Positions 1 to 64,000 of a stretch of 64,000 nt of DNA are shown here, one piece after another. Source of the stretch: Trypanosoma brucei. Lineage: Eukaryota. The stretch is taken from positions 1,408,001 to 1,472,000 of the forward strand of contig CM000208.1 in assembly GCA_000002445.1 (NCBI GenBank), in the 5' to 3' direction. The notes below the pieces were generated by a model. The model had not been told where the DNA came from. It saw only the letters and a list, made by a program, of their open reading frames with translations, and made no database searches. Position 1 is the stretch's first letter; every line of letters starts with the position of its first letter. The position numbers and the translations under genes are program-made.

Positions 1-1062
1 TTTCATGTATGGTGTGCTACCTTCGGTTTAAGAATCTTGATGCTCATTGCCATCCGAATGACTCCCAATGTCTGTGCGGACGACACATCCTAACAAGGGA
101 AACACGTTGTTATTTTCCCCTTTTAGGTTTGTTTAATTTGGGACCTTGGATCTCGAAACTCTAGGAGGACTTTTTGAGCTCAAGTTTTATGCGAATGTGG
201 TGATCTAAACACGCTTTGTTATCCTGTAGATGGGGGTATGGTATCGGTGAACTTGTGAAGAAATGGATTCAGTAACGGGGGTGAAGCGCCAGTTACGTTC
301 CCGTGTGTGTTCACGAAGAGAGACTTACTGTGGCCTGTGTAGAAGAAGCGGGTACATTAATCCTTCCTATCCTTCTCTACAGGGGCTTCATCGAAACTTT
401 GTGATACATTTAGTGTCTTCCCGTGTCTTTTCGGTAGCTACCGCATCGGTTGAGGTGTCGTTTCTGCTGCCTTGCGTATGGATAACGATAAAACGGTTTC
501 GTGAGGGGTGACGAGGAAGTATGTATTATGGATGCGAGTCCTTGTACCAAATACGGCCGAAAACGTTACTTCAGCTTTAGGAGGGTAATACTTGTCTTCA
601 AAGGTTCCCTTTCGTCTTTAGCACGCAACCAGTGATTTCCTCCCCAAGTTTTCACAGCGTGTTTTTGGAGCGTGGGCCCACTGACGCCCCGGGTCGAGTG
701 TAGTGCAGCGTACAGAAAGTGATTTACCGCTGTGTTGTTATTGCGTCACTATTGACTTCCTTTGGTTTTGGAACTGAGTCCCTTCCCCTTTAAATTAAAA
801 AAAGAAGTTTAGGTCTTACATTCTACGACCCCCAAAGGCAATTTCTTTGGTGTCCACTACGCTGTCATTCCGTCTTCTCACTTCTCACCGTGCACATATA
901 TGGATACAAACCCTCTTCTTGCCTAGGTAAAAAGGAAAGACGCGCGGCGAGGTCAGTTTTTTTTGTTGTTGTTCTTTCTCACAGGAGGGGCGAAAGAGAC
1001 AACAAACCGAAAAAAGTGTAACAGTACATTAGCGGTGTACGGAGCTACTTTGTTAAGATCAA

Positions 1063-1761
1063 ATGTACCCACTCCTCGTGTGCGCTGACCTGTACGGGGA
1101 GAAATACAATTTGGAGGTAAGGTTCCCTTCAAAACCGACCATAGAAGATCTCCAGAAGAGAATAGTTACTGTGTTTTCTACAGAAATGGACTCCCGGCGA
1201 CCAGAGGGGTACCCTGAGGCGGACTTTAGCATTGCATTAGTTCACATTTACGACGATAAATCTCAACAATGGGAGAAACTTCTTAGTGACGCGCAGCTGC
1301 ATGAATATGACCAACTCTACGTATTCCAGCCCCAGACAAGGTGGCATATGGACGTCCAAAAGAATCTTCCCCCTCCCACAACTCCTTCAAAAGACCATAG
1401 AACTGCTACACCTCATTCGATATGCAAATCACCACAATCAAAAGGTTGTGATGACGTATACTCTTTTTCACAGAATTGTGAAGCAACTGTAACAGCGAAA
1501 ACACGGTTGGAGGAGCAGCGGCGACGCGAACGAGTGCTCAGAGAAGAGTTATTTCGTGTCAGAGAGGAAACGGAACGGCTGGAGCGAGAGGCTGCGTTGG
1601 AGCTATCGCGGAAGCGTTTGCTCAAATGGCAGGTAATGTACACAAGTACTTCACACAAAGAGACAAGTGGTATTTACATGGCTAGTATGTGTAATTATCC
1701 ACCACTGGGAGAATGTCTTTACACCGTCGATGCGCCAAAACCTGTTTCGCCTGGCCGCTAG
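1063..1761 (+). CDS. hypothetical protein with C-terminal coiled-coil (RRRERVLREELFRVREETERLEREAALE)
   Basis: ATG at 1063 checked in sequence. The 232-aa ORF has coding-like composition and sits on the same strand as the downstream genes. I do not recognise the N-terminal domain. Confidence 0.45.
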   Translation: MYPLLVCADLYGEKYNLEVRFPSKPTIEDLQKRIVTVFSTEMDSRRPEGYPEADFSIALVHIYDDKSQQWEKLLSDAQLHEYDQLYVFQPQTRWHMDVQKNLPPPTTPSKDHRTATPHSICKSPQSKGCDDVYSFSQNCEATVTAKTRLEEQRRRERVLREELFRVREETERLEREAALELSRKRLLKWQVMYTSTSHKETSGIYMASMCNYPPLGECLYTVDAPKPVSPGR

Positions 1762-2360
1762 CAACAGCGGGTGTATCTGTGTATCCCGTTCCGTTGTGAC
1801 GAAAACCCCAACTGGCTCTGCTGGAGGTGCTCATACAATGAGGGAAATGTGCACCAACCATGTGCAGATGTACGACGTGGTAATGTCCACCGTTTATGAA
1901 AAAGATGTTTAATTTTTTCCGTTCGGTTATGTTCGTTGTACGTGTTATGATTTTGTCGTATATTCTCTTGTTTACGCGCGATGCTGCTCATCAACCTCTC
2001 ACTGTCTGACAGCAACCCTTGGGTAAATGGAACAATATCCCCGAAACATCCCAAGGCTGTCTTAATTGTCTTAATTTCCTCTGTCTTGAATATAATTTCC
2101 TCTTTATGGTGTTATTGCCGTTTTAGTTGCTTTTCTCCAGAATTTGCCGTTAAGGAATTCGCTCCCTACTAAGGGTGCCAATATTCATATATGTCTCTTT
2201 GTTTTTGTTTTGCATTTGCGCTGTTGCGCCTGCAGTGCGCTTCTGTGATCGCACAGATACCTCTTCTTTCTGCACCCACTGAATTCTTTTGCCTCACGTA
2301 GTTTTTATTGGAAGGAACCGATTCGACCGTGAGAGCATCTCCGGTAACACCGTAATAGGA

Positions 2361-3368
2361 ATGCGAGGTCTAATAAAATCATTTAGCGGACGTTCAGCAC
2401 CCACAATCTCAACCGTCACTTTGCGGGCAAGCATATGCCACCCTGCGGGACCCCTTGCCGTTCCTAGCCGATTGCAGTCAACGTCTCCGATGGAGCAACT
2501 GATCATTAACGGCGCCGCATGGGAAAGCAGCAATTATTATCACAGACTTGGGTTTCAGGAGGCGGTACGGGACAGCAGCAGAATTAAGGAGCATTATCAC
2601 ATTCTAGCGAAGCACTTTCATCCCGACAACCCCAATGCACCACCCAACGCAACAGCGGCGTTTCAGAATATAAAGGAGGCATATGATCATCTCATGGAAG
2701 AAGTCAAAGATGAGGTTCCAAAAAGTCATCCGCACACAGGACATTCATATCGTTTTACCGACCACGAACGGCGGCAACAACAAATGCGTTTCCTAGGTGA
2801 AGGCATTGGCCTTTTTATGGCCATGACACTTGTTTTCATTTTTATTGTTTCGCGTCACAACAGTAACCGTGTCGAAGGACGCTACCTTGGCCATTTCGCC
2901 ATAATCTTTTTGACTATACAAGTATTCCCACGGCTTCTGGCGGCTGCGATTCTTTATGCCTGTCACTCGAACTATTTGGTAAGTATTGCTGAGCGCACGG
3001 AGCAGGCTGCGGTAAGTCTCATTGTGGAACAGCGGGAAAGCCATCTCGCCATACGTGCGGAAGGCATCGACAAAAGGGTGCGGGACCGTGTGGTTATGCA
3101 GGTGACGTATCCTCACAATGACGAACCTCGAAGGCACACCGAGGAGGGCAGTAAAGATAATGAAAATAACAATAAGAAGGAAACAGATACGAGGAAGGGT
3201 AATTTGGGAACCTCACCGCGAGTGCTCACTACAGTAACATTTGACTCAGGTGTAACGCAAGTTATTGTCCCTGCAACGCGTGCCGGCCGTGAACCTGCGG
3301 AGTGCCGCGTGAAGGTTGTGGATGAGGCGAGAGGTTTTGTTATTGTCGACCGTACATTTGAGATCTGA
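2361..3368 (+). CDS. DnaJ (J-domain) membrane protein, possibly mitochondrial
   Basis: J-domain signature: YYHRLGF...IKEHYHILAKHFHPDNPNAPPNATAAFQNIKEAYDHLMEE (HPD motif). It is followed by hydrophobic segments (FLGEGIGLFMAMTLVFIFIV; FAIIFLTIQVFPRLLAAAILYA). The track ORF starts at TTG 2289. The first in-frame ATG is at 2361 (MRGLIKSFSGRSAPTISTVTLRAS..., an R/S/T-rich presequence-like N-terminus); an alternative ATG lies at 2490. Confidence 0.7.
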   Translation: MRGLIKSFSGRSAPTISTVTLRASICHPAGPLAVPSRLQSTSPMEQLIINGAAWESSNYYHRLGFQEAVRDSSRIKEHYHILAKHFHPDNPNAPPNATAAFQNIKEAYDHLMEEVKDEVPKSHPHTGHSYRFTDHERRQQQMRFLGEGIGLFMAMTLVFIFIVSRHNSNRVEGRYLGHFAIIFLTIQVFPRLLAAAILYACHSNYLVSIAERTEQAAVSLIVEQRESHLAIRAEGIDKRVRDRVVMQVTYPHNDEPRRHTEEGSKDNENNNKKETDTRKGNLGTSPRVLTTVTFDSGVTQVIVPATRAGREPAECRVKVVDEARGFVIVDRTFEI

Positions 3369-3397
3369 TTTGTCGGGGTGCTTGTATCATTATTGGC

Positions 3398-3400
<3 letters not shown>

Positions 3401-3430
<30 letters not shown>
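3401..3430. repeat. (TA)15 dinucleotide microsatellite in the 3' flank of the J-protein gene
   Basis: Read directly: tatatatatatatatatatatatatatata. Similar (TA)n tracts occur near 3595-3612, 20350-20366, 30093-30110, 40141-40156, 58166-58182 and 61064-61078. Confidence 0.9.
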
Positions 3431-3433
<3 letters not shown>

Positions 3434-3775
3434 TGCGCATTGGAGACGCCTGCGCTGTAGTGTCTTCGGAGAGAAATTGTTTTTAAACGCTTAACGAACG
3501 TTCGTGCATGTCGCCGCTGTTAACACAACCGCATGTATATTTTGTGGCGTCTCCGCACACGTCGCTTGTGGTAGACCATTATATTGTGCAACTTTATATA
3601 TATATATATATTGGGTAACCGCGGTTATAGTAACACTAAATCGTACCTTTTTTTAAAAAAAAGTTCTGTCACATCCGTCTCCAATCTTGTTATTTTATTT
3701 TTGGCGGCAAAGACTATGAGGGAAATCGTGGTGGGCGAAGGGCGGAAACAAGCGAGGAAGGAGATGTAACTTCCG

Positions 3776-3950
3776 CTTTATTTTGGTTTCAGTTCTGTTT
3801 GGCCGTTGGTCATCTCATCCCACCATTGGCGGTGGTTTTGTCTTCTGTATTTCTTCTCTAATATGCGTTGCTTCTCCCTTTTTTGTTTTCTTCTTTATTT
3901 CATCACATACGTCTTCCTCTTCCATTGCGATCCGCATTTACTCACATCGA
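3776..3950 (+). promoter_or_regulatory. long polypyrimidine tract: candidate trans-splicing/polyadenylation signal region upstream of the NAA15-like gene
   Basis: About 175 nt, over 80% C/T on the coding strand (cttccgctttattttggtttcagttctgtttggcc...ttcttctttatttcatc), about 560 nt upstream of the ATG at 4517. In kinetoplastids, polypyrimidine tracts direct spliced-leader addition and upstream polyadenylation (established knowledge). Confidence 0.5.
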
Positions 3951-4516
3951 CGGGAAAGTGGCTAACGTTGGCGTGTTATCTCACGTGACTAACCGTGTGA
4001 CACACGAGACCCAACAAGAGCAGCGGTAAAAGTTATTGACACAGCTCGACCAAAATCAAGAAAAACAAACGACCACGTGTGAAAGGTAAAACAAAAAAAA
4101 AGATAATAATAACGAAGAAAAAAGGAAAAAAAAATAGGGAAAAGGAATATTTTTCCCGGTTCTGATCACACTCTAGCGAGTCTTTTCCTCTCGGTGTTGT
4201 ATCCGGTGGCACAAACACGCAAAAAAGAAGTTAAAAATAAATAAAAATAAAGCCAAGGGTGGAATCCTGGGAGCGGAGAAGTCGTTAAAAAAATAATTCT
4301 TGAATAATTACAGTAACTTGTCACATCGACAAAAGGAAACGAAAGAGAAAAATAGGAGGAAAAGAGGAGTTGATACGGTAACAACAACAGTAAAGGGAAG
4401 GCAGATAAGTGGGATCAGTAAACAACCATCAAACACCGGCAACTGCTGTGATAGGCGAGTGTAACCACTAAAACAAGAAGAAAAAAAAGGGAAATTTCTA
4501 CACTTGTTGAGTGGCA

Positions 4517-6652
4517 ATGGCTACAACCTTGCCTTTACAGCAACAGCGACTCTTTGACAAACTCGCGCGCGATTTCGATGCACGGGAATATGCAAAGGGC
4601 CTGCGCACAGCCGACAGCATTCTGTCCGTCGTCCCCAACCACGCGGACACCCTCGCACTGAAGGGGTTGACGTTGCACCACATGGGTCGTAAGGAAGAGG
4701 GACGTGAAATCATCGAAAGCGCCCTCGGTTTCAACGATACTTCCACAGTTGTGTGGCATTCGCTCGGGATGTGCCACCGCGCAGATGATAATCACGTGGA
4801 GGCGCTGCATGCGTTCCAGAAGGCACACGAATACGGCCCATCGAACGTAAACGTTCTACGAGATATTTCATCAATCTGTGTACAATTGAGGGAGTGGGAG
4901 CAATTCGTGGACGTTCGCAGAAAGATGGTGACCTTAAGACCAGGCGTCCGCGCCAACTGGATTGCACTATCCTGTGGCCATCGCATGCTTGGAAACAAGG
5001 AATTGGCGGCTGCTGTGATAGACGTTATGACTACTATAATGGAAGCAGGAGATAACAGGGCGGAGAAGAGCGAAGTGCGCCTCTATCAGGTGGAACTAGA
5101 GTTGGCTTGTAATGCGCCTGCCCGAGCATTGGATCTACTGAAGAAACACAGCCAGGAGATCATCGATGAATACGAAAAGGCGTCTCTTCGCGCCAAAACT
5201 CACGCACTTCTCGGGCAAAAGGTGGAAGCTGAGAAATGGTACATGGAGCTCATCACCAGAGGAATGGCGGAGGCGGATTGCGTTGCCGCGATTGCCCAAT
5301 TGCGCAAGATTCCTCTTGACGCAGCCCGACGTCCAAAGCGTGATGTGGATAAATACCTAGAACTTCTTAAACAAGTTCAGGAAGTAAACCCCAAGAGTAA
5401 CTACGCCAAACGGCAGGTCCTGGAATGTGTGCCTATCGAGCAGTTCAGGGACCAACTTCGTGAATACGCGGGGATGTTCATAGTGAAAACCATTCCCTCG
5501 CTTTTCAGTGTTCTCAAATCACTTTATCAGTGTCCTGATCGCACACAGCATATTGGTGAGGTGTTCCATCAATGGGAAGAGGAACTCATGGCGGGAGATT
5601 TCTCAAGCTTCGGTGGAAAGAAAGATCCTACTTTTATTTTGTGGGTTTGGATGTATTTGGCTTCCCACTATTGCCGTATACGTGAGTTTGGACGGGCTTT
5701 GGAGTATATTGGCCGCGCCATCGACCACACACCAACGTTTGACCTTTTGTACCTCATGAAGGCGAAAATACAAGCGAAGAACAACCAGTTGGACGAAGCT
5801 GCGAAAACGGCCGATATGGCACGCCGGTTGGACCTACAAGACAAGTACCTCAACGGAAAGGCTGCCAAGTACTTCTTCCGCGCCAATAAGATTAGGGAGG
5901 GGGAAGCACTAATGCAAATGTTCTACAAGACCACTGAGGTACCTGACGATACATACCTTACTGCGCTGGAATCCCAGTGCGCATGGTATGAAAGAGAGGT
6001 AGGGGATGCGTATTATCGAATGGGTGACTACATCTCTGCACTATCAAATTACCTGATGTGCGAGAGCCACCACCAACGTAATCACAATGAATTGTCCGAG
6101 TTTCACAACTATGTATTTCGTAGGTGCACGATGAGGGCCTGGTTTAACGTGATCGCCTGTGACGACAACCTCGAAGAAAACAAATTCTTTCAGAAACTGT
6201 GCCCCCGTATCGTTAGGACATATATGAAGATTCATGAGGAAGGTGAGGAGGCTGTGCGAGCCAAATATGCTCCTAGACCAGAAGTGGGTAAGTATAGCGA
6301 TGTGGAGGAAGGAAAGCGTATCGCAAACCTGAGACGTACATTCTACTTGCACAACGTAGACATCTCCGATCCTCTCAAGAAAGCAGGGCGATATCTTCAG
6401 GCGTCCCTTCTGCACAATGCGCTGTCATCGGAGGTGCACCTCCTAGCAGTTGAGTTCTACACAATGTGCCGAATGCCCTTTCTCGTGGCACGTGAGTTGT
6501 TGATTTTGGCTAAGTTGAAATGTCCGTCGACGAATGAGCTTGTTACTCAGTTCGAAAACAACCTGTTTCGTGAAATGGCATCCAGCATGGATCCACGGGT
6601 GGAGTCCATAATCAAGGAAACGCTTACTACCGCTTTGGAAAAACTGAATTAA
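4517..6652 (+). CDS. NAA15: N-alpha-acetyltransferase NatA auxiliary (TPR) subunit, NAA15/Nat1-like
   Basis: The N-terminus aligns closely with NAA15: LFDKLARDFDAREYAKGL...ADTLALKGLTLHHMGRKEEGREI...VWHSLGMCHRADDNHVEALHAFQKAHEY...NVLRDISSICVQLREWEQFVDVRRKMVTLRP. TPR-like repeats run throughout the 711 aa. The track ORF starts at GTG 4511; the real ATG is at 4517. Confidence 0.85.
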   Translation: MATTLPLQQQRLFDKLARDFDAREYAKGLRTADSILSVVPNHADTLALKGLTLHHMGRKEEGREIIESALGFNDTSTVVWHSLGMCHRADDNHVEALHAFQKAHEYGPSNVNVLRDISSICVQLREWEQFVDVRRKMVTLRPGVRANWIALSCGHRMLGNKELAAAVIDVMTTIMEAGDNRAEKSEVRLYQVELELACNAPARALDLLKKHSQEIIDEYEKASLRAKTHALLGQKVEAEKWYMELITRGMAEADCVAAIAQLRKIPLDAARRPKRDVDKYLELLKQVQEVNPKSNYAKRQVLECVPIEQFRDQLREYAGMFIVKTIPSLFSVLKSLYQCPDRTQHIGEVFHQWEEELMAGDFSSFGGKKDPTFILWVWMYLASHYCRIREFGRALEYIGRAIDHTPTFDLLYLMKAKIQAKNNQLDEAAKTADMARRLDLQDKYLNGKAAKYFFRANKIREGEALMQMFYKTTEVPDDTYLTALESQCAWYEREVGDAYYRMGDYISALSNYLMCESHHQRNHNELSEFHNYVFRRCTMRAWFNVIACDDNLEENKFFQKLCPRIVRTYMKIHEEGEEAVRAKYAPRPEVGKYSDVEEGKRIANLRRTFYLHNVDISDPLKKAGRYLQASLLHNALSSEVHLLAVEFYTMCRMPFLVARELLILAKLKCPSTNELVTQFENNLFREMASSMDPRVESIIKETLTTALEKLN

Positions 6653-7531
6653 CCGAAGCGGGGTGTTTCACACTACTGCACACAAGCAGGTTTCCCGCTC
6701 AGCTCGCAAGGGGGAATAGGGTAGTGGAGGTGTCGTCATACAAAAACAGATGTGAGGGTGAGATAAACGTACCGAGTAATGGATGTAAGGGAAGGGGATG
6801 GCTCAAATGCAATATAACCCGATCACAACACAGACTGTGGTTGTTTCTGTGCAGCGTACACGTAGCGTGCATAAGGCCAGGTGAGTCCTCTACCGTTTTT
6901 CCAGGTAACGGCTCCCAACTTTCTCTCCCCACTTGTGTTTCCTTTGTGCTGAATCTTCTCTGGGTTACCTTTCATCGACTTCAGCTACATGGCCGCACTT
7001 CGTACTCCCTTATTCTATATACATAGTAGGCCAAGAACATTGAGTAGGCGCACGGTTTGTCCGACCGACCTAGCGAACGAAACAGGAAGGTAAAGCCAAA
7101 AACACATCAAAATAGCTGAGAATGTGTACATGTTATTATTTTTTTTCTTTTCACTGTATACGATAACGATGAAGTATCAGCAAACAAAGTGTATAAGACC
7201 TAGAGGATTTGCGGGGATCGCACACTGTGATGATGGCGTGTGCGGTGCCTAATGTGTCGCATTCGTACTACGAGGTTGTGCGTGTATGTGTGTGGGTAAT
7301 CATCCGCAATCTTTTACTGGAATCATTCTCACTGTTGCACGGGATGTAATATTTCATCTTCACTCCTTTGACTTATTGTTGTGGCAGAGGATGCTGAGGA
7401 GGATGTAGGAGTGCTCTTAAAGGAGATAGAGGAAGTGGAGAGGGTGTAGGTTGTTCTTGTTAATTGTATTTTAATATTAGTAATGTCTTGAGAGAAGTGT
7501 GTATTGTGTAGGTCTATGTATGTGTGTGTGT

Positions 7532-7540
7532 GGGGGGGGG
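7532..7540. repeat. G9 homopolymer within a GT-rich intergenic tract (7500-7560)
   Basis: gtgtgtgtgtggggggggg read directly. Other homopolymers: C11 at 17467-17477 followed by A12; C11 at 29978-29988; T9/C10 at 31873-31892; G14 at 40247-40260. Confidence 0.9.
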
Positions 7541-7800
7541 AGAGATTGTTGGTAGTTGGGAGAAGGGATAGAAAGAAGAAATGAGGGCTCTACGTAAAGT
7601 ACTTTGTGTCAGTGTTGTAGTTATAAATAATACCCGTCACTAAAGTCCGTTGCCACTCAGCGGAGTGCCGCGGGTCGTCGCGGCAGGGTCAATAACCATC
7701 ACCCAAATAACAGGATACCAAGCACCTAACTGGATTATTGAACGGAACGTGTATAAATAGGTATAAAGGAACGGATGCGTGGATCAGCTGCGGTAATATT

Positions 7801-7833
7801 CCACCCTCTCCTTTGTTCTTTGTTCTTTAAAGA
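7801..7833 (+). promoter_or_regulatory. polypyrimidine tract plus AG, likely spliced-leader acceptor for the ESAG6-like gene
   Basis: ccaccctctcctttgttctttgttctttaaag immediately upstream of the ATG at 7846, implying a very short 5'UTR. Confidence 0.5.
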
Positions 7834-7845
7834 AGGGTCGGACCT

Positions 7846-9030
7846 ATGAAGGTGAATTGTTTTCTACCTTTGTTGCTGTCAGTCAGTTATTGCACTTTAG
7901 CCGACGATAGCGCGCTCACACTGAAGGCGGGGGAAAGTATCTGCAAACTGTCGAAAAGGTTGAAGTCAGTGTTCAAGTATGTAGACCGAAGAACGGATAT
8001 TGCCTTGGAAAAGATCTCCGATCTTGAGGATATGTTGGAAGTGGTGAAGTTTAAGATTGTGAAGGGAAGGTCGAATAATACGAATAGAGAGTGCAAGGAT
8101 GTCTCCGATTTTATTATGAGTAAAGCAACTTGGTTGATAAGAAAAGGGAGGAAGGAGGTTGATAGATTGAAATACGTGGGGCTTGCGGCAATTGGAAATG
8201 CGGGACTGGCGGCAGGGAGGTTAGATGAGATGGTCAATGTGTGGAGGAGGGTGTACAGTGCCGGTACTGGAAACTTTTGCATTGGGGATGAAGGGAATGA
8301 AACAAAGAGGACTGCACTTCCAGATTGCTATCTGACAGATTCGGAGAGGGATGACTTTACTGGGATTGATGAAGGGGACAGGTTAGAAGATATAAACAAT
8401 GTTACCGCTGATGCCTTTAATGAATTATTGGAGTTGCATACAGAGGATGATTTGTGGAGTAGCCCATTGACGAGTGGCATGGACGGTAAGGACTGCCGTC
8501 TAACAAATGCCAGGTCTGGCGGAGGTTACCTCGTCGGAGAGAGCCCATCTGGTAATTTGTTTTGGGGAGACGGGGTGCTTGGGGTGAAGAGGGGTAGCCG
8601 AGGGTATGACGGAAGGACGTCGAATGTAAGGAGCAAATTACTCATAAATGATGTAGTGTGGGAAGCAGACACTGTAGAGCATACCCCTATTATAAGGAAT
8701 GTACACGAAGACTTGCAAAATTTTTTTATCGACGCAGAAAAAATTGATGAATTGGTGGGGGAGACTGGGGATAAGTGGAATTGGGAGTTCTCTCATGAAA
8801 TTGGAAGTCACAGTGGTCATCCCTCAGAGTTTGATGATGAGGAGACTGACGATGTAGCGGACAACACATCGGCAGTGGAAGAGGCAGTAGGGAAGGCATT
8901 TGTGGGGTTGGGAAATAGGGAAGCGTTTCAGGAAGAGATGGTGTTGGAAGAGATGGCGTTGTGTGGAGAATGTAATATTTACACTTATTACCAGTTGTTT
9001 TTCTTAGTTTTCGTTCCTGTTTTTGTTTGA
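7846..9030 (+). CDS. transferrin-receptor-like surface protein, ESAG6-like (PAG-like), with C-terminal hydrophobic GPI-signal-like tail
   Basis: N-terminal signal peptide (MKVNCFLPLLLSVSYCTLA). It matches the ESAG6/7 family core remembered from T. brucei ESAG6 (AAGRLEEWIFVFAQ...FCI; ...WGGGV...). Here the corresponding motifs are LAAIGNAGLAAGRLDEMVNVWRRVYSAGTGNFCIGDEG and LFWGDGVLGV...VVWEADTVEHTP. The C-terminus ECNIYTYYQLFFLVFVPVFV is hydrophobic, as in GPI-anchored ESAG6. Confidence 0.8.
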   Translation: MKVNCFLPLLLSVSYCTLADDSALTLKAGESICKLSKRLKSVFKYVDRRTDIALEKISDLEDMLEVVKFKIVKGRSNNTNRECKDVSDFIMSKATWLIRKGRKEVDRLKYVGLAAIGNAGLAAGRLDEMVNVWRRVYSAGTGNFCIGDEGNETKRTALPDCYLTDSERDDFTGIDEGDRLEDINNVTADAFNELLELHTEDDLWSSPLTSGMDGKDCRLTNARSGGGYLVGESPSGNLFWGDGVLGVKRGSRGYDGRTSNVRSKLLINDVVWEADTVEHTPIIRNVHEDLQNFFIDAEKIDELVGETGDKWNWEFSHEIGSHSGHPSEFDDEETDDVADNTSAVEEAVGKAFVGLGNREAFQEEMVLEEMALCGECNIYTYYQLFFLVFVPVFV

Positions 9031-9140
9031 ATCAGTTTCACTTGTTTTGCATCACCGTAGACCAGGTGTCTTTAACATGTGTATATCTTCGGTGGTGGTG
9101 TGTTAGCCTTCCGTGCTGATTTTTTTTTTTGATAGTAGAG

Positions 9141-10304
9141 ATGCTCAAGTTTGTTCTTGTGTTAATACTGATTATTGTTGGTGGTGACTATTGTTATCGT
9201 GGTAACGCTGGGGTGGCTTTGAAGTTGCAAGCCGTGAAGTCCGTGTGCAGAGCATCGAAAAAGCTTAAATCGGTTTTTACATTTGTGAAGGACAAACTGG
9301 AAAAAGCGGATAGAAACTTTTACGAGGTGAAACTGCTGCAAAAGCTACTCCGCTTGAAGCTTCTAACGGAATGGACTAAAGGAGAAAAGTGCGGGACAAT
9401 GAGGGTTTTTCTTACCAACATAAGGGCGAAGGAGAGAAATATGCGACGGGAACTGTCAGCCTTATGGAAAATGGGGAGGAGAGTTGTGGGTGAGGCAGGG
9501 ATTGCAGCTGGGAGACTGGACGAAATGGTGAATGTGTTCGCACAGTCGTACGGCAACGAAAGTGAAACGAAAACGTGTATTGGGGGTACAAATGGCAGTC
9601 CTATGGAGGTTTTGAAAAGGTGCTACGCTAACAATTCCAAAACAGGGGAATGGGAGTTCCTCACAATTACAGAGGGGGGAGAACTGTTTGACAACGAGTT
9701 TGAGACAAACTTGGAGACCACGCTTCACGTTATGTTGTCGCTTGGGAATAGAGCCGATCCGTGGTATGACTATGGAAAGGATATGGGGTGTCAACTCACT
9801 AAAGGAGCCCCTGGGGGTGGGTACATGAAGAGCCATAACCTCACAGAGAACATCATTTGGGGTGATGGCATACTCGGGGTGAGCAAAAATGGAAATGGAA
9901 CTACCGGCTCCAAAGGAAACACGAGAGATGGGAAATATGCTCACGATGTCGTGTGGGAAGCAGAACCCACGAAAAATAATCCCACTCTCCGCAGGGTGAT
10001 CAAAGATTTTAGTGCATTCGAAGAATTATTTGCGAAGGTGGAGTCTTCCCACAAGCTGTTAATAGATGCATTTCTCCAGGAGAAATTGTTTGCTGAGGAA
10101 TTCGAGGCTCTTGCGGTTAGAACTAAGAAGAAAAGAGTGATCATTGGCGGTTCCACCTCCACCAAAAATAAGCAGAACAATGCCTTGGGGGGTAGTGGTG
10201 CCGGCGATGATAACGAAGTGAGTATGGAAGAGTGGTTGTCGCAAGTGGATGGGGGAATTGTAGAAGAGAGGTTGTTGGCGGAGGAAATGAAGGAGTGTAC
10301 GTAA
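9141..10304 (+). CDS. transferrin-receptor-like surface protein, ESAG7-like (PAG-like), lacking a C-terminal hydrophobic tail
   Basis: Paralogue of the preceding gene (GEAGIAAGRLDEMVNVFAQSYGNESETKTCIGG; IIWGDGILGV...DVVWEAEPTKNNPTLRRVIKDF). Signal peptide MLKFVLVLILIIVGG. The protein ends ...ERLLAEEMKECT with no hydrophobic GPI signal, the arrangement of ESAG7 relative to ESAG6. The track ORF starts at TTG 9129; the real ATG is at 9141, preceded by a T10 polypyrimidine tract and AG. Confidence 0.8.
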   Translation: MLKFVLVLILIIVGGDYCYRGNAGVALKLQAVKSVCRASKKLKSVFTFVKDKLEKADRNFYEVKLLQKLLRLKLLTEWTKGEKCGTMRVFLTNIRAKERNMRRELSALWKMGRRVVGEAGIAAGRLDEMVNVFAQSYGNESETKTCIGGTNGSPMEVLKRCYANNSKTGEWEFLTITEGGELFDNEFETNLETTLHVMLSLGNRADPWYDYGKDMGCQLTKGAPGGGYMKSHNLTENIIWGDGILGVSKNGNGTTGSKGNTRDGKYAHDVVWEAEPTKNNPTLRRVIKDFSAFEELFAKVESSHKLLIDAFLQEKLFAEEFEALAVRTKKKRVIIGGSTSTKNKQNNALGGSGAGDDNEVSMEEWLSQVDGGIVEERLLAEEMKECT

Positions 10305-11928
10305 ACTACCTTGCACAAATTGGATAAAACTGCTTACCTAATATACAAATACATGTTAATATTGGATATAGTAATGTTTCCCCACTGGATTGATATTTGG
10401 GGTTCCCTTTTTTAAATTAGTTTCTTTGTGTTAAAGTGCCTGTAACTTTGTGGAGATGTCCGCCAACGAAACTACGCTGTTGCTGTTGGTTGTTGTGAGC
10501 GTACATTCTCGTCGAAACGCTTTGAGAAAACGAATCACAAAAGAATATATGTCAGGGAGTTGGCTGCCGCCCACCAACCCTGCGACAAGGACGAATGTAT
10601 AATCCTCAGTTTTTGAAATACTGAAAACATTTGTTGCCATGACACTTCCTCATTCGACTGTTGGTCCGTAGATACATGGTAAAGTATATGATTTACTCCG
10701 TAATCCACTAAAAAATTTGGGAGGGTAATATATAAAAAGTTGTCCCTTTTTAAGATCAAAAAGTTGTTTGAGAGGTGGCGGAAGTCCGCAGTCGCCGAGG
10801 TTGGGGAAATTACACCACAGTGGGGCCCAGGGTACCAGTGGCAACTGGATAAGAGGCCTGTACAATCCAATTAAACAAGTATCGTGCATTTTCTTGTTTT
10901 GAAAATAATATTGTAACGTGGCAACCACATTAGTGAAGTAAAGTTAGTATGTTTATGCGTGCACCTCTTGTGAGAGCGGTAGAGGCGAGGTCGACGCAAC
11001 AATAGGGATCAAGTCACTGGACGCCCCCCTCAAAAAAAAAAAAAGTAAGTGATCTCTCACTTCTCAACCATTAGTGGCGCTGGAAACTTCAAACGGTTTC
11101 AAAGGCCTGACTAACCAGTAATGTTGAGGAATTCCAAGAAAAAAGGCAACGTCCTACACACGAGAATCGTCGTTGCGTGCCACATACGGCGTTTCACAAG
11201 CGCACACGTACCGAGCTATCGCATATTTTTCACACCAGTTGCATTGGACACAGTTTCATGTGAAGGGGCGACTCTCACCAAACAAAACAAAGCTGGAGAG
11301 AAACAACTCACTGCCAAATAAGTCACCACAGTCATGCCCCGGTTTACCACCCCTTTTCAGTCGCCCCTCGCCTGTCTGTGCTTTTGGATGCTCCCGCAGC
11401 ACAACAAGGTTTAACCGTACAAAACGATGTTGAATCGAGCTGTATTTCGCGATACGTCGGCAACATCCGCCAACTGGTTGAGTCTCAGTTACCTTCCGTT
11501 AACGTGCTACATGCGTTCTCCTTGTGACGGGGAAAGCAAAGGTTGACTTAGTGATACGACCAAGACGTCTGTTAGCGCCCATACCAACAACGACTAACCA
11601 GAAGAGCATTCACGTCCCACGTTGGCAAGTCGTTTAACTTCGTCCGATTACAAAGACAAGAAAAAAGTCTTTCATCCGCCTCGGCGTGGAAAGCGAGGAG
11701 GTCATCAGCATTTCAAGATTCCTAATCCTAACCTTATTAATAAACACGTTGCTCCCCAAACCACTAATTTCAAATTTACATTAGGGACGAAACTCTCGTT
11801 GGCAAACAAATCGCAATGTCTTAGCATAAAAGCAATCGCCAGACTATCGAAACGCGTACTGTTGTGTGTCACATTTTTATTTTCTAAAACAAAATTTTAT
11901 TGGTATTTGTGTGATAGAAGATCAACTA

Positions 11929-12624
11929 ATGGACAAGCAGGAAATGTTGATTCTGTTATTTTCTTTACTGTTTCTTCGCAACCCAGCGGAAGCTTACATT
12001 TCGCGCTGGTATCTACGCCCGGATCGCGACCCGGATTGCACAGATTTGAAAGGCGTATCTGACGTTCTGACCATGATGCGTGATGCTGAAGTTGCCAAAT
12101 ACGCGACCAAAAATTGCACACAACTAAAGGGGGAGGACTCGCGTACAGGGAAGCAGACGGGCAACTGCACTATTTGCGTTGGTCATTACATCTGCCATTC
12201 TCTGTATAAATGTGTGAGTAAAGACTTTGTCAGGTTTTTTGGAAATGGTAGCCAGGAAGAACCCGCAAGCGAAGAAAAAAAGGACAACGAGTCGGCTCTA
12301 GATGCTGCAGACACTTCCTCCTCAGGAACTGGAACTGAGTCTCCTGAAGAAACTACTGGCGGTAGAACCAATGTTAGATCTAATGTGGAAGATGTGAATG
12401 ACGGTAAGGAGAATGTGACCTCTCCTGAAGAAGAAAGCAGGGGCGCTCCACACGGTACCGCGGTTCCCCCTCTCGAGGAAAGAAGCCCGAACCCTACTGA
12501 CAGAAACAACCTAACACGTAATCACGTCTTAACTCTATTTGCTGGAAAATTTTCAAGCAATTCTCAACTTGTGTTGAATTTAAACAATAAGATTATGCTT
12601 TCAACGTTATTTTTCTTGCTATAA
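11929..12624 (+). CDS. small secreted, probably GPI-anchored, acidic, N-glycosylated protein, copy 1 (family not recognised)
   Basis: ATG at 11929 checked; the track ORF begins at GTG 11866. Signal peptide MDKQEMLILLFSLLFLRNPAEA. The cysteine-containing N-domain has several N-x-S/T sites (NCTQ, NCTI, NGSQ, NESA, NVTS). An acidic S/T/E-rich middle follows (EEPASEEKKDNESALDAADTSSSGTGTESPEETTGG...). The C-terminus KIMLSTLFFLL is hydrophobic and GPI-signal-like. Confidence 0.55.
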   Translation: MDKQEMLILLFSLLFLRNPAEAYISRWYLRPDRDPDCTDLKGVSDVLTMMRDAEVAKYATKNCTQLKGEDSRTGKQTGNCTICVGHYICHSLYKCVSKDFVRFFGNGSQEEPASEEKKDNESALDAADTSSSGTGTESPEETTGGRTNVRSNVEDVNDGKENVTSPEEESRGAPHGTAVPPLEERSPNPTDRNNLTRNHVLTLFAGKFSSNSQLVLNLNNKIMLSTLFFLL

Positions 12625-13202
12625 AAAAGACGAGAGATAAACTAGTTTGCTAACTGAAAACAATCCAAAACCCCTAACTGTATTGCCGCTGTCCACGTAC
12701 ATATATGTTCATATCACCTATGAGCACCCAGTGGGTGTGTTCCAACATATATTTCCTCCCTATTTTGCGTACCCTTTTCATTTCGCAGGCACCATAGTGC
12801 TCATAACATCATATGTTTACAGATACGCCGAAGTTACTCTACATAGAGTAAGCGTACAAAACATATAACAGAAGGGGCTGCGTAATTAGCGATACTGTTT
12901 GCCAGTTACGTAACACAACAAATACTTGCTAGGTACCCACCTTGGACAGAGGCACGGGTGGAGTCGTGGACAATGTGTTGTGTGCTGCCGTTATCGATCA
13001 GTTGTGGCGAATGGTTGAACATGTACACTGTGAGTAAAGTGCCCCCTATAATACCTTTGTGAAACAGGAAAAGGTGTTTTAATGCATAGTAACCCTTATT
13101 GGTGGGTTGTAGTTGTTTCATCAAAATTTGTGTTGTTGTGTATTATATTTTTATTTTCCAAAACAAAATTTTATTGGTATTAGTGTGATAGAAGATCAAC
13201 TA

Positions 13203-13886
13203 ATGGACAAGCAGGAAATGTTGATTCTGTTATTTTCTTTACTGTTTCTTCGCAACCCAGCGGAAGCTTTCGAATCGCGTTCGTATGTAAAGCCAGATGG
13301 AGACCCGGACTGCACAAATTTGACAGGTGTTTCTCATGTTCCCTATCACAATGATATGGATGATTACGCGGAAGAAAATTGCACAAAAATAAAGACACCG
13401 TCTCATAATAAAGAGCAGACGGGCAACTGCACTCTTTGCGTTGGTCATTACATCTGTCATTCTCTGTATAAATGTGTGAGTAAAGACTTTGTCAGGTTTT
13501 TTGGAAATGGTAGCCAGGAAGAACCCGCAAGCGAAGAAAAAAAGGACAACGAGTCGGCTCTAGATGCTGCTGACACTTCCTCCTCAGGAACTGGAACTGA
13601 GTCTCCTGAAGAAACCACTGGCGGCAGAACCAATGTTAGATCTAATGTGGAAGATGTGAAGGACGGTAAGGAGAATGTGACCTCTCCTGAAGAAGAAAGC
13701 AGGGGCGCTCCACACGGTACCGCGGTTTCCCCTCTCGAGGAAAGAAGCCCGAACCCTACTGACAGAAAGAACCTACCACATGATCGCTTCCTCGCTTTAT
13801 TTACTGAACACTTTTTAAGCAATTCTCAACTTGTGTTGAATTTAAACAATAAGATTATGCTTTCAGCGTTATTTTTCTTGCTATAA
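13203..13886 (+). CDS. small secreted, probably GPI-anchored, acidic, N-glycosylated protein, copy 2 (paralogue of 11929..12624)
   Basis: ATG at 13203 checked. The signal peptide is identical and the region NCTLCVGHYICHSLYKCVSKDFVRFFGNGSQEEPASEEKKDNESALDAADTSSSGTGTESPEETTGGRTNVRSNVEDV is near-identical to copy 1. Divergent parts are FESRSYVKPDGDPDCTNLTGVSHVPYHNDMDDYAEENCTKIKTPSHNKE versus YISRWYLRPDRDPDCTDLKGVSDVLTMMRDAEVAKYATKNCTQLKGEDSRTGK. Hydrophobic tail IMLSALFFLL. Confidence 0.55.
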   Translation: MDKQEMLILLFSLLFLRNPAEAFESRSYVKPDGDPDCTNLTGVSHVPYHNDMDDYAEENCTKIKTPSHNKEQTGNCTLCVGHYICHSLYKCVSKDFVRFFGNGSQEEPASEEKKDNESALDAADTSSSGTGTESPEETTGGRTNVRSNVEDVKDGKENVTSPEEESRGAPHGTAVSPLEERSPNPTDRKNLPHDRFLALFTEHFLSNSQLVLNLNNKIMLSALFFLL

Positions 13887-15445
13887 AAAAACGAGAGATA
13901 AACTAGTTTGCTAACTGAAAACAATCAGAAATAGAGAGTGATATCGTTCATACGTGTTTAATTGTATTTTTTTACCAATATTGCTGTATGTTTCTTTGAA
14001 CATTTAGTGGCTTGTAGTATTGTACGGTAGTGGAAAAGGTAGACACCTAATGGGGTTTGTACTTCTGTTGATGGTGGTGTAGTGTTGTTAAAGGATAGCG
14101 CTATTGACAGGGGATTGCGTGTAACGAGGGAATGGAAAATGTGTTTGGGACTAATGGAAGGGAAACGTAGATAACATAATGTAGTGAGGTCGCGTAATTA
14201 ATGCTCATTACGGTAGCATGGCTTCGTGGCGGGGTCTGATGGATACGCAACGGCATGCGTGGGGTGAACAGGGGCTATGTTACCCAGGCAAATACGGAGA
14301 GAAATTGTATGCCACTGCATCGTTGCGCGGTGTAGGAAGGATATTGACCACATGGGATGTTATGTTGTACGAATCTGGTTTCTCTTTTGTCCTAATCTCC
14401 TAGTTGGGGGTGGAAAGGGAATCTGCTAGAGGAAACGGGGAGAGGCATTATGTCTGCGGCGGTTTCGTTGGTCGAGGGAAATGGGTATGGATATTAGATC
14501 CGACTTGAGAGCCGCTCTTCACTACACCAGATTGCGGAGCTCTATCCGAAGGAAAAGTGCACCGGCACGGTGGGCAATTGGGTAGAGTGCTCAGAGTTGT
14601 GAGTATATGCTAGGGTGTATTTGCATATTTCCTGCTGAACCAAAGCGGGAGACAGGAATAAGCGGGGATAATGGGATGGTTTCTCGTGGTTTGTACTGCT
14701 ATGCGCGGATGTTTTGTCAGGTGTGGACGACGGGTTAACTGAGGGGCGGCGTTTCCCGAAAAGAAAAGTGCGGAGCGGATGCGACGCAGATATATTTTTA
14801 AGGCGCGTAATTGGCAGTGCGGTAAGCATACTGAGGGATATCGGAAAATAGGACAGTGAATATGCGGAGGGGAGTGAGCAATGGCAACTCCTGAAAAATG
14901 AAAGACCAAGAGGCGACGCCGGTACGACACACGAGGAAAGCACAGAAGCATTTTCGCGTTGTTGGCCATCCAGCAAGCTTTTCCTCCCATCCATACAATG
15001 CTTCCGCTGCCCCTTTCACGTACATTGGTCCCCGCAGGTGTAGTTCCTGTGGATAATTCTCTTAGGGTTAAGTTCGATTTCTCCGCGTGAAGTGGTGTAC
15101 CCCCAAAATTCCCCATTATTGTTCGTCCCACCTTTACAGTTTGCGGTTTCCTTGCAGGCCTCTTTTTCTACACATCCGTAATCAAATTTGTTTGCCGCTT
15201 CCGTGTCAATGGATGTTCATTGGGTGCCACCGCAGAAGTGGTAGGGGACTCTGGGGCGAACGCTGTTTTTGACAAGTTCCAGAGTTTTCTGATTTTGTTA
15301 CTCTTTGTTTTAGTGATTTGTCGATCCATGACCTTCTGAGGCAGCTCTACGTTAGCCCCCGTTTCATATAGTTGTTGTTGTTTTTCCAAACGCTTTGCGG
15401 GCGTTTACGCACTCCTCGACGTCCACTCCCCGTATTGTACGGCCT
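13887..15445. other. convergent strand-switch region between the plus-strand unit (ends 13886) and the minus-strand unit (last gene ends 15446/16406), presumed Pol II transcription termination zone
   Basis: All confident ORFs left of 13886 are on the plus strand and all right of 15446 are on the minus strand. The region is relatively GC-rich and holds only overlapping short ORFs (14542-15131) with no recognisable product. I found no tRNA-like T-loop (GGTTCGAnTCC) by eye. Confidence 0.7.
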
Positions 15446-16039
15446 CTACGGGCAGGTCGTGGAGTCTCCAAACCCCTTTTCGTGCATTTGACACCTAAAC
15501 TTTTTCGCTTTCACAATGAAAACTTCCGGGGGAATCTCGGAAAGAGGTGGTATAACTGAGGCGGTTGTGCAGGTTCGAAGGCTTTGCCCATCTATAGCAA
15601 GGTGATTTCCAGCCGTACCGTTCATTTCATGCACCGACACTTCGCCCCAGAGAAAATAGCTCGGTTGAGCGGCATCAGCAACAACAACAAAAGAGAGGAA
15701 AAACGATCGTAGTTGCTCCACCTTCATGTTTCCCCAACCCGCGCCGCAGGCATGAGGAACGCAAGCCTGCGCTACACAACCAGTAAGGGTGACCGCCACA
15801 GTTCCCTGCACTTGATTCATTTCGAAATGCAAAATTGCGCGTCCTCCTCGCCGCCTGCAAAAAATAGGATCAACGCTCAGTTGTTTTAGTGGTGTTCTGT
15901 AATCCTGGCGCAGAAAAGTGGTGTTAAGATTTAATTCCTTCAGCCCCCAAGCATCTCGTGACTGCAAGAAAATGAAGAGAAGCATTACAACACCGACATG
16001 CCACCAGCGAACGCATGAGAATAAGACAGCGCTGGGCAT
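15446..16039 (-). CDS. hypothetical protein with N-terminal signal-peptide-like segment; last ORF of the minus-strand unit
   Basis: ATG at 16039 checked. 197 aa, N-terminus MPSAVLFSCVRWWHVGVVMLLFIFLQSRDAWG, no recognised domain. It lies directly beside the termination region, so it could be spurious. Confidence 0.3.
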   Translation of the reverse strand: MPSAVLFSCVRWWHVGVVMLLFIFLQSRDAWGLKELNLNTTFLRQDYRTPLKQLSVDPIFCRRRGGRAILHFEMNQVQGTVAVTLTGCVAQACVPHACGAGWGNMKVEQLRSFFLSFVVVADAAQPSYFLWGEVSVHEMNGTAGNHLAIDGQSLRTCTTASVIPPLSEIPPEVFIVKAKKFRCQMHEKGFGDSTTCP

Positions 16040-16405
16040 GGTTCCTCCATCAAGACGAAAGCTGAGCGCGACAGCAAGATTGGTGCAAAGGAAAGTTCGA
16101 AGAAGATATGGGCCAAGTCAAGTGTACAGAACAGAGCGACTCCAAAGGTCGGTGCGTGCGTGCAGTCGGCCCCCCCCATAAGTTTCATAAGGGATAAAAT
16201 ATCCCTCTATATCCCACGCCAAGCGTCATTTCCTCTTCTTGCGTACCTTCGCGTCGCGTCTTCGAAGCCATCCTCCTCCAGAACAGCGATACGCGTTTGC
16301 GATAGGACAGCTGAGGTTCCATGCACAGGTTAAAGCGTTATTTTTTTTTTTTGGTTCTCCGAATCCCACCTCCCCCCCTCCAGCCGCTCGTTGTGGCGTA
16401 GCTTC

Positions 16406-16993
16406 TCATTTGCTTCGCGTCAACCCAAGAGTGCAGCGGCGGTCACACAAAGGGCGACGATAACGAGGAAGGGAAGATGGGCTTTTAAGAAGCGACCGGC
16501 CGTGAATGGCAAGGCCCCATGCAATCCAAAACATATTCCACGGCCGCCGTGGTCCGTTTGTCATTTCCTCCAAAACAGACGCGACGTAAGAGTGGCAGTT
16601 GTTTGTGAAGAAATTGTACGTTTGTGTTTTGCGGAAACGCGTCGTAACGCCGCTTAGAGCTCTGTCGTACTCCTCCGTCTCCCGTCGCCTTCTCTCTTCT
16701 ACATCCCCCGACAACAAACCACCCGGAGGAAATCGGGAGGATGGAACGTACATGGCTGAAATGTCCCAATATTTTACGGGGTTTCCAAACAACATGTGAT
16801 CCACTCCAATGCAATACGACCCCTCAAAGTCAAATATTCTGCCAGTGGAATCACATATTCCCACGTGACCCACAAAGGGAAACAACCACGAGACCAGGGG
16901 GATATCGGTCCACACAATGCAGAACGGGTAACGCTCCGGGGTCACAGAGGAAGTTGAGGTTGTATTGTCACTCATTGCGTTCCGCCTTGTCAT
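16406..16993 (-). CDS. TMEM222 / RTE1-family protein (DUF778)
   Basis: RYPFCIVWTDIPLVSWLFPFVGHVGICDSTGRIFDFEGSYCIGVDHMLFGNPVKYWDIS and ...YNFFTNNCHSYVASVLEEM match the conserved TMEM222/RTE1 core (…PFxGHxGICxSxGxIxDFxGPY…; …NCHSFVA…). The track ORF starts at GTG 16999; the ATG is at 16993. Confidence 0.7.
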   Translation of the reverse strand: MTRRNAMSDNTTSTSSVTPERYPFCIVWTDIPLVSWLFPFVGHVGICDSTGRIFDFEGSYCIGVDHMLFGNPVKYWDISAMYVPSSRFPPGGLLSGDVEERRRRETEEYDRALSGVTTRFRKTQTYNFFTNNCHSYVASVLEEMTNGPRRPWNMFWIAWGLAIHGRSLLKSPSSLPRYRRPLCDRRCTLGLTRSK

Positions 16994-17759
16994 TACCACT
17001 GTTGCGTATGGCGTATTTGGTGTTCCTAAACTTGAAGTAAAAATATTCTAAAACCCTTGAAAGTGTGTGTGTGTGTGTGGAAGTGAAAATGAAGCTCGTA
17101 GACTCCAACAGTCCTCACCTAGTCCTCTATTTCTCCATTTAAGGTGAATGTGACAGCGCGGATGAGAAGCTACCATATAAATTCATCGCTTTGCGTCGTT
17201 CGGACAATGAAATGCGATGCCTACGCACCCTCATCGGATGGAATTAACCGCTTCTGTCTTGTTTCTCACGTCTTTTTTTTTTGTTTTGCAGGTGGAGGAA
17301 CGACATGATTCATCAACATTGGTCAGCCTATAGCATCCCCACATCTCCTCATCTCGAAAGGAACACAGAGTGCATGATGTAACATTCCAAATAAACAAAA
17401 TAAAATAAACGGCAAGAAATAAAAAAAAACAATTGCGAAAACAAACACGGAGCGAAAGTGCCGTGACCCCCCCCCCCAAAAAAAAAAAATTATGAAAAAA
17501 TTAGTCACCACACCTTTGTAACATATATATATCCCGCATGTCACCTTCGACAATACTGCAACAAAAGTGACAATAATATTATTTGAACATCGCAATGATG
17601 CGCCTTCAGTGCAACAGAAACAAGGGTGACAGAAAATCACCCTTGACTTTCCATGGGCCTGTTTTCCACTCTCAGAATCTGGCTTTATTGAATGCATTTC
17701 TTCGCCGATGGGCCCTCTCCTAAAAATTCCGTAACGATAGCAAAACTATTTTTTCGCCC

Positions 17760-18569
17760 TCATTCAGTAAACAAGTAATTCCGTACATTGGCCCTACCAA
17801 ACGATATGCTAGCAACCTCCTCCGCGATATTTCCATTTGCGGCACCGACCAATGTTAAGAGCGGCATCAGGTGCTCGTGTTCACGGAGTGGTTGCGCTTC
17901 AGTGAAGCCCTCCATTGTTTTTACACGCTCCATCGCCTTCAGGCGGTCCTCAGGAAGCGTCGCAACCTCATTTTTACATAGAATGGAAGTCAGTGCATCT
18001 CCAAACTTCCTCCCAGCTCCCTCGCGGTTAAAATGCGCAAAATGGTGCATGGTGGAGCCACTTCCAATAAACATTACAGCATCAGAGCGTAAGGGACGGA
18101 GAGCCTTCCCCATGCGTATGTGCTCTGCAGGATCACCGGATCGCAACACAGACAGAGGTACCACAGGGATATTGGCTTCGGGGAACATGATCATGAGTGG
18201 GACAAACACGCCGTGGTCAAGAAGCCGCTCGGGTTCCATTTCCGCATGAAATCCTCCAACCGTGAGAGCATTCACAATGGCAGCAGCAAGTGGCGCATTA
18301 CCCGGCACGGGATATCGAAACTTATAGCTTTCTTCTGGAAATCCGTAGTAGTCAAACAGTAGAGAGGGCCGCTCCGCTCCGCCAACTTTTGGTGTATTCG
18401 TCTCATAATGTGCAGAAATCACAACAATGGCTTTCGGAAGGCCAAAACGATTCTCTAAAAGTTTCCGGTGGCTCTTAAGGGCATCAACCAACATTTTGTG
18501 CCCCTCATCCCGCAATAACGGCAAGGGGCCACCGCCATGACACACAAATAGTGAGGGGTACACCGTCAT
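17760..18569 (-). CDS. extradiol aromatic ring-opening dioxygenase, LigB/DODA (YgiD-like) family
   Basis: MTVYPSLFVCHGGGPLPLL...AIVVISAHYETN...FDYYGFPEESYKFRYP...DHGVFVPLMIMFPEANIPVVPLSV... is typical of class III extradiol dioxygenases (4,5-DOPA dioxygenase-like). The track ORF extends to 18734 by reading through the upstream polypyrimidine tract (LFIFLLLLFFLFLF). I place the start at the ATG 18569 (cat at 18567-18569 checked). Confidence 0.8.
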   Translation of the reverse strand: MTVYPSLFVCHGGGPLPLLRDEGHKMLVDALKSHRKLLENRFGLPKAIVVISAHYETNTPKVGGAERPSLLFDYYGFPEESYKFRYPVPGNAPLAAAIVNALTVGGFHAEMEPERLLDHGVFVPLMIMFPEANIPVVPLSVLRSGDPAEHIRMGKALRPLRSDAVMFIGSGSTMHHFAHFNREGAGRKFGDALTSILCKNEVATLPEDRLKAMERVKTMEGFTEAQPLREHEHLMPLLTLVGAANGNIAEEVASISFGRANVRNYLFTE

Positions 18570-18599
18570 GAGTAGTAAGAACTTTGGTAATTTGTTTGT

Positions 18600-18720
18600 T
18601 CCATCAACCGCGATACCGCATAATATTGAAACAACAAAAACAGAACGAAATGAAACAAAAAGAAACAAAAAAAAAAGAAGCAACAAAAAAATGAATAGAT
18701 AAATCCGCGGCAGTAAAGAT
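18600..18720 (-). promoter_or_regulatory. polypyrimidine tract (polypurine on the plus strand) upstream of the dioxygenase gene, a splice-acceptor signal region
   Basis: On the plus strand: aacaacaaaaacagaacgaaatgaaacaaaaagaaacaaaaaaaaaagaagcaacaaaaaaatgaatag, the reverse complement of a T/C-rich tract on the coding (minus) strand, just 5' of the ATG at 18569. Confidence 0.5.
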
Positions 18721-20448
18721 TTTAATGTTACCAATTAGATAGTTGTGTGCATTGGAGGCGCTCCAAGCACTCAAACAACAGAGCGAAGCCTCCGTTCGTG
18801 GATGAAGTTGTGTCACATAAAGTAAGAGGCCGGCACGATACAAACGAACAAACAAAACGCACGTATTCACATTCAAAAACCCATCGCCCACAGCATGACA
18901 CCGAAAAGTGACCTCTGTAACGACGATGGCTACGACCGCAACTACTACCATAAGAGGCCGCTACATATATCCAAATAAAAACAACAACACCAACAACACA
19001 AAAGAGGAGTGCTGTATAACATGCGCCCCATTGGATCACCTGTTTCCTATGTTTTCCTTCCATTACTCCTTTGCTCCATTACAGTCCTCCTCCTCCTCCT
19101 CCAAACTCACGCACACACACGCGTACACACTCTGTTCACGCCTTCTCCTCCGTGCACAAGGCACAAAAGGAAGAAAAAAGAAAAAGAAAAAAAAGTACAC
19201 ATACATAGAGTCTCCACTAAACTAACGGATTCAACTTAACGGAGCGCCCTATACATTTTGCACATTTGCACTCGTTGGCGGCAAACAGGAATAACACCCT
19301 TCTGTTACATCTGTATTTTCCCCTCATTTATTTCTCTTCCTTACCCGTCATTCCAAGGGAAAGTGTGCACCATAAAAGACAAAGGGTCAAAAAAGAAAAG
19401 ATCCAGCACGGTGTCATTGTGAAGGGAGATACCGTGCACAAAAGGTAAAGCACACAATCTTCAAGGGATAAAAACAAAAGGAAGAATTGTGCGAAAAAAG
19501 GGGGGAAACGGTTGTAACAGGAAGGAAAAGGAGGGAAAAAAAACAAAATTGAAGCTCACGGTGACGGAAGTAGGCGATAACACACAAAAAAAAAGTATTT
19601 CGCAACGAGAAGCAACGAAAAGACGACACGCCGACGGGGAAAATGTGCATAAGGAAGCGCAATCTCAACTTAAGTTGTTGAATGTACTGCATCTACTGCC
19701 GTACCTCGTGCAAATAACACCAACAACAACATCCCCCCGCAAAAACATTTATTCCTTCATCCAACCGCTGATGCGCTGGCATTGGCGTTTAGCGTCTCTT
19801 GTTTCCTCGCAGTGCACCGTTGTTGTTTCAATAAGGAGAATATTTGGCCTTTTAACCCGAACACATGCGAAGAGATACACACATGCACACACGGAAAAAC
19901 AAAAACACCTCGGGAGGGCTCGCTGCTGCCCTGTAGAAGCGCAAGTCAACGATCGATACATTCAAACCTTTCCATCGTCAACAACCGTTGGGAGGAAAAG
20001 AAACAAAAAAAACACGAGTGGGCATACAGCCTTACGTGTTGTATATATTCTTTGGTACGTGTCGGTCTATCCGCCTCCTGTACCGTACGCGCCATGATAC
20101 GCGGTTCCAACTACACGGAAGCACGTTAACCGCACAACCTGCAATTGTCGGAGGCAATGGACACGAATTCCCTTAAGCGGTAATTTCTGGTACAAAAGTC
20201 GCTCAGTAAACCAGTTAACATTCCCCCTTTGATCGCCCATTTTGTTCCCTCTTGTTTTCGTTCATTTCTCTTTCTTTCCATTCTTCTATACAAGGTTACG
20301 GTTCGGACGCCTTTTCCCTTGTGCTTTTTTTTGTAATATTTATTTGCTTATATATATATATATATTTATTTATTTATTTAATTCTTTGATTCTTGTGCAA
20401 AACTCCCCACCCCGATTGCCACTGCAATGTTTTTTCCTTCCCCCCCTG

Positions 20449-21096
20449 TTACAACTTGCTCTTTTCGATACGAAGAAGTTCATCCACTTTTGTGGCCACT
20501 GATTTGAGCACAACGGGAAGCGGAGGGTTGCCATCAACTTCCAACACCTTCCCACGGTAATATTCCATGAGGGATGCCTTCTGCTTCAGATAAACCTGCA
20601 TGCGGCGTCTGTGCTTTTCCCTGTTGTCGTCTGAGCGAATCAAAAGACGACCCATAATTTCTTGCGGCGACGGATCACTCTTTAGGTTGTAAATGCGGCC
20701 GGTCACTGGGTCTAAACGGCGGAACACGCAACGTTCCTCAAGTTTAATCTCGTCAACATCGATAAAAATCATCGCATCCACCTTGAACCCATTGGCGGCA
20801 AGCGTCTCCGCCTGTGCTCGGGTGCGTGGGAAACCATCAAGGAGAATTCCCCTTCCTTTTGTGTCAGGGCGTTGAAGGCGGTTAATAATCATGGCAACAA
20901 CCACATGGTCTGGTATTAGTTGTCCCTCACTCATAAGCCCCTCAACCTGCCGACCGATTGCACTACCCTTCTTCACTTCCTCTCGTAAGAGATTCCCCGT
21001 GCTTACGTGAATAAAATCATAACGACGGACAAGAAACTCGCTCGCAGTCCCTTTGCCACATCCCGGCGCTCCAAATAAAAGGATATGCAGACCCAT
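20449..21096 (-). CDS. adenylate kinase with C-terminal -SKL (PTS1-like, glycosomal-type) tripeptide
   Basis: P-loop GAPGCGKGT, NMP-binding GNLLREEV...GQLIPD, and ILLDGFPRTRAQAE are adenylate-kinase hallmarks. The ORF ends ...LLRIEKSKL then stop. ATG at 21096 checked. Confidence 0.9.
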   Translation of the reverse strand: MGLHILLFGAPGCGKGTASEFLVRRYDFIHVSTGNLLREEVKKGSAIGRQVEGLMSEGQLIPDHVVVAMIINRLQRPDTKGRGILLDGFPRTRAQAETLAANGFKVDAMIFIDVDEIKLEERCVFRRLDPVTGRIYNLKSDPSPQEIMGRLLIRSDDNREKHRRRMQVYLKQKASLMEYYRGKVLEVDGNPPLPVVLKSVATKVDELLRIEKSKL

Positions 21097-21901
21097 TCTT
21101 CAATTTATAAACAAACAAAGGTTCGTTATGAAACACAGCCCGCTACACGCTGACACTTCCTCCACGCTAATAGACAACCCTTTTCCTTGTATATTTGCTT
21201 GCTATTTGTCTTCCGTCATGTAAACTCCCCGTACGGGAAACTGGTTAAGTTTTCACCAAGAAAAGGGGCGCTAACACAACTGTTAAAAAAAATAAAATAA
21301 AATAGAAAACAGAAGAGTTAAAAAGGATGGATGAGGACCAGTGCAGGTGCTGATTTAAGGAGCAAACAATAGAAATCCTACCCTAGGTGATGCCGAACCG
21401 GCTCTGCGTGAAGCGTTACACTCTCTCAAGACCCTCCATATTTTTTTTGGGGGTTATTTCCTCAACTTCACGCGCCGTGCTGCGTTTGGCCATTTCTTAT
21501 CTTTCCTACGGCGCATGAGTAGGCGAAAAGCAAGGAGAAGAGAAGAGAAGGGATGGAAAAAAAAAAATGGGGAATAAAAAAACCACAGGACGCGAGTCGT
21601 CATTTCCCCCTTCTCACTTTCCCTCCCTTTTCTTTAAAAAGTTGCTGCTCAGCACACCATCCCAAATGTGACTTGGGTACGGAAAGAGCAGCTTTCAACA
21701 TAAAAAAAAAGTAAAAAAAAAAAGAAGTGGCGAAGCTCCCACAAGAATTACCACGAAGGGCATCTACGTCCACGAAGAGGGGGAAAAAAAAAACATACAA
21801 AAACTTCCGTTTTCCTAGTGCGGAAGACAAACAGAAGTTTTTGTCTGTTTTTTTTTTTCCTCTTCGTCAACTTATTCAGTCGGTAAAGGGTAAAATCCCA
21901 C

Positions 21902-24277
<2,376 letters not shown>

Positions 24278-25745
24278 TTAAAAAAAAAGAAAAAGTTATA
24301 TTGCCCCCAAATTTTGTTTTCTTGCACGCGTCCTTCTGTTGCGAGAAGTTGGATCTGCTATGTGCTTCTCCTACACTTCTTCGCGGTTCTGGATTATATA
24401 TGCACACAGCGCTTTCAAGTTAGAGTTTTTTTGTTCCCTTTTTTTACCGTTGCTGATTTCGTCCTTTTATCCTACTTCTAACTTTTCACCCCTCCCGATT
24501 GGTCCCTAAAGAAGCGACCTTTATATCCTTTATTTTTTTCCTTCAAATATTCTTCTTCTTCAGTGTCGTTTAACAACAAGTTTTGCAGTGATAAGCTTTG
24601 AGTGGTTGAAAGGGGGAGGAAATGGTAAAAGCGGAAGAGAACAGTAGAAAATGACACAAGATTGGTGTTATAAACGGGTAGAAACAAAAAATAATTCAGT
24701 GTTGATACGAAGGAAATATCCAATCTAAAAAGAAAAGGAGAAAAAAAAAAGGGAGACAGACAAACTACTACCATTTTGGAAGTGATATATATGGGACAAA
24801 TCCCTAAAGCTGTTGGCCGCACAACACGACACAACAGACAGCTCTCTTTCTGTATGAATAATACGTAGCGCACATAATTCTATCAACATCATCACCTTCA
24901 GTAGCAGTAGCGGAAGCAGCAGCGTTTGCGGCGGCAGGAAAAACAACAACAGTAATAATAATGGAGTGCACAATCAATGATTACACATGATGGTGTGCCC
25001 ATACGCGTAATAAACGTGCGGTGGAGGTAACGAGATGAAGAAAGCAATGATGTTTTTCTCTAACTCTATCACACTCCACTTCCATCATATTTGTAAATGT
25101 GATAAACGAACAACCGGCAACATAAACGAATATGCAAAATAATAATAAAACGAAATAAAACAGAGAACAGCCGTAAAGAAACGCACGATAATAACCGATC
25201 AAGGTAACGACACGCAGCTGCACAAGAAGTAACTACCAATATTCACATTGTATTATACAACATGGCAGAGGGAGGTAAGTCATATGTTACCACATTCACC
25301 CGAGATTACACACATCACACCACTTCCCAAAACTCCTTTCGCGCGCTTTCATTCTTTTGTGCCACGCCATCACATTCCACAACACTATGGCTGCACGATT
25401 GCCTCGTGTTGTAAAAGAAAAAAAAAATACGCGCGGGTCACTCATTCATGACACTTTCGAGGGAAAATAACGAACACAACATGTGAAAAGTGCTCATATT
25501 ATCAAAGGGACACATAAGTATACAAAGAAATCAACAAAGCGTACTTCGGTTTTGCGCGGAACTGATGAAGCGTTTGTATCCATGTGATAGGTAAATAAAT
25601 AAATTAAATAAATCAAATAGTTGAATTGCGACCGTTTCTTACTCCCTACCTGCCAAAACAAATACATCATCTCCTCCTTTTCCCTTCCCCCCCCAAACTC
25701 CACTACACAGTGCATCAAGCGTATCCTTAAGTGAGAACATTCTCG

Positions 25746-27476
25746 TTACTTTGATAGCATTGGGGCGAAAGTAAAATAAATTCCTGCTACCCACACAAAG
25801 AGACTAAAAATAATGTACGCGTACCACCTGCAGTCGAAGGGGTTATCGGGGAATGTACAAAATATTTTCATGTAGTCACAAAAAGAAAGTTCTGCGCTCA
25901 CACCATCAACATCAGTACTGCTACGTGCATTTTCCACACGCTCGGTGAAAATGGCGAGGAGAGCGGGAAGCGTTACCATAAGGTGTATGCCAGTAAATGC
26001 CCCCAAGAAACCAGCGAAAAGGCTAACAGTCTCCGCACCAATACTTGCGGCGATGGCTCCAACAAAAATGTTAAAGGTTACGCGAACCATCACAAACATC
26101 GATTTCTCTCTGTGAAGCTCAATGCCCAACGCCCTGTCTAGTAACTGTATGGCTGGCACAAACTGGATAGGGTAGCCAAAAATGAGACTCAATCCGAGCA
26201 GCACTTGCATGAGCACCTTCATTGTGCTGGCTGGCATCGCGAGTACCACCGATGACTCCAACGCTTCCCCATAAGCTAAATAACCAAGAACACCAAAGAA
26301 AACATATAGTGCAACAATGGAGGCGTTAACGTACTTTACCACTTTTTCAAACTTCGGGTAGTCTTCGGGAGAAATGCTGTTTTCTACAGGAAGAACCACA
26401 CCAATACCTTCTAGGGAAAACACGTGGCCCGAAATAAAGAGAAATATGCGCATTGTCGGCACAATTGCCCACACTTCAGGAGCCACACCGGTTGTTGAAA
26501 GGGAACACACCTCTTCGGCTGTTGCTCCCGCAAGCACCACCATAACAAACACCGCTGCAATCATTGACATGTACGCCAGGAAACCCAGGCGATGCGAAAC
26601 AAAGGTCATGAATGTCACCACCACAATACTAATAAAAACGAACAGTTTGTACAAGTCATGACCGGTAAAGAACTCTGCAAACAGTGATGAGGCATACTGT
26701 ATGTACACTACACAAAACCCAAACTGTGTAAACAACAGTGAAAACTTGGCAAAGTGCATCCACAACTTTCCCAATACATACTTTACCACGGCCGGGTAGG
26801 TACGTGCACCTGTGTGGCCAATAATTTGCTTGGCACGAATAAGAGCCAACACACAGTCAATGATTAACCATCCCATCAGCACAACAACTACCCCGCCCAG
26901 AGCATATCCGGCGTCTCGGTAATAAGCTGGAAGAAGAAAAACACCCGTACCCACATTTCCCTTGAATATGTGAAAGGCAGCACGACCCAGCGAGGTGTAC
27001 GATTGTCCGCTGCTGGGGACGAAGGTGCCACTCCGAAAGGAGCACTCCAACGCGTCTGTTAATTGCGGTCCAAGAGAGTGTCTGTCCAACTCGTCACAAT
27101 CCTGTACACTGCCATATGTGAAACGGGTAAATCCGTCACCAACTGATGCCAAATCACTACCCCTTGAAGAACTTGGCCCAACCCTTTCTTTAGCACACCC
27201 CGGCGTTAGTGGTTGATCGAGCGATTCACCACTAAAGCGTTCCCCTTGGGACACTTCTCGAGGGGTTGCAGTTATTTTCGGACTTTTGAGTTGTGGTGAA
27301 AGCGACAGACGCGAATCAGCGGGTTGGGTTTGCGACGGTGACGCCACAGTTCGTGCTGAGGCAGCGCCTGAAATAAGAGTTCCACTTCTGGAAATGTCGG
27401 CGCCTTCCCCTTCCGGTTGAAAAATGGCGTCAACGGGTACCTCATATGGGGGGTGAATACCCTCACGACTTGTCAT
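25746..27476 (-). CDS. amino acid transporter (AAT / Aa_trans family) with long disordered N-terminal extension
   Basis: About 10 predicted transmembrane segments follow the motif AFHIFKGNVGTGVFLLPAYYRDAGYALGGVVVVLMGWLIIDCVLAL, typical of the eukaryotic amino-acid/auxin permease family expanded in trypanosomatids. The N-terminal roughly 150 aa is S/P-rich and soluble. Confidence 0.8.
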   Translation of the reverse strand: MTSREGIHPPYEVPVDAIFQPEGEGADISRSGTLISGAASARTVASPSQTQPADSRLSLSPQLKSPKITATPREVSQGERFSGESLDQPLTPGCAKERVGPSSSRGSDLASVGDGFTRFTYGSVQDCDELDRHSLGPQLTDALECSFRSGTFVPSSGQSYTSLGRAAFHIFKGNVGTGVFLLPAYYRDAGYALGGVVVVLMGWLIIDCVLALIRAKQIIGHTGARTYPAVVKYVLGKLWMHFAKFSLLFTQFGFCVVYIQYASSLFAEFFTGHDLYKLFVFISIVVVTFMTFVSHRLGFLAYMSMIAAVFVMVVLAGATAEEVCSLSTTGVAPEVWAIVPTMRIFLFISGHVFSLEGIGVVLPVENSISPEDYPKFEKVVKYVNASIVALYVFFGVLGYLAYGEALESSVVLAMPASTMKVLMQVLLGLSLIFGYPIQFVPAIQLLDRALGIELHREKSMFVMVRVTFNIFVGAIAASIGAETVSLFAGFLGAFTGIHLMVTLPALLAIFTERVENARSSTDVDGVSAELSFCDYMKIFCTFPDNPFDCRWYAYIIFSLFVWVAGIYFTFAPMLSK

Positions 27477-28113
27477 TGTGCGAAGTAAGTTAAGTGTATT
27501 ACAAAACTAAACAATAATAATAATAATAATCACTACTATCGTTGTTATCGTTATTTATTGCGATTGTTGCGAAACCACCAGCCAGTTTATATGGGTATAT
27601 TTGTGAGGTTTTTCCTCAAAGCTCCGCTACTGCTGCTACAACCTGAGCACGCTGTGGGCTACACCACCAACACAAGTACGCAGACACACAAACGAGCTGC
27701 AGCTACTACCAAAGAAATGAGGGAAAAAAGGAAAATACAGAACTTTAGCTCATTTCTGGGCAAGGAGCCAACACAAGTCGCATTCTCCTCATGTGAATGC
27801 CAAGTACTTTGGGAAGCCGGAGGCGAAACAAAAGTGGTGTACCACTTAACCTTCTCGGCTTTTCTCTTTAACGCCTGCGCACCTCTTGTGTGATTTCATT
27901 TGGAAACATCTCAACCGATCTAATACATTAAGTGGGTTTTGGTGCAGAGGAATTGATCAAGATAGAGTGAGCCAAGGGAGCTGTGTTTTAAAAAAAAAAG
28001 GAGAGAGAAAACAAGACCAAAGCACAATAGTAACGACCACAGAAAACATGTTCTCCCCTTTACCTTTTTCTTACTATTTTTCAACTTGCTACCCATGCCA
28101 ACGTGCCCCAACC

Positions 28114-29724
28114 TCACAAAACTTTTGAGTGTGATATCACCGCAGGAAGTGAAATCCGCAATGCTTCGAATGCCCTCGGATGTTGCAAGATGACCGCCCG
28201 ACATGCCACATCGTTCCCAAACCCCCACAGAGCTTGGCTACCATCGAGAAGAATACGATCCACATCTTTGTGCTTGAGCATAATATCAACCAGTAGACCC
28301 GTGATGACGGAAACTCCTTTTGATCCACCACCCATGCCAACATCCCGCGACGTCACATACATGTTCACCGCCCTCGGGTTTTGGGCTATGAAACCAAGGA
28401 AACGCATGACAACCTCCATTAAAAGGACGTTATCCTTTCTCTCCTGCGCCAACCGCACAAGGTGTGCAATTACGCCTTGGCCGACAAGTATCTCAGCATT
28501 GCGAAGATTCGTCGCTATAAGGGAGTTAAAAAAGGCGAAGCCGAACTTCTGCAACATAACTGTTCCTTTAAATGTACGTAGCGTTGAGTGAACCAACGTC
28601 AGGGCACGCTCTTCGACGTCCCTTTCAAAATCTAGTTTGTCATTTCCCGAGCAGATGTTGTGCAAGAAGAGGGTAGCATGTTCTGCGATCTGTTCATTCT
28701 TCGGGAATTTTTCCATAGCATCAAGAATCATTCCAAGGGACTTTCCTCCACCGAGACACAGACGTATCAACTCTTCCGAGAAACTAATGTTCCACAGAGC
28801 TTTAATGCACGCAAACACCACTTCCTCGTCATCAATGAAGATATCCAATGCATTAAGAATTGCTTGTGCACCACCTTCTCTTACAAGTGTATTCAGAATC
28901 TCCCGCTGTGCCGCGTGCTCACACAGTTTCAGAATGGTTTCCCGAGTAATTGCACGGCTCTTAAAGTTCGCGGTGATGGAAAGAATCCGTGTGATATCAT
29001 TCTTGACGTACCATGTATTCCACACTTCCTCAAAAGTTTGGTTCCGATTGATGGACCACAATTGTTTGTTCGCAAAGAGGTGTTTAACAATGGCAGTTAT
29101 GGACACCACATGATTGACGATGCCAGTGCGTGGATGGCGGACTTGCGACTGGAGTCCAATGAGCTGACCGCGGTCATTAAATGCTGGACAACCCGCAGTT
29201 CGCACATCCCTGGTCGTTTTGAGGTAAAACAAGTCATCACGGTGACGGAGCACCTCAACAAACCTCTTCATCACTAAAGGAGGATCTGCACTACCAGCAG
29301 CCGGCGCTATGTCCCCGACTTCCGGATCCGCCTTACCCGAGTCACTGCTCTCTGCGGGATGCTGCACGACCAAAATGATATCCCCTTCAGTCACAGGGGC
29401 CCATTGATCTTTCGTCAAGGGTATTGTGACGGGTACGACATTAAGAAGACCAGCCTCCTCACAGGCCACCAAGCAGTAGTCCATGTACTCGGGGTATGCT
29501 GCGGCAAAAAAGTACTTTTGCGGTAGCAATTTTACTTCAACAGGTTTCTTCTTGGTGCCCTCAAAGAAAATGGCGGTCAGTGAAGCGCACGCGTCAGCTG
29601 TTCCTACGACATGCGTGGAAGTAAGAAGCATCCCCGGTGAGACAAGAGTGGCTGTGCCCTTTTCCGGGATGCGACAAACGGCAGGAATATTGTGAACATT
29701 GCTAGTTGTAAGAATTGTGGCCAT
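28114..29724 (-). CDS. conserved hypothetical protein: N-terminal trypsin/HtrA-like fold with degenerate active-site motif, plus C-terminal armadillo/HEAT-like repeats
   Basis: N-terminal ATLVSPGMLLTSTHVVG (His-box-like), DYCLVACEE (Asp-box-like) and ...RTAGCPAFNDRGQLIGLQSQ resemble the GxSGGP(L/V)xN...G(I/V)xS core of chymotrypsin-fold proteases, but without the Ser. The C-terminal half has repetitive alpha-helical ARM-like segments (ILNALDIFIDDEEVVFACIKALWNISF...). Domain assignment is from pattern memory only. Confidence 0.5.
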   Translation of the reverse strand: MATILTTSNVHNIPAVCRIPEKGTATLVSPGMLLTSTHVVGTADACASLTAIFFEGTKKKPVEVKLLPQKYFFAAAYPEYMDYCLVACEEAGLLNVVPVTIPLTKDQWAPVTEGDIILVVQHPAESSDSGKADPEVGDIAPAAGSADPPLVMKRFVEVLRHRDDLFYLKTTRDVRTAGCPAFNDRGQLIGLQSQVRHPRTGIVNHVVSITAIVKHLFANKQLWSINRNQTFEEVWNTWYVKNDITRILSITANFKSRAITRETILKLCEHAAQREILNTLVREGGAQAILNALDIFIDDEEVVFACIKALWNISFSEELIRLCLGGGKSLGMILDAMEKFPKNEQIAEHATLFLHNICSGNDKLDFERDVEERALTLVHSTLRTFKGTVMLQKFGFAFFNSLIATNLRNAEILVGQGVIAHLVRLAQERKDNVLLMEVVMRFLGFIAQNPRAVNMYVTSRDVGMGGGSKGVSVITGLLVDIMLKHKDVDRILLDGSQALWGFGNDVACRAVILQHPRAFEALRISLPAVISHSKVL

Positions 29725-30369
29725 TTTGTTGTTGATGTTGTCTCACTTTCTTCTATCCTGCTTTTTCCCCCTAGAGTAAATGTCCAGTTTTGTTTTGCTT
29801 TTCTGTAGAATAGGTGCCTCCCGGCTATGTGCGGGAACGCAAAATAAAAATAATGATAATAATAATAATAGAAGGACGGAAAAGGCAACTTGCATCAAAC
29901 CAAGCAACAGGGGAGGAGAATAACAGGGGCGAAAGAAAATCCTTAGCAGCGATGACGGCACCCAACACCGGAAATTCCCCCCCCCCCCATGTTTTCAACC
30001 GCATCCACATCCATCGCGACCGCCACACCCAACACATGCTCGAGAAGAACTGTCATTTCGCCGGGGTCAGAAGAAAAGTAACTAATATATATATATATAT
30101 GTCCAGAAAACTAACTTCAAACTGACTGCATTCCATACCGCCCAATCCATAAGAGGAGCTGTTGCCGTTTTTCAACATTTCCACTACCGTATCGCCCTGG
30201 GATGTGATATCAAAGATATCACAACAGAACCGTACGGCCACCTAAGACGGGTATGAGCGCAGAGGCGTTTACAACGGGGAGTCAAACAACTGGGAAAAGA
30301 TGACAACATCATAAAGTGAAGTAAATACAAAGGTAGAAGTCTATGGAAAACGTAACTTCGTTAACAAAC

Positions 30370-30783
30370 CTAAAGTTGGTTTTCACACCACGGATACAAA
30401 GATGCACCAGAACGTCTAATTCCCTTCGCGGCCACCGCTATGCGGCGAAGCAGCAACCCTTCCTTTTGCATGAATTCCTCTCGACGCCGCAAAGCCGCAG
30501 TAATCCCACCCCAACACCTTTCCCCTCCCGCCTCCCTAAGGAGTGCCAATAAATGTTCATTCCTGCAATTGCGCGCATCACCATCACCATCACCAACAAC
30601 GTGGCGCAACATGAAATCGTACTGCTCGAATGTCCATTTACCACCACTGGCAGCAACACGCTCGGACACAACACGTTGAAATGCAGTTGCCTCATCACAC
30701 ATCAGAAGCGTCCGCTGAAGGTGCTCCGTACATATAATCTCAACAACAGCGATATGACATTCAGCATTGGAAGGTCCCGCCAT
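30370..30783 (-). CDS. small hypothetical protein (137 aa)
   Basis: ATG at 30783 checked. Same strand as neighbours; no recognisable domain. Confidence 0.3.
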   Translation of the reverse strand: MAGPSNAECHIAVVEIICTEHLQRTLLMCDEATAFQRVVSERVAASGGKWTFEQYDFMLRHVVGDGDGDARNCRNEHLLALLREAGGERCWGGITAALRRREEFMQKEGLLLRRIAVAAKGIRRSGASLYPWCENQL

Positions 30784-31980
30784 TATTTTTCAGTAACGTG
30801 GCAGTCACAACAACAAAAGAGAGTAAATTAATACAGAGGGGGGGGGCTCCACCACCTAATTCGTAGCAACATTGTATGTTCGTAGAATGTAGTGATAAGG
30901 AAAAAAAAAGGAAGAAATATTATAAAAGGTCACGGAATCGGGGGAAATAATTCAGGTTGAGGTATAAAACACTCCTACACACAATGAGATCATGAGGGTT
31001 CCGTGGAAAAAAAAAACGCATAGTCCACCGAGGAAAAACACGAACAAGTAAGCATAATCGGCACCAACGCCACCGTTATTGTTGTGATTTTTCTTTTCTC
31101 CCCCTCCATTTCATATTGGTACTCCCTTCCTCCACCTTCTTCGTTACTGAAATTCACATTATTTAATAATATGATTAGTGGACCTGAGTAGTATTTTTAA
31201 AGGAAAGCAAGATGAACAGATCGAAAAGTATAAGAAAAAGGAAAAAGAAGAAAAGGGGAGAAAGAGAAGAAAAAAAGCGAAGGAAGGGGGAAAAGAAGGG
31301 TTCCCTGCGAAAAAAAAAAGAATGAGTGACACCAATCAACAACAATAACCTGTTCAATTTAGGAGCACAGAGTGGAGAGGTTACACGAGTTTTCCACTCC
31401 ATTCCTTTCCTTATTATTTTTTTTTCTGCCGGGAGCCGTGCGTCAACGCCATGATCACGTGTTACTGCATCGTCAGGGACCATTGCATCCACGAAAAGAA
31501 AGGAAATGAAGCGACTTTTTCGTCGAAAAGTTGATTTTAAACCCTCCTCCCTCCCCTTCTATTCAATTTTGATTCCCTTTCCTCTGTATTTTTTTTCAAA
31601 TTCCTTACCTTTTTTCTTTCGTTTTTGTTGCTGACGTCGCTTTCACTCTTCTTCAAAGTAAATTAAAATGGCAACTAATATGTACCAAAGAGGAAGCAAC
31701 GTTGAGCGAGTTTCAAAATATTTTTGTTTTTTTTTATTTATTCCGAGCAATTTTACATTCTTTTCCTCCCCACACCTTTGTTTTCCCCTTCACCTCCCCA
31801 AAGTCTGCTTTTCTTTTCCTTTTCCTTCCCGCACATCTGGCCTGTCGGAGTTGAGTCCATCGTGACTCCTCTTTTTTTTTTCCCCCCCCCCTGCACTTGC
31901 GCATTCACTGGTAAACAGTGATTAAATATTTTTATAAAAAAACCCTGGTATATATAACTTCTTCATACACTTTGATGTTT

Positions 31981-32016
31981 CCCACAAACACACAAACACA
32001 AACACACACACACACA
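31981..32016. repeat. CA-rich microsatellite (cacaaacacacaaacacaaacacacacacacacac)
   Basis: Read directly. The complementary (GT)8 lies at 17063-17078. Confidence 0.85.
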
Positions 32017-32658
32017 CTTCCCTCATTTACCAATTCCTCAATATGCAGAATTTGCAGCACGCAGTCTTTTCTTTTTTTTTTTTACAGCATGTAAGAGGAC
32101 ATATAAGATGGCTATGTCCACGGCCACGTGGATGTGTTTTAGTGAGAAAGCAAAAGTAAAGGGACAATGTTAGACCGGTTGATTTGACGAAATGAAGAAA
32201 CACTTAAAGTGTTCACGAGGCGATCCCGTTTCCACCTTCCACTGGATTCCCCCACCTTTTCCCCTGTTAAAATGCAACCCCAAAACCGTAGCATATTAAA
32301 CTTCTCCAATACAAGTTTCACTTTGGCTCCTCCTAAAGCATCCACTTTCACCACCCTGCCACTTACCTAATCCCATTTGCGAAACGTAACTCATTTCATC
32401 ACTTCTTCTTTTTTTTTTCCTTTTCTCCACGCAAACCCAATACCCATTTTTTTAAAAAAGAAAAAAATTATAGAGAATCACCACCAACCCCACGTTGTTA
32501 AATGTTAATTTTGCCGATTCTCCTGCAGCGAAACTCTCCAGCGGCAACTGGAAGTTTTTTTTTCTGTTTGTTGCTTCTCAGTCACTGCTGGGAGATCTTG
32601 TTTGGTAAGTTCAGATTAGAAACGACATAATACTCCACATTTGTATTTGCAAAAGGAA

Positions 32659-33960
32659 TTATTTCTTTGTTTCATCAAGAATGTCGTTGCGCAAACGTTG
32701 TGCAAGATCCAATGTCATCTGCCTCTCCACTCTGCCAACAGAGCTATCAGCAGGGTTGGTTGTCTTTGTGTTCATGTAGTTTCTTAACTCTTCCTCACGG
32801 GTTTCTCTGTTTTTCTGCAGAATCAATTCCCTCTGCTTCCGCATATGCTCTGCACGACGTGCCAATTCCTCGTCCTCGACTTTTGAAGAAGCAGCACCAG
32901 CACCGGCAGCACCCCCACCTGCAGATGATGCTCCTGCAATCCCTTTCGCCATCGTGGCCTCAAGTTGCTTGAAGGACGGTTGGTGCGTAGGCAACTTCGA
33001 GAAGCCAAACTTTTTTCCAGAATCTGCACCGTGATCGGTATGAAGGCTTGGCATGATTGGGCGACCCCGGGAAAGTGGCCCTGGGGGAACGGCAGGAGGT
33101 GCTGTGGGGGCCTTCGCAGCAGTGGCGGCAGGTTTGCTCTCGGCGGGCGCCTTCGCTGGTGCTGGTGCCGGTGCCTCCTTCTTTGGAGCAACTGGAGTGG
33201 GTTCCACAACCATGGTTGCCGTAAGACGCTGCAGCATCGCCTGCTGGCGCACCTCGAGTGCGCGCTCCTCCAACTTAACAATAGTTTTTTCCTTTTCCTC
33301 CTCCGCAGCTGTTAATTTTTTCAACTTGGTTTCTTCAGCCGCAGCTTTTCCAACCACTTTGGCCTCCTCCACGGCCTCCTGGCTGATTTTCTCGAACGTA
33401 TTGCGGGCCCGCTCGTGCTCAGCAGCAATAGATAGGGCGAGTGCCTCCTGTAGCTGCAGATCCTCCAACTCCATTAGACGGCGGGTCTTCTCCTCATCGT
33501 TAAGAGAAGCCTCGATAGCGAGCCTCATCGCCTCCTCCTCATCATTTGCAGTTTTTGCACCACTGTTCTCACGTTTTTGACTGATTTCACACTGAGCAAG
33601 GATGTCGAGCTCGATGTTGCGTCGCACCATCATCTTGTGGAAGGTGGGGAAATCCTCGATATAGAAGATTTCCTGCATGAACTTCTTGCCAAGCCTGTTC
33701 GTCTGGCTCGCGGTGTCCATGGAGTTCACCACAGCATTCAGCGCGTCCTCTAGCGTTATGCCTAGCTCCTTCACGTATTTAGAAAGAATGTCATCGGTAA
33801 TTTTTCGAAATTGCATGTGTACCTCTGTCTGCTCGACCTTCATCTCTTCATCGTCCGTGAAGAGGGCACACCTCTCGTCAATGAAGTTGTCAACGGGGGT
33901 ACGCCACATTGGCGAATGCGTGAACTGTAAAATGGATTCTAAGATGCCTCTCTCGTCCAT
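32659..33960 (-). CDS. CFAP36: CFAP36 / CCDC104-like flagellar protein with N-terminal BART (ARL2BP-like) domain
   Basis: The N-terminus aligns with CFAP36: here WRTPVDNFIDERCALFTDDEEMKVEQTEVHMQFRKI...YVKELGITLEDAL...EDFPTFHKMMVRRNIELDILAQ, versus metazoan [36 protein letters not shown]...YLKEIGINEDQF...[22 protein letters not shown]. It is followed by a charged coiled coil and an A/P-rich low-complexity insert. Confidence 0.8.
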   Translation of the reverse strand: MDERGILESILQFTHSPMWRTPVDNFIDERCALFTDDEEMKVEQTEVHMQFRKITDDILSKYVKELGITLEDALNAVVNSMDTASQTNRLGKKFMQEIFYIEDFPTFHKMMVRRNIELDILAQCEISQKRENSGAKTANDEEEAMRLAIEASLNDEEKTRRLMELEDLQLQEALALSIAAEHERARNTFEKISQEAVEEAKVVGKAAAEETKLKKLTAAEEEKEKTIVKLEERALEVRQQAMLQRLTATMVVEPTPVAPKKEAPAPAPAKAPAESKPAATAAKAPTAPPAVPPGPLSRGRPIMPSLHTDHGADSGKKFGFSKLPTHQPSFKQLEATMAKGIAGASSAGGGAAGAGAASSKVEDEELARRAEHMRKQRELILQKNRETREEELRNYMNTKTTNPADSSVGRVERQMTLDLAQRLRNDILDETKK

Positions 33961-34387
33961 TGCAGCAAACTTACCCCTTTAATGTGTGTATTTCTCTTTT
34001 TTTTTTTTGGAGCTTCGTATGTACGTATATTCACGTCAAAACGCTACTCAATATTTCTCTTTGTTTAATTTTGCTTCCTCAAAATTCCTTTATATCTTCT
34101 GAGATCGCTTCAATTTCGCCAGTAGATACGTGTACAAGCTTGGTTCGAGCTTTTCACCACATATCGCCGTGGGGTTATAAAGAAAAATATATCGAAAGGT
34201 CGCGGAAGAATAGGGGAAAAGTATACGACGGTTGAGAGGGAGGAAATTAATTCCGCGCTTTACCAGGGTCAAACAGAACAAGTGCGTTCACCACCTCCAT
34301 TACCAGAAAGAAAAAAAAACGACCCACACGACTGACAACACGGTTAGAACTTCGGACGCTGGACTTAATAGATAGATTTAATGAAAT

Positions 34388-37300
34388 CTATTTGTCGCAT
34401 TTGGCAATGCCACAATCAACACAAACATCGGCTTCGTCAAGATTCTTTGCTTCACAGTTACTGCAAATCCAAGAAGGGATGCTTTCGCACCACTCACCGT
34501 TGATGACATCCACAGTCTCGTCAAGTTCTTCACAACCCAAATCCCCTGCACACCATTCCTCGGCATCACTCACTAGACAGCTTTCTGGCGCAGATGTTTC
34601 AGTGCCGCTGCCCTCCTCGCTGCATTGCAACAAGCACTCCACGGTATCTCCTTCCTCTTGAGAAGTGCCAAGTGTTTTAGGTCCATAACAACAAACACTC
34701 GAATCAATTGGCTGAAAAGAAACCCCACAGACATCTTTTGTGATCATGTTGGCAACTACACTACCCCTGTGATCGGTGGCGGTAAACGGGGAGAGCGTTC
34801 CTGGGATGATTGAGTCGTCTCTGGGGCCAACACCGGCAGGTGTTGGCGAGATGCAGCCGTTTTCCCTTGTTCCTTCGGCTACAGAAAGGGAATCGACAGC
34901 GCCCCTCACCAGGGGGTGGAGTCCTGAGCTGGAGACGAGCGAGCCAACATCATTGATAACCTCGGACATAACCGCCCCACAGTGTTCACAGCGCTCTTTC
35001 TCATCCAAAAAAGTTAGCCGGAAGCACGCGCGACAGCTGGTATGCGTGCGCATATTTCCCAACCTACGCGCATTGCCGCATTCCAAGCAAGCTGGTACCG
35101 AATAGGCATTTGCCACACCGCAACTGCGGCACTGCCATCTGCTAGGTATCTCCAAACTCCGCTCCGTTCGGTCCGAGTTGCACCGCGGGCATTGCTTACG
35201 TTCCTTCAACGCACCACCTGAAGCCACAGCCGTACTGCACACATCACACACCCACGTAATCTCGTCCATATTGAACCGCCGTGGTTCCCCACATCCGGTG
35301 CAGCGGCGAGAATTTTTTCCATTCTGACCGTAGCCACACTTCTCACAGTGCCAATCATCCGACACCAAACGTGCCCGGCAGCGAAAACAGCTCTTTCGAA
35401 GGAAGTTGTTTGGCACTGAGCAATGTGGGCAAACAACAACCTCAAGTTTTTTCTTGACGGAACCGCAGGACGAACAGCGACTGTCACCAGACTGCTGGCA
35501 TTTCGACCCGCACTGTCCACAAACCCAATGCCGCGGATGGGCGCTCCCACAGTAATCACACTGAAATACATCAGCTTCGTTCCGCCTGCGGCACATATAG
35601 CAACGCCATGGTTTTACCGCTTGCGGAGCTGCGCCACAACCCAAACAGCGAGCGCGTTCATCCCTATTGGTGCTGCAGCAAGCACTGCACCGCCAGTAGC
35701 CAAAAGGAGCCTCGCGGGTTACGCCACAGCAAGACGTCACCGTCGCGCCCAGCAGATTTCTGCAGTAGGGACAACGCCACTCGCCCGTTTCGGTAGTGTT
35801 GACGCTGCAAGGGATAAATGTGTCAGAGAACTTTGTTTCCGTTACTTCAGCACCATCCCCACCCAAATGTTTTCCTCCGCCCACAGTAGCTTGGTCAGTT
35901 TTGCACTGCCCCTCATTCGGCAGCACAGTCCCGGTTTCGGTCAAACAAGACGCTGTGCCTTTTGTCTCACTTGTCAATGAATCCGCAGCAATGGATTTTG
36001 GCGGCCCTCTAGAGTCCACAACAACCCTCGGTTTCAGACATATATCACAAAAACCAACGTTGCGTCGTTGAAGAACGTTGCATTCCGTACACCACCAGGT
36101 GCCGCGCTCCGCAGCCTTAACTCTAGCAGCAGTTGCAGCACAGTCTTCCATGACAGCGGAATCCCTGGTATTTTTCTCATCTCCAAGGGAAAGCTGGACT
36201 TGCTCCCGGTGGTTATTGTGCTGCTCACTCTCCGCTTTGGTCCCGTCATGTGCTTCTCCGGTGCATTCAACTGACGGTCCCACCTTTCCTTCACCAGCAT
36301 CCTCGGCCACGTCGTTGGTTGTTGGCGGTGTTCCGCCTCGATTATTGGATTGAGCGCAATTTTCATCCTCCACTGCGGAGTTTGCGGCACTTTTATCTTC
36401 TGGAGCGAGACCACTCTCAACCTTTAACTGCAACTTCCGAACACTGTTCATCATCCCCAATGGTGTCATGCACATGAAGCACATTTCCCACTGCACGTCG
36501 TTCCGTTGGCGGCAGCTCGGACAGAGAACCGTAGAGTCGGACACGAGCCTCCGGCGGACGGAATGACAGTTTCGACACTCTGTGAAGAATATTGAGTTCT
36601 TGTCGTGTCCGCAACTGGAACAAGACCAACGAAAAGGGCGGTCGGCGTAACACGTGGCGCACTGCACGGACCCGCGAGAGTTGATATGGCAACATGAAGG
36701 ACAATACCACTCTCTGATCCCCGGGAAAGGGTCACCACAGCTCTCACAAGAAAATTTGCTTCGGTTCGTTGCATCGGCGGGGCACGGGTTGTTATTATGC
36801 CCGCAGGAGTGGCACGTCCATATGGCCGGAAAGAGTGGTAGGTGCCGTGCTGGTGCTGTATTGTGCTTACAAGATTCTAAACTGCTCTGTTTACAGGATC
36901 TGCATGTCCTGCGCCCGATAAAGTTGTAGGTGCGGCAACCACAACACATCCATTCTAGTGCCGCCTCACCCACGAGTCTTGCGCCGTCCTTTAACCGCTT
37001 CGTGTGAATTGCCTGACGTATGTGCGAATACTTTGCGAGGTGATTGTTTGCGCGCCTTGTGGGAGTGATAGGCGAACTGCTAGGCAATGACTCCGCAGAT
37101 TCCCCTTCTACAAACATGGCGTCAGCTAATGTGTTATCCTCCGCGGCAGTTACTTCAACACCGCCTTCCAGATGCGCACGCACCAGTTCCTGAGACTCAA
37201 TTACGCCGGTGCTAACCCATGCCGTAACAGTTGATTGTGTTGGTGGCGCACTCACATCTTGCACCAAGAGGCGTGCCAACTGCTCCTCATCTTCCAAATC

Positions 37301-37399
37301 CTCGTCCCGTAAAGTGTGCAGAAACTTCCTTCCCGCCATGTGTCGCGACGACCCTCGCAAGGCCGTCTTCAAGAGCCCTAGGATTGGTGGGCGCCACAT
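34388..37399 (-). CDS. poly-zinc-finger protein with about 12-14 RanBP2-type (ZnF_RBZ) fingers
   Basis: Repeated W-x-C-x2-C-x3-N-x6-C-x2-C modules: WICSNCEAKNLDEADVCVDCG, WQCRSCGVANAYSVPACLECG, WHCEKCGYGQNGKNSRRCTGCG, WRCYMCRRRNEADVFQCDYCG, WVCGQCGSKCQQSGDSRCSSCG, WRCSACCSTNRDERARCLGCG, WWCTECNVLQRRNVGFCDICL, WSCSSCGHDKNSIFFTECRNC, WYCPSCCHINSRGSVQCATCY, WMCCGCRTYNFIGRRTCRSC and others. The track ORF starts at GTG 37420; the first ATG is at 37399. Confidence 0.85.
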   Translation of the reverse strand: MWRPPILGLLKTALRGSSRHMAGRKFLHTLRDEDLEDEEQLARLLVQDVSAPPTQSTVTAWVSTGVIESQELVRAHLEGGVEVTAAEDNTLADAMFVEGESAESLPSSSPITPTRRANNHLAKYSHIRQAIHTKRLKDGARLVGEAALEWMCCGCRTYNFIGRRTCRSCKQSSLESCKHNTAPARHLPLFPAIWTCHSCGHNNNPCPADATNRSKFSCESCGDPFPGIREWYCPSCCHINSRGSVQCATCYADRPFRWSCSSCGHDKNSIFFTECRNCHSVRRRLVSDSTVLCPSCRQRNDVQWEMCFMCMTPLGMMNSVRKLQLKVESGLAPEDKSAANSAVEDENCAQSNNRGGTPPTTNDVAEDAGEGKVGPSVECTGEAHDGTKAESEQHNNHREQVQLSLGDEKNTRDSAVMEDCAATAARVKAAERGTWWCTECNVLQRRNVGFCDICLKPRVVVDSRGPPKSIAADSLTSETKGTASCLTETGTVLPNEGQCKTDQATVGGGKHLGGDGAEVTETKFSDTFIPCSVNTTETGEWRCPYCRNLLGATVTSCCGVTREAPFGYWRCSACCSTNRDERARCLGCGAAPQAVKPWRCYMCRRRNEADVFQCDYCGSAHPRHWVCGQCGSKCQQSGDSRCSSCGSVKKKLEVVVCPHCSVPNNFLRKSCFRCRARLVSDDWHCEKCGYGQNGKNSRRCTGCGEPRRFNMDEITWVCDVCSTAVASGGALKERKQCPRCNSDRTERSLEIPSRWQCRSCGVANAYSVPACLECGNARRLGNMRTHTSCRACFRLTFLDEKERCEHCGAVMSEVINDVGSLVSSSGLHPLVRGAVDSLSVAEGTRENGCISPTPAGVGPRDDSIIPGTLSPFTATDHRGSVVANMITKDVCGVSFQPIDSSVCCYGPKTLGTSQEEGDTVECLLQCSEEGSGTETSAPESCLVSDAEEWCAGDLGCEELDETVDVINGEWCESIPSWICSNCEAKNLDEADVCVDCGIAKCDK

Positions 37400-37887
37400 G
37401 TGTACCACCCTCGCAATCACCTAATAAGCGTAGTAAAGGGCAATAACAAAATCAACACGGGAAAGGGGCGGAGAAGTGAGACGGTCCCCAAGAAGAGTAA
37501 CGGTGAGAGCACAAAATGAAAGTCTAAAGATACAGGAACACTGAGATGAGAGGTAAATAGTCATCGTTAGAAAATTTCGACATTATGTGTGAACTAAAAT
37601 TCCCCGCTAAGCCGTGGCGATCCGTAACGATGTCACTTTGATAAGATCCAATTCGAAAACGAAAGGAAGAAGAAATCACTACCCCATCAGTGATGTAACA
37701 CGAACATGCACCTTTTTACCACGGAAGCTACGAAAAGAAAAAAAATTAAGTAGGTCGCTTTCCGGCAGTAGGTAAAAGACCAATATGAAATAGCGACGGT
37801 GCGAGAATCTGTGACAACGTCTATCCAGCGTGATAGTTATTTGCCGCTGTTATAGCAAGCAAAGTTAAATAAACGAATAGGAATGTC

Positions 37888-39528
37888 TCAAATTTTGACG
37901 GGCTTCCGCACAAAAGCACGCCGCGGGGCAACCGCTACCGTCTTCGTTGCTCCACATTTGTGGCACTCCTGTCTGTTCTTAAAGTTCTTGGAAAAGCACT
38001 TGCCGCAAGTCCAATCATCCGTCTTTTTGTTCCACACGTTTACTTGACCTTCCGCTACGTTGTCGTCGGACGTCTGTTGGAAACCTTCCTTCTCAAAGTG
38101 GGGCGCAGAGTCGTCTTCTGACCACGTGGTAGCACCCGACTCTGAAGACGCCCGACCGCATTGCCAACAACTTGCACGAGTGCGGAAGTTGCTCGCCTGA
38201 CAGTGGCGGCAGAACCAGTTATTGTGGCTCACACTTAGGCCGGCGCCCCCGTCAAAACCTCCATCGCCCCCACTTGCACCACCGTTGTAAGAAGCGTCTG
38301 CTGTACTTCGTGCAGCTCCGCATTGGTAACATGAAGTTCTGGACGCAAAATTAAGACCTTGACACTCCTCACAGTTCCAATCCTGTTTAAACGGCATCCG
38401 GCGGCGATTAGCCGAAAATCCAGCACGTCCGGCATTCTGCGATGGTGGTTGCACGTCTCGAGCCTCCTTCGGTTCTGTCGGGGGCCTTGCTTTGTTACAA
38501 GCTCTACAACTTCGCTCATAAATACATGTAGCTGTTCTGCAGTCGGAGCATACCCAAGATATAGAAATGGTAACACGGCAATTAAAGCACCTAGCGCGAG
38601 TCATGTGATTCACTGCACCGCAGTGGCAGCACTCCCATTCTGTTGGCTCTATGTGTTTGCCGCACCCCGTGCAACATTCCTCATCCCCAGAATTGATGAC
38701 GGCGCAACTGGGTTCTCGACACATCCAATCGAATCCAGGAGGCCCTGAAGGAGCTCCCGGTGAGGAAGCGGGGCGCGGTTTCCTCAATATGCGCGAATGC
38801 TTAGTTCCCTGAGGCGTAGGCGCGAAAGGTTTCACCTCGGGAATGTCAAACATTGTGCGTGGTGCCGGTGGAACTCCCTGTTTCAATGCTGCCGGTAACT
38901 CCGAAGCACCGGCCATCTCATCACCGAACTGTTCATCGGCATCCTTCGCGGAAAGGGCATCGAACCGCTCCTGAGTCTCTCGAAGGCGCTCGGATCGCTC
39001 CTGCTGTATTCTCAATGCCTCAGCTTCAGTCATTGTCATGGGGGCCATATCATAACCGCAGAAACCACAACAACTATTATCATCCAAGTCGTCGATGCGA
39101 TTGTTCTTCTCACAGGCCGCGCACATCCAAAACTCGCTGCTTTTTTCCGCTGGTGCAGCGCACTTGTGACATTTCTTTACCCCCTTGTGGTTTCGGGTGC
39201 TGCACTCAACGCATAACCAGCCCTTAAGGTTCGGCTTCACCTCCCCACACGATTCGCAGTGGGTTGCACCGGGTGCATTCACGTGTCGGCACTCTTCCTT
39301 CACACACATCCACGTCCGGTTTGTCCTAACTGCCCATGATTGTAGAAGCGCGGCGGTTGGCATGCAGAAAGCTGCAACCTGCGTCGCGTAGGCTGGACAG
39401 TATGCAGTTCGCCCAGCGCATGGGGCGCAAAAACAAACGGCACCGCCGCAGCTGGAATTAGATCGTCCCACATTTAACAGAGGCGCTAGTGGTGCACGTA
39501 TGTAGCGCTTCATGGAATGTAAATACAT
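37888..39528 (-). CDS. poly-zinc-finger protein with about 9 RanBP2-type fingers (paralogue-like neighbour of 34388..37399)
   Basis: WTCGKCFSKNFKNRQECHKCG, WFCRHCQASNFRTRASCWQCG, WNCEECQGLNFASRTSCYQCG, WMCREPSCAVINSGDEECCTGCG, WECCHCGAVNHMTRARCFNCR, WVCSDCRTATCIYERSCRACN, WMCAACEKNNRIDDLDDNSCCGFCG, WLCVECSTRNHKGVKKCHKCA, WMCVKEECRHVNAPGATHCESCG. The track ORF starts at GTG 39531; the ATG is at 39528. Confidence 0.85.
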   Translation of the reverse strand: MYLHSMKRYIRAPLAPLLNVGRSNSSCGGAVCFCAPCAGRTAYCPAYATQVAAFCMPTAALLQSWAVRTNRTWMCVKEECRHVNAPGATHCESCGEVKPNLKGWLCVECSTRNHKGVKKCHKCAAPAEKSSEFWMCAACEKNNRIDDLDDNSCCGFCGYDMAPMTMTEAEALRIQQERSERLRETQERFDALSAKDADEQFGDEMAGASELPAALKQGVPPAPRTMFDIPEVKPFAPTPQGTKHSRILRKPRPASSPGAPSGPPGFDWMCREPSCAVINSGDEECCTGCGKHIEPTEWECCHCGAVNHMTRARCFNCRVTISISWVCSDCRTATCIYERSCRACNKARPPTEPKEARDVQPPSQNAGRAGFSANRRRMPFKQDWNCEECQGLNFASRTSCYQCGAARSTADASYNGGASGGDGGFDGGAGLSVSHNNWFCRHCQASNFRTRASCWQCGRASSESGATTWSEDDSAPHFEKEGFQQTSDDNVAEGQVNVWNKKTDDWTCGKCFSKNFKNRQECHKCGATKTVAVAPRRAFVRKPVKI

Positions 39529-40440
39529 CACCCCTTCCTTAAATGTTTTTTTTTGGAGGTGATTCAGTCTTCAAAATCCTCCCACTCAACGGGTGCCAAC
39601 CCTACTGATTTCCCTTATGTTTAGATAACAGTTTCACGTTAGAGCGGGTAGTTTCTCCCCTAACATTCTGAGTCCCAAATGTTTTGCGTTTGCGGAAGGA
39701 AGTTAGTAATGAAGAGTGATGAAGGGGAAAACCCAAGGAAAACGAGAGTTTAATAGCACGCGGGGTACACAGAAAACAGCTGCAAGTTATAAACACCTCA
39801 GTCACTGCATCGAAACCCGAACAATGATTGGGTCGCTTTCGCTGTTGCTGGTCGTTTCTTCTTTTTTTTCCCCTGCTTAAATGACGGAAAATACGCCTTA
39901 CTAGTCATGTTACGTTCTTCTTTTATGGCGTTGGCATCTCCATAACTTTTGCATTTTTTAATCTCTTTTTTCTGGTCTTGTTTTCTTAATTTACCGCTGG
40001 CGAATGGGAAAGTAGGGGCCGTAAAAGGCTATAGTAATCATCGTACTCCCGTTTCCTCTTAGGCTCAGAAATTCTCCCCTTCATAATCTCACATTTCCCT
40101 TCCTTTCCTCTCATATTTCTTTTTTTATAAATATATAAATATATATATATATATAATTATTATTATTGTTGATTTACGGTTGAGGAGGCTGCGGCAAAAG
40201 GTCGTTGAGATGATGAAGGTGTTTGGCAATAGCGACGATCTGAGTTGGGGGGGGGGGGGGAATCGGGGTACTGCACAACCTCCTCCACTCGTAACGTTTG
40301 CTATCAATCAGTACACCGCTTGCCATAACTCGCCACATTCCAAACGACCCCGTCCAAATGTCTGACAAGAACAAAGGGTGAAAAATACTTCTGTCCCTCC
40401 CCAACACCGTGCTCATGGAATAGCCTCGAGAGGATTTGAC

Positions 40441-41046
40441 TTAGATCTTGTTCCAAGCAACAATATCCATCGACTGAACATCATCCCCGAAAGACATGAT
40501 CATCTCTTCCAGGTCATCTCCAGATACCTTATCGTCCTCGATGACAACCAACTGTTGCAGTTTCTTAACTCCGAACGCAATGGGCACCAGTTTGTGGTCA
40601 CCCCACAGTAGACCATCTCTCTTAATTGCGTGGAGTTTCTGTGCGAGTCCATCTAAGTCCACTGTGTCATCCCACGGCTTGATGTCAAACAGGATTGATG
40701 ACTTTGCAATGATCACCTTCTTGGAGCTCTTTGCTGCAGCATCCTTCTTCTTCTTAGCCTCCAGGGCCGCAAGTTCCTCTTCAGTGGCCTCACCAAAAAG
40801 ATCGATATCATCATCATCACCGGCAGCAGCTTTGGTCGTCGCGGACGTCTTTGATGCGGTTGCTCCTTTCGTCAGCTGGACGCGTTCCGCCTGATAATAA
40901 GCCGCCATGCGAGCAGCCCATTGAATCACAGCGGTATTAGAACCAAACATCTCACTGAAGATACGAGCGTCTTCTTTACTCGGTGTGAACCCCGAGACGT
41001 ATGGTTGTGCGCTCAGGCGACCGTTGATTTCCTTTAGCGATGACAT
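40441..41046 (-). CDS. EF1B: translation elongation factor 1-beta (EF-1B guanine-nucleotide exchange factor)
   Basis: GST-C-like N-terminus, acidic linker [15 protein letters not shown], and the conserved exchange domain [27 protein letters not shown]...[23 protein letters not shown] at 41046 checked. Confidence 0.9.
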
Positions 41047-42037
41047 CGTCTTCGTACCTGTTTGTATCTCGTAGTAAGTCTTCGATAGTTATACTTCCTT
41101 TATAAAAGGATAATAATCGTCAAGAGAAAGTACTCAAAAAAAAAAAAAAAGACAATTCGTTGACCACGCTAGGCATGCAAATATGGAGGCAGTTCACAAA
41201 ACAAAAATTTGTATTAAACTCAAACTACTGAATGAAAAGTTAGAAAAGTTTTCAATGTCCCTCAATCGACAGTGCTGCAGTCACATAAGTCCTCCAGTTT
41301 TGCGAGACAATGCAGTAAACTAAATAGTCGATCCACCGATAAACGTCCACACCCCGTAGTTCCATTTACTTAAAGTCACGAACCACCTCGGAGAAGCCAT
41401 AATGGAGAAATTTGTCTGCTGATCCCATACGTAACTCAGTCAGGGGAATACACGCACAACCATCCTTCTTTACAATTTTGTTCAGTTGCTGTCGGACGGT
41501 TTTCAATCTTATCAGTGGATAATCGTAATATGCCAACGGTGAGGGTTAAAAAAAAAAAAGAAAAGGGGGAGAGGGCTGGGTTGCGCACATTGGGCAACTA
41601 AAGGTCATCATAATCAATGAATAGCAACCCCTCACACCCATGTATTTTCACCCCTCACCGCGGAAACAAATGAAGTTGATGCAGATGGGTTTTAGCAAAG
41701 GAAGGAGATCCAAGCTTACACACGGAAAAAAGGAAAAAAGAAACAGACAAGCACGCACGAAAAAAAAAAAAGAGAAAATGAATGAAAAGGCAAGAAAGTA
41801 ATGTAAAGAAGGGAGCATATATGGACCCCCGCACTACGCGAGATGTCTCGGCTACGTATTCTCAACCTGCTAATCTAACCTCGACAAAACTACAAACGAA
41901 CAAGGCAAACACACCAACACGAGCAGCCAATAACAATTTAACCGAAATAACAATAGCAACCAAGGCACCCCAACAGCTAGACTCACACCACACACAAAAA
42001 TCAATTAACATATACACACACTAACACGAACTACATG

Positions 42038-45000
42038 TTATTTAATGGATGCATGACGGCCGTGGTAATCACCAATCAGTAAAGTCCTCACCGACTCACG
42101 CACCAAAGCTGGTAATATTGGCGGCAGTTTCTTTTTGATAGCCTCGGGGGTGAGATTCTGTTTAATTTCTTCTAGAGTGCACACCCCAGCGAACTGTTCA
42201 GCCGAGACGTACTTTAGCAAATCCTTTGTGCCTATCGCTTTCCTTATGTCTCTTGCTTGCTGCCTCCTCAAGATGTAAGTTTGGTCAGTTTGTTCCGAAG
42301 AGACGGAGCTGTTGCTTCTTAAATGAGCTTGTTCCATTGATGCATACCCCTTTGACGGCGCGGCCCGCACCAATAGGTGAATCTCATCCTTAATGAGAGA
42401 GGCAAGAGCGACGTGCAACCACCTGTAGAATTCCTCTGTTGTCGTCTGCGTAACAAAAGAAGACCAACTCGCACGCAGGGCGTAATTGTGGGCACCAACG
42501 GACTCAATAAACAAGCGCTCCGCGTTGTCACTTGCAGAGCAATTCTGCTGCACTCTCCTCCTAACGGATTCGTACGCGCCATAGGATACAAAATCATCCA
42601 CGCAAGTAACGGAGTCATTGCAAACCTCTCGGTGCATATCACTTGAACCAACCACACGTTCAACTGCGTTGCATCGCACGTTTGCATCGCTCTCGCACGA
42701 CGCAGCTTCCAGGAAACCACATGTTACTTCCGACTTCTCGCCACCAACAATATATGGAAGCGCATCGTTAGAAAATGTGGCACTGTCCACATCGGGAAGT
42801 GTGCCACCCGCCGTGTTTTCGCGGACGGCTGTCTTTTTGAAGTTGCGCCCGCTTTCCAAGTAGTGAGGATGAATATTAGGTGTTGCGTCAGGTTCCTGTA
42901 GAACCTTAGCATAGAACTCAGCAGTGTTTCCTACGCCCCCAAGTATACCTGCAACCGGTCGAGTGATGAGTCCCACAGCTCCGGTGGCAACGCCAGTAAC
43001 GAAACCTGTCAAGCCTGAGGTTCGCACGCCGTTGAGCGGACGTGAGAAAACGCCCGCAATGCCATCACGTAAGCCCTGCCCCATACCCCACAGCACTCCT
43101 CCCTTCTTCGCAGGGTCACCTACGCGGTGATGCCCTTCACTCACTTGCTCAAGCCACTCGTTGTCCCACGAGAAGTTCGCCGCAGTGCGACTGCCGGCAT
43201 GGGAAATTAACCCAACGGAGTGCAAAGTGGAGGATGTCGTCGTACACAGGAAGTCACGCAACCCCTTAAGCATATTCATTTCTGCTGTCCCAAGTAGAAG
43301 GGATCGGACACCTCTCTTCCACCCACTCAACAGTGCAATAGGATTTCCGAGAACTTCCATGGAACCAACAATCCTAGGAAACTGCAGGGCAAGTTGGTTG
43401 CGATATAGCGGCCACAGTGCTTCCAACAGCGCGCAGCCTACCGAGTTACTTCGCTGGTTTATATCTTCCATACTTATACCGTTTATACTCAAAGGGGCGC
43501 GCTCTACCGAAGGTATGAAACGGCTTATGGAAAATAAACCCGCGAACGGATCGTACAAGCCATCCTTGCGCCGAGTAATGGTAAACTCCAACTCAACTGG
43601 TGATACCTCTAACGTTGCAATGTGATAGTTATTAACAGCACCACGTTCGCGCAGCTCCGTGGTAGATAATTCATCCTTCGTGCTTGGTTTGCAAACATTC
43701 GAACCAGTCACATAACTTTCCTCCGTACTTTTCATCTGACACTGCTCGCTCTCCAAGCAACAAGCCGCCTGCTGGAGCAGAAACAAGAACGTGTCCGACA
43801 CCTTTACGGTAACGGGCGCGACCTTAACAGAGACGCTCCTTATCCGGATGGTTTTCACCTTCTTCTTATTTGAGGTCATATCAATGGCGGCGCGCCGTTC
43901 AGGTACAAGAACATGCAATTGTAGAGAAAGACAGGGTTTCTTCAGTATATTGCCTGAAACGGCACCAACCGCGTCGACGGTATTGATTAGTACAACAACA
44001 GGGTGAACTGGTTCTGGTGTGGTGCAGTCCACGACAGCCACACGACCAACATCCATCCGACCGAAGCAATGCCTTTGATTGAGCGATGCCGTACAGTATA
44101 TTCCAGTCGCTTCCATAAGGATCAAATCCAATTCACGGCACTGGATATAAGACAGTGCTTGTGCGTCCGTAAAGCTAGAGTTCGTTGTGGGCACAAAATG
44201 GAATTTGTTTTGAGTCACAAACGGGGCCAAGGGCGTGTCTAGCAGCGAATGAACTGTTTTCGGAACGCATTTGGAGGCAACGTAGAGCGACACCGTGTGG
44301 ACAAGCACTTCCAAATGCAGGATACGTTGTGGCCTAAATACAAGGGCACTTTCAAGAGAGCGGTCGCCTGTTACAGAAATGTGATACTTCTGCTGCCCGC
44401 AGTCAAGGGTGCAGAGCACAAACATATCCGGTGCCACCTTTACTCCCTCACACGCAGTTGCGACTTCGTCGAGGTTTATCGTGCAAGTCTGAGAGTACCC
44501 ATAGTCGCCATGCAACGTCAAGCGTATGGCAGCATTCGCGTCGTCACTCTCAAAGCAAGTCACACTGTCGGTGAAGGGTTGCACAATGTATGAACGCTCG
44601 GCCTTTGAGACGCCCGACAAAGAGTGTGGCATCTCTTCGTAAATCAGAAGACGGTTTGTGCGGTTTTCAACAACGATATGCGTACCCCCATCCAGGTCAA
44701 AGTCAACTAAGAAGCGTGACCTCCGCTTGTTCGGCACAATAGAAAGACAAGCAAAATTCTCTGGAATGGGATCATCTCCATAAAGTGGCGGAACACGTAA
44801 TGAGCGGAGTGTTATGACGCCCATTGAATTTAATAGGTTCCGGAACGCTGGATCCCTCCCATCAGTGCTTCCCGTCGAAACGTAATGCTTCATTACAATA
44901 GGCACATTCAAAGTCGACAGCGTTAAAAGCCTCACTTTGTTTGACCAAACGAAGAGGTCACCCACCTCCTTATGGACATAGCAAACTTGCACGAGTGGGT

Positions 45001-48000
45001 CAGTAGCGGAAGCTGCGGCAAACGTTGTCCACTCCACGCTTGATTGGGGTGGTATTACCACGATAGTGTCTAAACCCAAACATCGCACGGCAAGGGAGAG
45101 CGCACGGTTCTGATTTCTTAATATCCACATTGGCTCTAAGCAAACCCGCGGCGCAACCTGCATGTTGTTTGTCACCTCTTTACAGCGACGGGCCCTAAAG
45201 AGGTGCACCTTCTCGCCATCCGCAACGCGAATACATTCTGAACTCATTGGATCATTGCATGCAAACAACCCAGAAGTGTCTGGCGTCGAACTCCCAATCA
45301 TAACACGAATTAACACAGGTGCTTCGGGAGATTGGGCAATCTCTTTTCCCTCCATTAGTGGCATTAGGATGGGAAACTCACGCTTTGGGGCAAGATACTT
45401 ACCCTCTCCTTCACCCAATAACGGTGTGCCAAACTTATCTGCAACCCTAATGGGAAAAGGCAGCATATTCACGAGCACTGCAGGTACACGCACGACAAAC
45501 TTGTCGGGCTCGACACGCTCCATTACCAGTCCCACTACTGGTGTTTCATCACCATCAACGGTACAAACTTTCATTCCAACTGTTGCCCTTTCAGAGAAAT
45601 TTAGGGGAGTTGGTTTCGACGAAGTCAACCGCACACCATTTGGCAGTTGGCATGACAAACTCACGGAATACCCCTCACCAGAAGAAGGTCGCGTAAAATT
45701 GTTATACTCTTCTCCACACTGAACAAAACGTGGCTCGTCCAGGGGGGTGAATTCGTTTCCCCTTGTTGAAATGACGACAGCCAATGTCCCACCAGTGTTG
45801 TTCAGTACCGTTATCATTGGCCGGATACAGAGCTCTACGTCACAACGCTGCATAAGACGAGACTTCGTTGGGTCTTCGACGGGGAAAGCCTTTCGCCTAA
45901 GCGAAAAGAGGACACCAAATGTCTCGTATTCGCATCCCGCTTGATCCCCCTCGGGACCACGAGCCCCTGTGAGCCACAGGGGAAGCACAAGTACATCGTT
46001 TCCCCTCATGTGCCCACGCCGTGCATAGTCTGCACCACTGCACTGGAAGGCAGTATCACGACAACGAACTTTTTGCCCAACCTCCTGGGAATTCGCTGTA
46101 CTTGTGCCCAAACCACCTCTCAGAGGCAGTTCTTCATGTTCTCCAGAAGACAGAAGAACGAACGCACTAATGAGCAACTCCAGTGTAATGAATTCGTCCT
46201 GCTGATCAAAACGCCACTCCTCGCCAACCAACAATGACAGCGGTTGCCTTAAACATGTAAAGGTCATATACCGTGTCTCCTTCGGAGGAACCACGAGGGG
46301 GGAACACGAGGCATCGGGCACAGACACTAAGTGGTCTGTAAGTTCATTTCGAACTGTGACAGGGGTAGTGATATTTACCACATCGTTAACCTCATCGTAC
46401 CGCAGCACGATGTCCAACAGTCCAGCGAAACCATCAGTGAATGGAATTCGATGCGTTGTGACACGGCGAAGGGTTAAAATGTCCACATCAACTTTAGCAT
46501 CTTGCAAAGCACTGCAGCACCGGTCAGAACCATCAACAAATCCACATACTATCCGAAAGCTGGTGAACGTGCGCTGAGGATCCGAAAGCTGCATAAGTTT
46601 ACCGTTCGGCAGCGCATGGAATTCACTGAAAACGTTACCCTTGTTTTGAGAATTATGAGGTCCAAGAACAGTGACTAAGGTAAGAGGAACACCTGTGTTG
46701 TTGCAGAAACCCGGCACACCAACCCACCACCGACTAGGCGAGGGACGCGTCAAGCGGGCAAGCGTGATAAGAGGAAGTGTTATGCTGACTGACTGTAACA
46801 TCAACAAACCCTGGAGTGAGTACCCGTCACCAGCATGCTGCGTGTACTCCACAGTAAATTCCGGTGAAAGTGAGACAACGTTGCAAGGCGGTTGATTAGG
46901 TTGGCAACTCGTCACGTGGAGTGCAGCATATCCCTTGCAACTACCACGGGAGAGGTTTCGTGTAGCCCTCCCGCGTATACATGTACCCGTCAAGGCAAGT
47001 ACAAATTTTTCCCTCGTGAAATCATCCGTTATAACAAACTCAACATGAGGAGCCACCAAACCAAACTCAAACCACGACTCCAGGCCACCAATGCCCGCCG
47101 GTGAGAACGATGTCTGAAAAACGGGTTGATGGGCAATTACGTCCTGGCCTAACGTTCGGCTCAACCCTGTGCATTCCAGGCCAAGCGCTTCAGAGGAATA
47201 AGGAGCACAGCGTGGGTCACAACTCTTAACCAGTTGCCGGATTGAACATATTTCGCGAAATGCTTTTCTCAACAAGTTAGCGATGTTTCCCATTAGCAAA
47301 AGGTATCTCAATGGAACTGTAGAACACACGGGGGGGACTATCATATTTACCTGCGTGGTACTGATGCCTCCACGCGCCCTATCGCCTCTGTGGTACTGGA
47401 TGTCGATGATTAATTCCGAGGGTTCATCGACGGCAGTCAGGGAGTTGCCATACCGTACTGAAACAGGCGAAAGTTTTACGGAACCGCTCTCCCCTACGTA
47501 TTCCACGATACTGGAAGCGCCCTCATAACATTTTTTCTCAACCTCGTATCGAGCACTCGTGCGTCCAAACACGGTCACAGTTTCGTTGTTGGAACACAGT
47601 AAAAGCGTAACTCCACACAAAACGTCGAAACTGACCTTGACATTGCACCATCCAAGTTCGTTCAAAGGCAACAACGAGGGAGGAAATATACTCGTATGTG
47701 CCGTGCTGTGTGAAGAGGATGGTATTCCATCAGGTACAACACAAAAAGATCCCTCCCCAAGAACCACATAATCCGCCACCTTCCCGTGATTTACAATGAA
47801 TGGAACATCTTGAAACACCACGGTAAGTCTCGAATCCACAAGTATAAGTGATTCTAACAAATGGTGGCGGGTGCTAGTCGGGGCAAGGATTACCTTTGCG
47901 GAGCCGATACACCTCACAAAGATTGTGTTTATCGGGTTACCCTGAGCCGAACCCTTCACAAAGCGGAGACGGAACCCACTCTTCCCGCCCAGCAAAAGGT

Positions 48001-51000
48001 CTTTACACAAACAAACGTCGCCGGAAATGGTAATCAACCGACCACAACCCCCTAAGGCAACTGAGGGGCTGCCATCGATCCCGCAGAAGCACTGGAAAGC
48101 ACTTCTGTCCGCGATCTGGCATGATGAAAACCAGTGCACTGCAGTTTGTAGCGTCCGATGAGCTGCTACAGATATGGGTCGCAAGACGTGGTCACTTATA
48201 GCGTTGCATAACTTCGGTGAAACAACCAACCTTAGGGCATGCAATCGTGCGACGTAGCTTACCACTTTTGTCCCAAGTTTCCCACAGGGTCTCATACATT
48301 CACTGTCCAAATTGGGTGAAACAGATGCTTCGCGACATGTCTCCGAGTAATCGATGCAAACGTCTCTGCGAATGTAAATTGCCCGTTTCATCGAAGAATC
48401 TTCGGCGTTTTCAGGAGCTATCGCGGTGATAAACTCACTTTGAATGGCTGAGTCAGCGGCGCTGGTGATGGATAAGACACGTGCAACCACACGTTCTCGC
48501 TGGACAGTTCGCTCCCGCTCAAACGATAATTGATGGAGCTCCACACCGAACAGCACATGATGCCGCCAACCCACAAATTCCCCACCTGACTGCGGTGCAT
48601 ACAACTTAACCGACAAAAACGAGATATAAAAAAGGACCGTGTCGCTACTGAAGGTTTTTGTAGTGGCCGATTCCCCTGTATGCGTCCATGTCGGTTCATT
48701 GTTATGCATAAAGGGTAATATCCCCATCAGAGGGAGGGTCGCCTGCAGCACCGACATCGAACAAGACTCCAGCACATCACCCAGCGGCGCAGACAGTTCA
48801 ATATTCCCAAAACGCATAGACACGTGACGTGACAACTCAAGGAGATTTTTTTCTAGAGAGAACACAAATGAGACGTTCTCAGCGAGAGGCGAAAACAACG
48901 CCGATGGGGATTTGTAGCACAGAGAAGCCCTTTCAATCTTCACCATTAAGCAATCCTTTGCCCTATCCGCGGTGTTCTTCACCTCCACAGCTGGAAACAG
49001 CAGATCCACACTACCATTATTCGAGCACAACGCCGAATCATTTGCAAGAGGGAAAAGACGGACATTGACCTTTTCAATTGTGACATCAATAGACCTCACG
49101 GGCGTCCGCACTCCCTTCGTAGGAAAATGTAGTTTCCGACCCGCATCACCCCACAGATCATTCATGCGAGCCCATAAGCAGATGTAGAATGTGACGTTGT
49201 AGTTATTCAGTATTATACCTCTAGCAGCAACACTCACCTCTTCCGCTCCCGCGACTCTTACCTGCGATTCGGCAACTTCAAAAAATGCTAGCTGGTCCTT
49301 GACCCGCACCACTGACACATGTCGAACGCTGAATTCATACGGAATAGAATGGGAGCTGCTACTGTTGAGGGCTGTCCCCCAACCAAATTTGCCTCTCACC
49401 TCAGAACAGTTCAGCAATGCCACCTGCTCCAGTTGGAGGGAGAGTCCTTTAATGCAAACCTTCACTATGGTTTGCTTTCCGCGATAGGAAGAGCACTCAA
49501 AAGAAGCTGGCGAAAGTTCTTTCATAGGGGTTACATCATTCCTCAGGCCATCAAACCCAGCGCCCTCCCCACTACAGTTGCCACGTGGCCCGTTATACTT
49601 CATGGGGTCAATAATGCAGTGAATCCACGATAGGAAGTCGACGGTATGTGAATTGAGCGCGACCACGAAACTGCGTATCTGTAGCCTAACCTGCTGCTCC
49701 GACACAGAATTCATGATGTCCAGCTGCAGCCCAACGTCACTCGGAAAAGAGTTTGGCCAGCGCTGCGTAGCGCTAAGCGGTCGCAACACCTCACTGTATC
49801 CTGTCGCCGGCTGCCAGTGGACAATAACGTTACCATCACCATCCGAGAGCTCAAATGATCCGTGGAACGTAAGTCCTCCCTTGAACGGTTTCCCTTCACC
49901 GGGCAAAGCAACAGAGGCTAAAGCCAAAACGCCATCGACCTTAGCAACCATAAGTGTGGTGATGCTTTTTGACTCTGCCTCACTAGCCGTGATGTCGGTT
50001 ACCGATCTTCCCACTGCGTCGTCCCCCGTTAAGGAAACGGAAAAAGAGGGGAGATATATAAGCACTGAGAAGAACGCTCCCGTTGAATGCGTGTCTCGTG
50101 CTACCTTTGTTGAGTAGCAGACCGGTGTAGTGCCGACCGCCGACAGTGGCGAGAACCCACCCGAAAAAAAAGGTGATGACGCAAGCGCCCGCAGTGTGCG
50201 ATGAAGTTCCCTTATATGGGAAATGGAAATAACGAAAGAAACATTCTGATCTGCGCCAATTCGAATCAGTCGCCCCATCGACGGCGGTGCCGCCGTGGCC
50301 GAAGATGTACCCGAAGTAAACGCCATTGGTTCACCCTCATCGTTATCCGAAGTCGCAGTAGTGTCCCAGACCCGCCTGGCGTGTAATGCCCCAGCAATAG
50401 GAATTTCAGCCTGTGCCTCCACATTTGGGAATGACAAAGAGGGAAGTTGCGAGAAACCAACAGCTGCTCCCGTTATCTTCGCCGTGTACACAGCAGTGAA
50501 GTGATGCATGGGCCCATCCTTACCCGAATTGTTCTCGGTAACTTCCTTAACTGTAAACCCTGAGGACACATCAAGGCGCTCGACTTGGACTCTTTTCACT
50601 TCATAATCAGTTTTCGGGTAGAACAGAGCATCCCTTACAACGACAGTAATCCTGGATAGCAATAGCTCGGATATAATCGCGCCCGGTCCTGCCTCACAAG
50701 TGCTGTTACCGCTCTTGTCATTGGGAAATACAATGGACACGTACGCAGAGGACTCGTTCACCCCGAAGTGAAGTAAACGAATCAAAGTAGTGCTGTCAAC
50801 ATTCAAACAAACAGATTGAGCCGAAAGTTCTATGGTGCGGATGTAATGGATATGGGTTTCCTCCTTGCTGACCAAATCGGAACTGCATGCTCCTTCAGTT
50901 CCCCCAAACGGCTCAATCACCGTCAAGCAAACTGCACCAACTTGTGCGAGAGCAGGTACGGAATACCTCCCCGTATTGAGTTGCACGGAATCCTGTGTGA

Positions 51001-54000
51001 CACGCACGGCATCCGTGGCCTCCCCGTACGACCAAACGGAGGCGCTCTCATCTAATGCAACTTTGAATTTTCTTTCGAGTGGACCAACGTTGAGTGTTCC
51101 TGACAATGATGGTATATGAAATACCACGAGCGGTTCCCCGGACGGTTCTTCGAGATGCACTGCGCACCTGCGAAGTAAAACATTAAGCACCGATGTGGTA
51201 GCCGGAGGGACGACATTGTTCCCCTCGCGATAAAGGTGTGTTGCGCGTTTGGTCCTTCCCCACTCGGCCAACCAGGTGCGACAAGCAACGACAAACCTTA
51301 GCAGCGCGAGGCACGAGTGGCGTGCAGCAAATACTGTTATGTTGTCGAAGACGCAATCAACGATAACCTCGCTGAGTGGCCCCCGCTGTTTTCGCGTCAC
51401 CCTGGAGATGGAGCTTTTTCCTAGCTCAATCAGTCTCCTTCTGTGGCCTTTAGTAGTCTGATGAATTACCTGCTGTTGTTGCCAGTGAGGCACACCAGGA
51501 AGAAGAACGCGACGACTGGGGGTTGCGTCATCAATGGAAAGGGCATCAAAGCGAATTACGGTTGAGGGCTCACCCCCCGCTGTGCCGTTGGTCGAGTACA
51601 ACTGCATATGTGTATTAATTTCCAGTATAGCTTCTTCATCATCCTCACCTTTTTCGATAAGCGTACATCGAAGCGGCGAGACTGTTGAGAGAACGTAGGT
51701 AGCCATCTTCGGCGCCGATCCACCAGCATCTGGAGGCGCACTGTGGGGACATTTCGGCGTACTGCAAACCTCACAGAAGTTAAAAAGAAATGAACGGATG
51801 AAAGACGCTAGCATTCGTGGCGTTAGCTTCAAACACTGAATTGCACCCCTGGTGGGACTATTACCGACACTAACACCGCCTGCACCATGTTCAACATCGA
51901 CCATGTCTGGAGCGCTTTCAAAGGCAGAGGGATCAATGTTCAATAGTATTGCGAGGTCGTTACTCCCACCGCCAACATGCACGTAATGTTCTTTATCAGC
52001 ACCAGGCACCAGGCGCATCTGACTATTAATTACCGCCGAGGCACGAGAGATGAAGGGCACCATCACGGACTGCGACCCACTTCCTGTGAATAGGTGCCGC
52101 ATCTGCTGAAGTTCTGCAGTTAGTCTGAAGGGTTGTCGGGAAAGTATGTTGCCCGCGGTATCTTTCATCATGTCGTTGTATATGAGGGTAATACGCTCGA
52201 TATCGAGGGTAATGAATGTATCATCTTTCAGGAAGTCGATCCTTTGAGTTGCATCAGTGGCGACAAAAACACTAATGCCGCTGATCTCACTACGGGCGCT
52301 AAAAAAACTTTTCCCAACCCTCCTGTCCTCTCTCTTTGCGGGAGCAACCTTTTCACACGATGCAAGTAAAAAGCCTTGTTTGCTGTAATGTGAGTCAAAC
52401 ACAGAAAACATCTCCATAACGCTTGGCGTCCAATAAATTGAAAGAAGCCGCACCCAATATTCATAAAATATGTGGACACAACCGCCTATGATGTCAAAAC
52501 TCACGTGCGTTCGTGTTGTATCCTCTTCTGATACACCGGACGAACAAAATTTAAAGGTGCTACAGGACGAACTGCCGCGAGTGGATATATTTTTAACTGA
52601 GGAAAATAACACAAATGGTCCCATCGTTTCTCCTCCGACCGCCATGTACTCGATACCTGCTAGAGCTCCATAAGCCTTCACTTTTGTCACCTTTGTTGTG
52701 TCACCCTCAGTCCCGACGCTTCTCTGCAACACCAAATCATTTACAGATACCAAAATAATCCCATCTGCTTCCTCCGAGCAGAACCGGACGTCTAGCCGCC
52801 CAATGTCGACATCGACTACCTGATTACTAAAAACACTTTTCACGGAAGAGGTCTTGGTCGACGTTTCAGTGTCATTGGGGAGAGCACCATCCCTTTCCAC
52901 AGCCCGAGCAACACCACCAAAAAAGCGAGCGGCTAAATCTGACGCTGATAACGACTGTCGCCAAAGGGAGGCGTAGGCACCCAGTAGCACCTCCACGCAG
53001 CAAACCAGAGAACTACATATTACAACCTGCGCTGCAACCGCTGTGAGGGAAAGTGAAGCTGCATACGGGACGTACTTCGCAGTGAAATTCTCGAGCACAA
53101 GCATGTACTGCCCACAGGGCGAACAAACATGTAGTTCTGGTGACCGCACCGCAGCGACCATATGTTTACCACCCTCCGAGATGCTTGTCTCCACTCTAAG
53201 CGCACGACTACCTTCAAACGTTAGTGAAGACACCGAAGGATGGTGTTCACCTCCATCCATGCAGTGCGGTAGATCAATATACCCAACATCTTTACCAGCG
53301 ATATCTTGCACAATTACTCTCCCAGAGTATATCACCAGTTCAACACCTTCCATAAAAAGCATATCCCGCTGCGTAGGAACCGCTCCCACACTTACTTCTC
53401 CATGCGGCACCTGTTCATTGGTGCTTTTAAGTGCCTGCGCCGCCCACTTCGCACTGTCGCACGCGTACTTGTACAAAACGGCAAGGTAGTTACGACACTG
53501 AGATGCTGGAAATGTAAATGTACTGTTCCCGACAGACAGAACCGTATCGGATTCAAGGCGCCATTCGCTACCGTTTTCAGTGATGTGCTGCAGGAGAGCC
53601 TGCAGTGTGTCTCTGTCAAGAAGCGACAAGTTGCTTAGATGATCAGAAATAATGGCAAAAAACAGTGGCTCGACAGTCAATTCGGCCCGCAGGGTTCCAA
53701 AAAGAGGCACACCCTTCTCAAATGTGACGACTACTACAACATCCCACAAAGTTAGTACGCTTGAAGTACCTGTGCATCGGATACTGATTGGAGTTTCAAC
53801 ACCAGAAACAAGCTTCCACGACACCTGCGGCTCTCGTCCAAGTTTGGAAAGGTAAATGTTGTTGACACACAAAGTGAGGTTGCGTTGACACGACCAGGCA
53901 GATGCCAGAGGAACAGAAACGATAACTCCGTCCACACAAATATCAATTGCGGAAAATGTTTTGGCCGTTTGGCATTTGGAAGGGTTGCAGCTTCGGTTGG

Positions 54001-56269
54001 TGGATTCGAGTAATGCACCACCGAAGGCTTTTATCGCGTCGCACCACCATCTCCACTCATGCCAAGGTTGGGCAACAACCCGAGTGAATGCCACCGCGAC
54101 ACTCATTCTCGACCGTGTTTCATTGATCGTAACTGTCAACCACGACTTACGCATGGCATTACTGCATCTGCCACAATTCTCAGTCCTCCTGCCTGTACCA
54201 CATGAATACGTGTCGTCATACTCAAATAATGGAGTGGAAATGGGGCCACATATACTTACAGTTGCCTTATCAACCGTCAGTAACAGTCCATTTCGGCTTT
54301 CGCATGGTGAAGGGGTATTCGTGTAGGAGCAACATAAAGACGTCAGGCGCCCAAAGAGGTGTTGCTGAAGATGGTCTACGTACAATTGAAGCGGTTTCGG
54401 CGCGCTGACACCGCTGCTCCATACCTGCGGATAAAAAGCTGCCTCAATCGATGGAAAGCTGAGAGACAGAACGCTGATAAGTCCACCGGAATCCCTGCTT
54501 TCCCAAGACGGTGACCCCGCTAACCCCTCGGTGCGTCGCATCTGTAGAGATGACAAAAACCGTCGACCAATTACCCATTCCTCTTCAAAGTCGTCATCAA
54601 AGCATTTAACTGCTGAGGAAGTATCGTCCGCACTCTTCACCAAATAGGTACCCCTGTTAGTATTGGGGGAAGCAAACCACCATTGCGTTAACCAGGAACT
54701 GTTGCTTACAGTATTACCACTGCTATCCCCACCTCCTGTGAAGGCAGATGTATCGGTCATCGCTGCAGCAGAAACCGCTTCCGAATCAGCCCCACCAACA
54801 TATGGCTGGTTTCGCCTCATGGCATCTTCAATATAGCGTTTCTGCTGGGACATAGACCGCTTCTCTCTCCGCAGTTCAGCGTATGTCAGGCACCGAAAAA
54901 ATATAATCTGTTGGGTGTGTAACAGCTCCTCCACCGCGTTCATTCGGCTCTCCTCCTCCATTGTAAGGTGAGGCAGCCAGGCAACGCCTTGCGCTCGCTT
55001 CCATAGTGAACAGTATTCCCTCCGTAATGCACACAATTGCGTAATTTTTTTAATGAAGCGACTCCGTCCCCCTGCAGCAAGCGGTGCGGGGCAGATATCA
55101 TCAAGAATACAACGGATCGCAAACCACCACCGACGACGGGCCAACGTCACGCCCTTAACGTTTTCTTTACCATCATCGCAAAGCAAATGAAGATTCTTTC
55201 TGTACTTCAAGGACTGGAATCCGTATCGGCACGAGTCCCTTATTATGGCTAACGTTCTTAAAGCCCCAAAACAACCACGGATGGTAATCATGCTCGATGC
55301 CGTTACGGACACCTCCACTTTCCTCTCCCCTGGTCGATTTGGGGTAGCGGGGCAGTTTCCTCCCTTCATAACGAGAATATTGAAGGCAAGTTCGTCCACC
55401 TTTAAAATCTCCATATTTTCCGACCATCCCCATGATGTGTCGTTTTCTTCGTGTTGGAAGCCCTCGCTGTCAGTGGGCCCACAGTGCTTAAACGCGTGGA
55501 GGGAAAGCCGAACACCACTCATGACAACTTTTTTGCAGCAAGGCTCTGCCGGATCAATAACAAAACATTCACTCCAAGAGGTGTTGGTGGTATTGATTCG
55601 TACCTTCTCCATAACCACACTGAGGGCACTGGTGAAGCGGTGTGCAAGCCCCTCGTAGTCGAAAACGTACTTGATGCGTACATTGTGCAATGCAATGCAA
55701 ATATTTTGCTTAATAGTTTCGGTTAGTTGTTCCATGTATCCCTCAAACCCAACGAACCCACCAGAAGTAAGAAATTTCAGAGGTCCCTCCGGTATTCTTT
55801 CAGAGGGAGGGCAACTCTTCCCCGTCCTCATCTTCTCAAATGCCTTCAGTTGGCCTACTTTCACTTTCCGTGCTCGAGCCTTTTCCTCCTCCGCGTCATA
55901 AGGTGCACTGCGTAAAGGTGTGACAACAATTTCCACCGCACGCGCTTCCACCATAACTGGTTCCGCCTCCAGAGAAGTCCATGGAATTGTAATAATTAAC
56001 TCGCTCACTGTGCCTTTTAATATTCGAAAGGGTACAGGAAACGCTCCGCTACCACCATCTGTGCCCTGATTATTCATGCCGTCAAGACTTTCTTCCCCAT
56101 TGGGGAGGAGGAAATGGGTGAGTTGGTCCAGGATATTAGCACGTAGCTGAATATGCCGAAGGACCACTTCACCCGACCAGAGTGATATTTGCAGTTGCTC
56201 TTCATTCAGATCACAAACAAAGTTGTTCAAATACGTAGCAAGCAAGACGGAGAGCCGTTTCTCCAACAT
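42038..56269 (-). CDS. VPS13: VPS13-like bridge-like lipid-transfer protein (Chorein_N family), about 4,743 aa in one uninterrupted ORF
   Basis: N-terminus MLEKRLSVLLATYLNNFVCDLNEEQLQISLWSGEVVLRHIQLRANILD...FPVPFRILKGTVSELIITIPWTSLEAEPVMVEARAVEIVV matches the Chorein_N consensus of VPS13/ATG2 (MLESLVAxLLNRYLGxYVxNLDxxQLxxGIWxGxVxLxNLxLKxxAL...PFxVxxGxIGxLxLxIPWxxLxxxPVxV). The ORF is continuous for 14.2 kb with no competing same-strand ORFs. The track ORF starts at GTG 56278; the ATG is at 56269. Confidence 0.8.
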   Translation of the reverse strand: MLEKRLSVLLATYLNNFVCDLNEEQLQISLWSGEVVLRHIQLRANILDQLTHFLLPNGEESLDGMNNQGTDGGSGAFPVPFRILKGTVSELIITIPWTSLEAEPVMVEARAVEIVVTPLRSAPYDAEEEKARARKVKVGQLKAFEKMRTGKSCPPSERIPEGPLKFLTSGGFVGFEGYMEQLTETIKQNICIALHNVRIKYVFDYEGLAHRFTSALSVVMEKVRINTTNTSWSECFVIDPAEPCCKKVVMSGVRLSLHAFKHCGPTDSEGFQHEENDTSWGWSENMEILKVDELAFNILVMKGGNCPATPNRPGERKVEVSVTASSMITIRGCFGALRTLAIIRDSCRYGFQSLKYRKNLHLLCDDGKENVKGVTLARRRWWFAIRCILDDICPAPLAAGGRSRFIKKITQLCALRREYCSLWKRAQGVAWLPHLTMEEESRMNAVEELLHTQQIIFFRCLTYAELRREKRSMSQQKRYIEDAMRRNQPYVGGADSEAVSAAAMTDTSAFTGGGDSSGNTVSNSSWLTQWWFASPNTNRGTYLVKSADDTSSAVKCFDDDFEEEWVIGRRFLSSLQMRRTEGLAGSPSWESRDSGGLISVLSLSFPSIEAAFYPQVWSSGVSAPKPLQLYVDHLQQHLFGRLTSLCCSYTNTPSPCESRNGLLLTVDKATVSICGPISTPLFEYDDTYSCGTGRRTENCGRCSNAMRKSWLTVTINETRSRMSVAVAFTRVVAQPWHEWRWWCDAIKAFGGALLESTNRSCNPSKCQTAKTFSAIDICVDGVIVSVPLASAWSCQRNLTLCVNNIYLSKLGREPQVSWKLVSGVETPISIRCTGTSSVLTLWDVVVVVTFEKGVPLFGTLRAELTVEPLFFAIISDHLSNLSLLDRDTLQALLQHITENGSEWRLESDTVLSVGNSTFTFPASQCRNYLAVLYKYACDSAKWAAQALKSTNEQVPHGEVSVGAVPTQRDMLFMEGVELVIYSGRVIVQDIAGKDVGYIDLPHCMDGGEHHPSVSSLTFEGSRALRVETSISEGGKHMVAAVRSPELHVCSPCGQYMLVLENFTAKYVPYAASLSLTAVAAQVVICSSLVCCVEVLLGAYASLWRQSLSASDLAARFFGGVARAVERDGALPNDTETSTKTSSVKSVFSNQVVDVDIGRLDVRFCSEEADGIILVSVNDLVLQRSVGTEGDTTKVTKVKAYGALAGIEYMAVGGETMGPFVLFSSVKNISTRGSSSCSTFKFCSSGVSEEDTTRTHVSFDIIGGCVHIFYEYWVRLLSIYWTPSVMEMFSVFDSHYSKQGFLLASCEKVAPAKREDRRVGKSFFSARSEISGISVFVATDATQRIDFLKDDTFITLDIERITLIYNDMMKDTAGNILSRQPFRLTAELQQMRHLFTGSGSQSVMVPFISRASAVINSQMRLVPGADKEHYVHVGGGSNDLAILLNIDPSAFESAPDMVDVEHGAGGVSVGNSPTRGAIQCLKLTPRMLASFIRSFLFNFCEVCSTPKCPHSAPPDAGGSAPKMATYVLSTVSPLRCTLIEKGEDDEEAILEINTHMQLYSTNGTAGGEPSTVIRFDALSIDDATPSRRVLLPGVPHWQQQQVIHQTTKGHRRRLIELGKSSISRVTRKQRGPLSEVIVDCVFDNITVFAARHSCLALLRFVVACRTWLAEWGRTKRATHLYREGNNVVPPATTSVLNVLLRRCAVHLEEPSGEPLVVFHIPSLSGTLNVGPLERKFKVALDESASVWSYGEATDAVRVTQDSVQLNTGRYSVPALAQVGAVCLTVIEPFGGTEGACSSDLVSKEETHIHYIRTIELSAQSVCLNVDSTTLIRLLHFGVNESSAYVSIVFPNDKSGNSTCEAGPGAIISELLLSRITVVVRDALFYPKTDYEVKRVQVERLDVSSGFTVKEVTENNSGKDGPMHHFTAVYTAKITGAAVGFSQLPSLSFPNVEAQAEIPIAGALHARRVWDTTATSDNDEGEPMAFTSGTSSATAAPPSMGRLIRIGADQNVSFVISISHIRELHRTLRALASSPFFSGGFSPLSAVGTTPVCYSTKVARDTHSTGAFFSVLIYLPSFSVSLTGDDAVGRSVTDITASEAESKSITTLMVAKVDGVLALASVALPGEGKPFKGGLTFHGSFELSDGDGNVIVHWQPATGYSEVLRPLSATQRWPNSFPSDVGLQLDIMNSVSEQQVRLQIRSFVVALNSHTVDFLSWIHCIIDPMKYNGPRGNCSGEGAGFDGLRNDVTPMKELSPASFECSSYRGKQTIVKVCIKGLSLQLEQVALLNCSEVRGKFGWGTALNSSSSHSIPYEFSVRHVSVVRVKDQLAFFEVAESQVRVAGAEEVSVAARGIILNNYNVTFYICLWARMNDLWGDAGRKLHFPTKGVRTPVRSIDVTIEKVNVRLFPLANDSALCSNNGSVDLLFPAVEVKNTADRAKDCLMVKIERASLCYKSPSALFSPLAENVSFVFSLEKNLLELSRHVSMRFGNIELSAPLGDVLESCSMSVLQATLPLMGILPFMHNNEPTWTHTGESATTKTFSSDTVLFYISFLSVKLYAPQSGGEFVGWRHHVLFGVELHQLSFERERTVQRERVVARVLSITSAADSAIQSEFITAIAPENAEDSSMKRAIYIRRDVCIDYSETCREASVSPNLDSECMRPCGKLGTKVVSYVARLHALRLVVSPKLCNAISDHVLRPISVAAHRTLQTAVHWFSSCQIADRSAFQCFCGIDGSPSVALGGCGRLITISGDVCLCKDLLLGGKSGFRLRFVKGSAQGNPINTIFVRCIGSAKVILAPTSTRHHLLESLILVDSRLTVVFQDVPFIVNHGKVADYVVLGEGSFCVVPDGIPSSSHSTAHTSIFPPSLLPLNELGWCNVKVSFDVLCGVTLLLCSNNETVTVFGRTSARYEVEKKCYEGASSIVEYVGESGSVKLSPVSVRYGNSLTAVDEPSELIIDIQYHRGDRARGGISTTQVNMIVPPVCSTVPLRYLLLMGNIANLLRKAFREICSIRQLVKSCDPRCAPYSSEALGLECTGLSRTLGQDVIAHQPVFQTSFSPAGIGGLESWFEFGLVAPHVEFVITDDFTREKFVLALTGTCIRGRATRNLSRGSCKGYAALHVTSCQPNQPPCNVVSLSPEFTVEYTQHAGDGYSLQGLLMLQSVSITLPLITLARLTRPSPSRWWVGVPGFCNNTGVPLTLVTVLGPHNSQNKGNVFSEFHALPNGKLMQLSDPQRTFTSFRIVCGFVDGSDRCCSALQDAKVDVDILTLRRVTTHRIPFTDGFAGLLDIVLRYDEVNDVVNITTPVTVRNELTDHLVSVPDASCSPLVVPPKETRYMTFTCLRQPLSLLVGEEWRFDQQDEFITLELLISAFVLLSSGEHEELPLRGGLGTSTANSQEVGQKVRCRDTAFQCSGADYARRGHMRGNDVLVLPLWLTGARGPEGDQAGCEYETFGVLFSLRRKAFPVEDPTKSRLMQRCDVELCIRPMITVLNNTGGTLAVVISTRGNEFTPLDEPRFVQCGEEYNNFTRPSSGEGYSVSLSCQLPNGVRLTSSKPTPLNFSERATVGMKVCTVDGDETPVVGLVMERVEPDKFVVRVPAVLVNMLPFPIRVADKFGTPLLGEGEGKYLAPKREFPILMPLMEGKEIAQSPEAPVLIRVMIGSSTPDTSGLFACNDPMSSECIRVADGEKVHLFRARRCKEVTNNMQVAPRVCLEPMWILRNQNRALSLAVRCLGLDTIVVIPPQSSVEWTTFAAASATDPLVQVCYVHKEVGDLFVWSNKVRLLTLSTLNVPIVMKHYVSTGSTDGRDPAFRNLLNSMGVITLRSLRVPPLYGDDPIPENFACLSIVPNKRRSRFLVDFDLDGGTHIVVENRTNRLLIYEEMPHSLSGVSKAERSYIVQPFTDSVTCFESDDANAAIRLTLHGDYGYSQTCTINLDEVATACEGVKVAPDMFVLCTLDCGQQKYHISVTGDRSLESALVFRPQRILHLEVLVHTVSLYVASKCVPKTVHSLLDTPLAPFVTQNKFHFVPTTNSSFTDAQALSYIQCRELDLILMEATGIYCTASLNQRHCFGRMDVGRVAVVDCTTPEPVHPVVVLINTVDAVGAVSGNILKKPCLSLQLHVLVPERRAAIDMTSNKKKVKTIRIRSVSVKVAPVTVKVSDTFLFLLQQAACCLESEQCQMKSTEESYVTGSNVCKPSTKDELSTTELRERGAVNNYHIATLEVSPVELEFTITRRKDGLYDPFAGLFSISRFIPSVERAPLSINGISMEDINQRSNSVGCALLEALWPLYRNQLALQFPRIVGSMEVLGNPIALLSGWKRGVRSLLLGTAEMNMLKGLRDFLCTTTSSTLHSVGLISHAGSRTAANFSWDNEWLEQVSEGHHRVGDPAKKGGVLWGMGQGLRDGIAGVFSRPLNGVRTSGLTGFVTGVATGAVGLITRPVAGILGGVGNTAEFYAKVLQEPDATPNIHPHYLESGRNFKKTAVRENTAGGTLPDVDSATFSNDALPYIVGGEKSEVTCGFLEAASCESDANVRCNAVERVVGSSDMHREVCNDSVTCVDDFVSYGAYESVRRRVQQNCSASDNAERLFIESVGAHNYALRASWSSFVTQTTTEEFYRWLHVALASLIKDEIHLLVRAAPSKGYASMEQAHLRSNSSVSSEQTDQTYILRRQQARDIRKAIGTKDLLKYVSAEQFAGVCTLEEIKQNLTPEAIKKKLPPILPALVRESVRTLLIGDYHGRHASIK

Positions 56270-57109
56270 GCTATACACGGAAATTTACCCTCAAACTTTC
56301 TCAGGTTTACTCGCAGATTTAAAGCCAACGCCGTTTTTCAGACGTCTGCCACCTCCCATAACCAATTGCTGGCAACACCTTACTTCGCTTAACTAAGGCT
56401 AGTGGAGAATTTCACACGGTTTCACAGCGATGTGTCACCGTCCTTTTTTTTTCCCCCACCCTAATTTTCCTTAATGTGAGCCAGCGGATAAGACCGCTTG
56501 GAAACGAGGAGGGACTTGCTTCTTGTTTAAAAAAAAATAAAAATAAATTACAAATACCCTAAACCCACAGCTGAATCAGGGATAGGAAAGGTGATAAAAA
56601 AAAAATCAAACCCGAACAGCGAAGAATGACATGGAAAAGCAGAGGCGCAAAAGAAATGTAGGCAGGAAGAAACCGGTATGAGAGCGATCTTACATTTTGT
56701 TTTGACAAGGTATCACATGAATTTGGAGAGAAAACGCGCATCTACTTAAAAAGAGTGGTGAAAGGTGAACATGCAATTCCACACATCTCTCGTCACAAAA
56801 ACCCTAACACACGCAAAACATGGGGGAAGGCTACATCTTTGATGCCGCATGGAAAGTGGCGCCTCCCCCGGAAAAAAAAAAAACCTGCAGAAGCCAAGGT
56901 GTTCCGAAGTGAGAAAAGAGGGAAAAAAACAAAGAGAGTAACAGTTTACTTTCTGCGTTCACCGCACTTCCTGGTCCTTCATCATACATTTTCGTTACCC
57001 ATCTATTGTATTCCCAGGTTATAACAACCCCCCAAATAACAACAACTTTGCAGGCGTCATCATTCCTCTACTTCTTCCCTCCCCTCCTTAGCAGCCATTT
57101 CATGCGGTC

Positions 57110-57538
57110 TCAATTTTCCTTGGCAACACTTGCCGTGTGAAGCTGCATTGCCAACACTTCTTTGAACTTCTCAAGTGTCACGCGTCCCTCAGCATCAGCC
57201 GCCTTTTCAATAGCCTCCTCTTGTGCAGGTGGAATTCCTAATCCCTCTTCTCCCTCCGCTGTTGCTAAGTTTCTACATGTATTGCGCAACTGTGTTACAG
57301 TTACCCACCGCTGCTTAGTGACATCAATAAGATCAAACATCGTCTCGAAATCCTGTTCCGTAAAGAGAGGTGTCAGTGGGTTGCCTTTGAGTAAACTTCT
57401 GATTTCCTGCTGAAGAAACAAACGGGGATCTGCTGGTTTGTTGTAAATGAGTAACTGAAGGAAATGTGCGAACAGCTCATTGAGCCTGTGTTTCTTTACA
57501 TAGCCGCGTGTTTGCAGTTCCTGCTCATTCAACTCCAT
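57110..57538 (-). CDS. EFCAB10-like protein with N-terminal Dpy-30/RIIa-like dimerisation motif and degenerate EF-hand region
   Basis: RGYVKKHRLNELFAHFLQLLIYNKPADPRLFLQQEI matches the Dpy-30/RIIa docking motif (YLxKHxIxELLxxLxxxLxxxRPxxPxxFLxxxL). The downstream TEQDFETMFDLIDVTKQRWVTVTQLRNTCRNLA parallels EFCAB10 (AMFEMMDSSGRGTISFVQYKEALKTLGL). ATG at 57538 checked. Confidence 0.55.
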   Translation of the reverse strand: MELNEQELQTRGYVKKHRLNELFAHFLQLLIYNKPADPRLFLQQEIRSLLKGNPLTPLFTEQDFETMFDLIDVTKQRWVTVTQLRNTCRNLATAEGEEGLGIPPAQEEAIEKAADAEGRVTLEKFKEVLAMQLHTASVAKEN

Positions 57539-59648
57539 GACACTAGTTGAATAATTGAATAAATAAATAAATATACCGCTGTCACTTCTTTCTTATTCCA
57601 CAGTGTCCTCTATCGTCAACTCACTCCGTTTCGCTTCAACAGGCTATCGGGGTGAGGCTGCCGTTTTTTCCCCCTCTCTTTTGTATTAATGAATTACTTT
57701 TTCAATACGAAAACAAATACCGTACCTCGTCGGAGTTTATGCACTGATCCCCCTATTTTTGCAGATTAGTTGTAGAAGAAGTATTAAAATTAGGGCAAAA
57801 CAGGAGGGAGGAAAAAAAAACAGAAGAGAAAACCAAAAAGATAAGCGTGGCAGGCAATGGCGATAACATGATGAAACAAATAATACATTAAGGTATAAAA
57901 TGAGGATTTGCCGTAAACCGCAGCGGCGGTGGGATAACTGTCACCAACATCCCCTTCGCAAAAAAAAAAAAACAGAACCATCGACGAAGACGAAGATGAA
58001 AACAAAAACACAACAATCGTCCAAAGAGCGGCCGAATGGAAAAAGTGTTTGCGTTTGTCGAAAGGAGGGGGGGGGGGGTAAAATGGTAAAAAGGTAAAGA
58101 AGGTGGCGCCAACAGCACATATGCATTCCCACTAAATGACACAAATCCATGCACAGCAGGATATATATATATACTTTTTTAAAAAATTATATGTGTGTAG
58201 CGCCCAACGTCAGAGTTGGGTACACAACCAAGACGATACACGAAGGGAGGGGAGGGAAAAGGAAAATTAAAAAAAGAAAGAAAGAACAATCATCTAAACC
58301 TAGTAGAATAACTCTCAATAGTAACCGCTTGCGTTTCACGAATGTATAGATAGATATGAGATAACAGTGCACAAAACGATCACAATTCCCCTTTCATTGT
58401 CATTATTACTCCCGCCTCAGCGCCTGACTGGCACATTTCTCCACACCCATCAAAAGGAGCACCACAGGTTAGTTCGACGAAGCATCACAACAAACTGTAA
58501 CATCATGAGAGAGGTGCAGATTGCCGAAATGCTCCGGACCGTTTCAAAGCCAAAAATCCCATTTATTCGTTTCCTCACACGTAAATGCTACATGAACCAC
58601 CAACGCTCCCAATGTAGCACAAATCTTTTCCCACTTAATTAATAAAGGAAGAAATGACTTGCCTACTGTCCAACCCGTCTCCATATACGCACACCCACTT
58701 CCCGCGGGCGGCGCGGCAAGCAACGGATTCAAACGAGGAACGAAACGACACAAAAAATAAGAGGAACGCAGTTTTTTTCTTTTTTAATATGCTGTTTTCA
58801 GTCTTTTTTCCTTCAATCACTTTCGGTAACCCCAATCTAATATATTTTTTTCATTCCCTTTCGTTTCTCCCTCATATCACCGTATTCATTCGGGACAACC
58901 AGTACCTTCCCGATGGAATGAAACAAATAAATAGATATATGCAACACCGAACATACAATTAAAAAAAAACAAGTGGCGTGTGAATGGGATCTCTATTTCA
59001 TCTCCCATCCCTTTTTTGTTTTCTTTCTTCTGTTTCTTCTAAAGGTTTCACTTTGATCACTGCACCATCATCGATTCTTATTTACCTTCCTGGGTTTATT
59101 TCTCCTCTGACTTGCTTTCCCCCGTGCATTCCCAACCATTTATTACTTTAAAGGGAATACAACGTTAAAGAATTCGTCACGAGGCGCGGTTGCCTAACCA
59201 AAAACACACACGAAAAGAAAAAAAAACAGACGCGCACTTGATCCTCATTCTTAAATATAAACAAATGTAAATATCTGTACATATCTGTAGGTATTCGCGC
59301 ATTTGTACTCGTACGTGAACTCGTCAAGTTCTCACCAGCCGTACAAAAACAACGGAACTACCCACCATACCAACAGAAAGGAGCACACACTCCGCGGCGG
59401 CTACGAAGAAAGGAGAGTAAATAATCAAACAAAAAAAAAGTAGCCCCTTCAAAGACACCACACACTACCATCGCTCAGCACGAGAAAATGTAAATAAACG
59501 CAAACATAACTACTTTGCACACGCCTATGATATTCTCCACCATACACATGACTTTGACCATAATTTCTCTATTTGCACACAAGCGCACACATAAAAACCT
59601 ACACACAGAAATATGTTTATGTACATGCATGTCACCACTCGCGGTAAA

Positions 59649-61085
59649 TCAACGACGATGACGAAGCATGCGATGTTCCCTCTCCAATGCCATAATCGCT
59701 ACGGCCCGCTCAAGCCGCTTTTGATACTTCTCGAGTTCAGCCAGTGGGTCAACAATATCGTCTTTTGTGGTTAATCCCGTCGCTGTTGGCTCCGGAGGGT
59801 CGAGGAGCTTATGCTTCACACGATATGACCTGCTTTCCTTGAAGCGGCGTGGTGTGCTGGGGTAACGGGGTGAATGTGACATCTCTACACCACTACCCCA
59901 CGCTATAAAATCCGTATTGGAGCGGTTGGCATACGGAATATCGTTTGGGAACCTCCTTGATGGCGTGTTGTACGCCCCAACGAAACGTGCGAGGTCCTCA
60001 TGATGGCCACGGTGCGCATGTGCGCCTACACTGGAAACGGGAACAGATGCAGCGCGCGGTGTTGCTAACCGCGATGGAGCACGAGAACTGTTGTAAGAAG
60101 AGGTATGACGAGGGCTGTTGCGCCGCGGCCGCGTGGACCACATAATCCTCTCTCTCCAGCTTTCCACACTGTTACACGTTGCCGCGCCCGTTCCGCCGTC
60201 GTAACCACTACCATGCGGATTAAGTATGCTGGGGCGCGTGCTGTTGTTGGCAGACCGAGGAATCGAGTTGCCCATCGGTGGCGAGCTACGGGGAACCGGG
60301 TGGCCCGAGTACCACTGGTCCGAGTTTTTTTCCTCCGGCAAAGTTCCCTGCGTCTTCGCGTAGGAAAACGCAGTGTGGATGTTTTTACCCACCGATACAG
60401 AACGTCGAGAAGGCGTCAATGTGCGCAAAGTCACCTCCGCCATTTTGTCTTTGTCGAGCCCTGCAGCCGTCGAAGTGTACGCCGCCCTCTGGTTTATGCC
60501 GTCGGCATTCTTTAGAGGCGGTGCATCTGCCAGCCCACTGGTTGAATATCCCAATCCGAGTGCCTCATAAGATGTCATGGAGGTTTGATGTACCCTACGG
60601 GGCGATATCTTATCTGAGCATCGTGAAGAGGTTAGAGATACTGCTGCTACGTGTGTATCCTCAATGCGTGAAGCACCAGGTGGAGTAGCCGCAGGCACGC
60701 GCTCCCCATTTGTCGCAGGTTTCACATTAACAAGCACAAAGGTGCCGTCTGTTGGTGGTAACCCAGTGGAAACTGGGTTCTTAGTCGAAGGCATTGCAGT
60801 GGTGGTTTTGGGACGATGGGATGGTGGAGTCAACGATGCGGACATTTTTGGATCATTATCAGGCGTAGAAGAAAAGTCTCCGCTGAATGCATCACTCTCT
60901 ACATCTCCGTTTGCATTGACACGTGCTGCGTTAGAGATACCATGTGGGGCACGCTGGTACGCGGTACCAGCTTCCTCACTACTGTCCACGCTTGAGGAGC
61001 TCGTGTCTTGAAAAATCATAACCACTACAGGTACGATGTTACGGTTAAATGCGAAACGATATATATATATATGTTCCGTCATCAT
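59649..61085 (-). CDS. S/P/T/R-rich low-complexity (likely intrinsically disordered) hypothetical protein
   Basis: Long same-strand ORF with strongly biased composition (…SSPPMGNSIPRSANNSTRPSILNPHGSGYDGG…RRNSPRHTSSYNSSRAPSRLATPRAASVPVSS…). The track ORF starts at GTG 61130. The candidate ATGs are 61085/61082 (MMTEH…, reading through a (TA)n tract) or 61019 (MIFQDTSSSS…), so the start is uncertain. Confidence 0.45.
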   Translation of the reverse strand: MMTEHIYIYRFAFNRNIVPVVVMIFQDTSSSSVDSSEEAGTAYQRAPHGISNAARVNANGDVESDAFSGDFSSTPDNDPKMSASLTPPSHRPKTTTAMPSTKNPVSTGLPPTDGTFVLVNVKPATNGERVPAATPPGASRIEDTHVAAVSLTSSRCSDKISPRRVHQTSMTSYEALGLGYSTSGLADAPPLKNADGINQRAAYTSTAAGLDKDKMAEVTLRTLTPSRRSVSVGKNIHTAFSYAKTQGTLPEEKNSDQWYSGHPVPRSSPPMGNSIPRSANNSTRPSILNPHGSGYDGGTGAATCNSVESWRERIMWSTRPRRNSPRHTSSYNSSRAPSRLATPRAASVPVSSVGAHAHRGHHEDLARFVGAYNTPSRRFPNDIPYANRSNTDFIAWGSGVEMSHSPRYPSTPRRFKESRSYRVKHKLLDPPEPTATGLTTKDDIVDPLAELEKYQKRLERAVAIMALEREHRMLRHRR

Positions 61086-63381
61086 CAATCGTGGGAGAAA
61101 AAGAAGAAGATGTTGTTGGAATGTTATCACCAGTTGTTTTAGGTTCTACACATCAAACACAACAACGCACGCAAACAAGCGCACACAGATGCATGAACAA
61201 AAGCGCAAATGTATTTATATAAGTATATAAATATATAGATATAGATATGTATGTATGTTTATTTATTTATTTATATTCGCCTGCCATTACCGGCAGTTAA
61301 CCAACGAATGAGATAAACAGGAATACATCAGAGAGGAAGAGGGAAGGGAGATGTAAGAAATAAAACACGAAATGAAAAAAAGAAAAAGAAAACAGCCACT
61401 GTGAACAACCCACAAAGGCAATCGCACCTGATTCTCTAAGATATTCGGTAAACAGCTGTATGAAATAAAAGGTATATGGAGACAAAAAAAAAGTTATTTC
61501 TTCTGCTATCAAGGTGGAAAAAAAAAACAATATGAGAATCAGCGTAAGAAAAAATGCGAGGGGCAACAATAATATCTACTACACAGAGGACATTGAAGAG
61601 GACAAACAACAACGCTAATAGCATCATCACACGAAAAGAAAGAAGAAAAGAAAACGTGATAAGAGCACCGTAACTGATTAACCCTTTACAGCATTGAGAT
61701 AGGGTCACAAATGTAATTAAAAAGTCGACATCTCTTCACTTATTAATTCCCTTTTCCCTTCCTTCACCAAAATTTTATGGAATTTCTTTACGGTTTCGGA
61801 CTCAACACCATCAGGAAAATTTGCAAACCTGAACTGCGACTTCGGGTGATGCAAACTCGTTCGTAATAACAGTAATGATAATGATGGTAGTGGAAACAGT
61901 TTCGTTTTGGTTTTAGTTCTTGTTGTTGGCGTGTCCAAAAACGGACGCCACTTTTAGGGTTGTCAATGGCTGTGTGGTGCTGTAGAAGAAAAACAAAAGA
62001 TAGGGGTAGAAAAGAACGACAAATAAAATCAAGAAAAATTAAAAAATAATAAAAATAAAATTGAAAAGTACAGGGGTAAAATATATACATAAATATAGAA
62101 ATATAGAAAAGAGAGGTATAAATAAATATATATTTCTCCATCGCCACCACTACTTAACACCTTTGCTGGAGCGCAACGCCATCGCATCGCTCCTACATAT
62201 GATCATGATGTTTTTCTCACTAAACTTTAAAGCTTCCTCCTGCTGGTATGTTGGAAAGAGGCGGGATAGGGGAAAATTTTTTTTGTATGTTATTTTAGTA
62301 CATAACTCCAAAAACGCACTATTGTCCCCTATATTTTCCTATCATTTTTTTTCACTTCTTTTTAACGAAAAAAAAAAAAAGAAAACAGACACACAACCTT
62401 CAAGAGCACCCCTACGCCTCTTCACACGCTTTCAGTTGCTATGATATTAGTGTTTTTCCTCCTCTTTTTGTTTTGTTATTTACATTCAGTCACGTTCGTC
62501 CCACACACCCTTGACTTCGCTTGGCATGGGCATGGCTGCCAACGTCACACACAAAAAAAAAAAAGAGCTGCAAACCTTCCATATATTTTTTCTTTAAAAA
62601 AAAAAATGACAGCATTCCCTTTACTTCTCTCTTTCTCTTTTTTCTTTCTCATTTTCGTTTTTCTTTCTTTCTTTTCTTGCCAACCCTCCCGTTCCCTTCT
62701 TACCTCCCTCAAGTTCATTCGTCATTCATTTCCTTCAATGTGTTTCGCAACGCACGGTCATGTGTACATAATGTTTATTTCCCCCAGTTTTTAATGACAA
62801 GAAAGCGAAAAGGGGAAGGGGGAAAAAAAGAGAAGGACTACGGGCGGGTACGTCCTCCTTTCCTCCCCTCTTTTCCATTTCACTTGCTTCTTTTAGCGTT
62901 GCTTGCTGCGTTAGGTAAAAACACAAAACGTTCGCATGGAAACGCGAGAGGGGTCCAAACCACACACGAAATAAAGTGGAGAAAAGCAAGAGATAATGTG
63001 GGCAAAGTCCCTTAACATATATTGCTCGACGCCTATTTCCGCTTATGCGTCCCGCTGTCCTGATCTGACTTTCTCGACTTTCCTCGAAACACACGCAAAA
63101 AGAAAAAAAAAAGAAAAAAAACCAACGCACTAGTATCCTCACGTCTGGATCAGCGTAGTTGCATGTGGTTTCTCCTTTTTCATTCTCCACTGCAACCCTT
63201 ACCCCTTTATTGCGATTCACAGCCCTCATGGTGGCGAAATCCTCCGCGCGTCACTCCCAATACCCCACCTTAAGAAGGAAAAAAAAATGTTTCTTCACTT
63301 GTGACTCACCATCTACACCAACAAAAAGTGAAAACGTATTTCCACGCTACAATAATGTTAGAAACAGTGCAAAAGTCAATT

Positions 63382-64000
63382 CTAGCTTTCAGTTGGCGCT
63401 TGCTCGTTGGTTGGCGCCACGCCTAGTTGGATAGAACTCTTTGCCGTCACGCTTGAATCGAGAGAGGCAGACTTTCGAGAACTGGTTATGTTTGAGCCCT
63501 TTCCCCCATCTGGTGTGACTTTTTCGACCTGGTTGAAGTCAGAAACGACTTTCGAGGTTACATCTTCGGTTGGTTTCACCTCACCATTCCCCGAAGGCAA
63601 TGTTTTCACCTTAGTGACCGCTGAGGCTTCTGTCGAACTGACCAGACCCCCTTTTTGGACGGTATGTCCTGATTTCTTCCGCCTGCTTGAAGACACACAT
63701 ATCAATTGGCCCTCCGTATAATCTTGGGTGGGAAGCAACTTATCACGGCGCCTCGTTTTAGGTGTCATTTTCTGAGACGGTGTTGCCGGCAGCGTCGACC
63801 GCCCCACTCCTCTTCGCAACGGCGTACGCGGCGATTCCTTCATGATGGCGTGTCCAATGTTCTCAGCATCCGAAAACCTCACCAACTTGCCGACGGGCCT
63901 GTCGCTTGACACATTATTAGCTTCCTCGCTTACACTCGCCTTCGAATCCACAAGAGTTGAAGGTAACTTTAACTGACGAGGCCGTGGGCGTACAGTCGTC
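63382..64000 (-). CDS. hypothetical protein, 3' portion only (the 5' end lies beyond the window)
   Basis: The minus-strand ORF is open from 63382 to the window edge. The track's M at 63951 is a GTG, and the frame continues (TTVRPRPRQLKLPSTL-VDSKASV...) without a stop to position 64000. S/T/K-rich, no recognised domain. Confidence 0.4.
   Translation of the reverse strand, partial: TTVRPRPRQLKLPSTLVDSKASVSEEANNVSSDRPVGKLVRFSDAENIGHAIMKESPRTPLRRGVGRSTLPATPSQKMTPKTRRRDKLLPTQDYTEGQLICVSSSRRKKSGHTVQKGGLVSSTEASAVTKVKTLPSGNGEVKPTEDVTSKVVSDFNQVEKVTPDGGKGSNITSSRKSASLDSSVTAKSSIQLGVAPTNEQAPTES

What the first reader, a model, noticed from the sequence alone, without database searches (positions are those of the whole stretch)
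6653..13925. Surface-protein island at the distal end of a transcription unit, flanked by housekeeping genes and a strand-switch region
Conserved core genes (NAA15 upstream; TMEM222, dioxygenase, adenylate kinase and VCP across the switch) flank a roughly 7 kb block. The block contains only surface-protein genes (the ESAG6/7-like pair and the duplicated small GPI proteins). It also holds unusually long G/T-rich and homopolymer-containing intergenic spacers (6653-7845; 10305-11928). Lineage-specific surface gene families in trypanosomes tend to accumulate at the ends of transcription units and at strand-switch regions. This looks like such an accessory insertion into otherwise syntenic sequence.
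Basis: inference. Interest (0 to 1): 0.6.

Follow-up and report, generated by a model that had tools for sequence, protein, structure and literature searches.

The report
Trypanosoma brucei-specific surface-gene block at convergent switch
This is a real block of predicted surface-protein genes specific to the Trypanosoma brucei group, sitting where two conserved transcription units converge, but the literature described it as a non-syntenic, bloodstream-upregulated cluster in 2010, so it is confirmed rather than new.

Summary
The window is T. brucei TREU927 chromosome 10. NAA15 is followed by a transferrin-receptor-like pair (Tb927.10.5680/5690). Then come two small genes with a signal peptide and a GPI-type tail (5700/5710), a convergent strand switch, and RTE1/TMEM222, LigB, ADK and VCP on the other strand.

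None of the block's proteins has a tblastn match at the orthologous loci of eight other trypanosomatids. Leishmania keeps the frame (NAA15 convergent with ADK-VCP). T. grayi has NAA15 and RTE1 about 450 bp apart, across a 10-N scaffold gap.

The claim of unusually long, G/T-rich spacers fails: both lie inside the window's normal range.

Veitch et al. 2010 already listed these four genes as a 14-122-fold bloodstream-upregulated, non-syntenic cluster at a convergent switch.

What I add:
- 5680/5690 is a paralogue of the PAG1-PAG5 cassette of the procyclin locus (100% bootstrap for each pairing).
- The small genes are old duplicates partly homogenised by gene conversion.
- The same slot holds a GP63 array in Megatrypanum and another putative GPI protein in T. 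vivax.

T. congolense could not be checked. Interest is low.

The parts
4517..6652 (+). NAA15 / NatA auxiliary subunit, the conserved left flank and the last conserved gene of the plus-strand transcription unit (Tb927.10.5670 by inference from numbering).
   Evidence: Pfam PF12569, 1.5e-81. Orthologues at 55-69% identity across trypanosomatids.
6653..7845 (+). 1193-bp spacer upstream of the PAG1-like gene. Ordinary in length and composition. Contains G9 and T8 runs.
   Evidence: length and G+T within the window's range. No Rfam hit, tRNA or procyclin ORF. The only ORF is a 100-aa GTG ORF with no features.
7846..9030 (+). Tb927.10.5680 (old ID Tb10.70.1310, annotated 'PAG1, putative'). A transferrin-receptor-like protein with an A-type VSG fold, a signal peptide and a hydrophobic GPI-type C-terminus. 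It is the paralogue of canonical PAG1.
   Evidence: PF00913, 8e-11. phmmer to ESAG6 (6SOY_A), 6.9e-14. AF2 pLDDT 73 with best Foldseek hit 6SOY_A at 6e-11. 41-44% identity to PAG1 with 100% bootstrap. Exact match to XP_822812.
9031..9140 (+). Very short (110 bp), T-rich (43% T, with a T11 run) intergenic region between the two genes of the pair.
9141..10304 (+). Tb927.10.5690 (old ID Tb10.70.1300, annotated 'PAG2, putative'). A transferrin-receptor-like protein without a hydrophobic C-terminus. It is the paralogue of PAG5.
   Evidence: PF00913, 2.5e-13. phmmer to ESAG7 (6SOY_B), 5.8e-20. 53-58% identity to PAG5 with 100% bootstrap, and the C-terminal ends are alike. Exact match to XP_822813.
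10305..11928 (+). 1624-bp spacer. Not G/T-rich (G+T 0.48). Contains an A13 run. No gene remnant detected.
11929..12624 (+). Tb927.10.5700 (old ID Tb10.70.1290; probably the protein named ESP3). A 231-aa protein with a signal peptide, a roughly 85-aa domain with six cysteines, an acidic Ser/Thr/Pro-rich stalk and a GPI-type tail. Variant type A.
   Evidence: Translation. Exact match to XP_822814, in a cluster that includes a T. b. equiperdum protein named 'ESP3'. Predicted GPI-anchored by Savage 2012. No Pfam family.
13203..13886 (+). Tb927.10.5710 (old ID Tb10.70.1280). A 227-aa tandem duplicate, variant type B.
   Evidence: 80% amino-acid identity to 5700. Direct repeats 11846-12670 and 13120-13931 with about 1262-1274 bp spacing. 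Mosaic divergence: dS 0.82 in codons 23-76 against 0-0.05 elsewhere.
13887..14609 (.). Core of the convergent strand-switch (termination) region. The plus strand is G-rich (GC skew 0.36). No tRNA or Rfam RNA.
   Evidence: The SSR 'between Tb927.10.5710 and 5720' gives RBP33-bound transcripts that rise on RBP33 RNAi (PMC4162612).
14610..15116 (-). Tb927.10.5720, an annotated 168-aa T. brucei-specific ORF of doubtful coding status.
   Evidence: Called in T. b. gambiense and T. b. equiperdum. No Pfam family. Coding-strand GC skew of -0.16, opposite to 19 of the 20 other genes in the window. The splice acceptor mapped 396 nt upstream of its start falls inside the next ORF.
15446..16039 (-). Tb10.70.1260 (Tb927.10.5730 by inference). 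A 197-aa 'T. brucei spp.-specific protein' with a signal-peptide-like N-terminus. It is the lineage-specific tail of the opposing transcription unit.
   Evidence: name and exact match. No Pfam family. No tblastn hit in other species.
16406..16993 (-). RTE1/TMEM222-like gene, the conserved right flank and the last conserved gene of the minus-strand unit (LigB, ADK and VCP lie upstream of it).
   Evidence: PF05608, 6e-50. Orthologues in T. vivax, T. theileri, T. grayi, T. cruzi and T. rangeli.

Best explanation
The region is a lineage-specific accretion of genes, found here only in the T. brucei group (Trypanozoon), at the two facing ends of an old convergent strand-switch. One unit ends with NAA15. 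The other ends with VCP>ADK>LigB>RTE1.

Two modules were added on the NAA15 side.
1. A two-gene transferrin-receptor-like cassette, with a GPI-signal subunit followed by a subunit without one. It is a paralogous copy of the PAG1-PAG5 cassette of the EP/PAG1 procyclin locus on the same chromosome.
2. A small cysteine-containing protein with a GPI-type signal that duplicates in tandem. There are 2 copies in TREU927 and DAL972 and 3 in a T. b. equiperdum assembly. Two old N-terminal variants are kept, while the signal peptide and stalk are homogenised by gene conversion.

Two T. brucei-specific ORFs sit at the end of the opposing unit.

Inferred, not shown here: the genes are most likely transcribed by RNA polymerase II reading through from NAA15, with termination at the switch. 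Published data say all four mRNAs are strongly enriched in bloodstream forms. The pair most likely forms a heterodimeric surface or flagellar-pocket receptor of unknown ligand.
For: SHOWN HERE.
- Gene content and identity.
- No homologue of 5680-5730 at the orthologous loci of eight other trypanosomatids, while the flanks are found (loci).
- Frame conserved in L. donovani and T. grayi.
- Block conserved in T. b. gambiense and T. b. equiperdum, with copy-number variation of the small gene.
- 5680 pairs with PAG1 and 5690 with PAG5, each with 100% bootstrap. No T. congolense sequence falls inside either pair, and the presence or absence of a hydrophobic tail matches.
- The PAG1 and PAG5 accessions are consecutive, XP_823245 and XP_823244. 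The locus order PAG1, PAG5, PAG2* is given by Haenni 2009.
- TfR-like fold.
- Mosaic dS pattern of 5700/5710.
- No procyclin genes, PAG remnants, tRNAs or Rfam RNAs in the block.

FROM PAPERS.
- Veitch 2010 (PMC2837033): the four genes are 14-122-fold up in bloodstream forms, at a convergent SSR, and not syntenic.
- Jackson 2010 (PMC2854126): Tb10.70.1280 lies at an SSR, has a signal peptide and GPI site, and evolves fast.
- Reynolds 2016 (PMC4721609): one chromosome-10 'PAG2' lies in an RNAP II PTU.
- bioRxiv 10.64898/2026.08.17.745214: 5680/5690 predicted to form a heterodimer.
- RBP33 paper (PMC4162612): the switch downstream of 5710 behaves as a termination-zone SSR.
Against: - T. congolense, the species that matters most for dating the insertion, could not be inspected. 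Its chromosome records are not in the searchable collection. Only the tag TCIL3000_10_4810 for NAA15 was seen.
- The T. grayi junction contains a 10-N scaffold gap, so 'no gene in between' is not strictly proven there.
- The frame is not uniformly syntenic. T. vivax and T. rangeli have other convergent partners, RTE1 lies elsewhere in Angomonas, and no RTE1 or LigB match was found at the L. donovani locus.
- Expression reports disagree. Savage 2012 detected 5700/5710 only at very low level in salivary-gland parasites and not in bloodstream forms.
- Tagged ESP3 was not at the surface.
- The polymerase, the absence of a promoter, and heterodimer formation are not shown by anything I ran.
Confidence: 0.75

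Rival explanations
1. The four genes form an autonomous, stage-regulated transcription unit with its own promoter in the 1.2-kb spacer upstream of 5680. It could be an RNA polymerase I unit, like the procyclin and VSG expression sites that house their relatives. On this view it is not the passive tail of the NAA15 polymerase II unit.
For: Four contiguous genes with unrelated sequences are co-upregulated 14-122-fold in bloodstream forms, and Veitch 2010 explicitly speculated about RNA polymerase I. The closest paralogues, PAG1 and PAG5, are polymerase I-transcribed. The 110-bp intergenic region inside the pair recalls the very short spacers Veitch noted in the chromosome 11 cluster.
Against: The block is on the same strand as, and directly downstream of, NAA15. 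Reynolds 2016 treats the chromosome-10 non-procyclin 'PAG2' as lying in an RNAP II PTU. Veitch found no similarity to known polymerase I promoters for the analogous chromosome 11 cluster. The spacer is compositionally ordinary. I could not test promoter motifs or chromatin marks.
Confidence: 0.12
2. A VSG-like surface gene directly downstream of NAA15 is ancestral to African (salivarian) trypanosomes. On this view the T. brucei pair and the T. vivax 433-aa gene are divergent descendants in situ, so the block is old and remodelled rather than inserted in the T. brucei lineage.
For: In T. vivax the gene after NAA15 encodes a 433-aa protein with a signal peptide, a hydrophobic C-tail and an N-terminal motif (AAVKICSLSGALRDVSKAL) resembling the family motif. 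hhalign gives E 0.01 over 30 columns. A combined TfR+VSG HMM scores it at 11.8 bits in two collinear segments, against a maximum of 8.3 in 1000 shuffles.
Against: HMMs built from TfR-like sequences alone or from VSGs alone give only 3.6 and 3.1 bits, below their shuffle maxima. There is no Pfam hit even at E<=10 and BLASTP is insignificant. 5680 and 5690 are each other's distant relatives and pair with PAG1 and PAG5, which implies a duplication within the T. brucei lineage. Jackson 2013 found no TfR-like genes in T. vivax.
Confidence: 0.08
3. The apparent island is an annotation or assembly artefact, for example a mis-joined contig or spurious ORFs.
For: Tb927.10.5720 has atypical strand composition and an odd splice site, so at least one annotated ORF may not be a gene.
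Against: The same arrangement is present in three assemblies: TREU927, DAL972 and T. b. equiperdum. The PAG-like genes have strong family and fold support. Transcripts and a proteomic detection are published.
Confidence: 0.02

Closest known systems
'Differentially expressed gene cluster 2' of Veitch et al. 2010 (BMC Genomics 11:124; Tb10.70.1280-1310)
   Same: It is the same four genes at the same locus. That paper already states that they lie in a polycistronic unit at a convergent strand switch, are not syntenic with other kinetoplastids, and are co-upregulated in bloodstream forms.
   Different: Nothing differs in kind. This analysis adds the explicit cross-species locus comparison, the PAG1/PAG5 cassette paralogy, the mosaic structure of the small genes, and the rejection of the spacer claim.
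PAG1-PAG5 cassette of the EP/PAG1 procyclin expression site (Tb927.10.10240/10230)
   Same: These are the closest paralogues: 5680-PAG1 at 41-44% identity and 5690-PAG5 at 53-58%, both with 100% bootstrap. They share the same tandem order and the same asymmetry of a hydrophobic tail followed by no tail.
   Different: No procyclin genes lie upstream and the unit is not polymerase I-transcribed. The block sits at the end of a housekeeping polymerase II unit. The genes are bloodstream-enriched rather than expressed in procyclic forms, where the procyclin-locus PAGs are transcribed. Primers from the PAG1 5'UTR have no match here.
ESAG6/ESAG7 heterodimeric transferrin receptor (PDB 6SOY)
   Same: Same superfamily and fold. 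Same tandem arrangement of a GPI-signal subunit and a subunit without one. A recent preprint predicts that the pair forms a heterodimer.
   Different: Only 20-22% identity. The two subunits are 27-31% identical to each other, whereas Jackson 2013 describes ESAG6 and ESAG7 as very closely related. The location is chromosome-internal rather than telomeric. The ligand is unknown and transferrin binding was not tested.
Chromosome 11 PAG2-like/PAG4-like + ESAG2/ESAG11 cluster (Tb11.01.6210-6250; Veitch cluster 1) and the chromosome 7 ESAG6/7 pair at a strand switch (Tb927.7.3250/3260)
   Same: These are also TfR-like genes parked at strand-switch regions (stated to be convergent for the chromosome 11 cluster) inside core chromosomes. 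The chromosome 11 cluster is likewise non-syntenic and bloodstream-upregulated.
   Different: They belong to different subfamilies: PAG4-like on chromosome 11 and true ESAG6/7 on chromosome 7. Their companion genes are also different.
Species-specific surface-gene expansions at synteny breaks and strand-switch regions (El-Sayed et al. 2005 TriTryp comparison; cited from my own knowledge)
   Same: This is the general phenomenon: lineage-specific surface families accumulate at non-syntenic internal sites and at the ends of transcription units. Here the same slot also carries GP63 genes in Megatrypanum.
   Different: This block is a small, four-to-six-gene instance rather than a large array.

Membership tests
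Transferrin-receptor-like family (ESAG6/7 + PAG; Fam14/15 of Jackson 2013) | N-terminal domain homologous to A-type VSG / ESAG6-7 in sequence and fold | tested here: met
   PF00913 at 8e-11 and 2.5e-13. phmmer to 6SOY chains at 6.9e-14 and 5.8e-20. AF2 model of 5680 (pLDDT 73, pTM 0.68) has 6SOY_A as best Foldseek hit at 6e-11, ahead of VSGs.
Transferrin-receptor-like family (ESAG6/7 + PAG; Fam14/15 of Jackson 2013) | Tandem pair made of a subunit with a GPI signal and a subunit without one | tested here: met
   5680 ends ...YYQLFFLVFVPVFV and 5690 ends ...LLAEEMKECT. The genes are 110 bp apart on the same strand. This rests on sequence prediction only.
Transferrin-receptor-like family (ESAG6/7 + PAG; Fam14/15 of Jackson 2013) | Forms a heterodimer and binds host transferrin | not testable with these tools
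   A heterodimer is predicted by others. No ligand is known.
Procyclin-associated genes in the strict sense (PAG1-5) | Located downstream of procyclin (EP/GPEET) genes inside an RNA polymerase I procyclin transcription unit | tested here: not met
   NAA15 lies directly upstream. There is no EP or GPEET repeat ORF anywhere in the 64-kb window. Reynolds 2016 places it in an RNAP II PTU. The database names 'PAG1/PAG2, putative' reflect similarity only.
Procyclin-associated genes in the strict sense (PAG1-5) | Sequence groups within the PAG (Fam14) clade rather than the ESAG6/7 (Fam15) clade | tested here: met
   NJ tree: 5680 with PAG1 and 5690 with PAG5, both 100% bootstrap, inside a PAG / T. 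congolense PAG-like clade (76%) that is separate from the ESAG6 clades.
Lineage-specific (non-syntenic) gene island at a strand-switch region | Flanking genes conserved and convergent in other species | tested here: met
   L. donovani has NAA15 > zf-PARP | < ADK < VCP. T. grayi has ADK > RTE1 | < NAA15. T. theileri and T. melophagium are compatible. The flanks are rearranged in T. vivax and T. rangeli.
Lineage-specific (non-syntenic) gene island at a strand-switch region | Island genes absent from the orthologous position in other lineages | tested here: met
   No tblastn hit at E<1e-3 for 5680-5730 in the fetched NAA15- or RTE1-anchored loci of eight species. T. congolense was not tested.
Lineage-specific (non-syntenic) gene island at a strand-switch region | Island present throughout the lineage that owns it | tested here: met
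   Present in TREU927, T. b. gambiense DAL972, T. b. equiperdum and T. equiperdum OVI.
RNA polymerase I expression-site-like unit | Own promoter, polymerase I occupancy, alpha-amanitin resistance | not testable with these tools
   No reference promoter sequences or ChIP data were available. Primers from the PAG1 5'UTR do not match.

The most novel reading that the evidence does not exclude
The convergent junction between the NAA15 unit and the ADK-VCP unit is a recurrent landing site that independent trypanosome lineages have each filled with their own surface-protein genes. T. brucei has the PAG1/PAG5-like pair plus the ESP3-like genes. Megatrypanum has a GP63 array plus a GPI-type protein. 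T. vivax has a 433-aa GPI-type, possibly VSG-like, protein. In T. brucei the block would also be switched as one unit at the level of transcription, either by stage-specific termination after NAA15 or by a local promoter, rather than gene by gene through mRNA stability. That would make it a compact core-chromosome model for transcriptional control of a bloodstream-specific receptor cassette.
Probability: 0.15. Interest if true: 0.6.

Novelty: already known. Interest (0 to 1): 0.22.

Why it matters
The finding is a correct reading of raw sequence, but the locus is annotated and published as a non-syntenic, bloodstream-upregulated cluster at a convergent strand switch.

Its remaining value is as a small, tractable example of two questions.

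1. How trypanosomes add surface receptors at the ends of transcription units. The PAG1-PAG5 cassette exists in two copies under very different transcriptional regimes, which makes a natural comparison.
2. Whether whole terminal blocks can be regulated together.

The ligand of the 5680/5690 heterodimer is still unknown, and that is the biologically most interesting open point.

Tried and rejected
1. Unusual spacers. Measured and rejected: length, G+T and homopolymers are all within the window's normal range.

2. Hidden features in the spacers or the switch. There are no tRNAs, no Rfam families at E<=0.1, only two trivial tandem repeats, no PAG pseudogene remnants by tblastn, and no procyclin-like EP/GPEET/DP repeats.

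3. Homology of the 1.19-kb upstream spacer to the 1263-nt PAG1 5'UTR. I could not fetch the EP/PAG1 locus; the look-up of PAG1 returned nothing. Published PAG1-UTR primers have no meaningful match. Inconclusive.

4. Fold of the small GPI proteins. AF2 gave pLDDT 33.8, which is unusable, so no fold search was run. There was no Pfam hit even at E<=10.

5. T. vivax 433-aa ORF as a TfR/VSG homologue. The signals were weak and inconsistent.

6. T. congolense synteny. NAA15 is known only as a UniRef record (TCIL3000_10_4810) with no contig. No RTE1 orthologue was listed. The PAG-like hits from T. congolense all lie on unassigned contigs or chromosome 1. Not resolved.

7. The first word-indexed protein search with 5680 found only its own cluster. 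The exhaustive HMMER search was needed to find the family.

8. A first NJ bootstrap run timed out. A second used a distance formula that fails at high divergence. Only one search is used.

Full report
**What the window is.** Exact look-up of the proteins encoded at 7846-9030, 9141-10304, 11929-12624, 13203-13886 and 15446-16039 returns T. brucei brucei TREU927 chromosome 10 records XP_822812, XP_822813, XP_822814, XP_822815 and XP_822817. The old locus names fit the series Tb10.70.1310 down to Tb10.70.1260. Three papers let me map the current IDs by order and description, which is inference rather than a direct sequence link:
- 5680/5690 is the TfR-like pair.
- 5700/5710 is the small related pair.
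- The switch lies between 5710 and 5720.

**Checking the observation.** The ORF list and Pfam scan confirm the stated gene order:
- NAA15 (PF12569, 1.5e-81).
- Two genes with the A-type VSG domain (PF00913, 8e-11 and 2.5e-13).
- Two small genes that are 80% identical.
- On the other strand, RTE1/TMEM222 (6e-50), LigB dioxygenase (6e-28), adenylate kinase (3e-41) and VCP/CDC48.

The two TfR-like genes are only 31% identical to each other. The first ends in a hydrophobic tail and the second does not. The small proteins have a signal peptide, a domain with six cysteines, an acidic Ser/Thr/Pro-rich stretch and a hydrophobic tail.

The part of the observation that fails is the spacer claim.
- At 1193 and 1624 bp, the two spacers sit in the middle of the window's intergenic lengths (329-3379 bp among same-strand gene pairs).
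- Their coding-strand G+T is 0.55 and 0.48, within the window's 0.41-0.61.
- Homopolymer runs of eight or more are found in most (14 of 20) spacers.
- Nothing is hidden in them: no tRNA, no Rfam family, no PAG remnant, no procyclin-like repeat.

The lineage-specific zone also extends beyond the stated end. Two T. brucei-specific ORFs lie on the minus side of the switch, at 14610-15116 and 15446-16039.

**Synteny test.** I anchored orthologous loci on NAA15 and RTE1 orthologues and fetched 10 kb on each side.
- *L. donovani:* NAA15 > a zf-PARP gene > 5.6 kb without a convincing ORF < ADK < VCP.
- *T. grayi:* ADK > RTE1, then NAA15 on the other strand, with about 450 bp between the stops. That interval contains a 10-N scaffold gap.
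- *T. theileri and T. melophagium:* RTE1 is followed, across a switch, by a 373-aa signal-peptide/GPI-type protein and a GP63 (Peptidase_M8) gene. NAA15 is followed by at least four GP63 genes.
- *T. vivax:* NAA15 is followed by one 433-aa signal-peptide/GPI-type ORF, then converges on a different unit (TBP, cation efflux). VCP-ADK-LigB-RTE1 is kept on another contig.
- *T. rangeli:* RTE1 converges on yet another unit.
- *T. cruzi:* a LigB-remnant/RTE1 unit is tandemly repeated.
- *Angomonas:* RTE1 lies elsewhere.

A tblastn of all six block proteins against these loci gives no hit at E<1e-3, while the flanking proteins are found at 55-86% identity. The block is present in T. b. gambiense and T. 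b. equiperdum, with three copies of the small gene in the latter.

Two caveats remain: T. congolense could not be examined, and the junction is generally plastic rather than a single clean insertion into a fixed frame.

**What the genes are.** An exhaustive profile search finds 41 relatives. By name these are the canonical PAGs, T. congolense 'PAG-like' and 'ESAG6-like' proteins, ESAG6, and A-type VSGs.
- 5680 is closest to PAG1: 41% over the full length by BLASTP and 44% on trimmed columns.
- 5690 is closest to PAG5: 53% by BLASTP and 58% on trimmed columns.
- A neighbour-joining tree puts each pair together with 100% bootstrap, inside the PAG clade and apart from ESAG6.
- PAG1 and PAG5 are adjacent in the EP/PAG1 locus (consecutive accessions; order stated by Haenni 2009). 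They show the same asymmetry of tail and no tail.

The pair here is therefore a paralogous copy of a two-gene cassette. No T. congolense sequence falls inside either pairing, so the duplication is most simply placed in the T. brucei lineage. The direction of copying is unknown.

The database labels 'PAG1/PAG2, putative' reflect similarity only. The strict PAG criterion, residence in a procyclin unit, is not met.

Fold support is direct. phmmer to the solved transferrin receptor gives 6.9e-14 and 5.8e-20. An AF2 model of 5680 (pLDDT 73) has 6SOY as its best structural match.

**The small genes.** The duplicated unit is about 1.27 kb. Divergence is mosaic:
- Codons 23-76 have dS 0.82 and dN/dS 0.56.
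- The signal peptide and codons 77-190 have dS of 0-0.05.

Both N-terminal types are present in T. b. gambiense and T. b. equiperdum. These are old duplicates whose ends are kept alike by gene conversion. There is no evidence of positive selection in the variable part. No family or fold could be assigned.

**What the literature already says.**
- Veitch et al. [quoted passage not shown] They are up 14-122-fold in bloodstream versus procyclic T. b. gambiense, lie at a convergent strand switch, and are not syntenic with other kinetoplastids. The authors speculate about RNA polymerase I.
- Jackson et al. 2010 single out Tb10.70.1280 as a fast-evolving signal-peptide/GPI gene at a strand switch, reported as specific to African trypanosomes.
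- Savage et al. 2012 predicted 5700/5710 to be GPI-anchored and conserved only in T. b. gambiense. They detected them only weakly, in salivary-gland parasites, which disagrees with Veitch.
- Gadelha et al. 2015 found ESP3 in the bloodstream surface-labelled proteome, but the tagged protein localised elsewhere.
- The RBP33 study used the switch downstream of 5710 as an example of a convergent switch whose transcripts rise when RBP33 is depleted.
- Reynolds et al. 2016 state that one chromosome-10 'PAG2' lies in an RNAP II unit.
- A 2026 preprint predicted that 5680/5690 form a heterodimer and co-expressed them in a complement-binding screen, in which a different protein was the hit.
- Jackson et al. 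2013 do not mention this pair in the main-text passages I searched on ESAG6/7 homologues outside expression sites.

**Mechanism, with shown and inferred steps marked.**
- *Shown:* the block's genes have no detectable homologue at the eight comparison loci and are conserved across T. brucei subspecies. It sits at the distal end of the plus-strand unit. It is built from a duplicated receptor cassette and a tandemly duplicating, gene-converting small gene.
- *Inferred from papers:* polymerase II read-through from NAA15 with termination at the switch, and bloodstream-enriched mRNA.
- *Inferred:* the pair forms a GPI-anchored heterodimeric receptor.
- *Not resolved:* whether co-regulation is transcriptional, and what the ligand is.

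**Verdict.** I rate novelty as already known and interest as low. The only mildly new points are the PAG1/PAG5 cassette paralogy and the repeated use of this junction by different surface families in different trypanosome lineages.

Noticed in passing
window 7846-10304: The two PAG-like genes have a coding-strand GC skew of 0.41 and 0.31. The other genes in the window range from -0.16 to 0.15. This is a distinct compositional signature of unknown cause, perhaps amino-acid usage or origin from another genomic compartment.
   Followed up: partly
window 13887-15116: The switch region is G-rich on the plus strand (skew 0.36). The annotated minus-strand ORF Tb927.10.5720 shares that composition, giving it a coding-strand skew of -0.16. 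Its mapped splice acceptor lies inside the neighbouring ORF. It may not be a real protein-coding gene.
   Followed up: partly
L001 13252-14553 (T. vivax): The gene directly after NAA15 in T. vivax encodes a 433-aa protein with a signal peptide, a hydrophobic C-tail and an N-terminal motif resembling the PAG/ESAG6 family motif. Statistical support for homology is weak and inconsistent.
   Followed up: partly
L003 13099-22142 (T. melophagium); L008 16129-20612 (T. theileri): In Megatrypanum the slot between NAA15 and RTE1 carries an array of GP63/Peptidase_M8 genes and a 373-aa signal-peptide/GPI-type protein. The same junction has therefore been filled with a different surface family.
   Followed up: partly
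L006 1-15000 (T. cruzi): A unit made of a degraded LigB plus an intact RTE1 gene is tandemly repeated at least six times with a period of about 2.6 kb.
   Followed up: no
window 11846-13931; L009 17395-20629: The small GPI genes are mosaics. The N-terminal domain is old (dS 0.82), while the signal peptide and stalk are almost identical. Copy number is 2 in TREU927 and DAL972 but 3 in a T. b. equiperdum assembly.
   Followed up: yes
window 9031-9140: Only 110 bp, with a T11 run, separate the 5680 stop from the 5690 start. This leaves almost no room for a 3'UTR plus splice signals. Veitch 2010 noted similarly short spacers in the chromosome 11 PAG/ESAG cluster.
   Followed up: no
L005 3123-3132 (T. 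grayi): A 10-N scaffold gap flanked by G and C runs sits exactly in the RTE1/NAA15 convergent junction. The 450-bp distance there is therefore provisional.
   Followed up: no
elsewhere on T. brucei chromosomes 10 and 11 (not in the window): Two further PAG relatives lie outside the procyclin loci: a truncated 206-aa 'PAG1, putative' (XP_822951, chromosome 10) and a 369-aa PAG4-like protein on chromosome 11 (XP_829517). [quoted passage not shown]
   Followed up: no
window 42038-56269 (-): A single ORF of 4743 aa occupies 14 kb of the minus-strand unit. I did not examine it.
   Followed up: no

What the first reader, a model, noticed from the sequence alone, without database searches (positions are those of the whole stretch)
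7846..10304. Chromosome-internal ESAG6-like / ESAG7-like gene pair with GPI-tail versus no-tail asymmetry
The two adjacent paralogues share the ESAG6/7 (transferrin-receptor, VSG-fold) core (AAGRLDEMVNV..., CIG..., WGDG(V/I)LGV..., VVWEA...). Only the first has a hydrophobic C-terminal GPI-anchor-like tail (…YYQLFFLVFVPVFV). The second ends in a charged tail (…LLAEEMKECT). That is the asymmetry that lets ESAG6 (anchored) and ESAG7 (non-anchored) form the heterodimeric transferrin receptor. Here the pair sits inside an ordinary Pol II unit downstream of NAA15, not in a telomeric VSG expression site. This resembles the PAG / ESAG6/7-like genes and may be a heterodimeric receptor for a different ligand or life-cycle stage. 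Pairwise identity is only moderate, so it is an old duplication rather than a recent expression-site copy.
Basis: partly seen in the sequence, partly recalled or inferred. Interest (0 to 1): 0.7.

Follow-up and report, generated by a model that had tools for sequence, protein, structure and literature searches.

The report
Known PAG-like receptor gene pair
These are two already-annotated Trypanosoma brucei genes (Tb927.10.5680 and Tb927.10.5690) related to the parasite's transferrin receptor; others have already predicted that they form a one-anchor heterodimer on bloodstream parasites, and what it binds is still unknown.

Summary
Two adjacent + strand ORFs (7846-9030, 394 aa; 9141-10304, 387 aa) are 27-31% identical paralogues with the VSG-A / ESAG6-7 fold. 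Only the first ends in a hydrophobic tail.

They are identical to T. b. brucei TREU927 XP_822812.1 and XP_822813.1, annotated 'PAG1, putative' and 'PAG2, putative'. I infer these to be Tb927.10.5680 and Tb927.10.5690. They lie on chromosome 10 at the end of a + strand gene run, next to a convergent strand switch.

In my tree they fall in the PAG-like family (Fam14), not in the ESAG6/7 clade. The first gene is sister to PAG1 and the second to PAG5, each with 100% bootstrap.

The literature already covers most of the interpretation:
- The cluster is bloodstream-form up-regulated (2009, 2010).
- PAG-like genes sit at strand-switch regions (2009).
- GPI+/GPI- pairing of PAG-like genes has been noted (2013, 2021).

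So the reading is supported but not new. Still untested are the GPI anchor (my simple rule finds only weak cleavage-site candidates), dimerisation, the ligand and the transcribing polymerase. One modest addition: T. brucei PAG-like genes are paralogous two-gene cassettes, this pair matching PAG1/PAG5 and the chromosome 11 pair matching PAG2/PAG4.

The parts
4517..6652 (+). Upstream housekeeping gene: N-terminal acetyltransferase A auxiliary subunit (NAA15). It marks the same-strand transcription unit.
   Evidence: Pfam PF12569 NatA_aux_su, E 1.5e-81. The orthologue is called at 711 aa in L002 and L003.
6653..7845 (+). Intergenic region of 1.2 kb between NAA15 and gene A. It holds a pyrimidine-rich stretch (about 7801-7829) just upstream of the ATG.
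   Evidence: Sequence read. It shares no DNA similarity with the chromosome 11 PAG-like locus. No promoter test was possible.
7846..9030 (+). Gene A, inferred to be Tb927.10.5680 (old Tb10.70.1310), annotated 'PAG1, putative'. 394 aa; the PAG1-like subunit carrying the membrane-anchor tail.
   Evidence: Zero mismatches to TREU927 XP_822812.1. PF00913 8e-11. 6SOY_A ESAG6 E 6.9e-14. Sister to PAG1 with 100% bootstrap and 42% identity.
7846..7902 (+). Predicted signal peptide of A (MKVNCFLPLLLSVSYCTLA).
   Evidence: N-terminal hydrophobic 11-mers start at residues 3-9. This is a heuristic; no formal predictor was run.
8965..9027 (+). C-terminal tail of A (G374-ECNIYTYYQLFFLVFVPVFV), a putative GPI-addition signal that follows the family-invariant Cys373.
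   Evidence: Uncharged run of 19 aa; last 15 aa have mean KD 1.81; only weak cleavage-site triplets (G374-E-C, A371-L-C). The tail is identical in T. b. equiperdum despite a nearby 5-aa deletion.
9031..9140 (+). Intergenic spacer of 110 nt between A and B. It has a T11 tract (9120-9130) and AG dinucleotides (9134-9140) immediately before the ATG of B, so A's 3' UTR and B's 5' UTR must both be very short.
   Evidence: Sequence read. The chromosome 11 PAG-like pair has a similar 130-nt spacer.
9141..10304 (+). Gene B, inferred to be Tb927.10.5690 (old Tb10.70.1300), annotated 'PAG2, putative'. 387 aa; the PAG5-like subunit with a signal peptide but no membrane anchor.
   Evidence: Zero mismatches to TREU927 XP_822813.1. 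PF00913 2.5e-13. 6SOY_B ESAG7 E 5.8e-20. AF2 model pLDDT 83.7, pTM 0.81, with 6SOY as the top Foldseek hit (target-normalised TM 0.75). Sister to PAG5 with 100% bootstrap and 56% identity.
11929..12624 (+). Downstream gene C, inferred to be Tb927.10.5700. 231 aa, with a signal peptide and a GPI-type tail; belongs to the same co-regulated cluster.
   Evidence: 80% identical to D. Strong cleavage-site candidate SNS plus a hydrophobic tail. No Pfam match. Savage 2012 lists it as GPI-predicted.
13203..13886 (+). Downstream gene D, inferred to be Tb927.10.5710. 227 aa; a tandem duplicate of C.
   Evidence: DNA repeat 11860-12665 versus 13134-13926, 88.5% identical. T. b. equiperdum carries three copies.
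13887..15445 (.). Convergent strand-switch region that ends the + strand unit; the first - strand ORF is at 15446-16039.
   Evidence: ORF strands. GC-skew sign change at about 16 kb. No tRNA genes. The literature describes a convergent strand-switch region between Tb927.10.5710 and Tb927.10.5720.

Best explanation
The two ORFs are known T. b. brucei chromosome 10 genes, inferred to be Tb927.10.5680 (A) and Tb927.10.5690 (B). Both belong to the PAG-like branch (Fam14) of the VSG-derived transferrin-receptor superfamily.

Shown here: both have signal peptides and the ESAG6/7-type elongated helical-bundle fold. A carries a C-terminal hydrophobic tail and B has none. A is the paralogue of PAG1 and B of PAG5. 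The genes are separated by 110 nt and are the first two genes of a four-gene surface-protein cluster at the end of a transcription unit, beside a convergent strand switch.

From the literature: the cluster's mRNAs are strongly up-regulated in bloodstream forms.

Inferred mechanism: both proteins enter the secretory pathway and pair through their long N-terminal helices, as ESAG6/ESAG7 and VSG dimers do. The complex is held on the bloodstream-form surface or flagellar pocket by a single lipid anchor on A, which retains the otherwise soluble B. It would present a membrane-distal head that binds a host macromolecule other than transferrin. It would therefore be an orphan heterodimeric receptor.

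Confidence splits as follows: about 0.97 for identity and family, about 0.55 for the heterodimer, and about 0.35 for a host-ligand receptor function. The figure given (0.6) is an overall value for the whole statement.
For: Identity: zero mismatches to TREU927 XP_822812.1 and XP_822813.1. The neighbours match the published locus: Tb10.70.1310/1300/1290/1280 at a convergent strand switch on chromosome 10, Tb927.10.5700/5710 as related GPI-predicted genes, and a strand-switch region between .5710 and .5720.

Family and fold: PF00913; 6SOY ESAG6/7, E 7e-14 to 6e-20; AF2 model of B with pLDDT 83.7 and 6SOY_A/B as top Foldseek hits, E 7e-13, target-normalised TM 0.75, ahead of A-type VSGs at E 5e-5.

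PAG-like clade: A+PAG1 and B+PAG5 each at 100% bootstrap, separate from ESAG6 and the T. congolense ESAG6-like proteins.

Asymmetry: hydrophobic tail only in A. The same tail / no-tail pairing recurs in the chromosome 11 pair. It also recurs in at least five T. congolense PAG-like pairs, which I infer to be adjacent because their accession numbers are consecutive and they lie on the same contigs.

Co-expression: both genes are up in bloodstream forms, 3.6x and 9.9x and 122x and 14x.

ORF integrity: both ORFs are intact in T. b. equiperdum and T. equiperdum OVI, and A shows 4-7 synonymous changes against 1 non-synonymous.
Against: No experimental dimer data are in the text I could read.

The GPI signal of A is atypical. 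The only cleavage-site triplets have Cys at the +2 position. The one Big-PI supplementary table I searched, which covers proteins of known or predicted function, lists PAG4 and Tb11.01.6220 but not this gene.

The preprint's screen against complement components reported no partner for this pair, so no ligand is known.

I found no paper text naming either protein in a proteomic or localisation dataset. Supplementary tables were mostly not searchable.

B shows 2-3 non-synonymous against 0-1 synonymous changes between subspecies. The numbers are too small to read, but they give no sign of constraint.
Confidence: 0.6

Rival explanations
1. The two proteins act separately. A would be a GPI- or tail-anchored surface protein, probably a homodimer like VSGs. 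B would be a secreted or homodimeric soluble VSG-fold protein. Their adjacency would simply reflect tandem duplication.
For: A and B are only 27-31% identical, far less alike than the ESAG6 and ESAG7 chains, which read as near-identical over most of the stretches aligned. A-type VSGs with the same fold form homodimers (established knowledge of the family). Reported fold-changes for the two mRNAs differ: 122x against 14x, and 3.6x against 9.9x.
Against: The tail / no-tail pairing is kept in three T. brucei cassettes and in several T. congolense pairs, which is hard to explain without a functional link. The genes are 110 nt apart and co-regulated. A group working on trypanosome receptor structures predicted a heterodimer.
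Confidence: 0.2
2. The locus matters mainly as DNA or RNA. PAG-like sequences at strand-switch regions would act as transcription termination or insulation elements, and the proteins would be dispensable or barely made.
For: Haenni et al. 2009 report that PAG1 contains elements promoting Pol I termination. [quoted passage not shown] This pair lies about 3.6 kb from a convergent strand switch. Haenni et al. 2006, which I cite by its title only, report that the procyclin-locus PAGs are not essential for tsetse transmission (reference lists).
Against: Both ORFs are full-length and intact in three Trypanozoon genomes, and their coding divergence is lower than the intergenic divergence in three of four coding-versus-intergenic comparisons. 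They keep signal peptides, six conserved cysteines and a confidently predicted fold. Their mRNAs accumulate up to about 100-fold more in bloodstream forms. I found no non-coding similarity to the chromosome 11 PAG-like locus that would suggest a shared DNA element. This role would not exclude a protein function.
Confidence: 0.1
3. The pair is a second, invariant, chromosome-internal transferrin receptor that backs up the expression-site ESAG6/7 receptor.
For: The fold and the one-anchor architecture match ESAG6/7. Expression is in the bloodstream stage. Jackson 2013 states that positions of the transferrin-binding domain are conserved across ESAG6/7, the PAGs and their T. congolense relatives. 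Two unnamed PAGs rise on iron starvation.
Against: Identity to ESAG6 is only about 20% and the pair lies in a different clade. Silencing the transferrin receptor causes an iron-starvation response and compensatory import of free iron, with no sign of rescue by another receptor (abstract and text). The PAGs induced by iron starvation are not identified as this pair in the text I read.
Confidence: 0.05

Closest known systems
PAG1 / PAG5 of the EP/PAG1 procyclin locus (T. brucei chromosome 10; Fam14 'PAG-like' of Jackson et al. 2013)
   Same: They are the closest relatives: A-PAG1 42% identity and B-PAG5 56%, each pair at 100% bootstrap. The order is the same, with the tailed gene first and the tail-less gene second (consecutive accessions EAN78417 and EAN78416). 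They share the invariant C-terminal Cys and the AAGRLDEM and WGDG motifs.
   Different: PAG1 and PAG5 lie downstream of procyclin genes in a Pol I unit, and PAG-family members in the procyclin loci are more highly expressed in procyclic forms. This pair has no procyclin genes nearby, follows housekeeping genes, and is up-regulated in bloodstream forms.
ESAG6/ESAG7 heterodimeric transferrin receptor (PDB 6SOY/6SOZ; Fam15)
   Same: Same VSG-A-derived fold: Foldseek top hit with target-normalised TM 0.75 and sequence E down to 6e-20. Same arrangement of two adjacent paralogues, one with a hydrophobic C-terminal signal and one without. Same bloodstream-stage expression.
   Different: Only about 20% identical and in a separate clade. 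Located inside the chromosome, not in a telomeric expression site. Here the tailed gene comes first. The two partners are 27-31% identical, whereas the ESAG6 and ESAG7 chains read as near-identical in the alignments. The pair is nearly invariant between subspecies. The ligand is unknown.
Chromosome 11 PAG2-like / PAG4-like pair (Tb11.01.6210 / Tb11.01.6220)
   Same: Another chromosome-internal PAG-like pair with a tail / no-tail combination. It has a 130-nt spacer, is followed by other surface-protein genes, lies at a convergent strand switch and is 73-90x up in bloodstream forms.
   Different: It is the paralogue of PAG2/PAG4, not of PAG1/PAG5. The gene order is reversed, with the tail-less gene first. 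The tail-less member ends in a basic amphipathic extension that B lacks. Its neighbours are ESAG2/ESAG11-like genes, not the Tb927.10.5700/5710 family.
T. congolense 'Transferrin receptor-like, PAG-like' genes
   Same: Same family in the profile search (E 1e-75 to 1e-41). They occur as neighbouring tail / no-tail pairs, judged from consecutive accessions on the same contigs.
   Different: They form species-specific clades that are not one-to-one orthologues of A or B. Most are on short, unplaced contigs 4-30 kb long.

Membership tests
PAG-like family (Fam14, Jackson et al. 2013) | The closest sequence relatives are the T. brucei procyclin-associated genes, not ESAG6/7 or VSGs. | tested here: met
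   NJ tree on 352 columns with 200 bootstraps: A+PAG1 100%, B+PAG5 100%. The PAG-like clade is separate from ESAG6 and the T. congolense ESAG6-like proteins, with 74% and 95% support. Identities are; source annotations are.
PAG-like family (Fam14, Jackson et al. 2013) | VSG A-type N-terminal domain (PF00913) without a VSG C-terminal domain. | tested here: met
   PF00913 is the only Pfam hit for both proteins, at 8e-11 and 2.5e-13.
Procyclin-associated gene in the strict, positional sense | Lies downstream of EP/GPEET procyclin genes in the Pol I procyclin transcription unit. | tested here: not met
   No (EP)n, (DP)n or GPEET repeats in any frame of the 64-kb window. The upstream genes are NAA15, a DnaJ protein and a BILBO1-N protein.
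PAG-like sequences at transcription-unit boundaries (Haenni et al. 2009) | Located at a strand-switch region or a site of polymerase change. | tested here: met
   The + strand ORFs end at 13886 and the - strand ORFs begin at 15446. GC skew flips. A convergent strand-switch region between .5710 and .5720 is described. H3V enrichment could not be tested here.
ESAG6/ESAG7 transferrin receptor (Fam15, strict sense) | Sequence falls inside the ESAG6/7 clade. | tested here: not met
   20.1% (A) and 20.5% (B) identity to ESAG6, and a separate clade.
ESAG6/ESAG7 transferrin receptor (Fam15, strict sense) | Elongated helical-bundle VSG-like fold with a membrane-distal head. | tested here: met
   Tested for B only. 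AF2 pLDDT 83.7, pTM 0.81. Foldseek top hits are 6SOY_A/B, E 7e-13, TM 0.63 by query and 0.75 by target. The model of A was poor (pLDDT 46), so A rests on sequence homology.
ESAG6/ESAG7 transferrin receptor (Fam15, strict sense) | Genes lie directly downstream of a telomeric bloodstream expression-site promoter. | tested here: not met
   Housekeeping genes flank the pair on both sides across the 64 kb.
ESAG6/ESAG7 transferrin receptor (Fam15, strict sense) | Heterodimer of one GPI-anchored and one anchor-less subunit. | tested here: inconclusive
   The tail / no-tail asymmetry is present. A heterodimer prediction is reported in a preprint.
ESAG6/ESAG7 transferrin receptor (Fam15, strict sense) | Binds host transferrin. 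| not testable with these tools
   This needs binding assays. No report was found in the searches.
GPI-anchored protein (gene A) | N-terminal signal peptide plus a C-terminal hydrophobic segment with no cytoplasmic residues after it. | tested here: met
   Hydrophobic N-terminus at residues 3-19. The protein ends in a 19-residue run with no charged residue, whose last 15 residues have mean KD 1.81.
GPI-anchored protein (gene A) | Canonical cleavage (omega) site: small residues at omega and omega+2, followed by a short polar spacer. | tested here: inconclusive
   My own crude rule finds only G374-E-C and A371-L-C, both with Cys at omega+2. ESAG6, PAG1, PAG4 and genes C and D give strong candidates under the same rule. 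The gene is not in the one Big-PI supplementary table I searched. No formal predictor could be run offline.
A-type VSG (variant antigen) | N-terminal domain plus a VSG C-terminal domain, with VSGs as the closest relatives. | tested here: not met
   No C-terminal-domain Pfam hit. VSGs are much more distant than PAGs or ESAG6 in the profile search (E above 1e-17, against 1e-26 for ESAG6 and 1e-41 to 1e-103 for PAG-like proteins). Fold-search hits to VSGs are at E 5e-5.

The most novel reading that the evidence does not exclude
The T. brucei PAG-like family may consist of two kinds of two-subunit cassette, each kept in duplicate. One cassette is PAG1-type (tailed) plus PAG5-type (tail-less): this pair, and PAG1/PAG5 in the procyclin locus. 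The other is PAG4-type (tailed) plus PAG2-type (tail-less): the chromosome 11 pair, and PAG2/PAG4 in the procyclin locus. The chromosome-internal copies are bloodstream-stage and the procyclin-locus copies are linked to insect-stage Pol I transcription. The parasite would then carry two distinct, invariant, single-anchor heterodimeric receptors of transferrin-receptor architecture, each with stage-specific isoforms, and both with unknown host or vector ligands. The paired phylogeny is shown here. The functional reading is inference. I did not find the cassette-for-cassette correspondence spelled out in the papers I could read.
Probability: 0.3. Interest if true: 0.55.

Novelty: already known. 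Interest (0 to 1): 0.2.

Why it matters
Trypanosome surface receptors are few, and each solved case (transferrin, haptoglobin-haemoglobin, factor H, C3) has revealed a host-parasite interaction. An invariant bloodstream-stage heterodimer with transferrin-receptor architecture and no known ligand would be a legitimate orphan receptor and a possible non-variant antigen.

The genes, their stage regulation, their position at a strand switch and the heterodimer idea are all already in the literature, and at least one laboratory has the recombinant complex. This finding therefore opens no new question. It re-derives an existing one from raw sequence.

Tried and rejected
1. The word-indexed protein search with a four-sequence alignment returned only two of its own input sequences. 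I replaced it with the full HMMER scan.
2. AF2 of A with a four-row alignment gave an unusable model, pLDDT 46.
3. I built a fused A-linker-B alignment paired with six other cassettes, including ESAG6+ESAG7, to test the heterodimer.
4. The procyclin-locus DNA could not be fetched because PAG5 (P0003) is not on record. The order PAG1-PAG5-PAG2-PAG4 therefore rests on consecutive accessions and on the gene order implied by Haenni 2009.
5. Supplementary tables of the 2026 preprint, Haenni 2009 and the 2022 GPI/N-glycan atlas are not held as text. I could not read the published GPI calls or the list of PAG-like loci.
6. I looked for non-coding DNA shared between this locus and the chromosome 11 locus, as a possible common promoter or terminator. 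Only short coding-region matches appeared.
7. There are no tRNA genes at the strand switch.
8. I rejected a procyclin-locus identity because the window has no EP or GPEET repeats.
9. I rejected 'recent expression-site copy', the status Jackson 2013 gives to Tb927.7.3250/3260, because identity to ESAG6 is only 20%.
10. dN/dS between subspecies has too few substitutions to be informative for B.


Full report
**What is in the sequence**

The region holds two + strand ORFs: A at 7846-9030 (394 aa) and B at 9129/9141-10304. The mechanical ORF list starts B at a TTG. The real start is the ATG at 9141, giving 387 aa, which is the length of the annotated orthologue.

A and B are clear but old paralogues. 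BLASTP gives E = 2e-34 and 31% identity over 303 residues, and identity is 27% over a full alignment.

Both proteins begin with a hydrophobic signal-peptide-like segment. A ends in ...LCGECNIYTYYQLFFLVFVPVFV. That is a 19-residue run without charged residues, and its last 15 residues have a mean hydropathy of 1.81. B ends in ...EEMKECT and has no hydrophobic C-terminus.

**Family and fold**

PF00913, the VSG A-type domain, is the only Pfam match for both proteins. Among solved structures, only the ESAG6 and ESAG7 chains of the T. brucei transferrin receptor (6SOY/6SOZ) match. E is 7e-14 and 4e-13 for A, and 6e-16 and 6e-20 for B.

An AF2 model of A from a four-sequence alignment was unusable, with pLDDT 46. 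A model of B from a 41-sequence alignment was good, with pLDDT 83.7 and pTM 0.81. Its best Foldseek matches in the PDB are 6SOY_A and 6SOY_B (E 7e-13, target-normalised TM 0.75). A-type VSGs follow at E of about 5e-5, and three-helix-bundle receptors are far behind.

**Identity of the genes**

A is residue-for-residue identical to T. b. brucei TREU927 XP_822812.1 ('PAG1 polypeptide, putative'). B is identical to XP_822813.1 ('PAG2 polypeptide, putative'). Both are on the 4.05-Mb chromosome 10 record, so the window is TREU927 chromosome 10 or an identical strain.

The neighbours fit this placement:
- On the + strand lie a BILBO1-N-domain protein, a DnaJ protein and NAA15.
- A and B follow, then two 80%-identical small genes, C and D, with signal peptides and GPI-type tails.
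- Then comes a switch to - strand genes: an RTE1-like protein, a LigB-like protein, adenylate kinase, CDC48/VCP and an amino-acid transporter.

This matches published descriptions. Veitch et al. 2010 list Tb10.70.1310 (PAG1 putative).1300 (PAG2 putative).1290 and .1280 (hypothetical) as a cluster at a convergent strand switch on chromosome 10. Savage et al. 2012 treat Tb927.10.5700/5710 as two related GPI-predicted genes. Fernandez-Moya et al. 2014 describe the convergent strand-switch region between Tb927.10.5710 and .5720.

From gene order I infer that A is Tb927.10.5680 and B is Tb927.10.5690. No tool gave this mapping directly.

**Position within the family**

A full HMMER scan with a profile of A, B, PAG5 and the chromosome 11 PAG2-like protein found 66 relatives. 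The source names show they are T. brucei PAGs, T. congolense 'transferrin receptor-like, PAG-like' and 'ESAG6-like' proteins, ESAG6 and VSGs.

I built a neighbour-joining tree on 352 columns with 200 bootstraps. It gives these groupings:
- A with PAG1 (100%).
- B with PAG5 (100%).
- The chromosome 11 PAG2-like gene with PAG2 (100%).
- The chromosome 11 PAG4-like gene with PAG4 (100%).

The PAG-like proteins as a group are separate from ESAG6 plus the T. congolense ESAG6-like proteins. Identities are A-PAG1 42%, B-PAG5 56%, and A or B to ESAG6 about 20%.

The pair is therefore PAG-like (Fam14 of Jackson et al. 2013). It is not ESAG6-like and ESAG7-like one-for-one. It is also not a procyclin-locus PAG, because the window has no EP or GPEET repeats.

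**The tail / no-tail theme is family-wide**

After an invariant C-terminal cysteine, family members end in one of two ways:
- With a hydrophobic tail: A, PAG1, PAG4, the chromosome 11 PAG4-like gene, and T. congolense P0088, P0022, P0019 and P0021.
- Immediately, or with a basic tail: B, PAG5, PAG2, the chromosome 11 PAG2-like gene, and T. congolense P0017 and P0015.

On chromosome 11 the two kinds are neighbours 130 nt apart. In T. congolense they carry consecutive accessions on the same small contigs. In this window the spacer is 110 nt, with a T11 tract and AG dinucleotides right before B's ATG.

The four procyclin-locus PAGs thus read as two cassettes, PAG1+PAG5 and PAG2+PAG4. Each has a chromosome-internal paralogous cassette. 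That correspondence is the one modest addition this analysis makes.

**What is already published**

- Jensen et al. 2009 found both mRNAs higher in bloodstream forms, 3.6x and 9.9x.
- Veitch et al. 2010 found 122x and 14x, noted the convergent strand switch, and left the transcribing polymerase open.
- Haenni et al. 2009 noted six annotated PAG-like genes in TREU927. Almost all are at strand-switch regions and in H3V-enriched chromatin. They also showed that PAG1 DNA promotes Pol I termination.
- Jackson et al. 2013 defined Fam14 and Fam15 and marked GPI+/- status.
- Tiengwe et al. [quoted passage not shown]
- A 2023 review lists PAG function as uncharacterised.
[quoted passage not shown] Its complement-component screen reported binders only for ISG65, the factor H receptor, Tb927.10.3620 (not confirmed) and Tb927.11.1470.

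**Most likely mechanism**

Shown here: two secretory-pathway proteins of transferrin-receptor fold, one with and one without a C-terminal membrane-anchor signal. They are encoded 110 nt apart in a co-regulated bloodstream-stage cluster.

Inferred: they pair through their long helices as ESAG6/7 and VSG dimers do. A's lipid anchor retains B. The head binds a host macromolecule that is probably not transferrin, since the pair is only about 20% identical to ESAG6 and lies in a different clade. It is also apparently not one of the complement components screened.

I put identity and family at about 0.97, the heterodimer at about 0.55, and a ligand-binding receptor role at about 0.35.

**Caveats**

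- The GPI signal of A is atypical. My crude rule finds only G374-E-C or A371-L-C as cleavage sites, both with Cys at +2, whereas ESAG6, PAG1, PAG4 and genes C and D give canonical sites.
- The one Big-PI supplementary table I searched, which covers only proteins of known or predicted function, contains PAG4 and Tb11.01.6220 but not this gene.
- I could not run a formal predictor or a multimer model.
- 'Ordinary Pol II unit' is plausible from strand and neighbours, but I did not test it.

**Conservation**

In T. b. equiperdum (L002) and T. equiperdum OVI (L003) both ORFs are intact. A shows 4-7 synonymous changes against 1 non-synonymous, plus one in-frame 5-residue deletion that leaves the tail untouched. 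B shows 0-1 synonymous against 2-3 non-synonymous changes, which is too few to interpret. Coding divergence (0.2-0.7%) is lower than the flanking intergenic divergence (0.6-1.6%) in three of four comparisons; A in L003 (0.68%) slightly exceeds the B-C spacer in L002 (0.62%).

**Rivals**

- The two proteins act independently (0.2).
- The locus works mainly as a DNA-level boundary element, as Haenni 2009 proposed for PAG sequences (0.1; this would not exclude a protein function).
- The pair is a back-up transferrin receptor (0.05).

**Verdict**

Interest is low for discovery purposes. The open question, the ligand of an orphan heterodimeric receptor, is real but already being pursued.

Noticed in passing
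window 11860-12665 and 13134-13926 (genes 11929-12624 and 13203-13886, + strand): A tandem duplicate of a small gene (231 and 227 aa, 80% protein and 88.5% DNA identity). It has a signal peptide, a Cys-rich N-terminal part, an acidic Ser/Thr-rich stretch and a canonical GPI-type tail (SNS cleavage site), with no Pfam match. I infer these to be Tb927.10.5700/5710. Reports on their stage conflict: Veitch 2010 finds them 18-95x up in bloodstream forms, while Savage 2012 finds them low and salivary-gland specific. T. b. equiperdum (L002) has three copies against two here.
   Followed up: partly
window 9031-9140; L001 9255-9384: The spacers inside both chromosome-internal PAG-like pairs are very short (110 and 130 nt). 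Polyadenylation of the first gene and trans-splicing of the second must share about 100 nt. Here a T11 tract and three AG dinucleotides sit directly before the ATG, implying a 5' UTR of only a few nucleotides for B.
   Followed up: partly
L002 4720-5889 versus window 7846-9030: The T. b. equiperdum orthologue of A (P0007, 389 aa) lacks five residues (VLEEM) within the EEMVLEEMALC repeat, just upstream of the invariant Cys. The hydrophobic tail is unchanged.
   Followed up: yes
alignment A1, last conserved column (A Cys373, B Cys386): Six cysteines are conserved between A and B (A 33, 83, 145, 161, 217, 373). The last lies 1-2 residues from the end of the tail-less subunits and just before the tail of the anchored ones, after a conserved helix (...LLxEEMxxC). 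In the AF2 model of B this C-terminal helix is confident (pLDDT 81-91) after a disordered linker (residues 331-355). Whether this Cys forms an intra-chain or inter-chain disulfide is unknown.
   Followed up: no
NJ tree: The tailed PAG4-type clade groups with the tail-less PAG5/B clade at 100% bootstrap, not with the other tailed proteins. The anchor signal must therefore have been gained or lost at least once within the PAG-like family.
   Followed up: no
window 42038-56278 (- strand): A single ORF of 4746 aa, encoding a giant protein. It was not characterised.
   Followed up: no
window 13887-15445: The convergent strand-switch region has no tRNA genes. The literature reports transcripts from this region that are bound by RBP33 and silenced in an RBP33-dependent way.
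   Followed up: partly
window 7500-7550: A (GT)n run followed by a G9 run (gtgtgtgtgtgtggggggggg) lies in the 1.2-kb spacer upstream of gene A. Its significance is unknown.
   Followed up: no

What the first reader, a model, noticed from the sequence alone, without database searches (positions are those of the whole stretch)
11866..13925. Tandemly duplicated, unrecognised small GPI-type surface glycoprotein genes with mosaic conservation
Two 1,274-bp tandem copies each encode a protein of about 230 aa. Each has a signal peptide, a Cys-containing N-domain with multiple N-glycosylation sequons, an acidic S/T/E-rich stalk and a hydrophobic C-terminal GPI-signal-like tail. Between copies, the signal peptide, the stalk and the 5' and 3' flanking processing signals are almost base-for-base identical. 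The predicted exposed N-terminal domain (about 60 aa) and the 20 aa before the GPI signal are heavily substituted. That pattern fits concerted evolution or gene conversion of the body together with diversification of the exposed domain, as seen in parasite surface antigens. I cannot place the sequence in any named trypanosome surface family (VSG, ESAG1-12, procyclin, BARP/GARP, ISG), so it may be a lineage-specific or undescribed family.
Basis: partly seen in the sequence, partly recalled or inferred. Interest (0 to 1): 0.75.

Follow-up and report, generated by a model that had tools for sequence, protein, structure and literature searches.

The report
Known T. brucei Fam5/ESP3 gene pair
These are the two already annotated Trypanosoma brucei genes Tb927.10.5700 (ESP3) and Tb927.10.5710, small predicted GPI-anchored glycoproteins of the brucei-only 'Fam5' family, and their patchwork similarity is an ordinary case of tandem copies being homogenised by recombination except for an old, divergent N-terminal segment.

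Summary
Two tandem genes (CDS 11929-12624, 231 aa; 13203-13886, 227 aa) encode proteins with a signal peptide, a six-cysteine head, an acidic stalk and a GPI-signal-like tail. Differences cluster in two blocks, codons 23-75 and 193-209 (permutation p<5e-5). Only about 820 bp is duplicated, not 1,274 bp; the 449-bp spacer is single-copy here.

The genes are not unrecognised. The window is T. brucei TREU927 chromosome 10, and the genes are Tb927.10.5700 (ESP3) and Tb927.10.5710. They belong to Fam5 of the published cell-surface phylome and to an orthogroup of eight brucei-only genes. Earlier studies predicted them to be GPI-anchored and detected both proteins in bloodstream forms.

The concerted-evolution reading holds. 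Synonymous divergence is 0.83 in the N-terminal block, 0.05 in the core and stalk, and 0 in the signal peptide. T. b. equiperdum carries a third, chimaeric copy flanked by identical spacers, the signature of unequal crossing-over.

The diversifying-selection reading does not hold. dN/dS in the N-terminal block is 0.3-0.56, and the copy-1 head is 99-100% identical across three subspecies. That block is old, not fast-evolving.

Function remains unknown. This is a catalogued family showing a well-documented recombination process.

The parts
11846..12670 (+). Repeat copy 1: short 5' flank with polypyrimidine tract, CDS, and about 45 nt of 3' flank
   Evidence: Direct repeat families D1-D3. blastn 11860-12665 vs 13134-13926 gives 89.1% over 809 columns. 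Identity decays at both edges.
11929..12624 (+). CDS of Tb927.10.5700 (ESP3), 231 aa plus stop
   Evidence: Translation. 100% identical to XP_822814.1/EAN77986.1 of T. b. brucei TREU927. The equiperdum orthologue is named 'Enriched in surface-labeled proteome protein 3'. ESP3 = Tb927.10.5700.
11929..11994 (+). Signal peptide, codons 1-22 (MDKQEMLILLFSLLFLRNPAEA)
   Evidence: No differences between any of the 7 copies in 3 subspecies. h-region KD mean 3.1. Published SignalP probability 0.975.
11995..12153 (+). V1: divergent N-terminal half of the Cys head (codons 23-75), type A
   Evidence: 54% DNA identity to copy 2 with indels. dS 0.83, dN 0.47. Contains the family-invariant residues C37, Y58, A59, N62, C63, T64.
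12154..12243 (+). Homogenised C-terminal half of the Cys head (codons 76-105: QTGNCTxCVGHYICHSLYKCVSKDFVRFFG)
   Evidence: 97-100% identical between copies. Holds the family-invariant G78, N79, C80, T81, C83, C89, C95.
12244..12504 (+). Acidic S/T/E/P-rich stalk, codons 106-192, probably disordered
   Evidence: Composition 24% D+E, 23% S+T, 9% P. No secondary structure and pLDDT about 30 in both AF2 models. Core plus stalk dS is 0.052.
12505..12555 (+). V2: divergent 17 codons (193-209) just before the predicted omega site
   Evidence: 70% identity. 13 non-synonymous vs 2 synonymous differences.
12556..12624 (+). Predicted GPI-addition signal (S210-N-S, spacer QLVLNLNNK, tail IMLSTLFFLL) plus stop codon
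   Evidence: Sequence features. Published GPI score 0.997. Listed as high-likelihood GPI-anchored. Anchor addition itself has not been shown.
12671..13119 (+). Single-copy spacer: most of the copy-1 3' region and the intergenic region
   Evidence: No match upstream of copy 1 or downstream of copy 2. 99.1% identical to the gambiense and equiperdum spacers. It is duplicated at 100% identity in equiperdum.
13120..13931 (+). Repeat copy 2
13203..13886 (+). CDS of Tb927.10.5710, 227 aa plus stop. It is the last gene of the + strand transcription unit.
   Evidence: Translation. 100% identical to XP_822815.1. A convergent strand-switch region lies between Tb927.10.5710 and .5720. All ORFs with Pfam hits from 16406 to 33960 are on the - strand, and so are all the long ORFs to 61130.
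13269..13415 (+). V1 of copy 2 (codons 23-71), type B
   Evidence: Only 85% identical to the type-B V1 of gambiense and equiperdum (dS 0.28).
13767..13817 (+). V2 of copy 2 (codons 189-205)
   Evidence: Unique to TREU927 copy 2. Its second half is shared with equiperdum copy 3.

Best explanation
The region holds Tb927.10.5700 (ESP3) and Tb927.10.5710, two tandem paralogues of the T. brucei-restricted Fam5 family.

Protein (inferred from sequence and published predictions). Each protein enters the secretory pathway through a cleavable signal peptide. It carries an ~80-residue head with six conserved cysteines and two conserved NCT glycosylation sites. The head sits on an ~90-residue acidic, probably disordered and glycosylated stalk. 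The protein is predicted to receive a GPI anchor at the conserved S-N-S motif.

Evolution (shown here). The pair is an old duplication. Its signal peptide, second half of the head, stalk and GPI signal are repeatedly homogenised by gene conversion and unequal crossing-over between the tandem copies. The first 53 mature residues (V1) have escaped homogenisation. They persist as two deeply diverged classes, with a third sub-class in other subspecies.

Open points. Either selection keeps two distinct heads, or the ~46% DNA divergence itself blocks homologous exchange. The data do not decide between these. The biochemical function of the head is unknown. My working guess is a ligand- or host-factor-binding head held out on a flexible stalk in bloodstream and/or metacyclic forms, which is inference only.
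For: Identity:
- 100% matches to XP_822814.1 and XP_822815.1 on the 4.05-Mb TREU927 chromosome.
- ESP3 = Tb927.10.5700, labelled Fam05.
- Orthogroup OG0000380 = Tb927.3.2550/2560/2570/2580/5670/600 plus Tb927.10.5700/5710, with none in T. congolense, T. vivax or T. cruzi.

Family:
- An exhaustive HMMER search of 1.84 billion representatives found only Tb927.3.5670 (E 3.8e-4) and Tb927.3.600 (E 6.3e-4) beyond the close copies.
- These share the framework C...YAxxNCT...GNCTxC...C...C and the same overall architecture.

Secretory and GPI status:
- Sequence features and published predictor scores.
- Protein detected in bloodstream forms: 4 peptides and 2842-fold enrichment in the surface-labelled fraction.
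- Tb927.10.5710 was allocated to 'secretory/endocytic 1' with p=0.9999 in T. brucei BSF hyperLOPIT iteration 1.

Concerted evolution:
- dS is 0 in the signal peptide, 0.83 in V1, 0.052 in core plus stalk, and 0 in the tail. Differences are clustered with p<5e-5.
- The 927 copies are more alike in core and stalk (98.0%) than copy 2 is to its gambiense orthologue (96.6%).
- Equiperdum has three copies. The middle one is a chimera: type-B V1 joined to copy-1 core, stalk, V2 and tail. Its two spacers are 100% identical.
- V2 and stalk variants assort independently of V1 type among the seven copies.
- Identity decays at both edges of the duplicated block, as expected for an old duplication homogenised internally.
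- Chimaeric copies from conversion were reported in 21 of 47 T. brucei tandem arrays. Fam4-7 are described as tandem and adjacent to strand-switch regions.
Against: - GPI anchoring and surface exposure have not been demonstrated. N-terminally sfGFP-tagged ESP3 localised to 'other', not to the flagellar pocket, cell body or flagellum. The authors allowed that it could be a contaminant or mislocalised by the tag.
- Expression data conflict. RT-PCR found low levels, detectable only in salivary-gland parasites and not in bloodstream forms. The phylome paper and two proteomes indicate bloodstream forms.
- In gambiense the two copies are less alike in core and stalk (95.2%) than orthologues are (97.7%). 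Homogenisation is therefore episodic and not uniform across strains.
- No structural or functional homologue was found, so the 'binding head' idea has no direct support.
Confidence: 0.8

Rival explanations
1. The duplication is recent (about the age given by dS 0.05). V1 and V2 of one copy were then overwritten by short ectopic gene-conversion patches from a diverged donor elsewhere in the genome, as in mosaic VSG formation.
For: The boundaries between near-identical and ~55-70% identical tracts are sharp. V2 and part of V1 in TREU927 copy 2 are unique among the seven copies examined.
Against: No protein in the 5.8-billion or 1.84-billion sequence sets carries a closer V1 or V2. The only other relatives are 25-35% identical paralogues. 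The window holds no other copy. The outer edges of the duplicated block are as diverged as V1, which fits an old duplication. Ectopic conversion was rare among T. brucei tandem arrays, substantiated in 2 of the 47 arrays. Unannotated pseudogenes in subtelomeres could not be searched.
Confidence: 0.08
2. One reading: the exposed N-terminal domain is under diversifying (positive) selection like a parasite surface antigen, while the rest of the gene is conserved.
For: V2 shows 13 non-synonymous vs 2 synonymous changes (dN/dS about 2.2). Equiperdum copy 3 shows 6 vs 0 in V2. Type-B V1 differs by 15% between TREU927 and gambiense/equiperdum.
Against: V1 dN/dS is 0.48-0.56 between types and 0.29 between the two type-B variants. 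dS in V1 is about 16-fold that of the core, so the block is old rather than fast. Type-A V1 has 0-1 differences in 159 nt across three subspecies, fewer than the core has. The cysteines and NCT sequons inside V1 are invariant across the family. The V2 counts are small and I ran no significance test.
Confidence: 0.1
3. The proteins are not cell-surface components. They are residents or cargo of the ER, endosomal or lysosomal system, or are secreted, and they appeared in the surface-labelled proteome as contaminants.
For: sfGFP-ESP3 localised to 'other', and the authors list it among possible contaminants. hyperLOPIT places Tb927.10.5710 in 'secretory/endocytic 1'.
Against: Enrichment in the surface-labelled fraction was 2842-fold, ninth in the list. 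The C-terminal GPI-signal prediction is strong. Known surface proteins cycle through endosomes, and N-terminal GFP fusions can mislocalise.
Confidence: 0.3

Closest known systems
Fam5 of the African-trypanosome cell-surface phylome (Jackson 2013) = OrthoFinder OG0000380: Tb927.3.600, Tb927.3.5670, Tb927.3.2550-2580
   Same: Same length class (223-232 aa). Signal peptide, six-Cys framework with two NCT sequons, acidic low-complexity stalk and hydrophobic C-terminus. Restricted to T. brucei, tandem, and adjacent to a strand-switch region.
   Different: Only 25-35% identical to the chromosome 10 pair. The chromosome 3 members lack the SNSQLVLNLNN segment before the tail.
Other T. brucei-specific strand-switch-adjacent tandem families (Fam1, Fam4, Fam6, Fam7)
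   Same: Hypothetical secreted or GPI-predicted proteins in small polymorphic tandem arrays at strand-switch regions, with copy number varying between strains.
   Different: Fam1 is VSG-b-like. The proteins here hit no Pfam model, VSG models included.
Concerted evolution with chimaeric copies in T. brucei tandem arrays (Jackson 2007), including ESAG6/7-type turnover
   Same: Variation is distributed discontinuously, chimaeric copies occur, unequal crossing-over changes copy number, and conversion tracts span start and stop codons into short UTR flanks.
   Different: This is only a two-gene array. In the text I could read, the pair was not among the arrays analysed individually.
Procyclins and other stalked GPI proteins of trypanosomes
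   Same: Signal peptide, extended acidic region and GPI signal (own knowledge of procyclin architecture).
   Different: No sequence similarity and no repeats. This protein has a disulfide-rich head, and its expression is not procyclic-specific.

Membership tests
Fam5 / OG0000380 (T. brucei-specific hypothetical surface family) | Sequence clusters with the other family members | tested here: met
   Profile HMM hits to Tb927.3.5670 (E 3.8e-4) and Tb927.3.600 (E 6.3e-4) against 1.84 billion proteins. tblastn E 1e-8 to 3e-10 against the window. Published assignment to Fam05 and to OG0000380.
Fam5 / OG0000380 (T. brucei-specific hypothetical surface family) | Predicted signal peptide and no similarity to known proteins | tested here: met
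   Signal-peptide features. No Pfam hit at E<=0.1. No PDB sequence hit below E 0.77.
Fam5 / OG0000380 (T. brucei-specific hypothetical surface family) | Restricted to T. brucei; tandem; adjacent to a strand-switch region | tested here: met
   Only T. brucei subspecies hits. 8-0-0-0 orthogroup. The pair is the last + strand genes before the convergent region.
Fam5 / OG0000380 (T. brucei-specific hypothetical surface family) | Preferential bloodstream-form expression | not testable with these tools
   The literature conflicts. Bloodstream-form proteomes detect the proteins. RT-PCR found low expression, in salivary-gland parasites only.
GPI-anchored surface glycoprotein | Cleavable N-terminal signal peptide | tested here: met
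   Hydrophobic h-region followed by AEA. Published probability 0.975. This is prediction only.
GPI-anchored surface glycoprotein | C-terminal signal: small omega residues, polar spacer, hydrophobic tail | tested here: met
   S-N-S + QLVLNLNNK + IMLS(T/A)LFFLL. Published GPI score 0.997 and 'high likelihood' listing. I could not run a GPI predictor myself.
GPI-anchored surface glycoprotein | Anchor actually attached and protein exposed on the cell surface | not testable with these tools
   Published data are mixed: 2842-fold surface-label enrichment against GFP-tag localisation 'other' and hyperLOPIT 'secretory/endocytic 1'.
VSG / VSG-related / ESAG6-7 / PAG (Pfam Trypan_glycop) and other named trypanosome surface families in Pfam | Match to the family's profile HMM | tested here: not met
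   No Pfam-A family at E<=0.1 for either copy. In the same call the two upstream ORFs hit Trypan_glycop at 8e-11 and 2.4e-13.
Antigen-like gene under diversifying selection | dN/dS above 1 in the exposed domain and rapid turnover between strains | tested here: not met
   V1 dN/dS is 0.29-0.56. Type-A V1 is 99.4-100% conserved across three subspecies. V2 dN/dS is about 2.2 but rests on 15 changes; no significance test was run.
Tandem array under concerted evolution (gene conversion / unequal crossing-over) | Discontinuous divergence along the gene, with synonymous sites included | tested here: met
   dS is 0 / 0.83 / 0.052 / 0.195 / 0 for signal peptide / V1 / core plus stalk / V2 / tail. Permutation p<5e-5.
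Tandem array under concerted evolution (gene conversion / unequal crossing-over) | Chimaeric copies and copy-number change between genomes | tested here: met
   2, 2 and 3 copies in TREU927, DAL972 and equiperdum (window). Equiperdum copy 2 is a V1-B/copy-1 chimera with 100% identical spacers.

The most novel reading that the evidence does not exclude
The deeply diverged N-terminal half-heads are kept apart by balancing selection. There are at least three classes: A, B of TREU927, and B of gambiense/equiperdum. They would act as alternative ligand-binding or immunologically distinct heads on a shared, continually homogenised stalk-and-anchor chassis. On this reading Fam5 is a small, uncharacterised receptor- or invariant-antigen-like system of mammal-infective T. 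brucei, with a trans-subspecies polymorphism.
Probability: 0.12. Interest if true: 0.5.

Novelty: already known. Interest (0 to 1): 0.2.

Why it matters
This changes little. The genes are annotated, assigned to a published family, and have been tagged and detected by mass spectrometry. Recombinational homogenisation is a documented general property of T. brucei tandem arrays.

Two points may be useful to specialists:
- The 'variable' head segment is ancient and conserved within type, not hypervariable. That makes ESP3-type proteins behave more like invariant antigens than variant ones.
- The two copies share almost none of their 3' regions, so they may be regulated differently.

The function of Fam5 remains an open, modest question in trypanosome surface biology.

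Tried and rejected
- Two AlphaFold2 runs, on alignments of 7 and 10 family sequences, gave mean pLDDT 33 and 40. I therefore ran no fold search, because matches to such models would be meaningless.
- Pfam scans of both copies and of three paralogues found nothing credible.
- A PDB sequence-profile search gave nothing below E 0.77.
- A profile of the head domain alone (alignment A4) returned no hits at all, not even the query proteins. I treat that as a technical failure rather than a result.
- The full-length profile search added only a T. equiperdum copy of Tb927.3.5670.
- An exact-sequence lookup of the TREU927 copy-1 protein found no contig on record.
- Text searches for Tb927.3.600, Tb927.3.5670 and 'Fam5' found no functional study.
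- tRNA scan of the window: none.
- I considered a local mutational hot spot as the cause of high V1 divergence. I rejected it because type-A V1 is nearly invariant between subspecies.
- I considered the chromosome 3 paralogues as conversion donors and rejected them, since they are only 27-37% identical in local protein alignments (25-27% globally).

Full report
**What is in the sequence**

Two direct repeats lie at 11846-12670 and 13120-13931. They are 89% identical over 809 aligned columns. Each contains one intact ORF. The biologically sensible starts are the ATGs at 11929 and 13203. These give proteins of 231 and 227 residues that both begin MDKQEMLILLFSLLFLRNPAEA.

Start-to-start spacing is 1,274 bp, shrinking to 1,261-1,262 bp downstream of indels in the N-terminal region.

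The '1,274-bp unit' is not duplicated in this genome. The 449 bp between the repeats (12671-13119) matches nothing upstream of copy 1 or downstream of copy 2.

**Protein features**

The following come:
- The signal-peptide h-region has a mean Kyte-Doolittle value of 3.1.
- Each copy has six cysteines and six N-X-S/T sequons.
- The stalk is 87 residues long, with 24% D+E, 23% S+T and 9% P.
- The C-terminus has small residues (S-N-S), a spacer (QLVLNLNNK) and a hydrophobic tail (IMLSTLFFLL or IMLSALFFLL).

**The mosaic is real**

Identity is 98-100% from about 70 bp upstream of the ATG through the signal peptide. It drops to 54%, with indels, over 11995-12153 (codons 23-75, 'V1'). It returns to 97-100% through the second half of the Cys head and the whole stalk. 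It drops to 70% over 12505-12555 (codons 193-209, 'V2'). It is again 96-100% through the GPI-type signal and about 45 nt beyond the stop codon.

Of the 106 differing columns, 75 fall within one 160-column window, and the longest identical run is 113 columns. Neither value was reached in 20,000 permutations of the columns.

**What the genes are**

Copy 1 is 100% identical to XP_822814.1 and copy 2 to XP_822815.1 of T. b. brucei TREU927, on the 4,054,025-bp chromosome record. [quoted passage not shown]

Published work on these genes:
- Gadelha et al. 2015 (PMC4587319) list ESP3 = Tb927.10.5700. Their surface-proteome table has Tb427.10.5700 with 12 PSMs, 4 peptides, 21.6% coverage, 2842-fold enrichment, signal-peptide probability 0.975, GPI score 0.997 and the family label Fam05.
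- In the same study the N-terminal sfGFP fusion localised to 'other'. The authors say such proteins may be contaminants or mislocalised by the tag.
- Savage et al. 2012 (PMC3378594) list Tb927.10.5700 and .5710 as a gene family with a high likelihood of GPI anchoring and orthologues only in T. b. gambiense. They found low transcript levels, detectable only in salivary-gland parasites.
- Jackson et al. 2013 (PMC3605285) describe Fam4-7 as T. brucei-specific hypothetical proteins with signal peptides. These families are adjacent to strand-switch regions, typically tandem, and preferentially expressed in bloodstream forms.
- Moloney et al. 2023 (PMC10361982) place both genes in one orthogroup with Tb927.3.2550-2580, Tb927.3.5670 and Tb927.3.600. 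That is eight T. brucei genes and none in T. congolense, T. vivax or T. cruzi. They allocate Tb927.10.5710 to 'secretory/endocytic 1' (p=0.9999) in bloodstream-form iteration 1.
- A convergent strand-switch region between Tb927.10.5710 and .5720 is described in PMC4162612. This fits the window: + strand genes run up to 13886, and - strand genes (RTE1-like, LigB, adenylate kinase, VCP and others) follow from roughly 14.6 kb.

**My own homology searches agree**

- A word-indexed search of 5.8 billion proteins found only T. brucei subspecies copies.
- An exhaustive HMMER profile search of 1.84 billion representatives added only Tb927.3.5670 (E 3.8e-4) and Tb927.3.600 (E 6.3e-4).
- A broader profile added one T. 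equiperdum protein.
- The distant paralogues share the architecture and an invariant framework, in copy-1 numbering: C37, Y58-A59-x-x-N62-C63-T64, G78-N79-C80-T81-x-C83, C89, C95.
- There is no Pfam family and no PDB sequence relative.
- AlphaFold2 models were unusable, with mean pLDDT 33 and 40, so I made no fold comparison.

**How the mosaic arose**

Nei-Gojobori estimates between the two window copies:

| Region | dS | dN |
|---|---|---|
| Signal peptide | 0 | 0 |
| V1 | 0.83 | 0.47 |
| Core plus stalk | 0.052 | 0.011 |
| V2 | 0.195 | 0.436 (2 synonymous, 13 non-synonymous changes) |
| Tail | 0 | 0.019 |

Synonymous sites in V1 are about 16-fold more diverged than in the rest of the gene. 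V1 therefore looks much older than its surroundings, not faster-evolving under positive selection. Its dN/dS is 0.56.

I fetched the loci from T. b. gambiense DAL972 (two copies) and T. b. equiperdum (three copies). They show the following:
- Copy-1 ('type A') V1 is 99.4-100% identical across the three subspecies. It has fewer differences than the core.
- 'Type B' V1 of TREU927 differs by 15% from that of gambiense and equiperdum (dS 0.28, dN/dS 0.29). This points to a third old class.
- Stalk variants and V2 variants assort independently of V1 type among the seven copies.
- The middle equiperdum copy has type-B V1 joined to copy-1-like core, stalk, V2 and tail. Its two spacers are 100% identical. 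This is the product expected from unequal crossing-over between misaligned copies 1 and 2, with the breakpoint just after V1.
- In TREU927 the paralogues are more alike in core and stalk (98.0%) than copy 2 is to its gambiense orthologue (96.6%). In gambiense the opposite holds (95.2% against 97.7%), so homogenisation is episodic.
- Identity decays at the outer edges of the duplicated block. This fits an old duplication refreshed internally.

The left boundary of the homogenised tract lies inside the folded head, at the family-wide conserved QTGNCT motif.

This behaviour is typical for T. brucei. Jackson 2007 (PMC1855330) found chimaeric, conversion-derived copies in 21 of 47 tandem arrays, with tracts often spanning start and stop codons. 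Ectopic conversion was rare.

The architecture, the lineage restriction and the concerted-evolution component are right. The 'unrecognised/undescribed family' component is wrong, and the 'diversification as in surface antigens' component is not supported for V1. V2 has an excess of non-synonymous change, but it rests on only 15 substitutions.

Why V1 stays unhomogenised cannot be settled here. One possibility is selection for two distinct heads. The other is that 46% divergence simply prevents homologous exchange.

**Function**

Nothing here or in the literature I could read establishes a function. The best-supported statement is this: both are secretory-pathway glycoproteins, predicted to be GPI-anchored, that are made in bloodstream forms. 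Their surface exposure is uncertain.

A ligand-binding head on a long flexible acidic stalk is a reasonable guess but is inference only. The two copies share only about 45 nt after the stop codon, so their 3' regions differ almost entirely. Differential regulation is therefore possible (inference).

**Verdict**

This is a correct observation of a known, catalogued gene pair showing a well-documented recombination pattern. Novelty and interest are low.

Noticed in passing
window 7846-9030 and 9141-10304 (+ strand): Two tandem VSG-A-type / PAG-like genes sit immediately upstream (Pfam Trypan_glycop 8e-11 and 2.4e-13; 31% identical to each other). The first ends in a hydrophobic GPI-signal-like tail (...YYQLFFLVFVPVFV). 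The second ends ...LLAEEMKECT with no such tail. This GPI+/GPI- pairing recalls ESAG6/ESAG7. Tb927.10.5690 ('PAG2, putative', Fam14), presumably one of these two ORFs from its gene number and annotation (not checked by sequence), is in the bloodstream surface proteome.
   Followed up: partly
L002 4729-7963 (T. b. equiperdum chromosome 10): This genome has three Fam5 copies instead of two. The middle copy is a chimera (type-B head on a copy-1 body) and the two inter-copy spacers are 100% identical. This indicates a very recent unequal crossover.
   Followed up: yes
window 13269-13415 and 13767-13817 vs L001 6001-6693: Copy 2 of TREU927 differs from its positional orthologue in gambiense and equiperdum far more in V1 (85% identity, dS 0.28) and V2 (70%) than in the core (96.6%). 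This suggests an old polymorphism or a third head class segregating in T. brucei.
   Followed up: partly
window about 13900-15400: This is the convergent strand-switch region directly after copy 2. It has strong positive GC skew (0.44 at 14000-14499) and no tRNA genes. A paper reports that silenced transcripts from this region accumulate on RBP33 depletion.
   Followed up: no
window 12186-12509 and 13457-13822 (- strand): Antisense ORFs of 107 and 121 aa lie opposite the stalk-coding region in both copies. They look like by-products of the low-complexity GA-rich coding sequence and are not independent genes.
   Followed up: no
window 1063-1761 (+ strand): A 232-aa ORF has a BILBO1 N-terminal domain hit (Pfam PF18281, E 5.4e-9). 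It is followed by a DnaJ-domain protein and a NatA auxiliary-subunit homologue in the same transcription unit.
   Followed up: no
alignment A4 (head domain only): The profile search with plain-letter sub-sequences returned no hit at E<=1, not even the source proteins. The full-length alignment worked. This is probably a tool-side issue rather than biology.
   Followed up: partly
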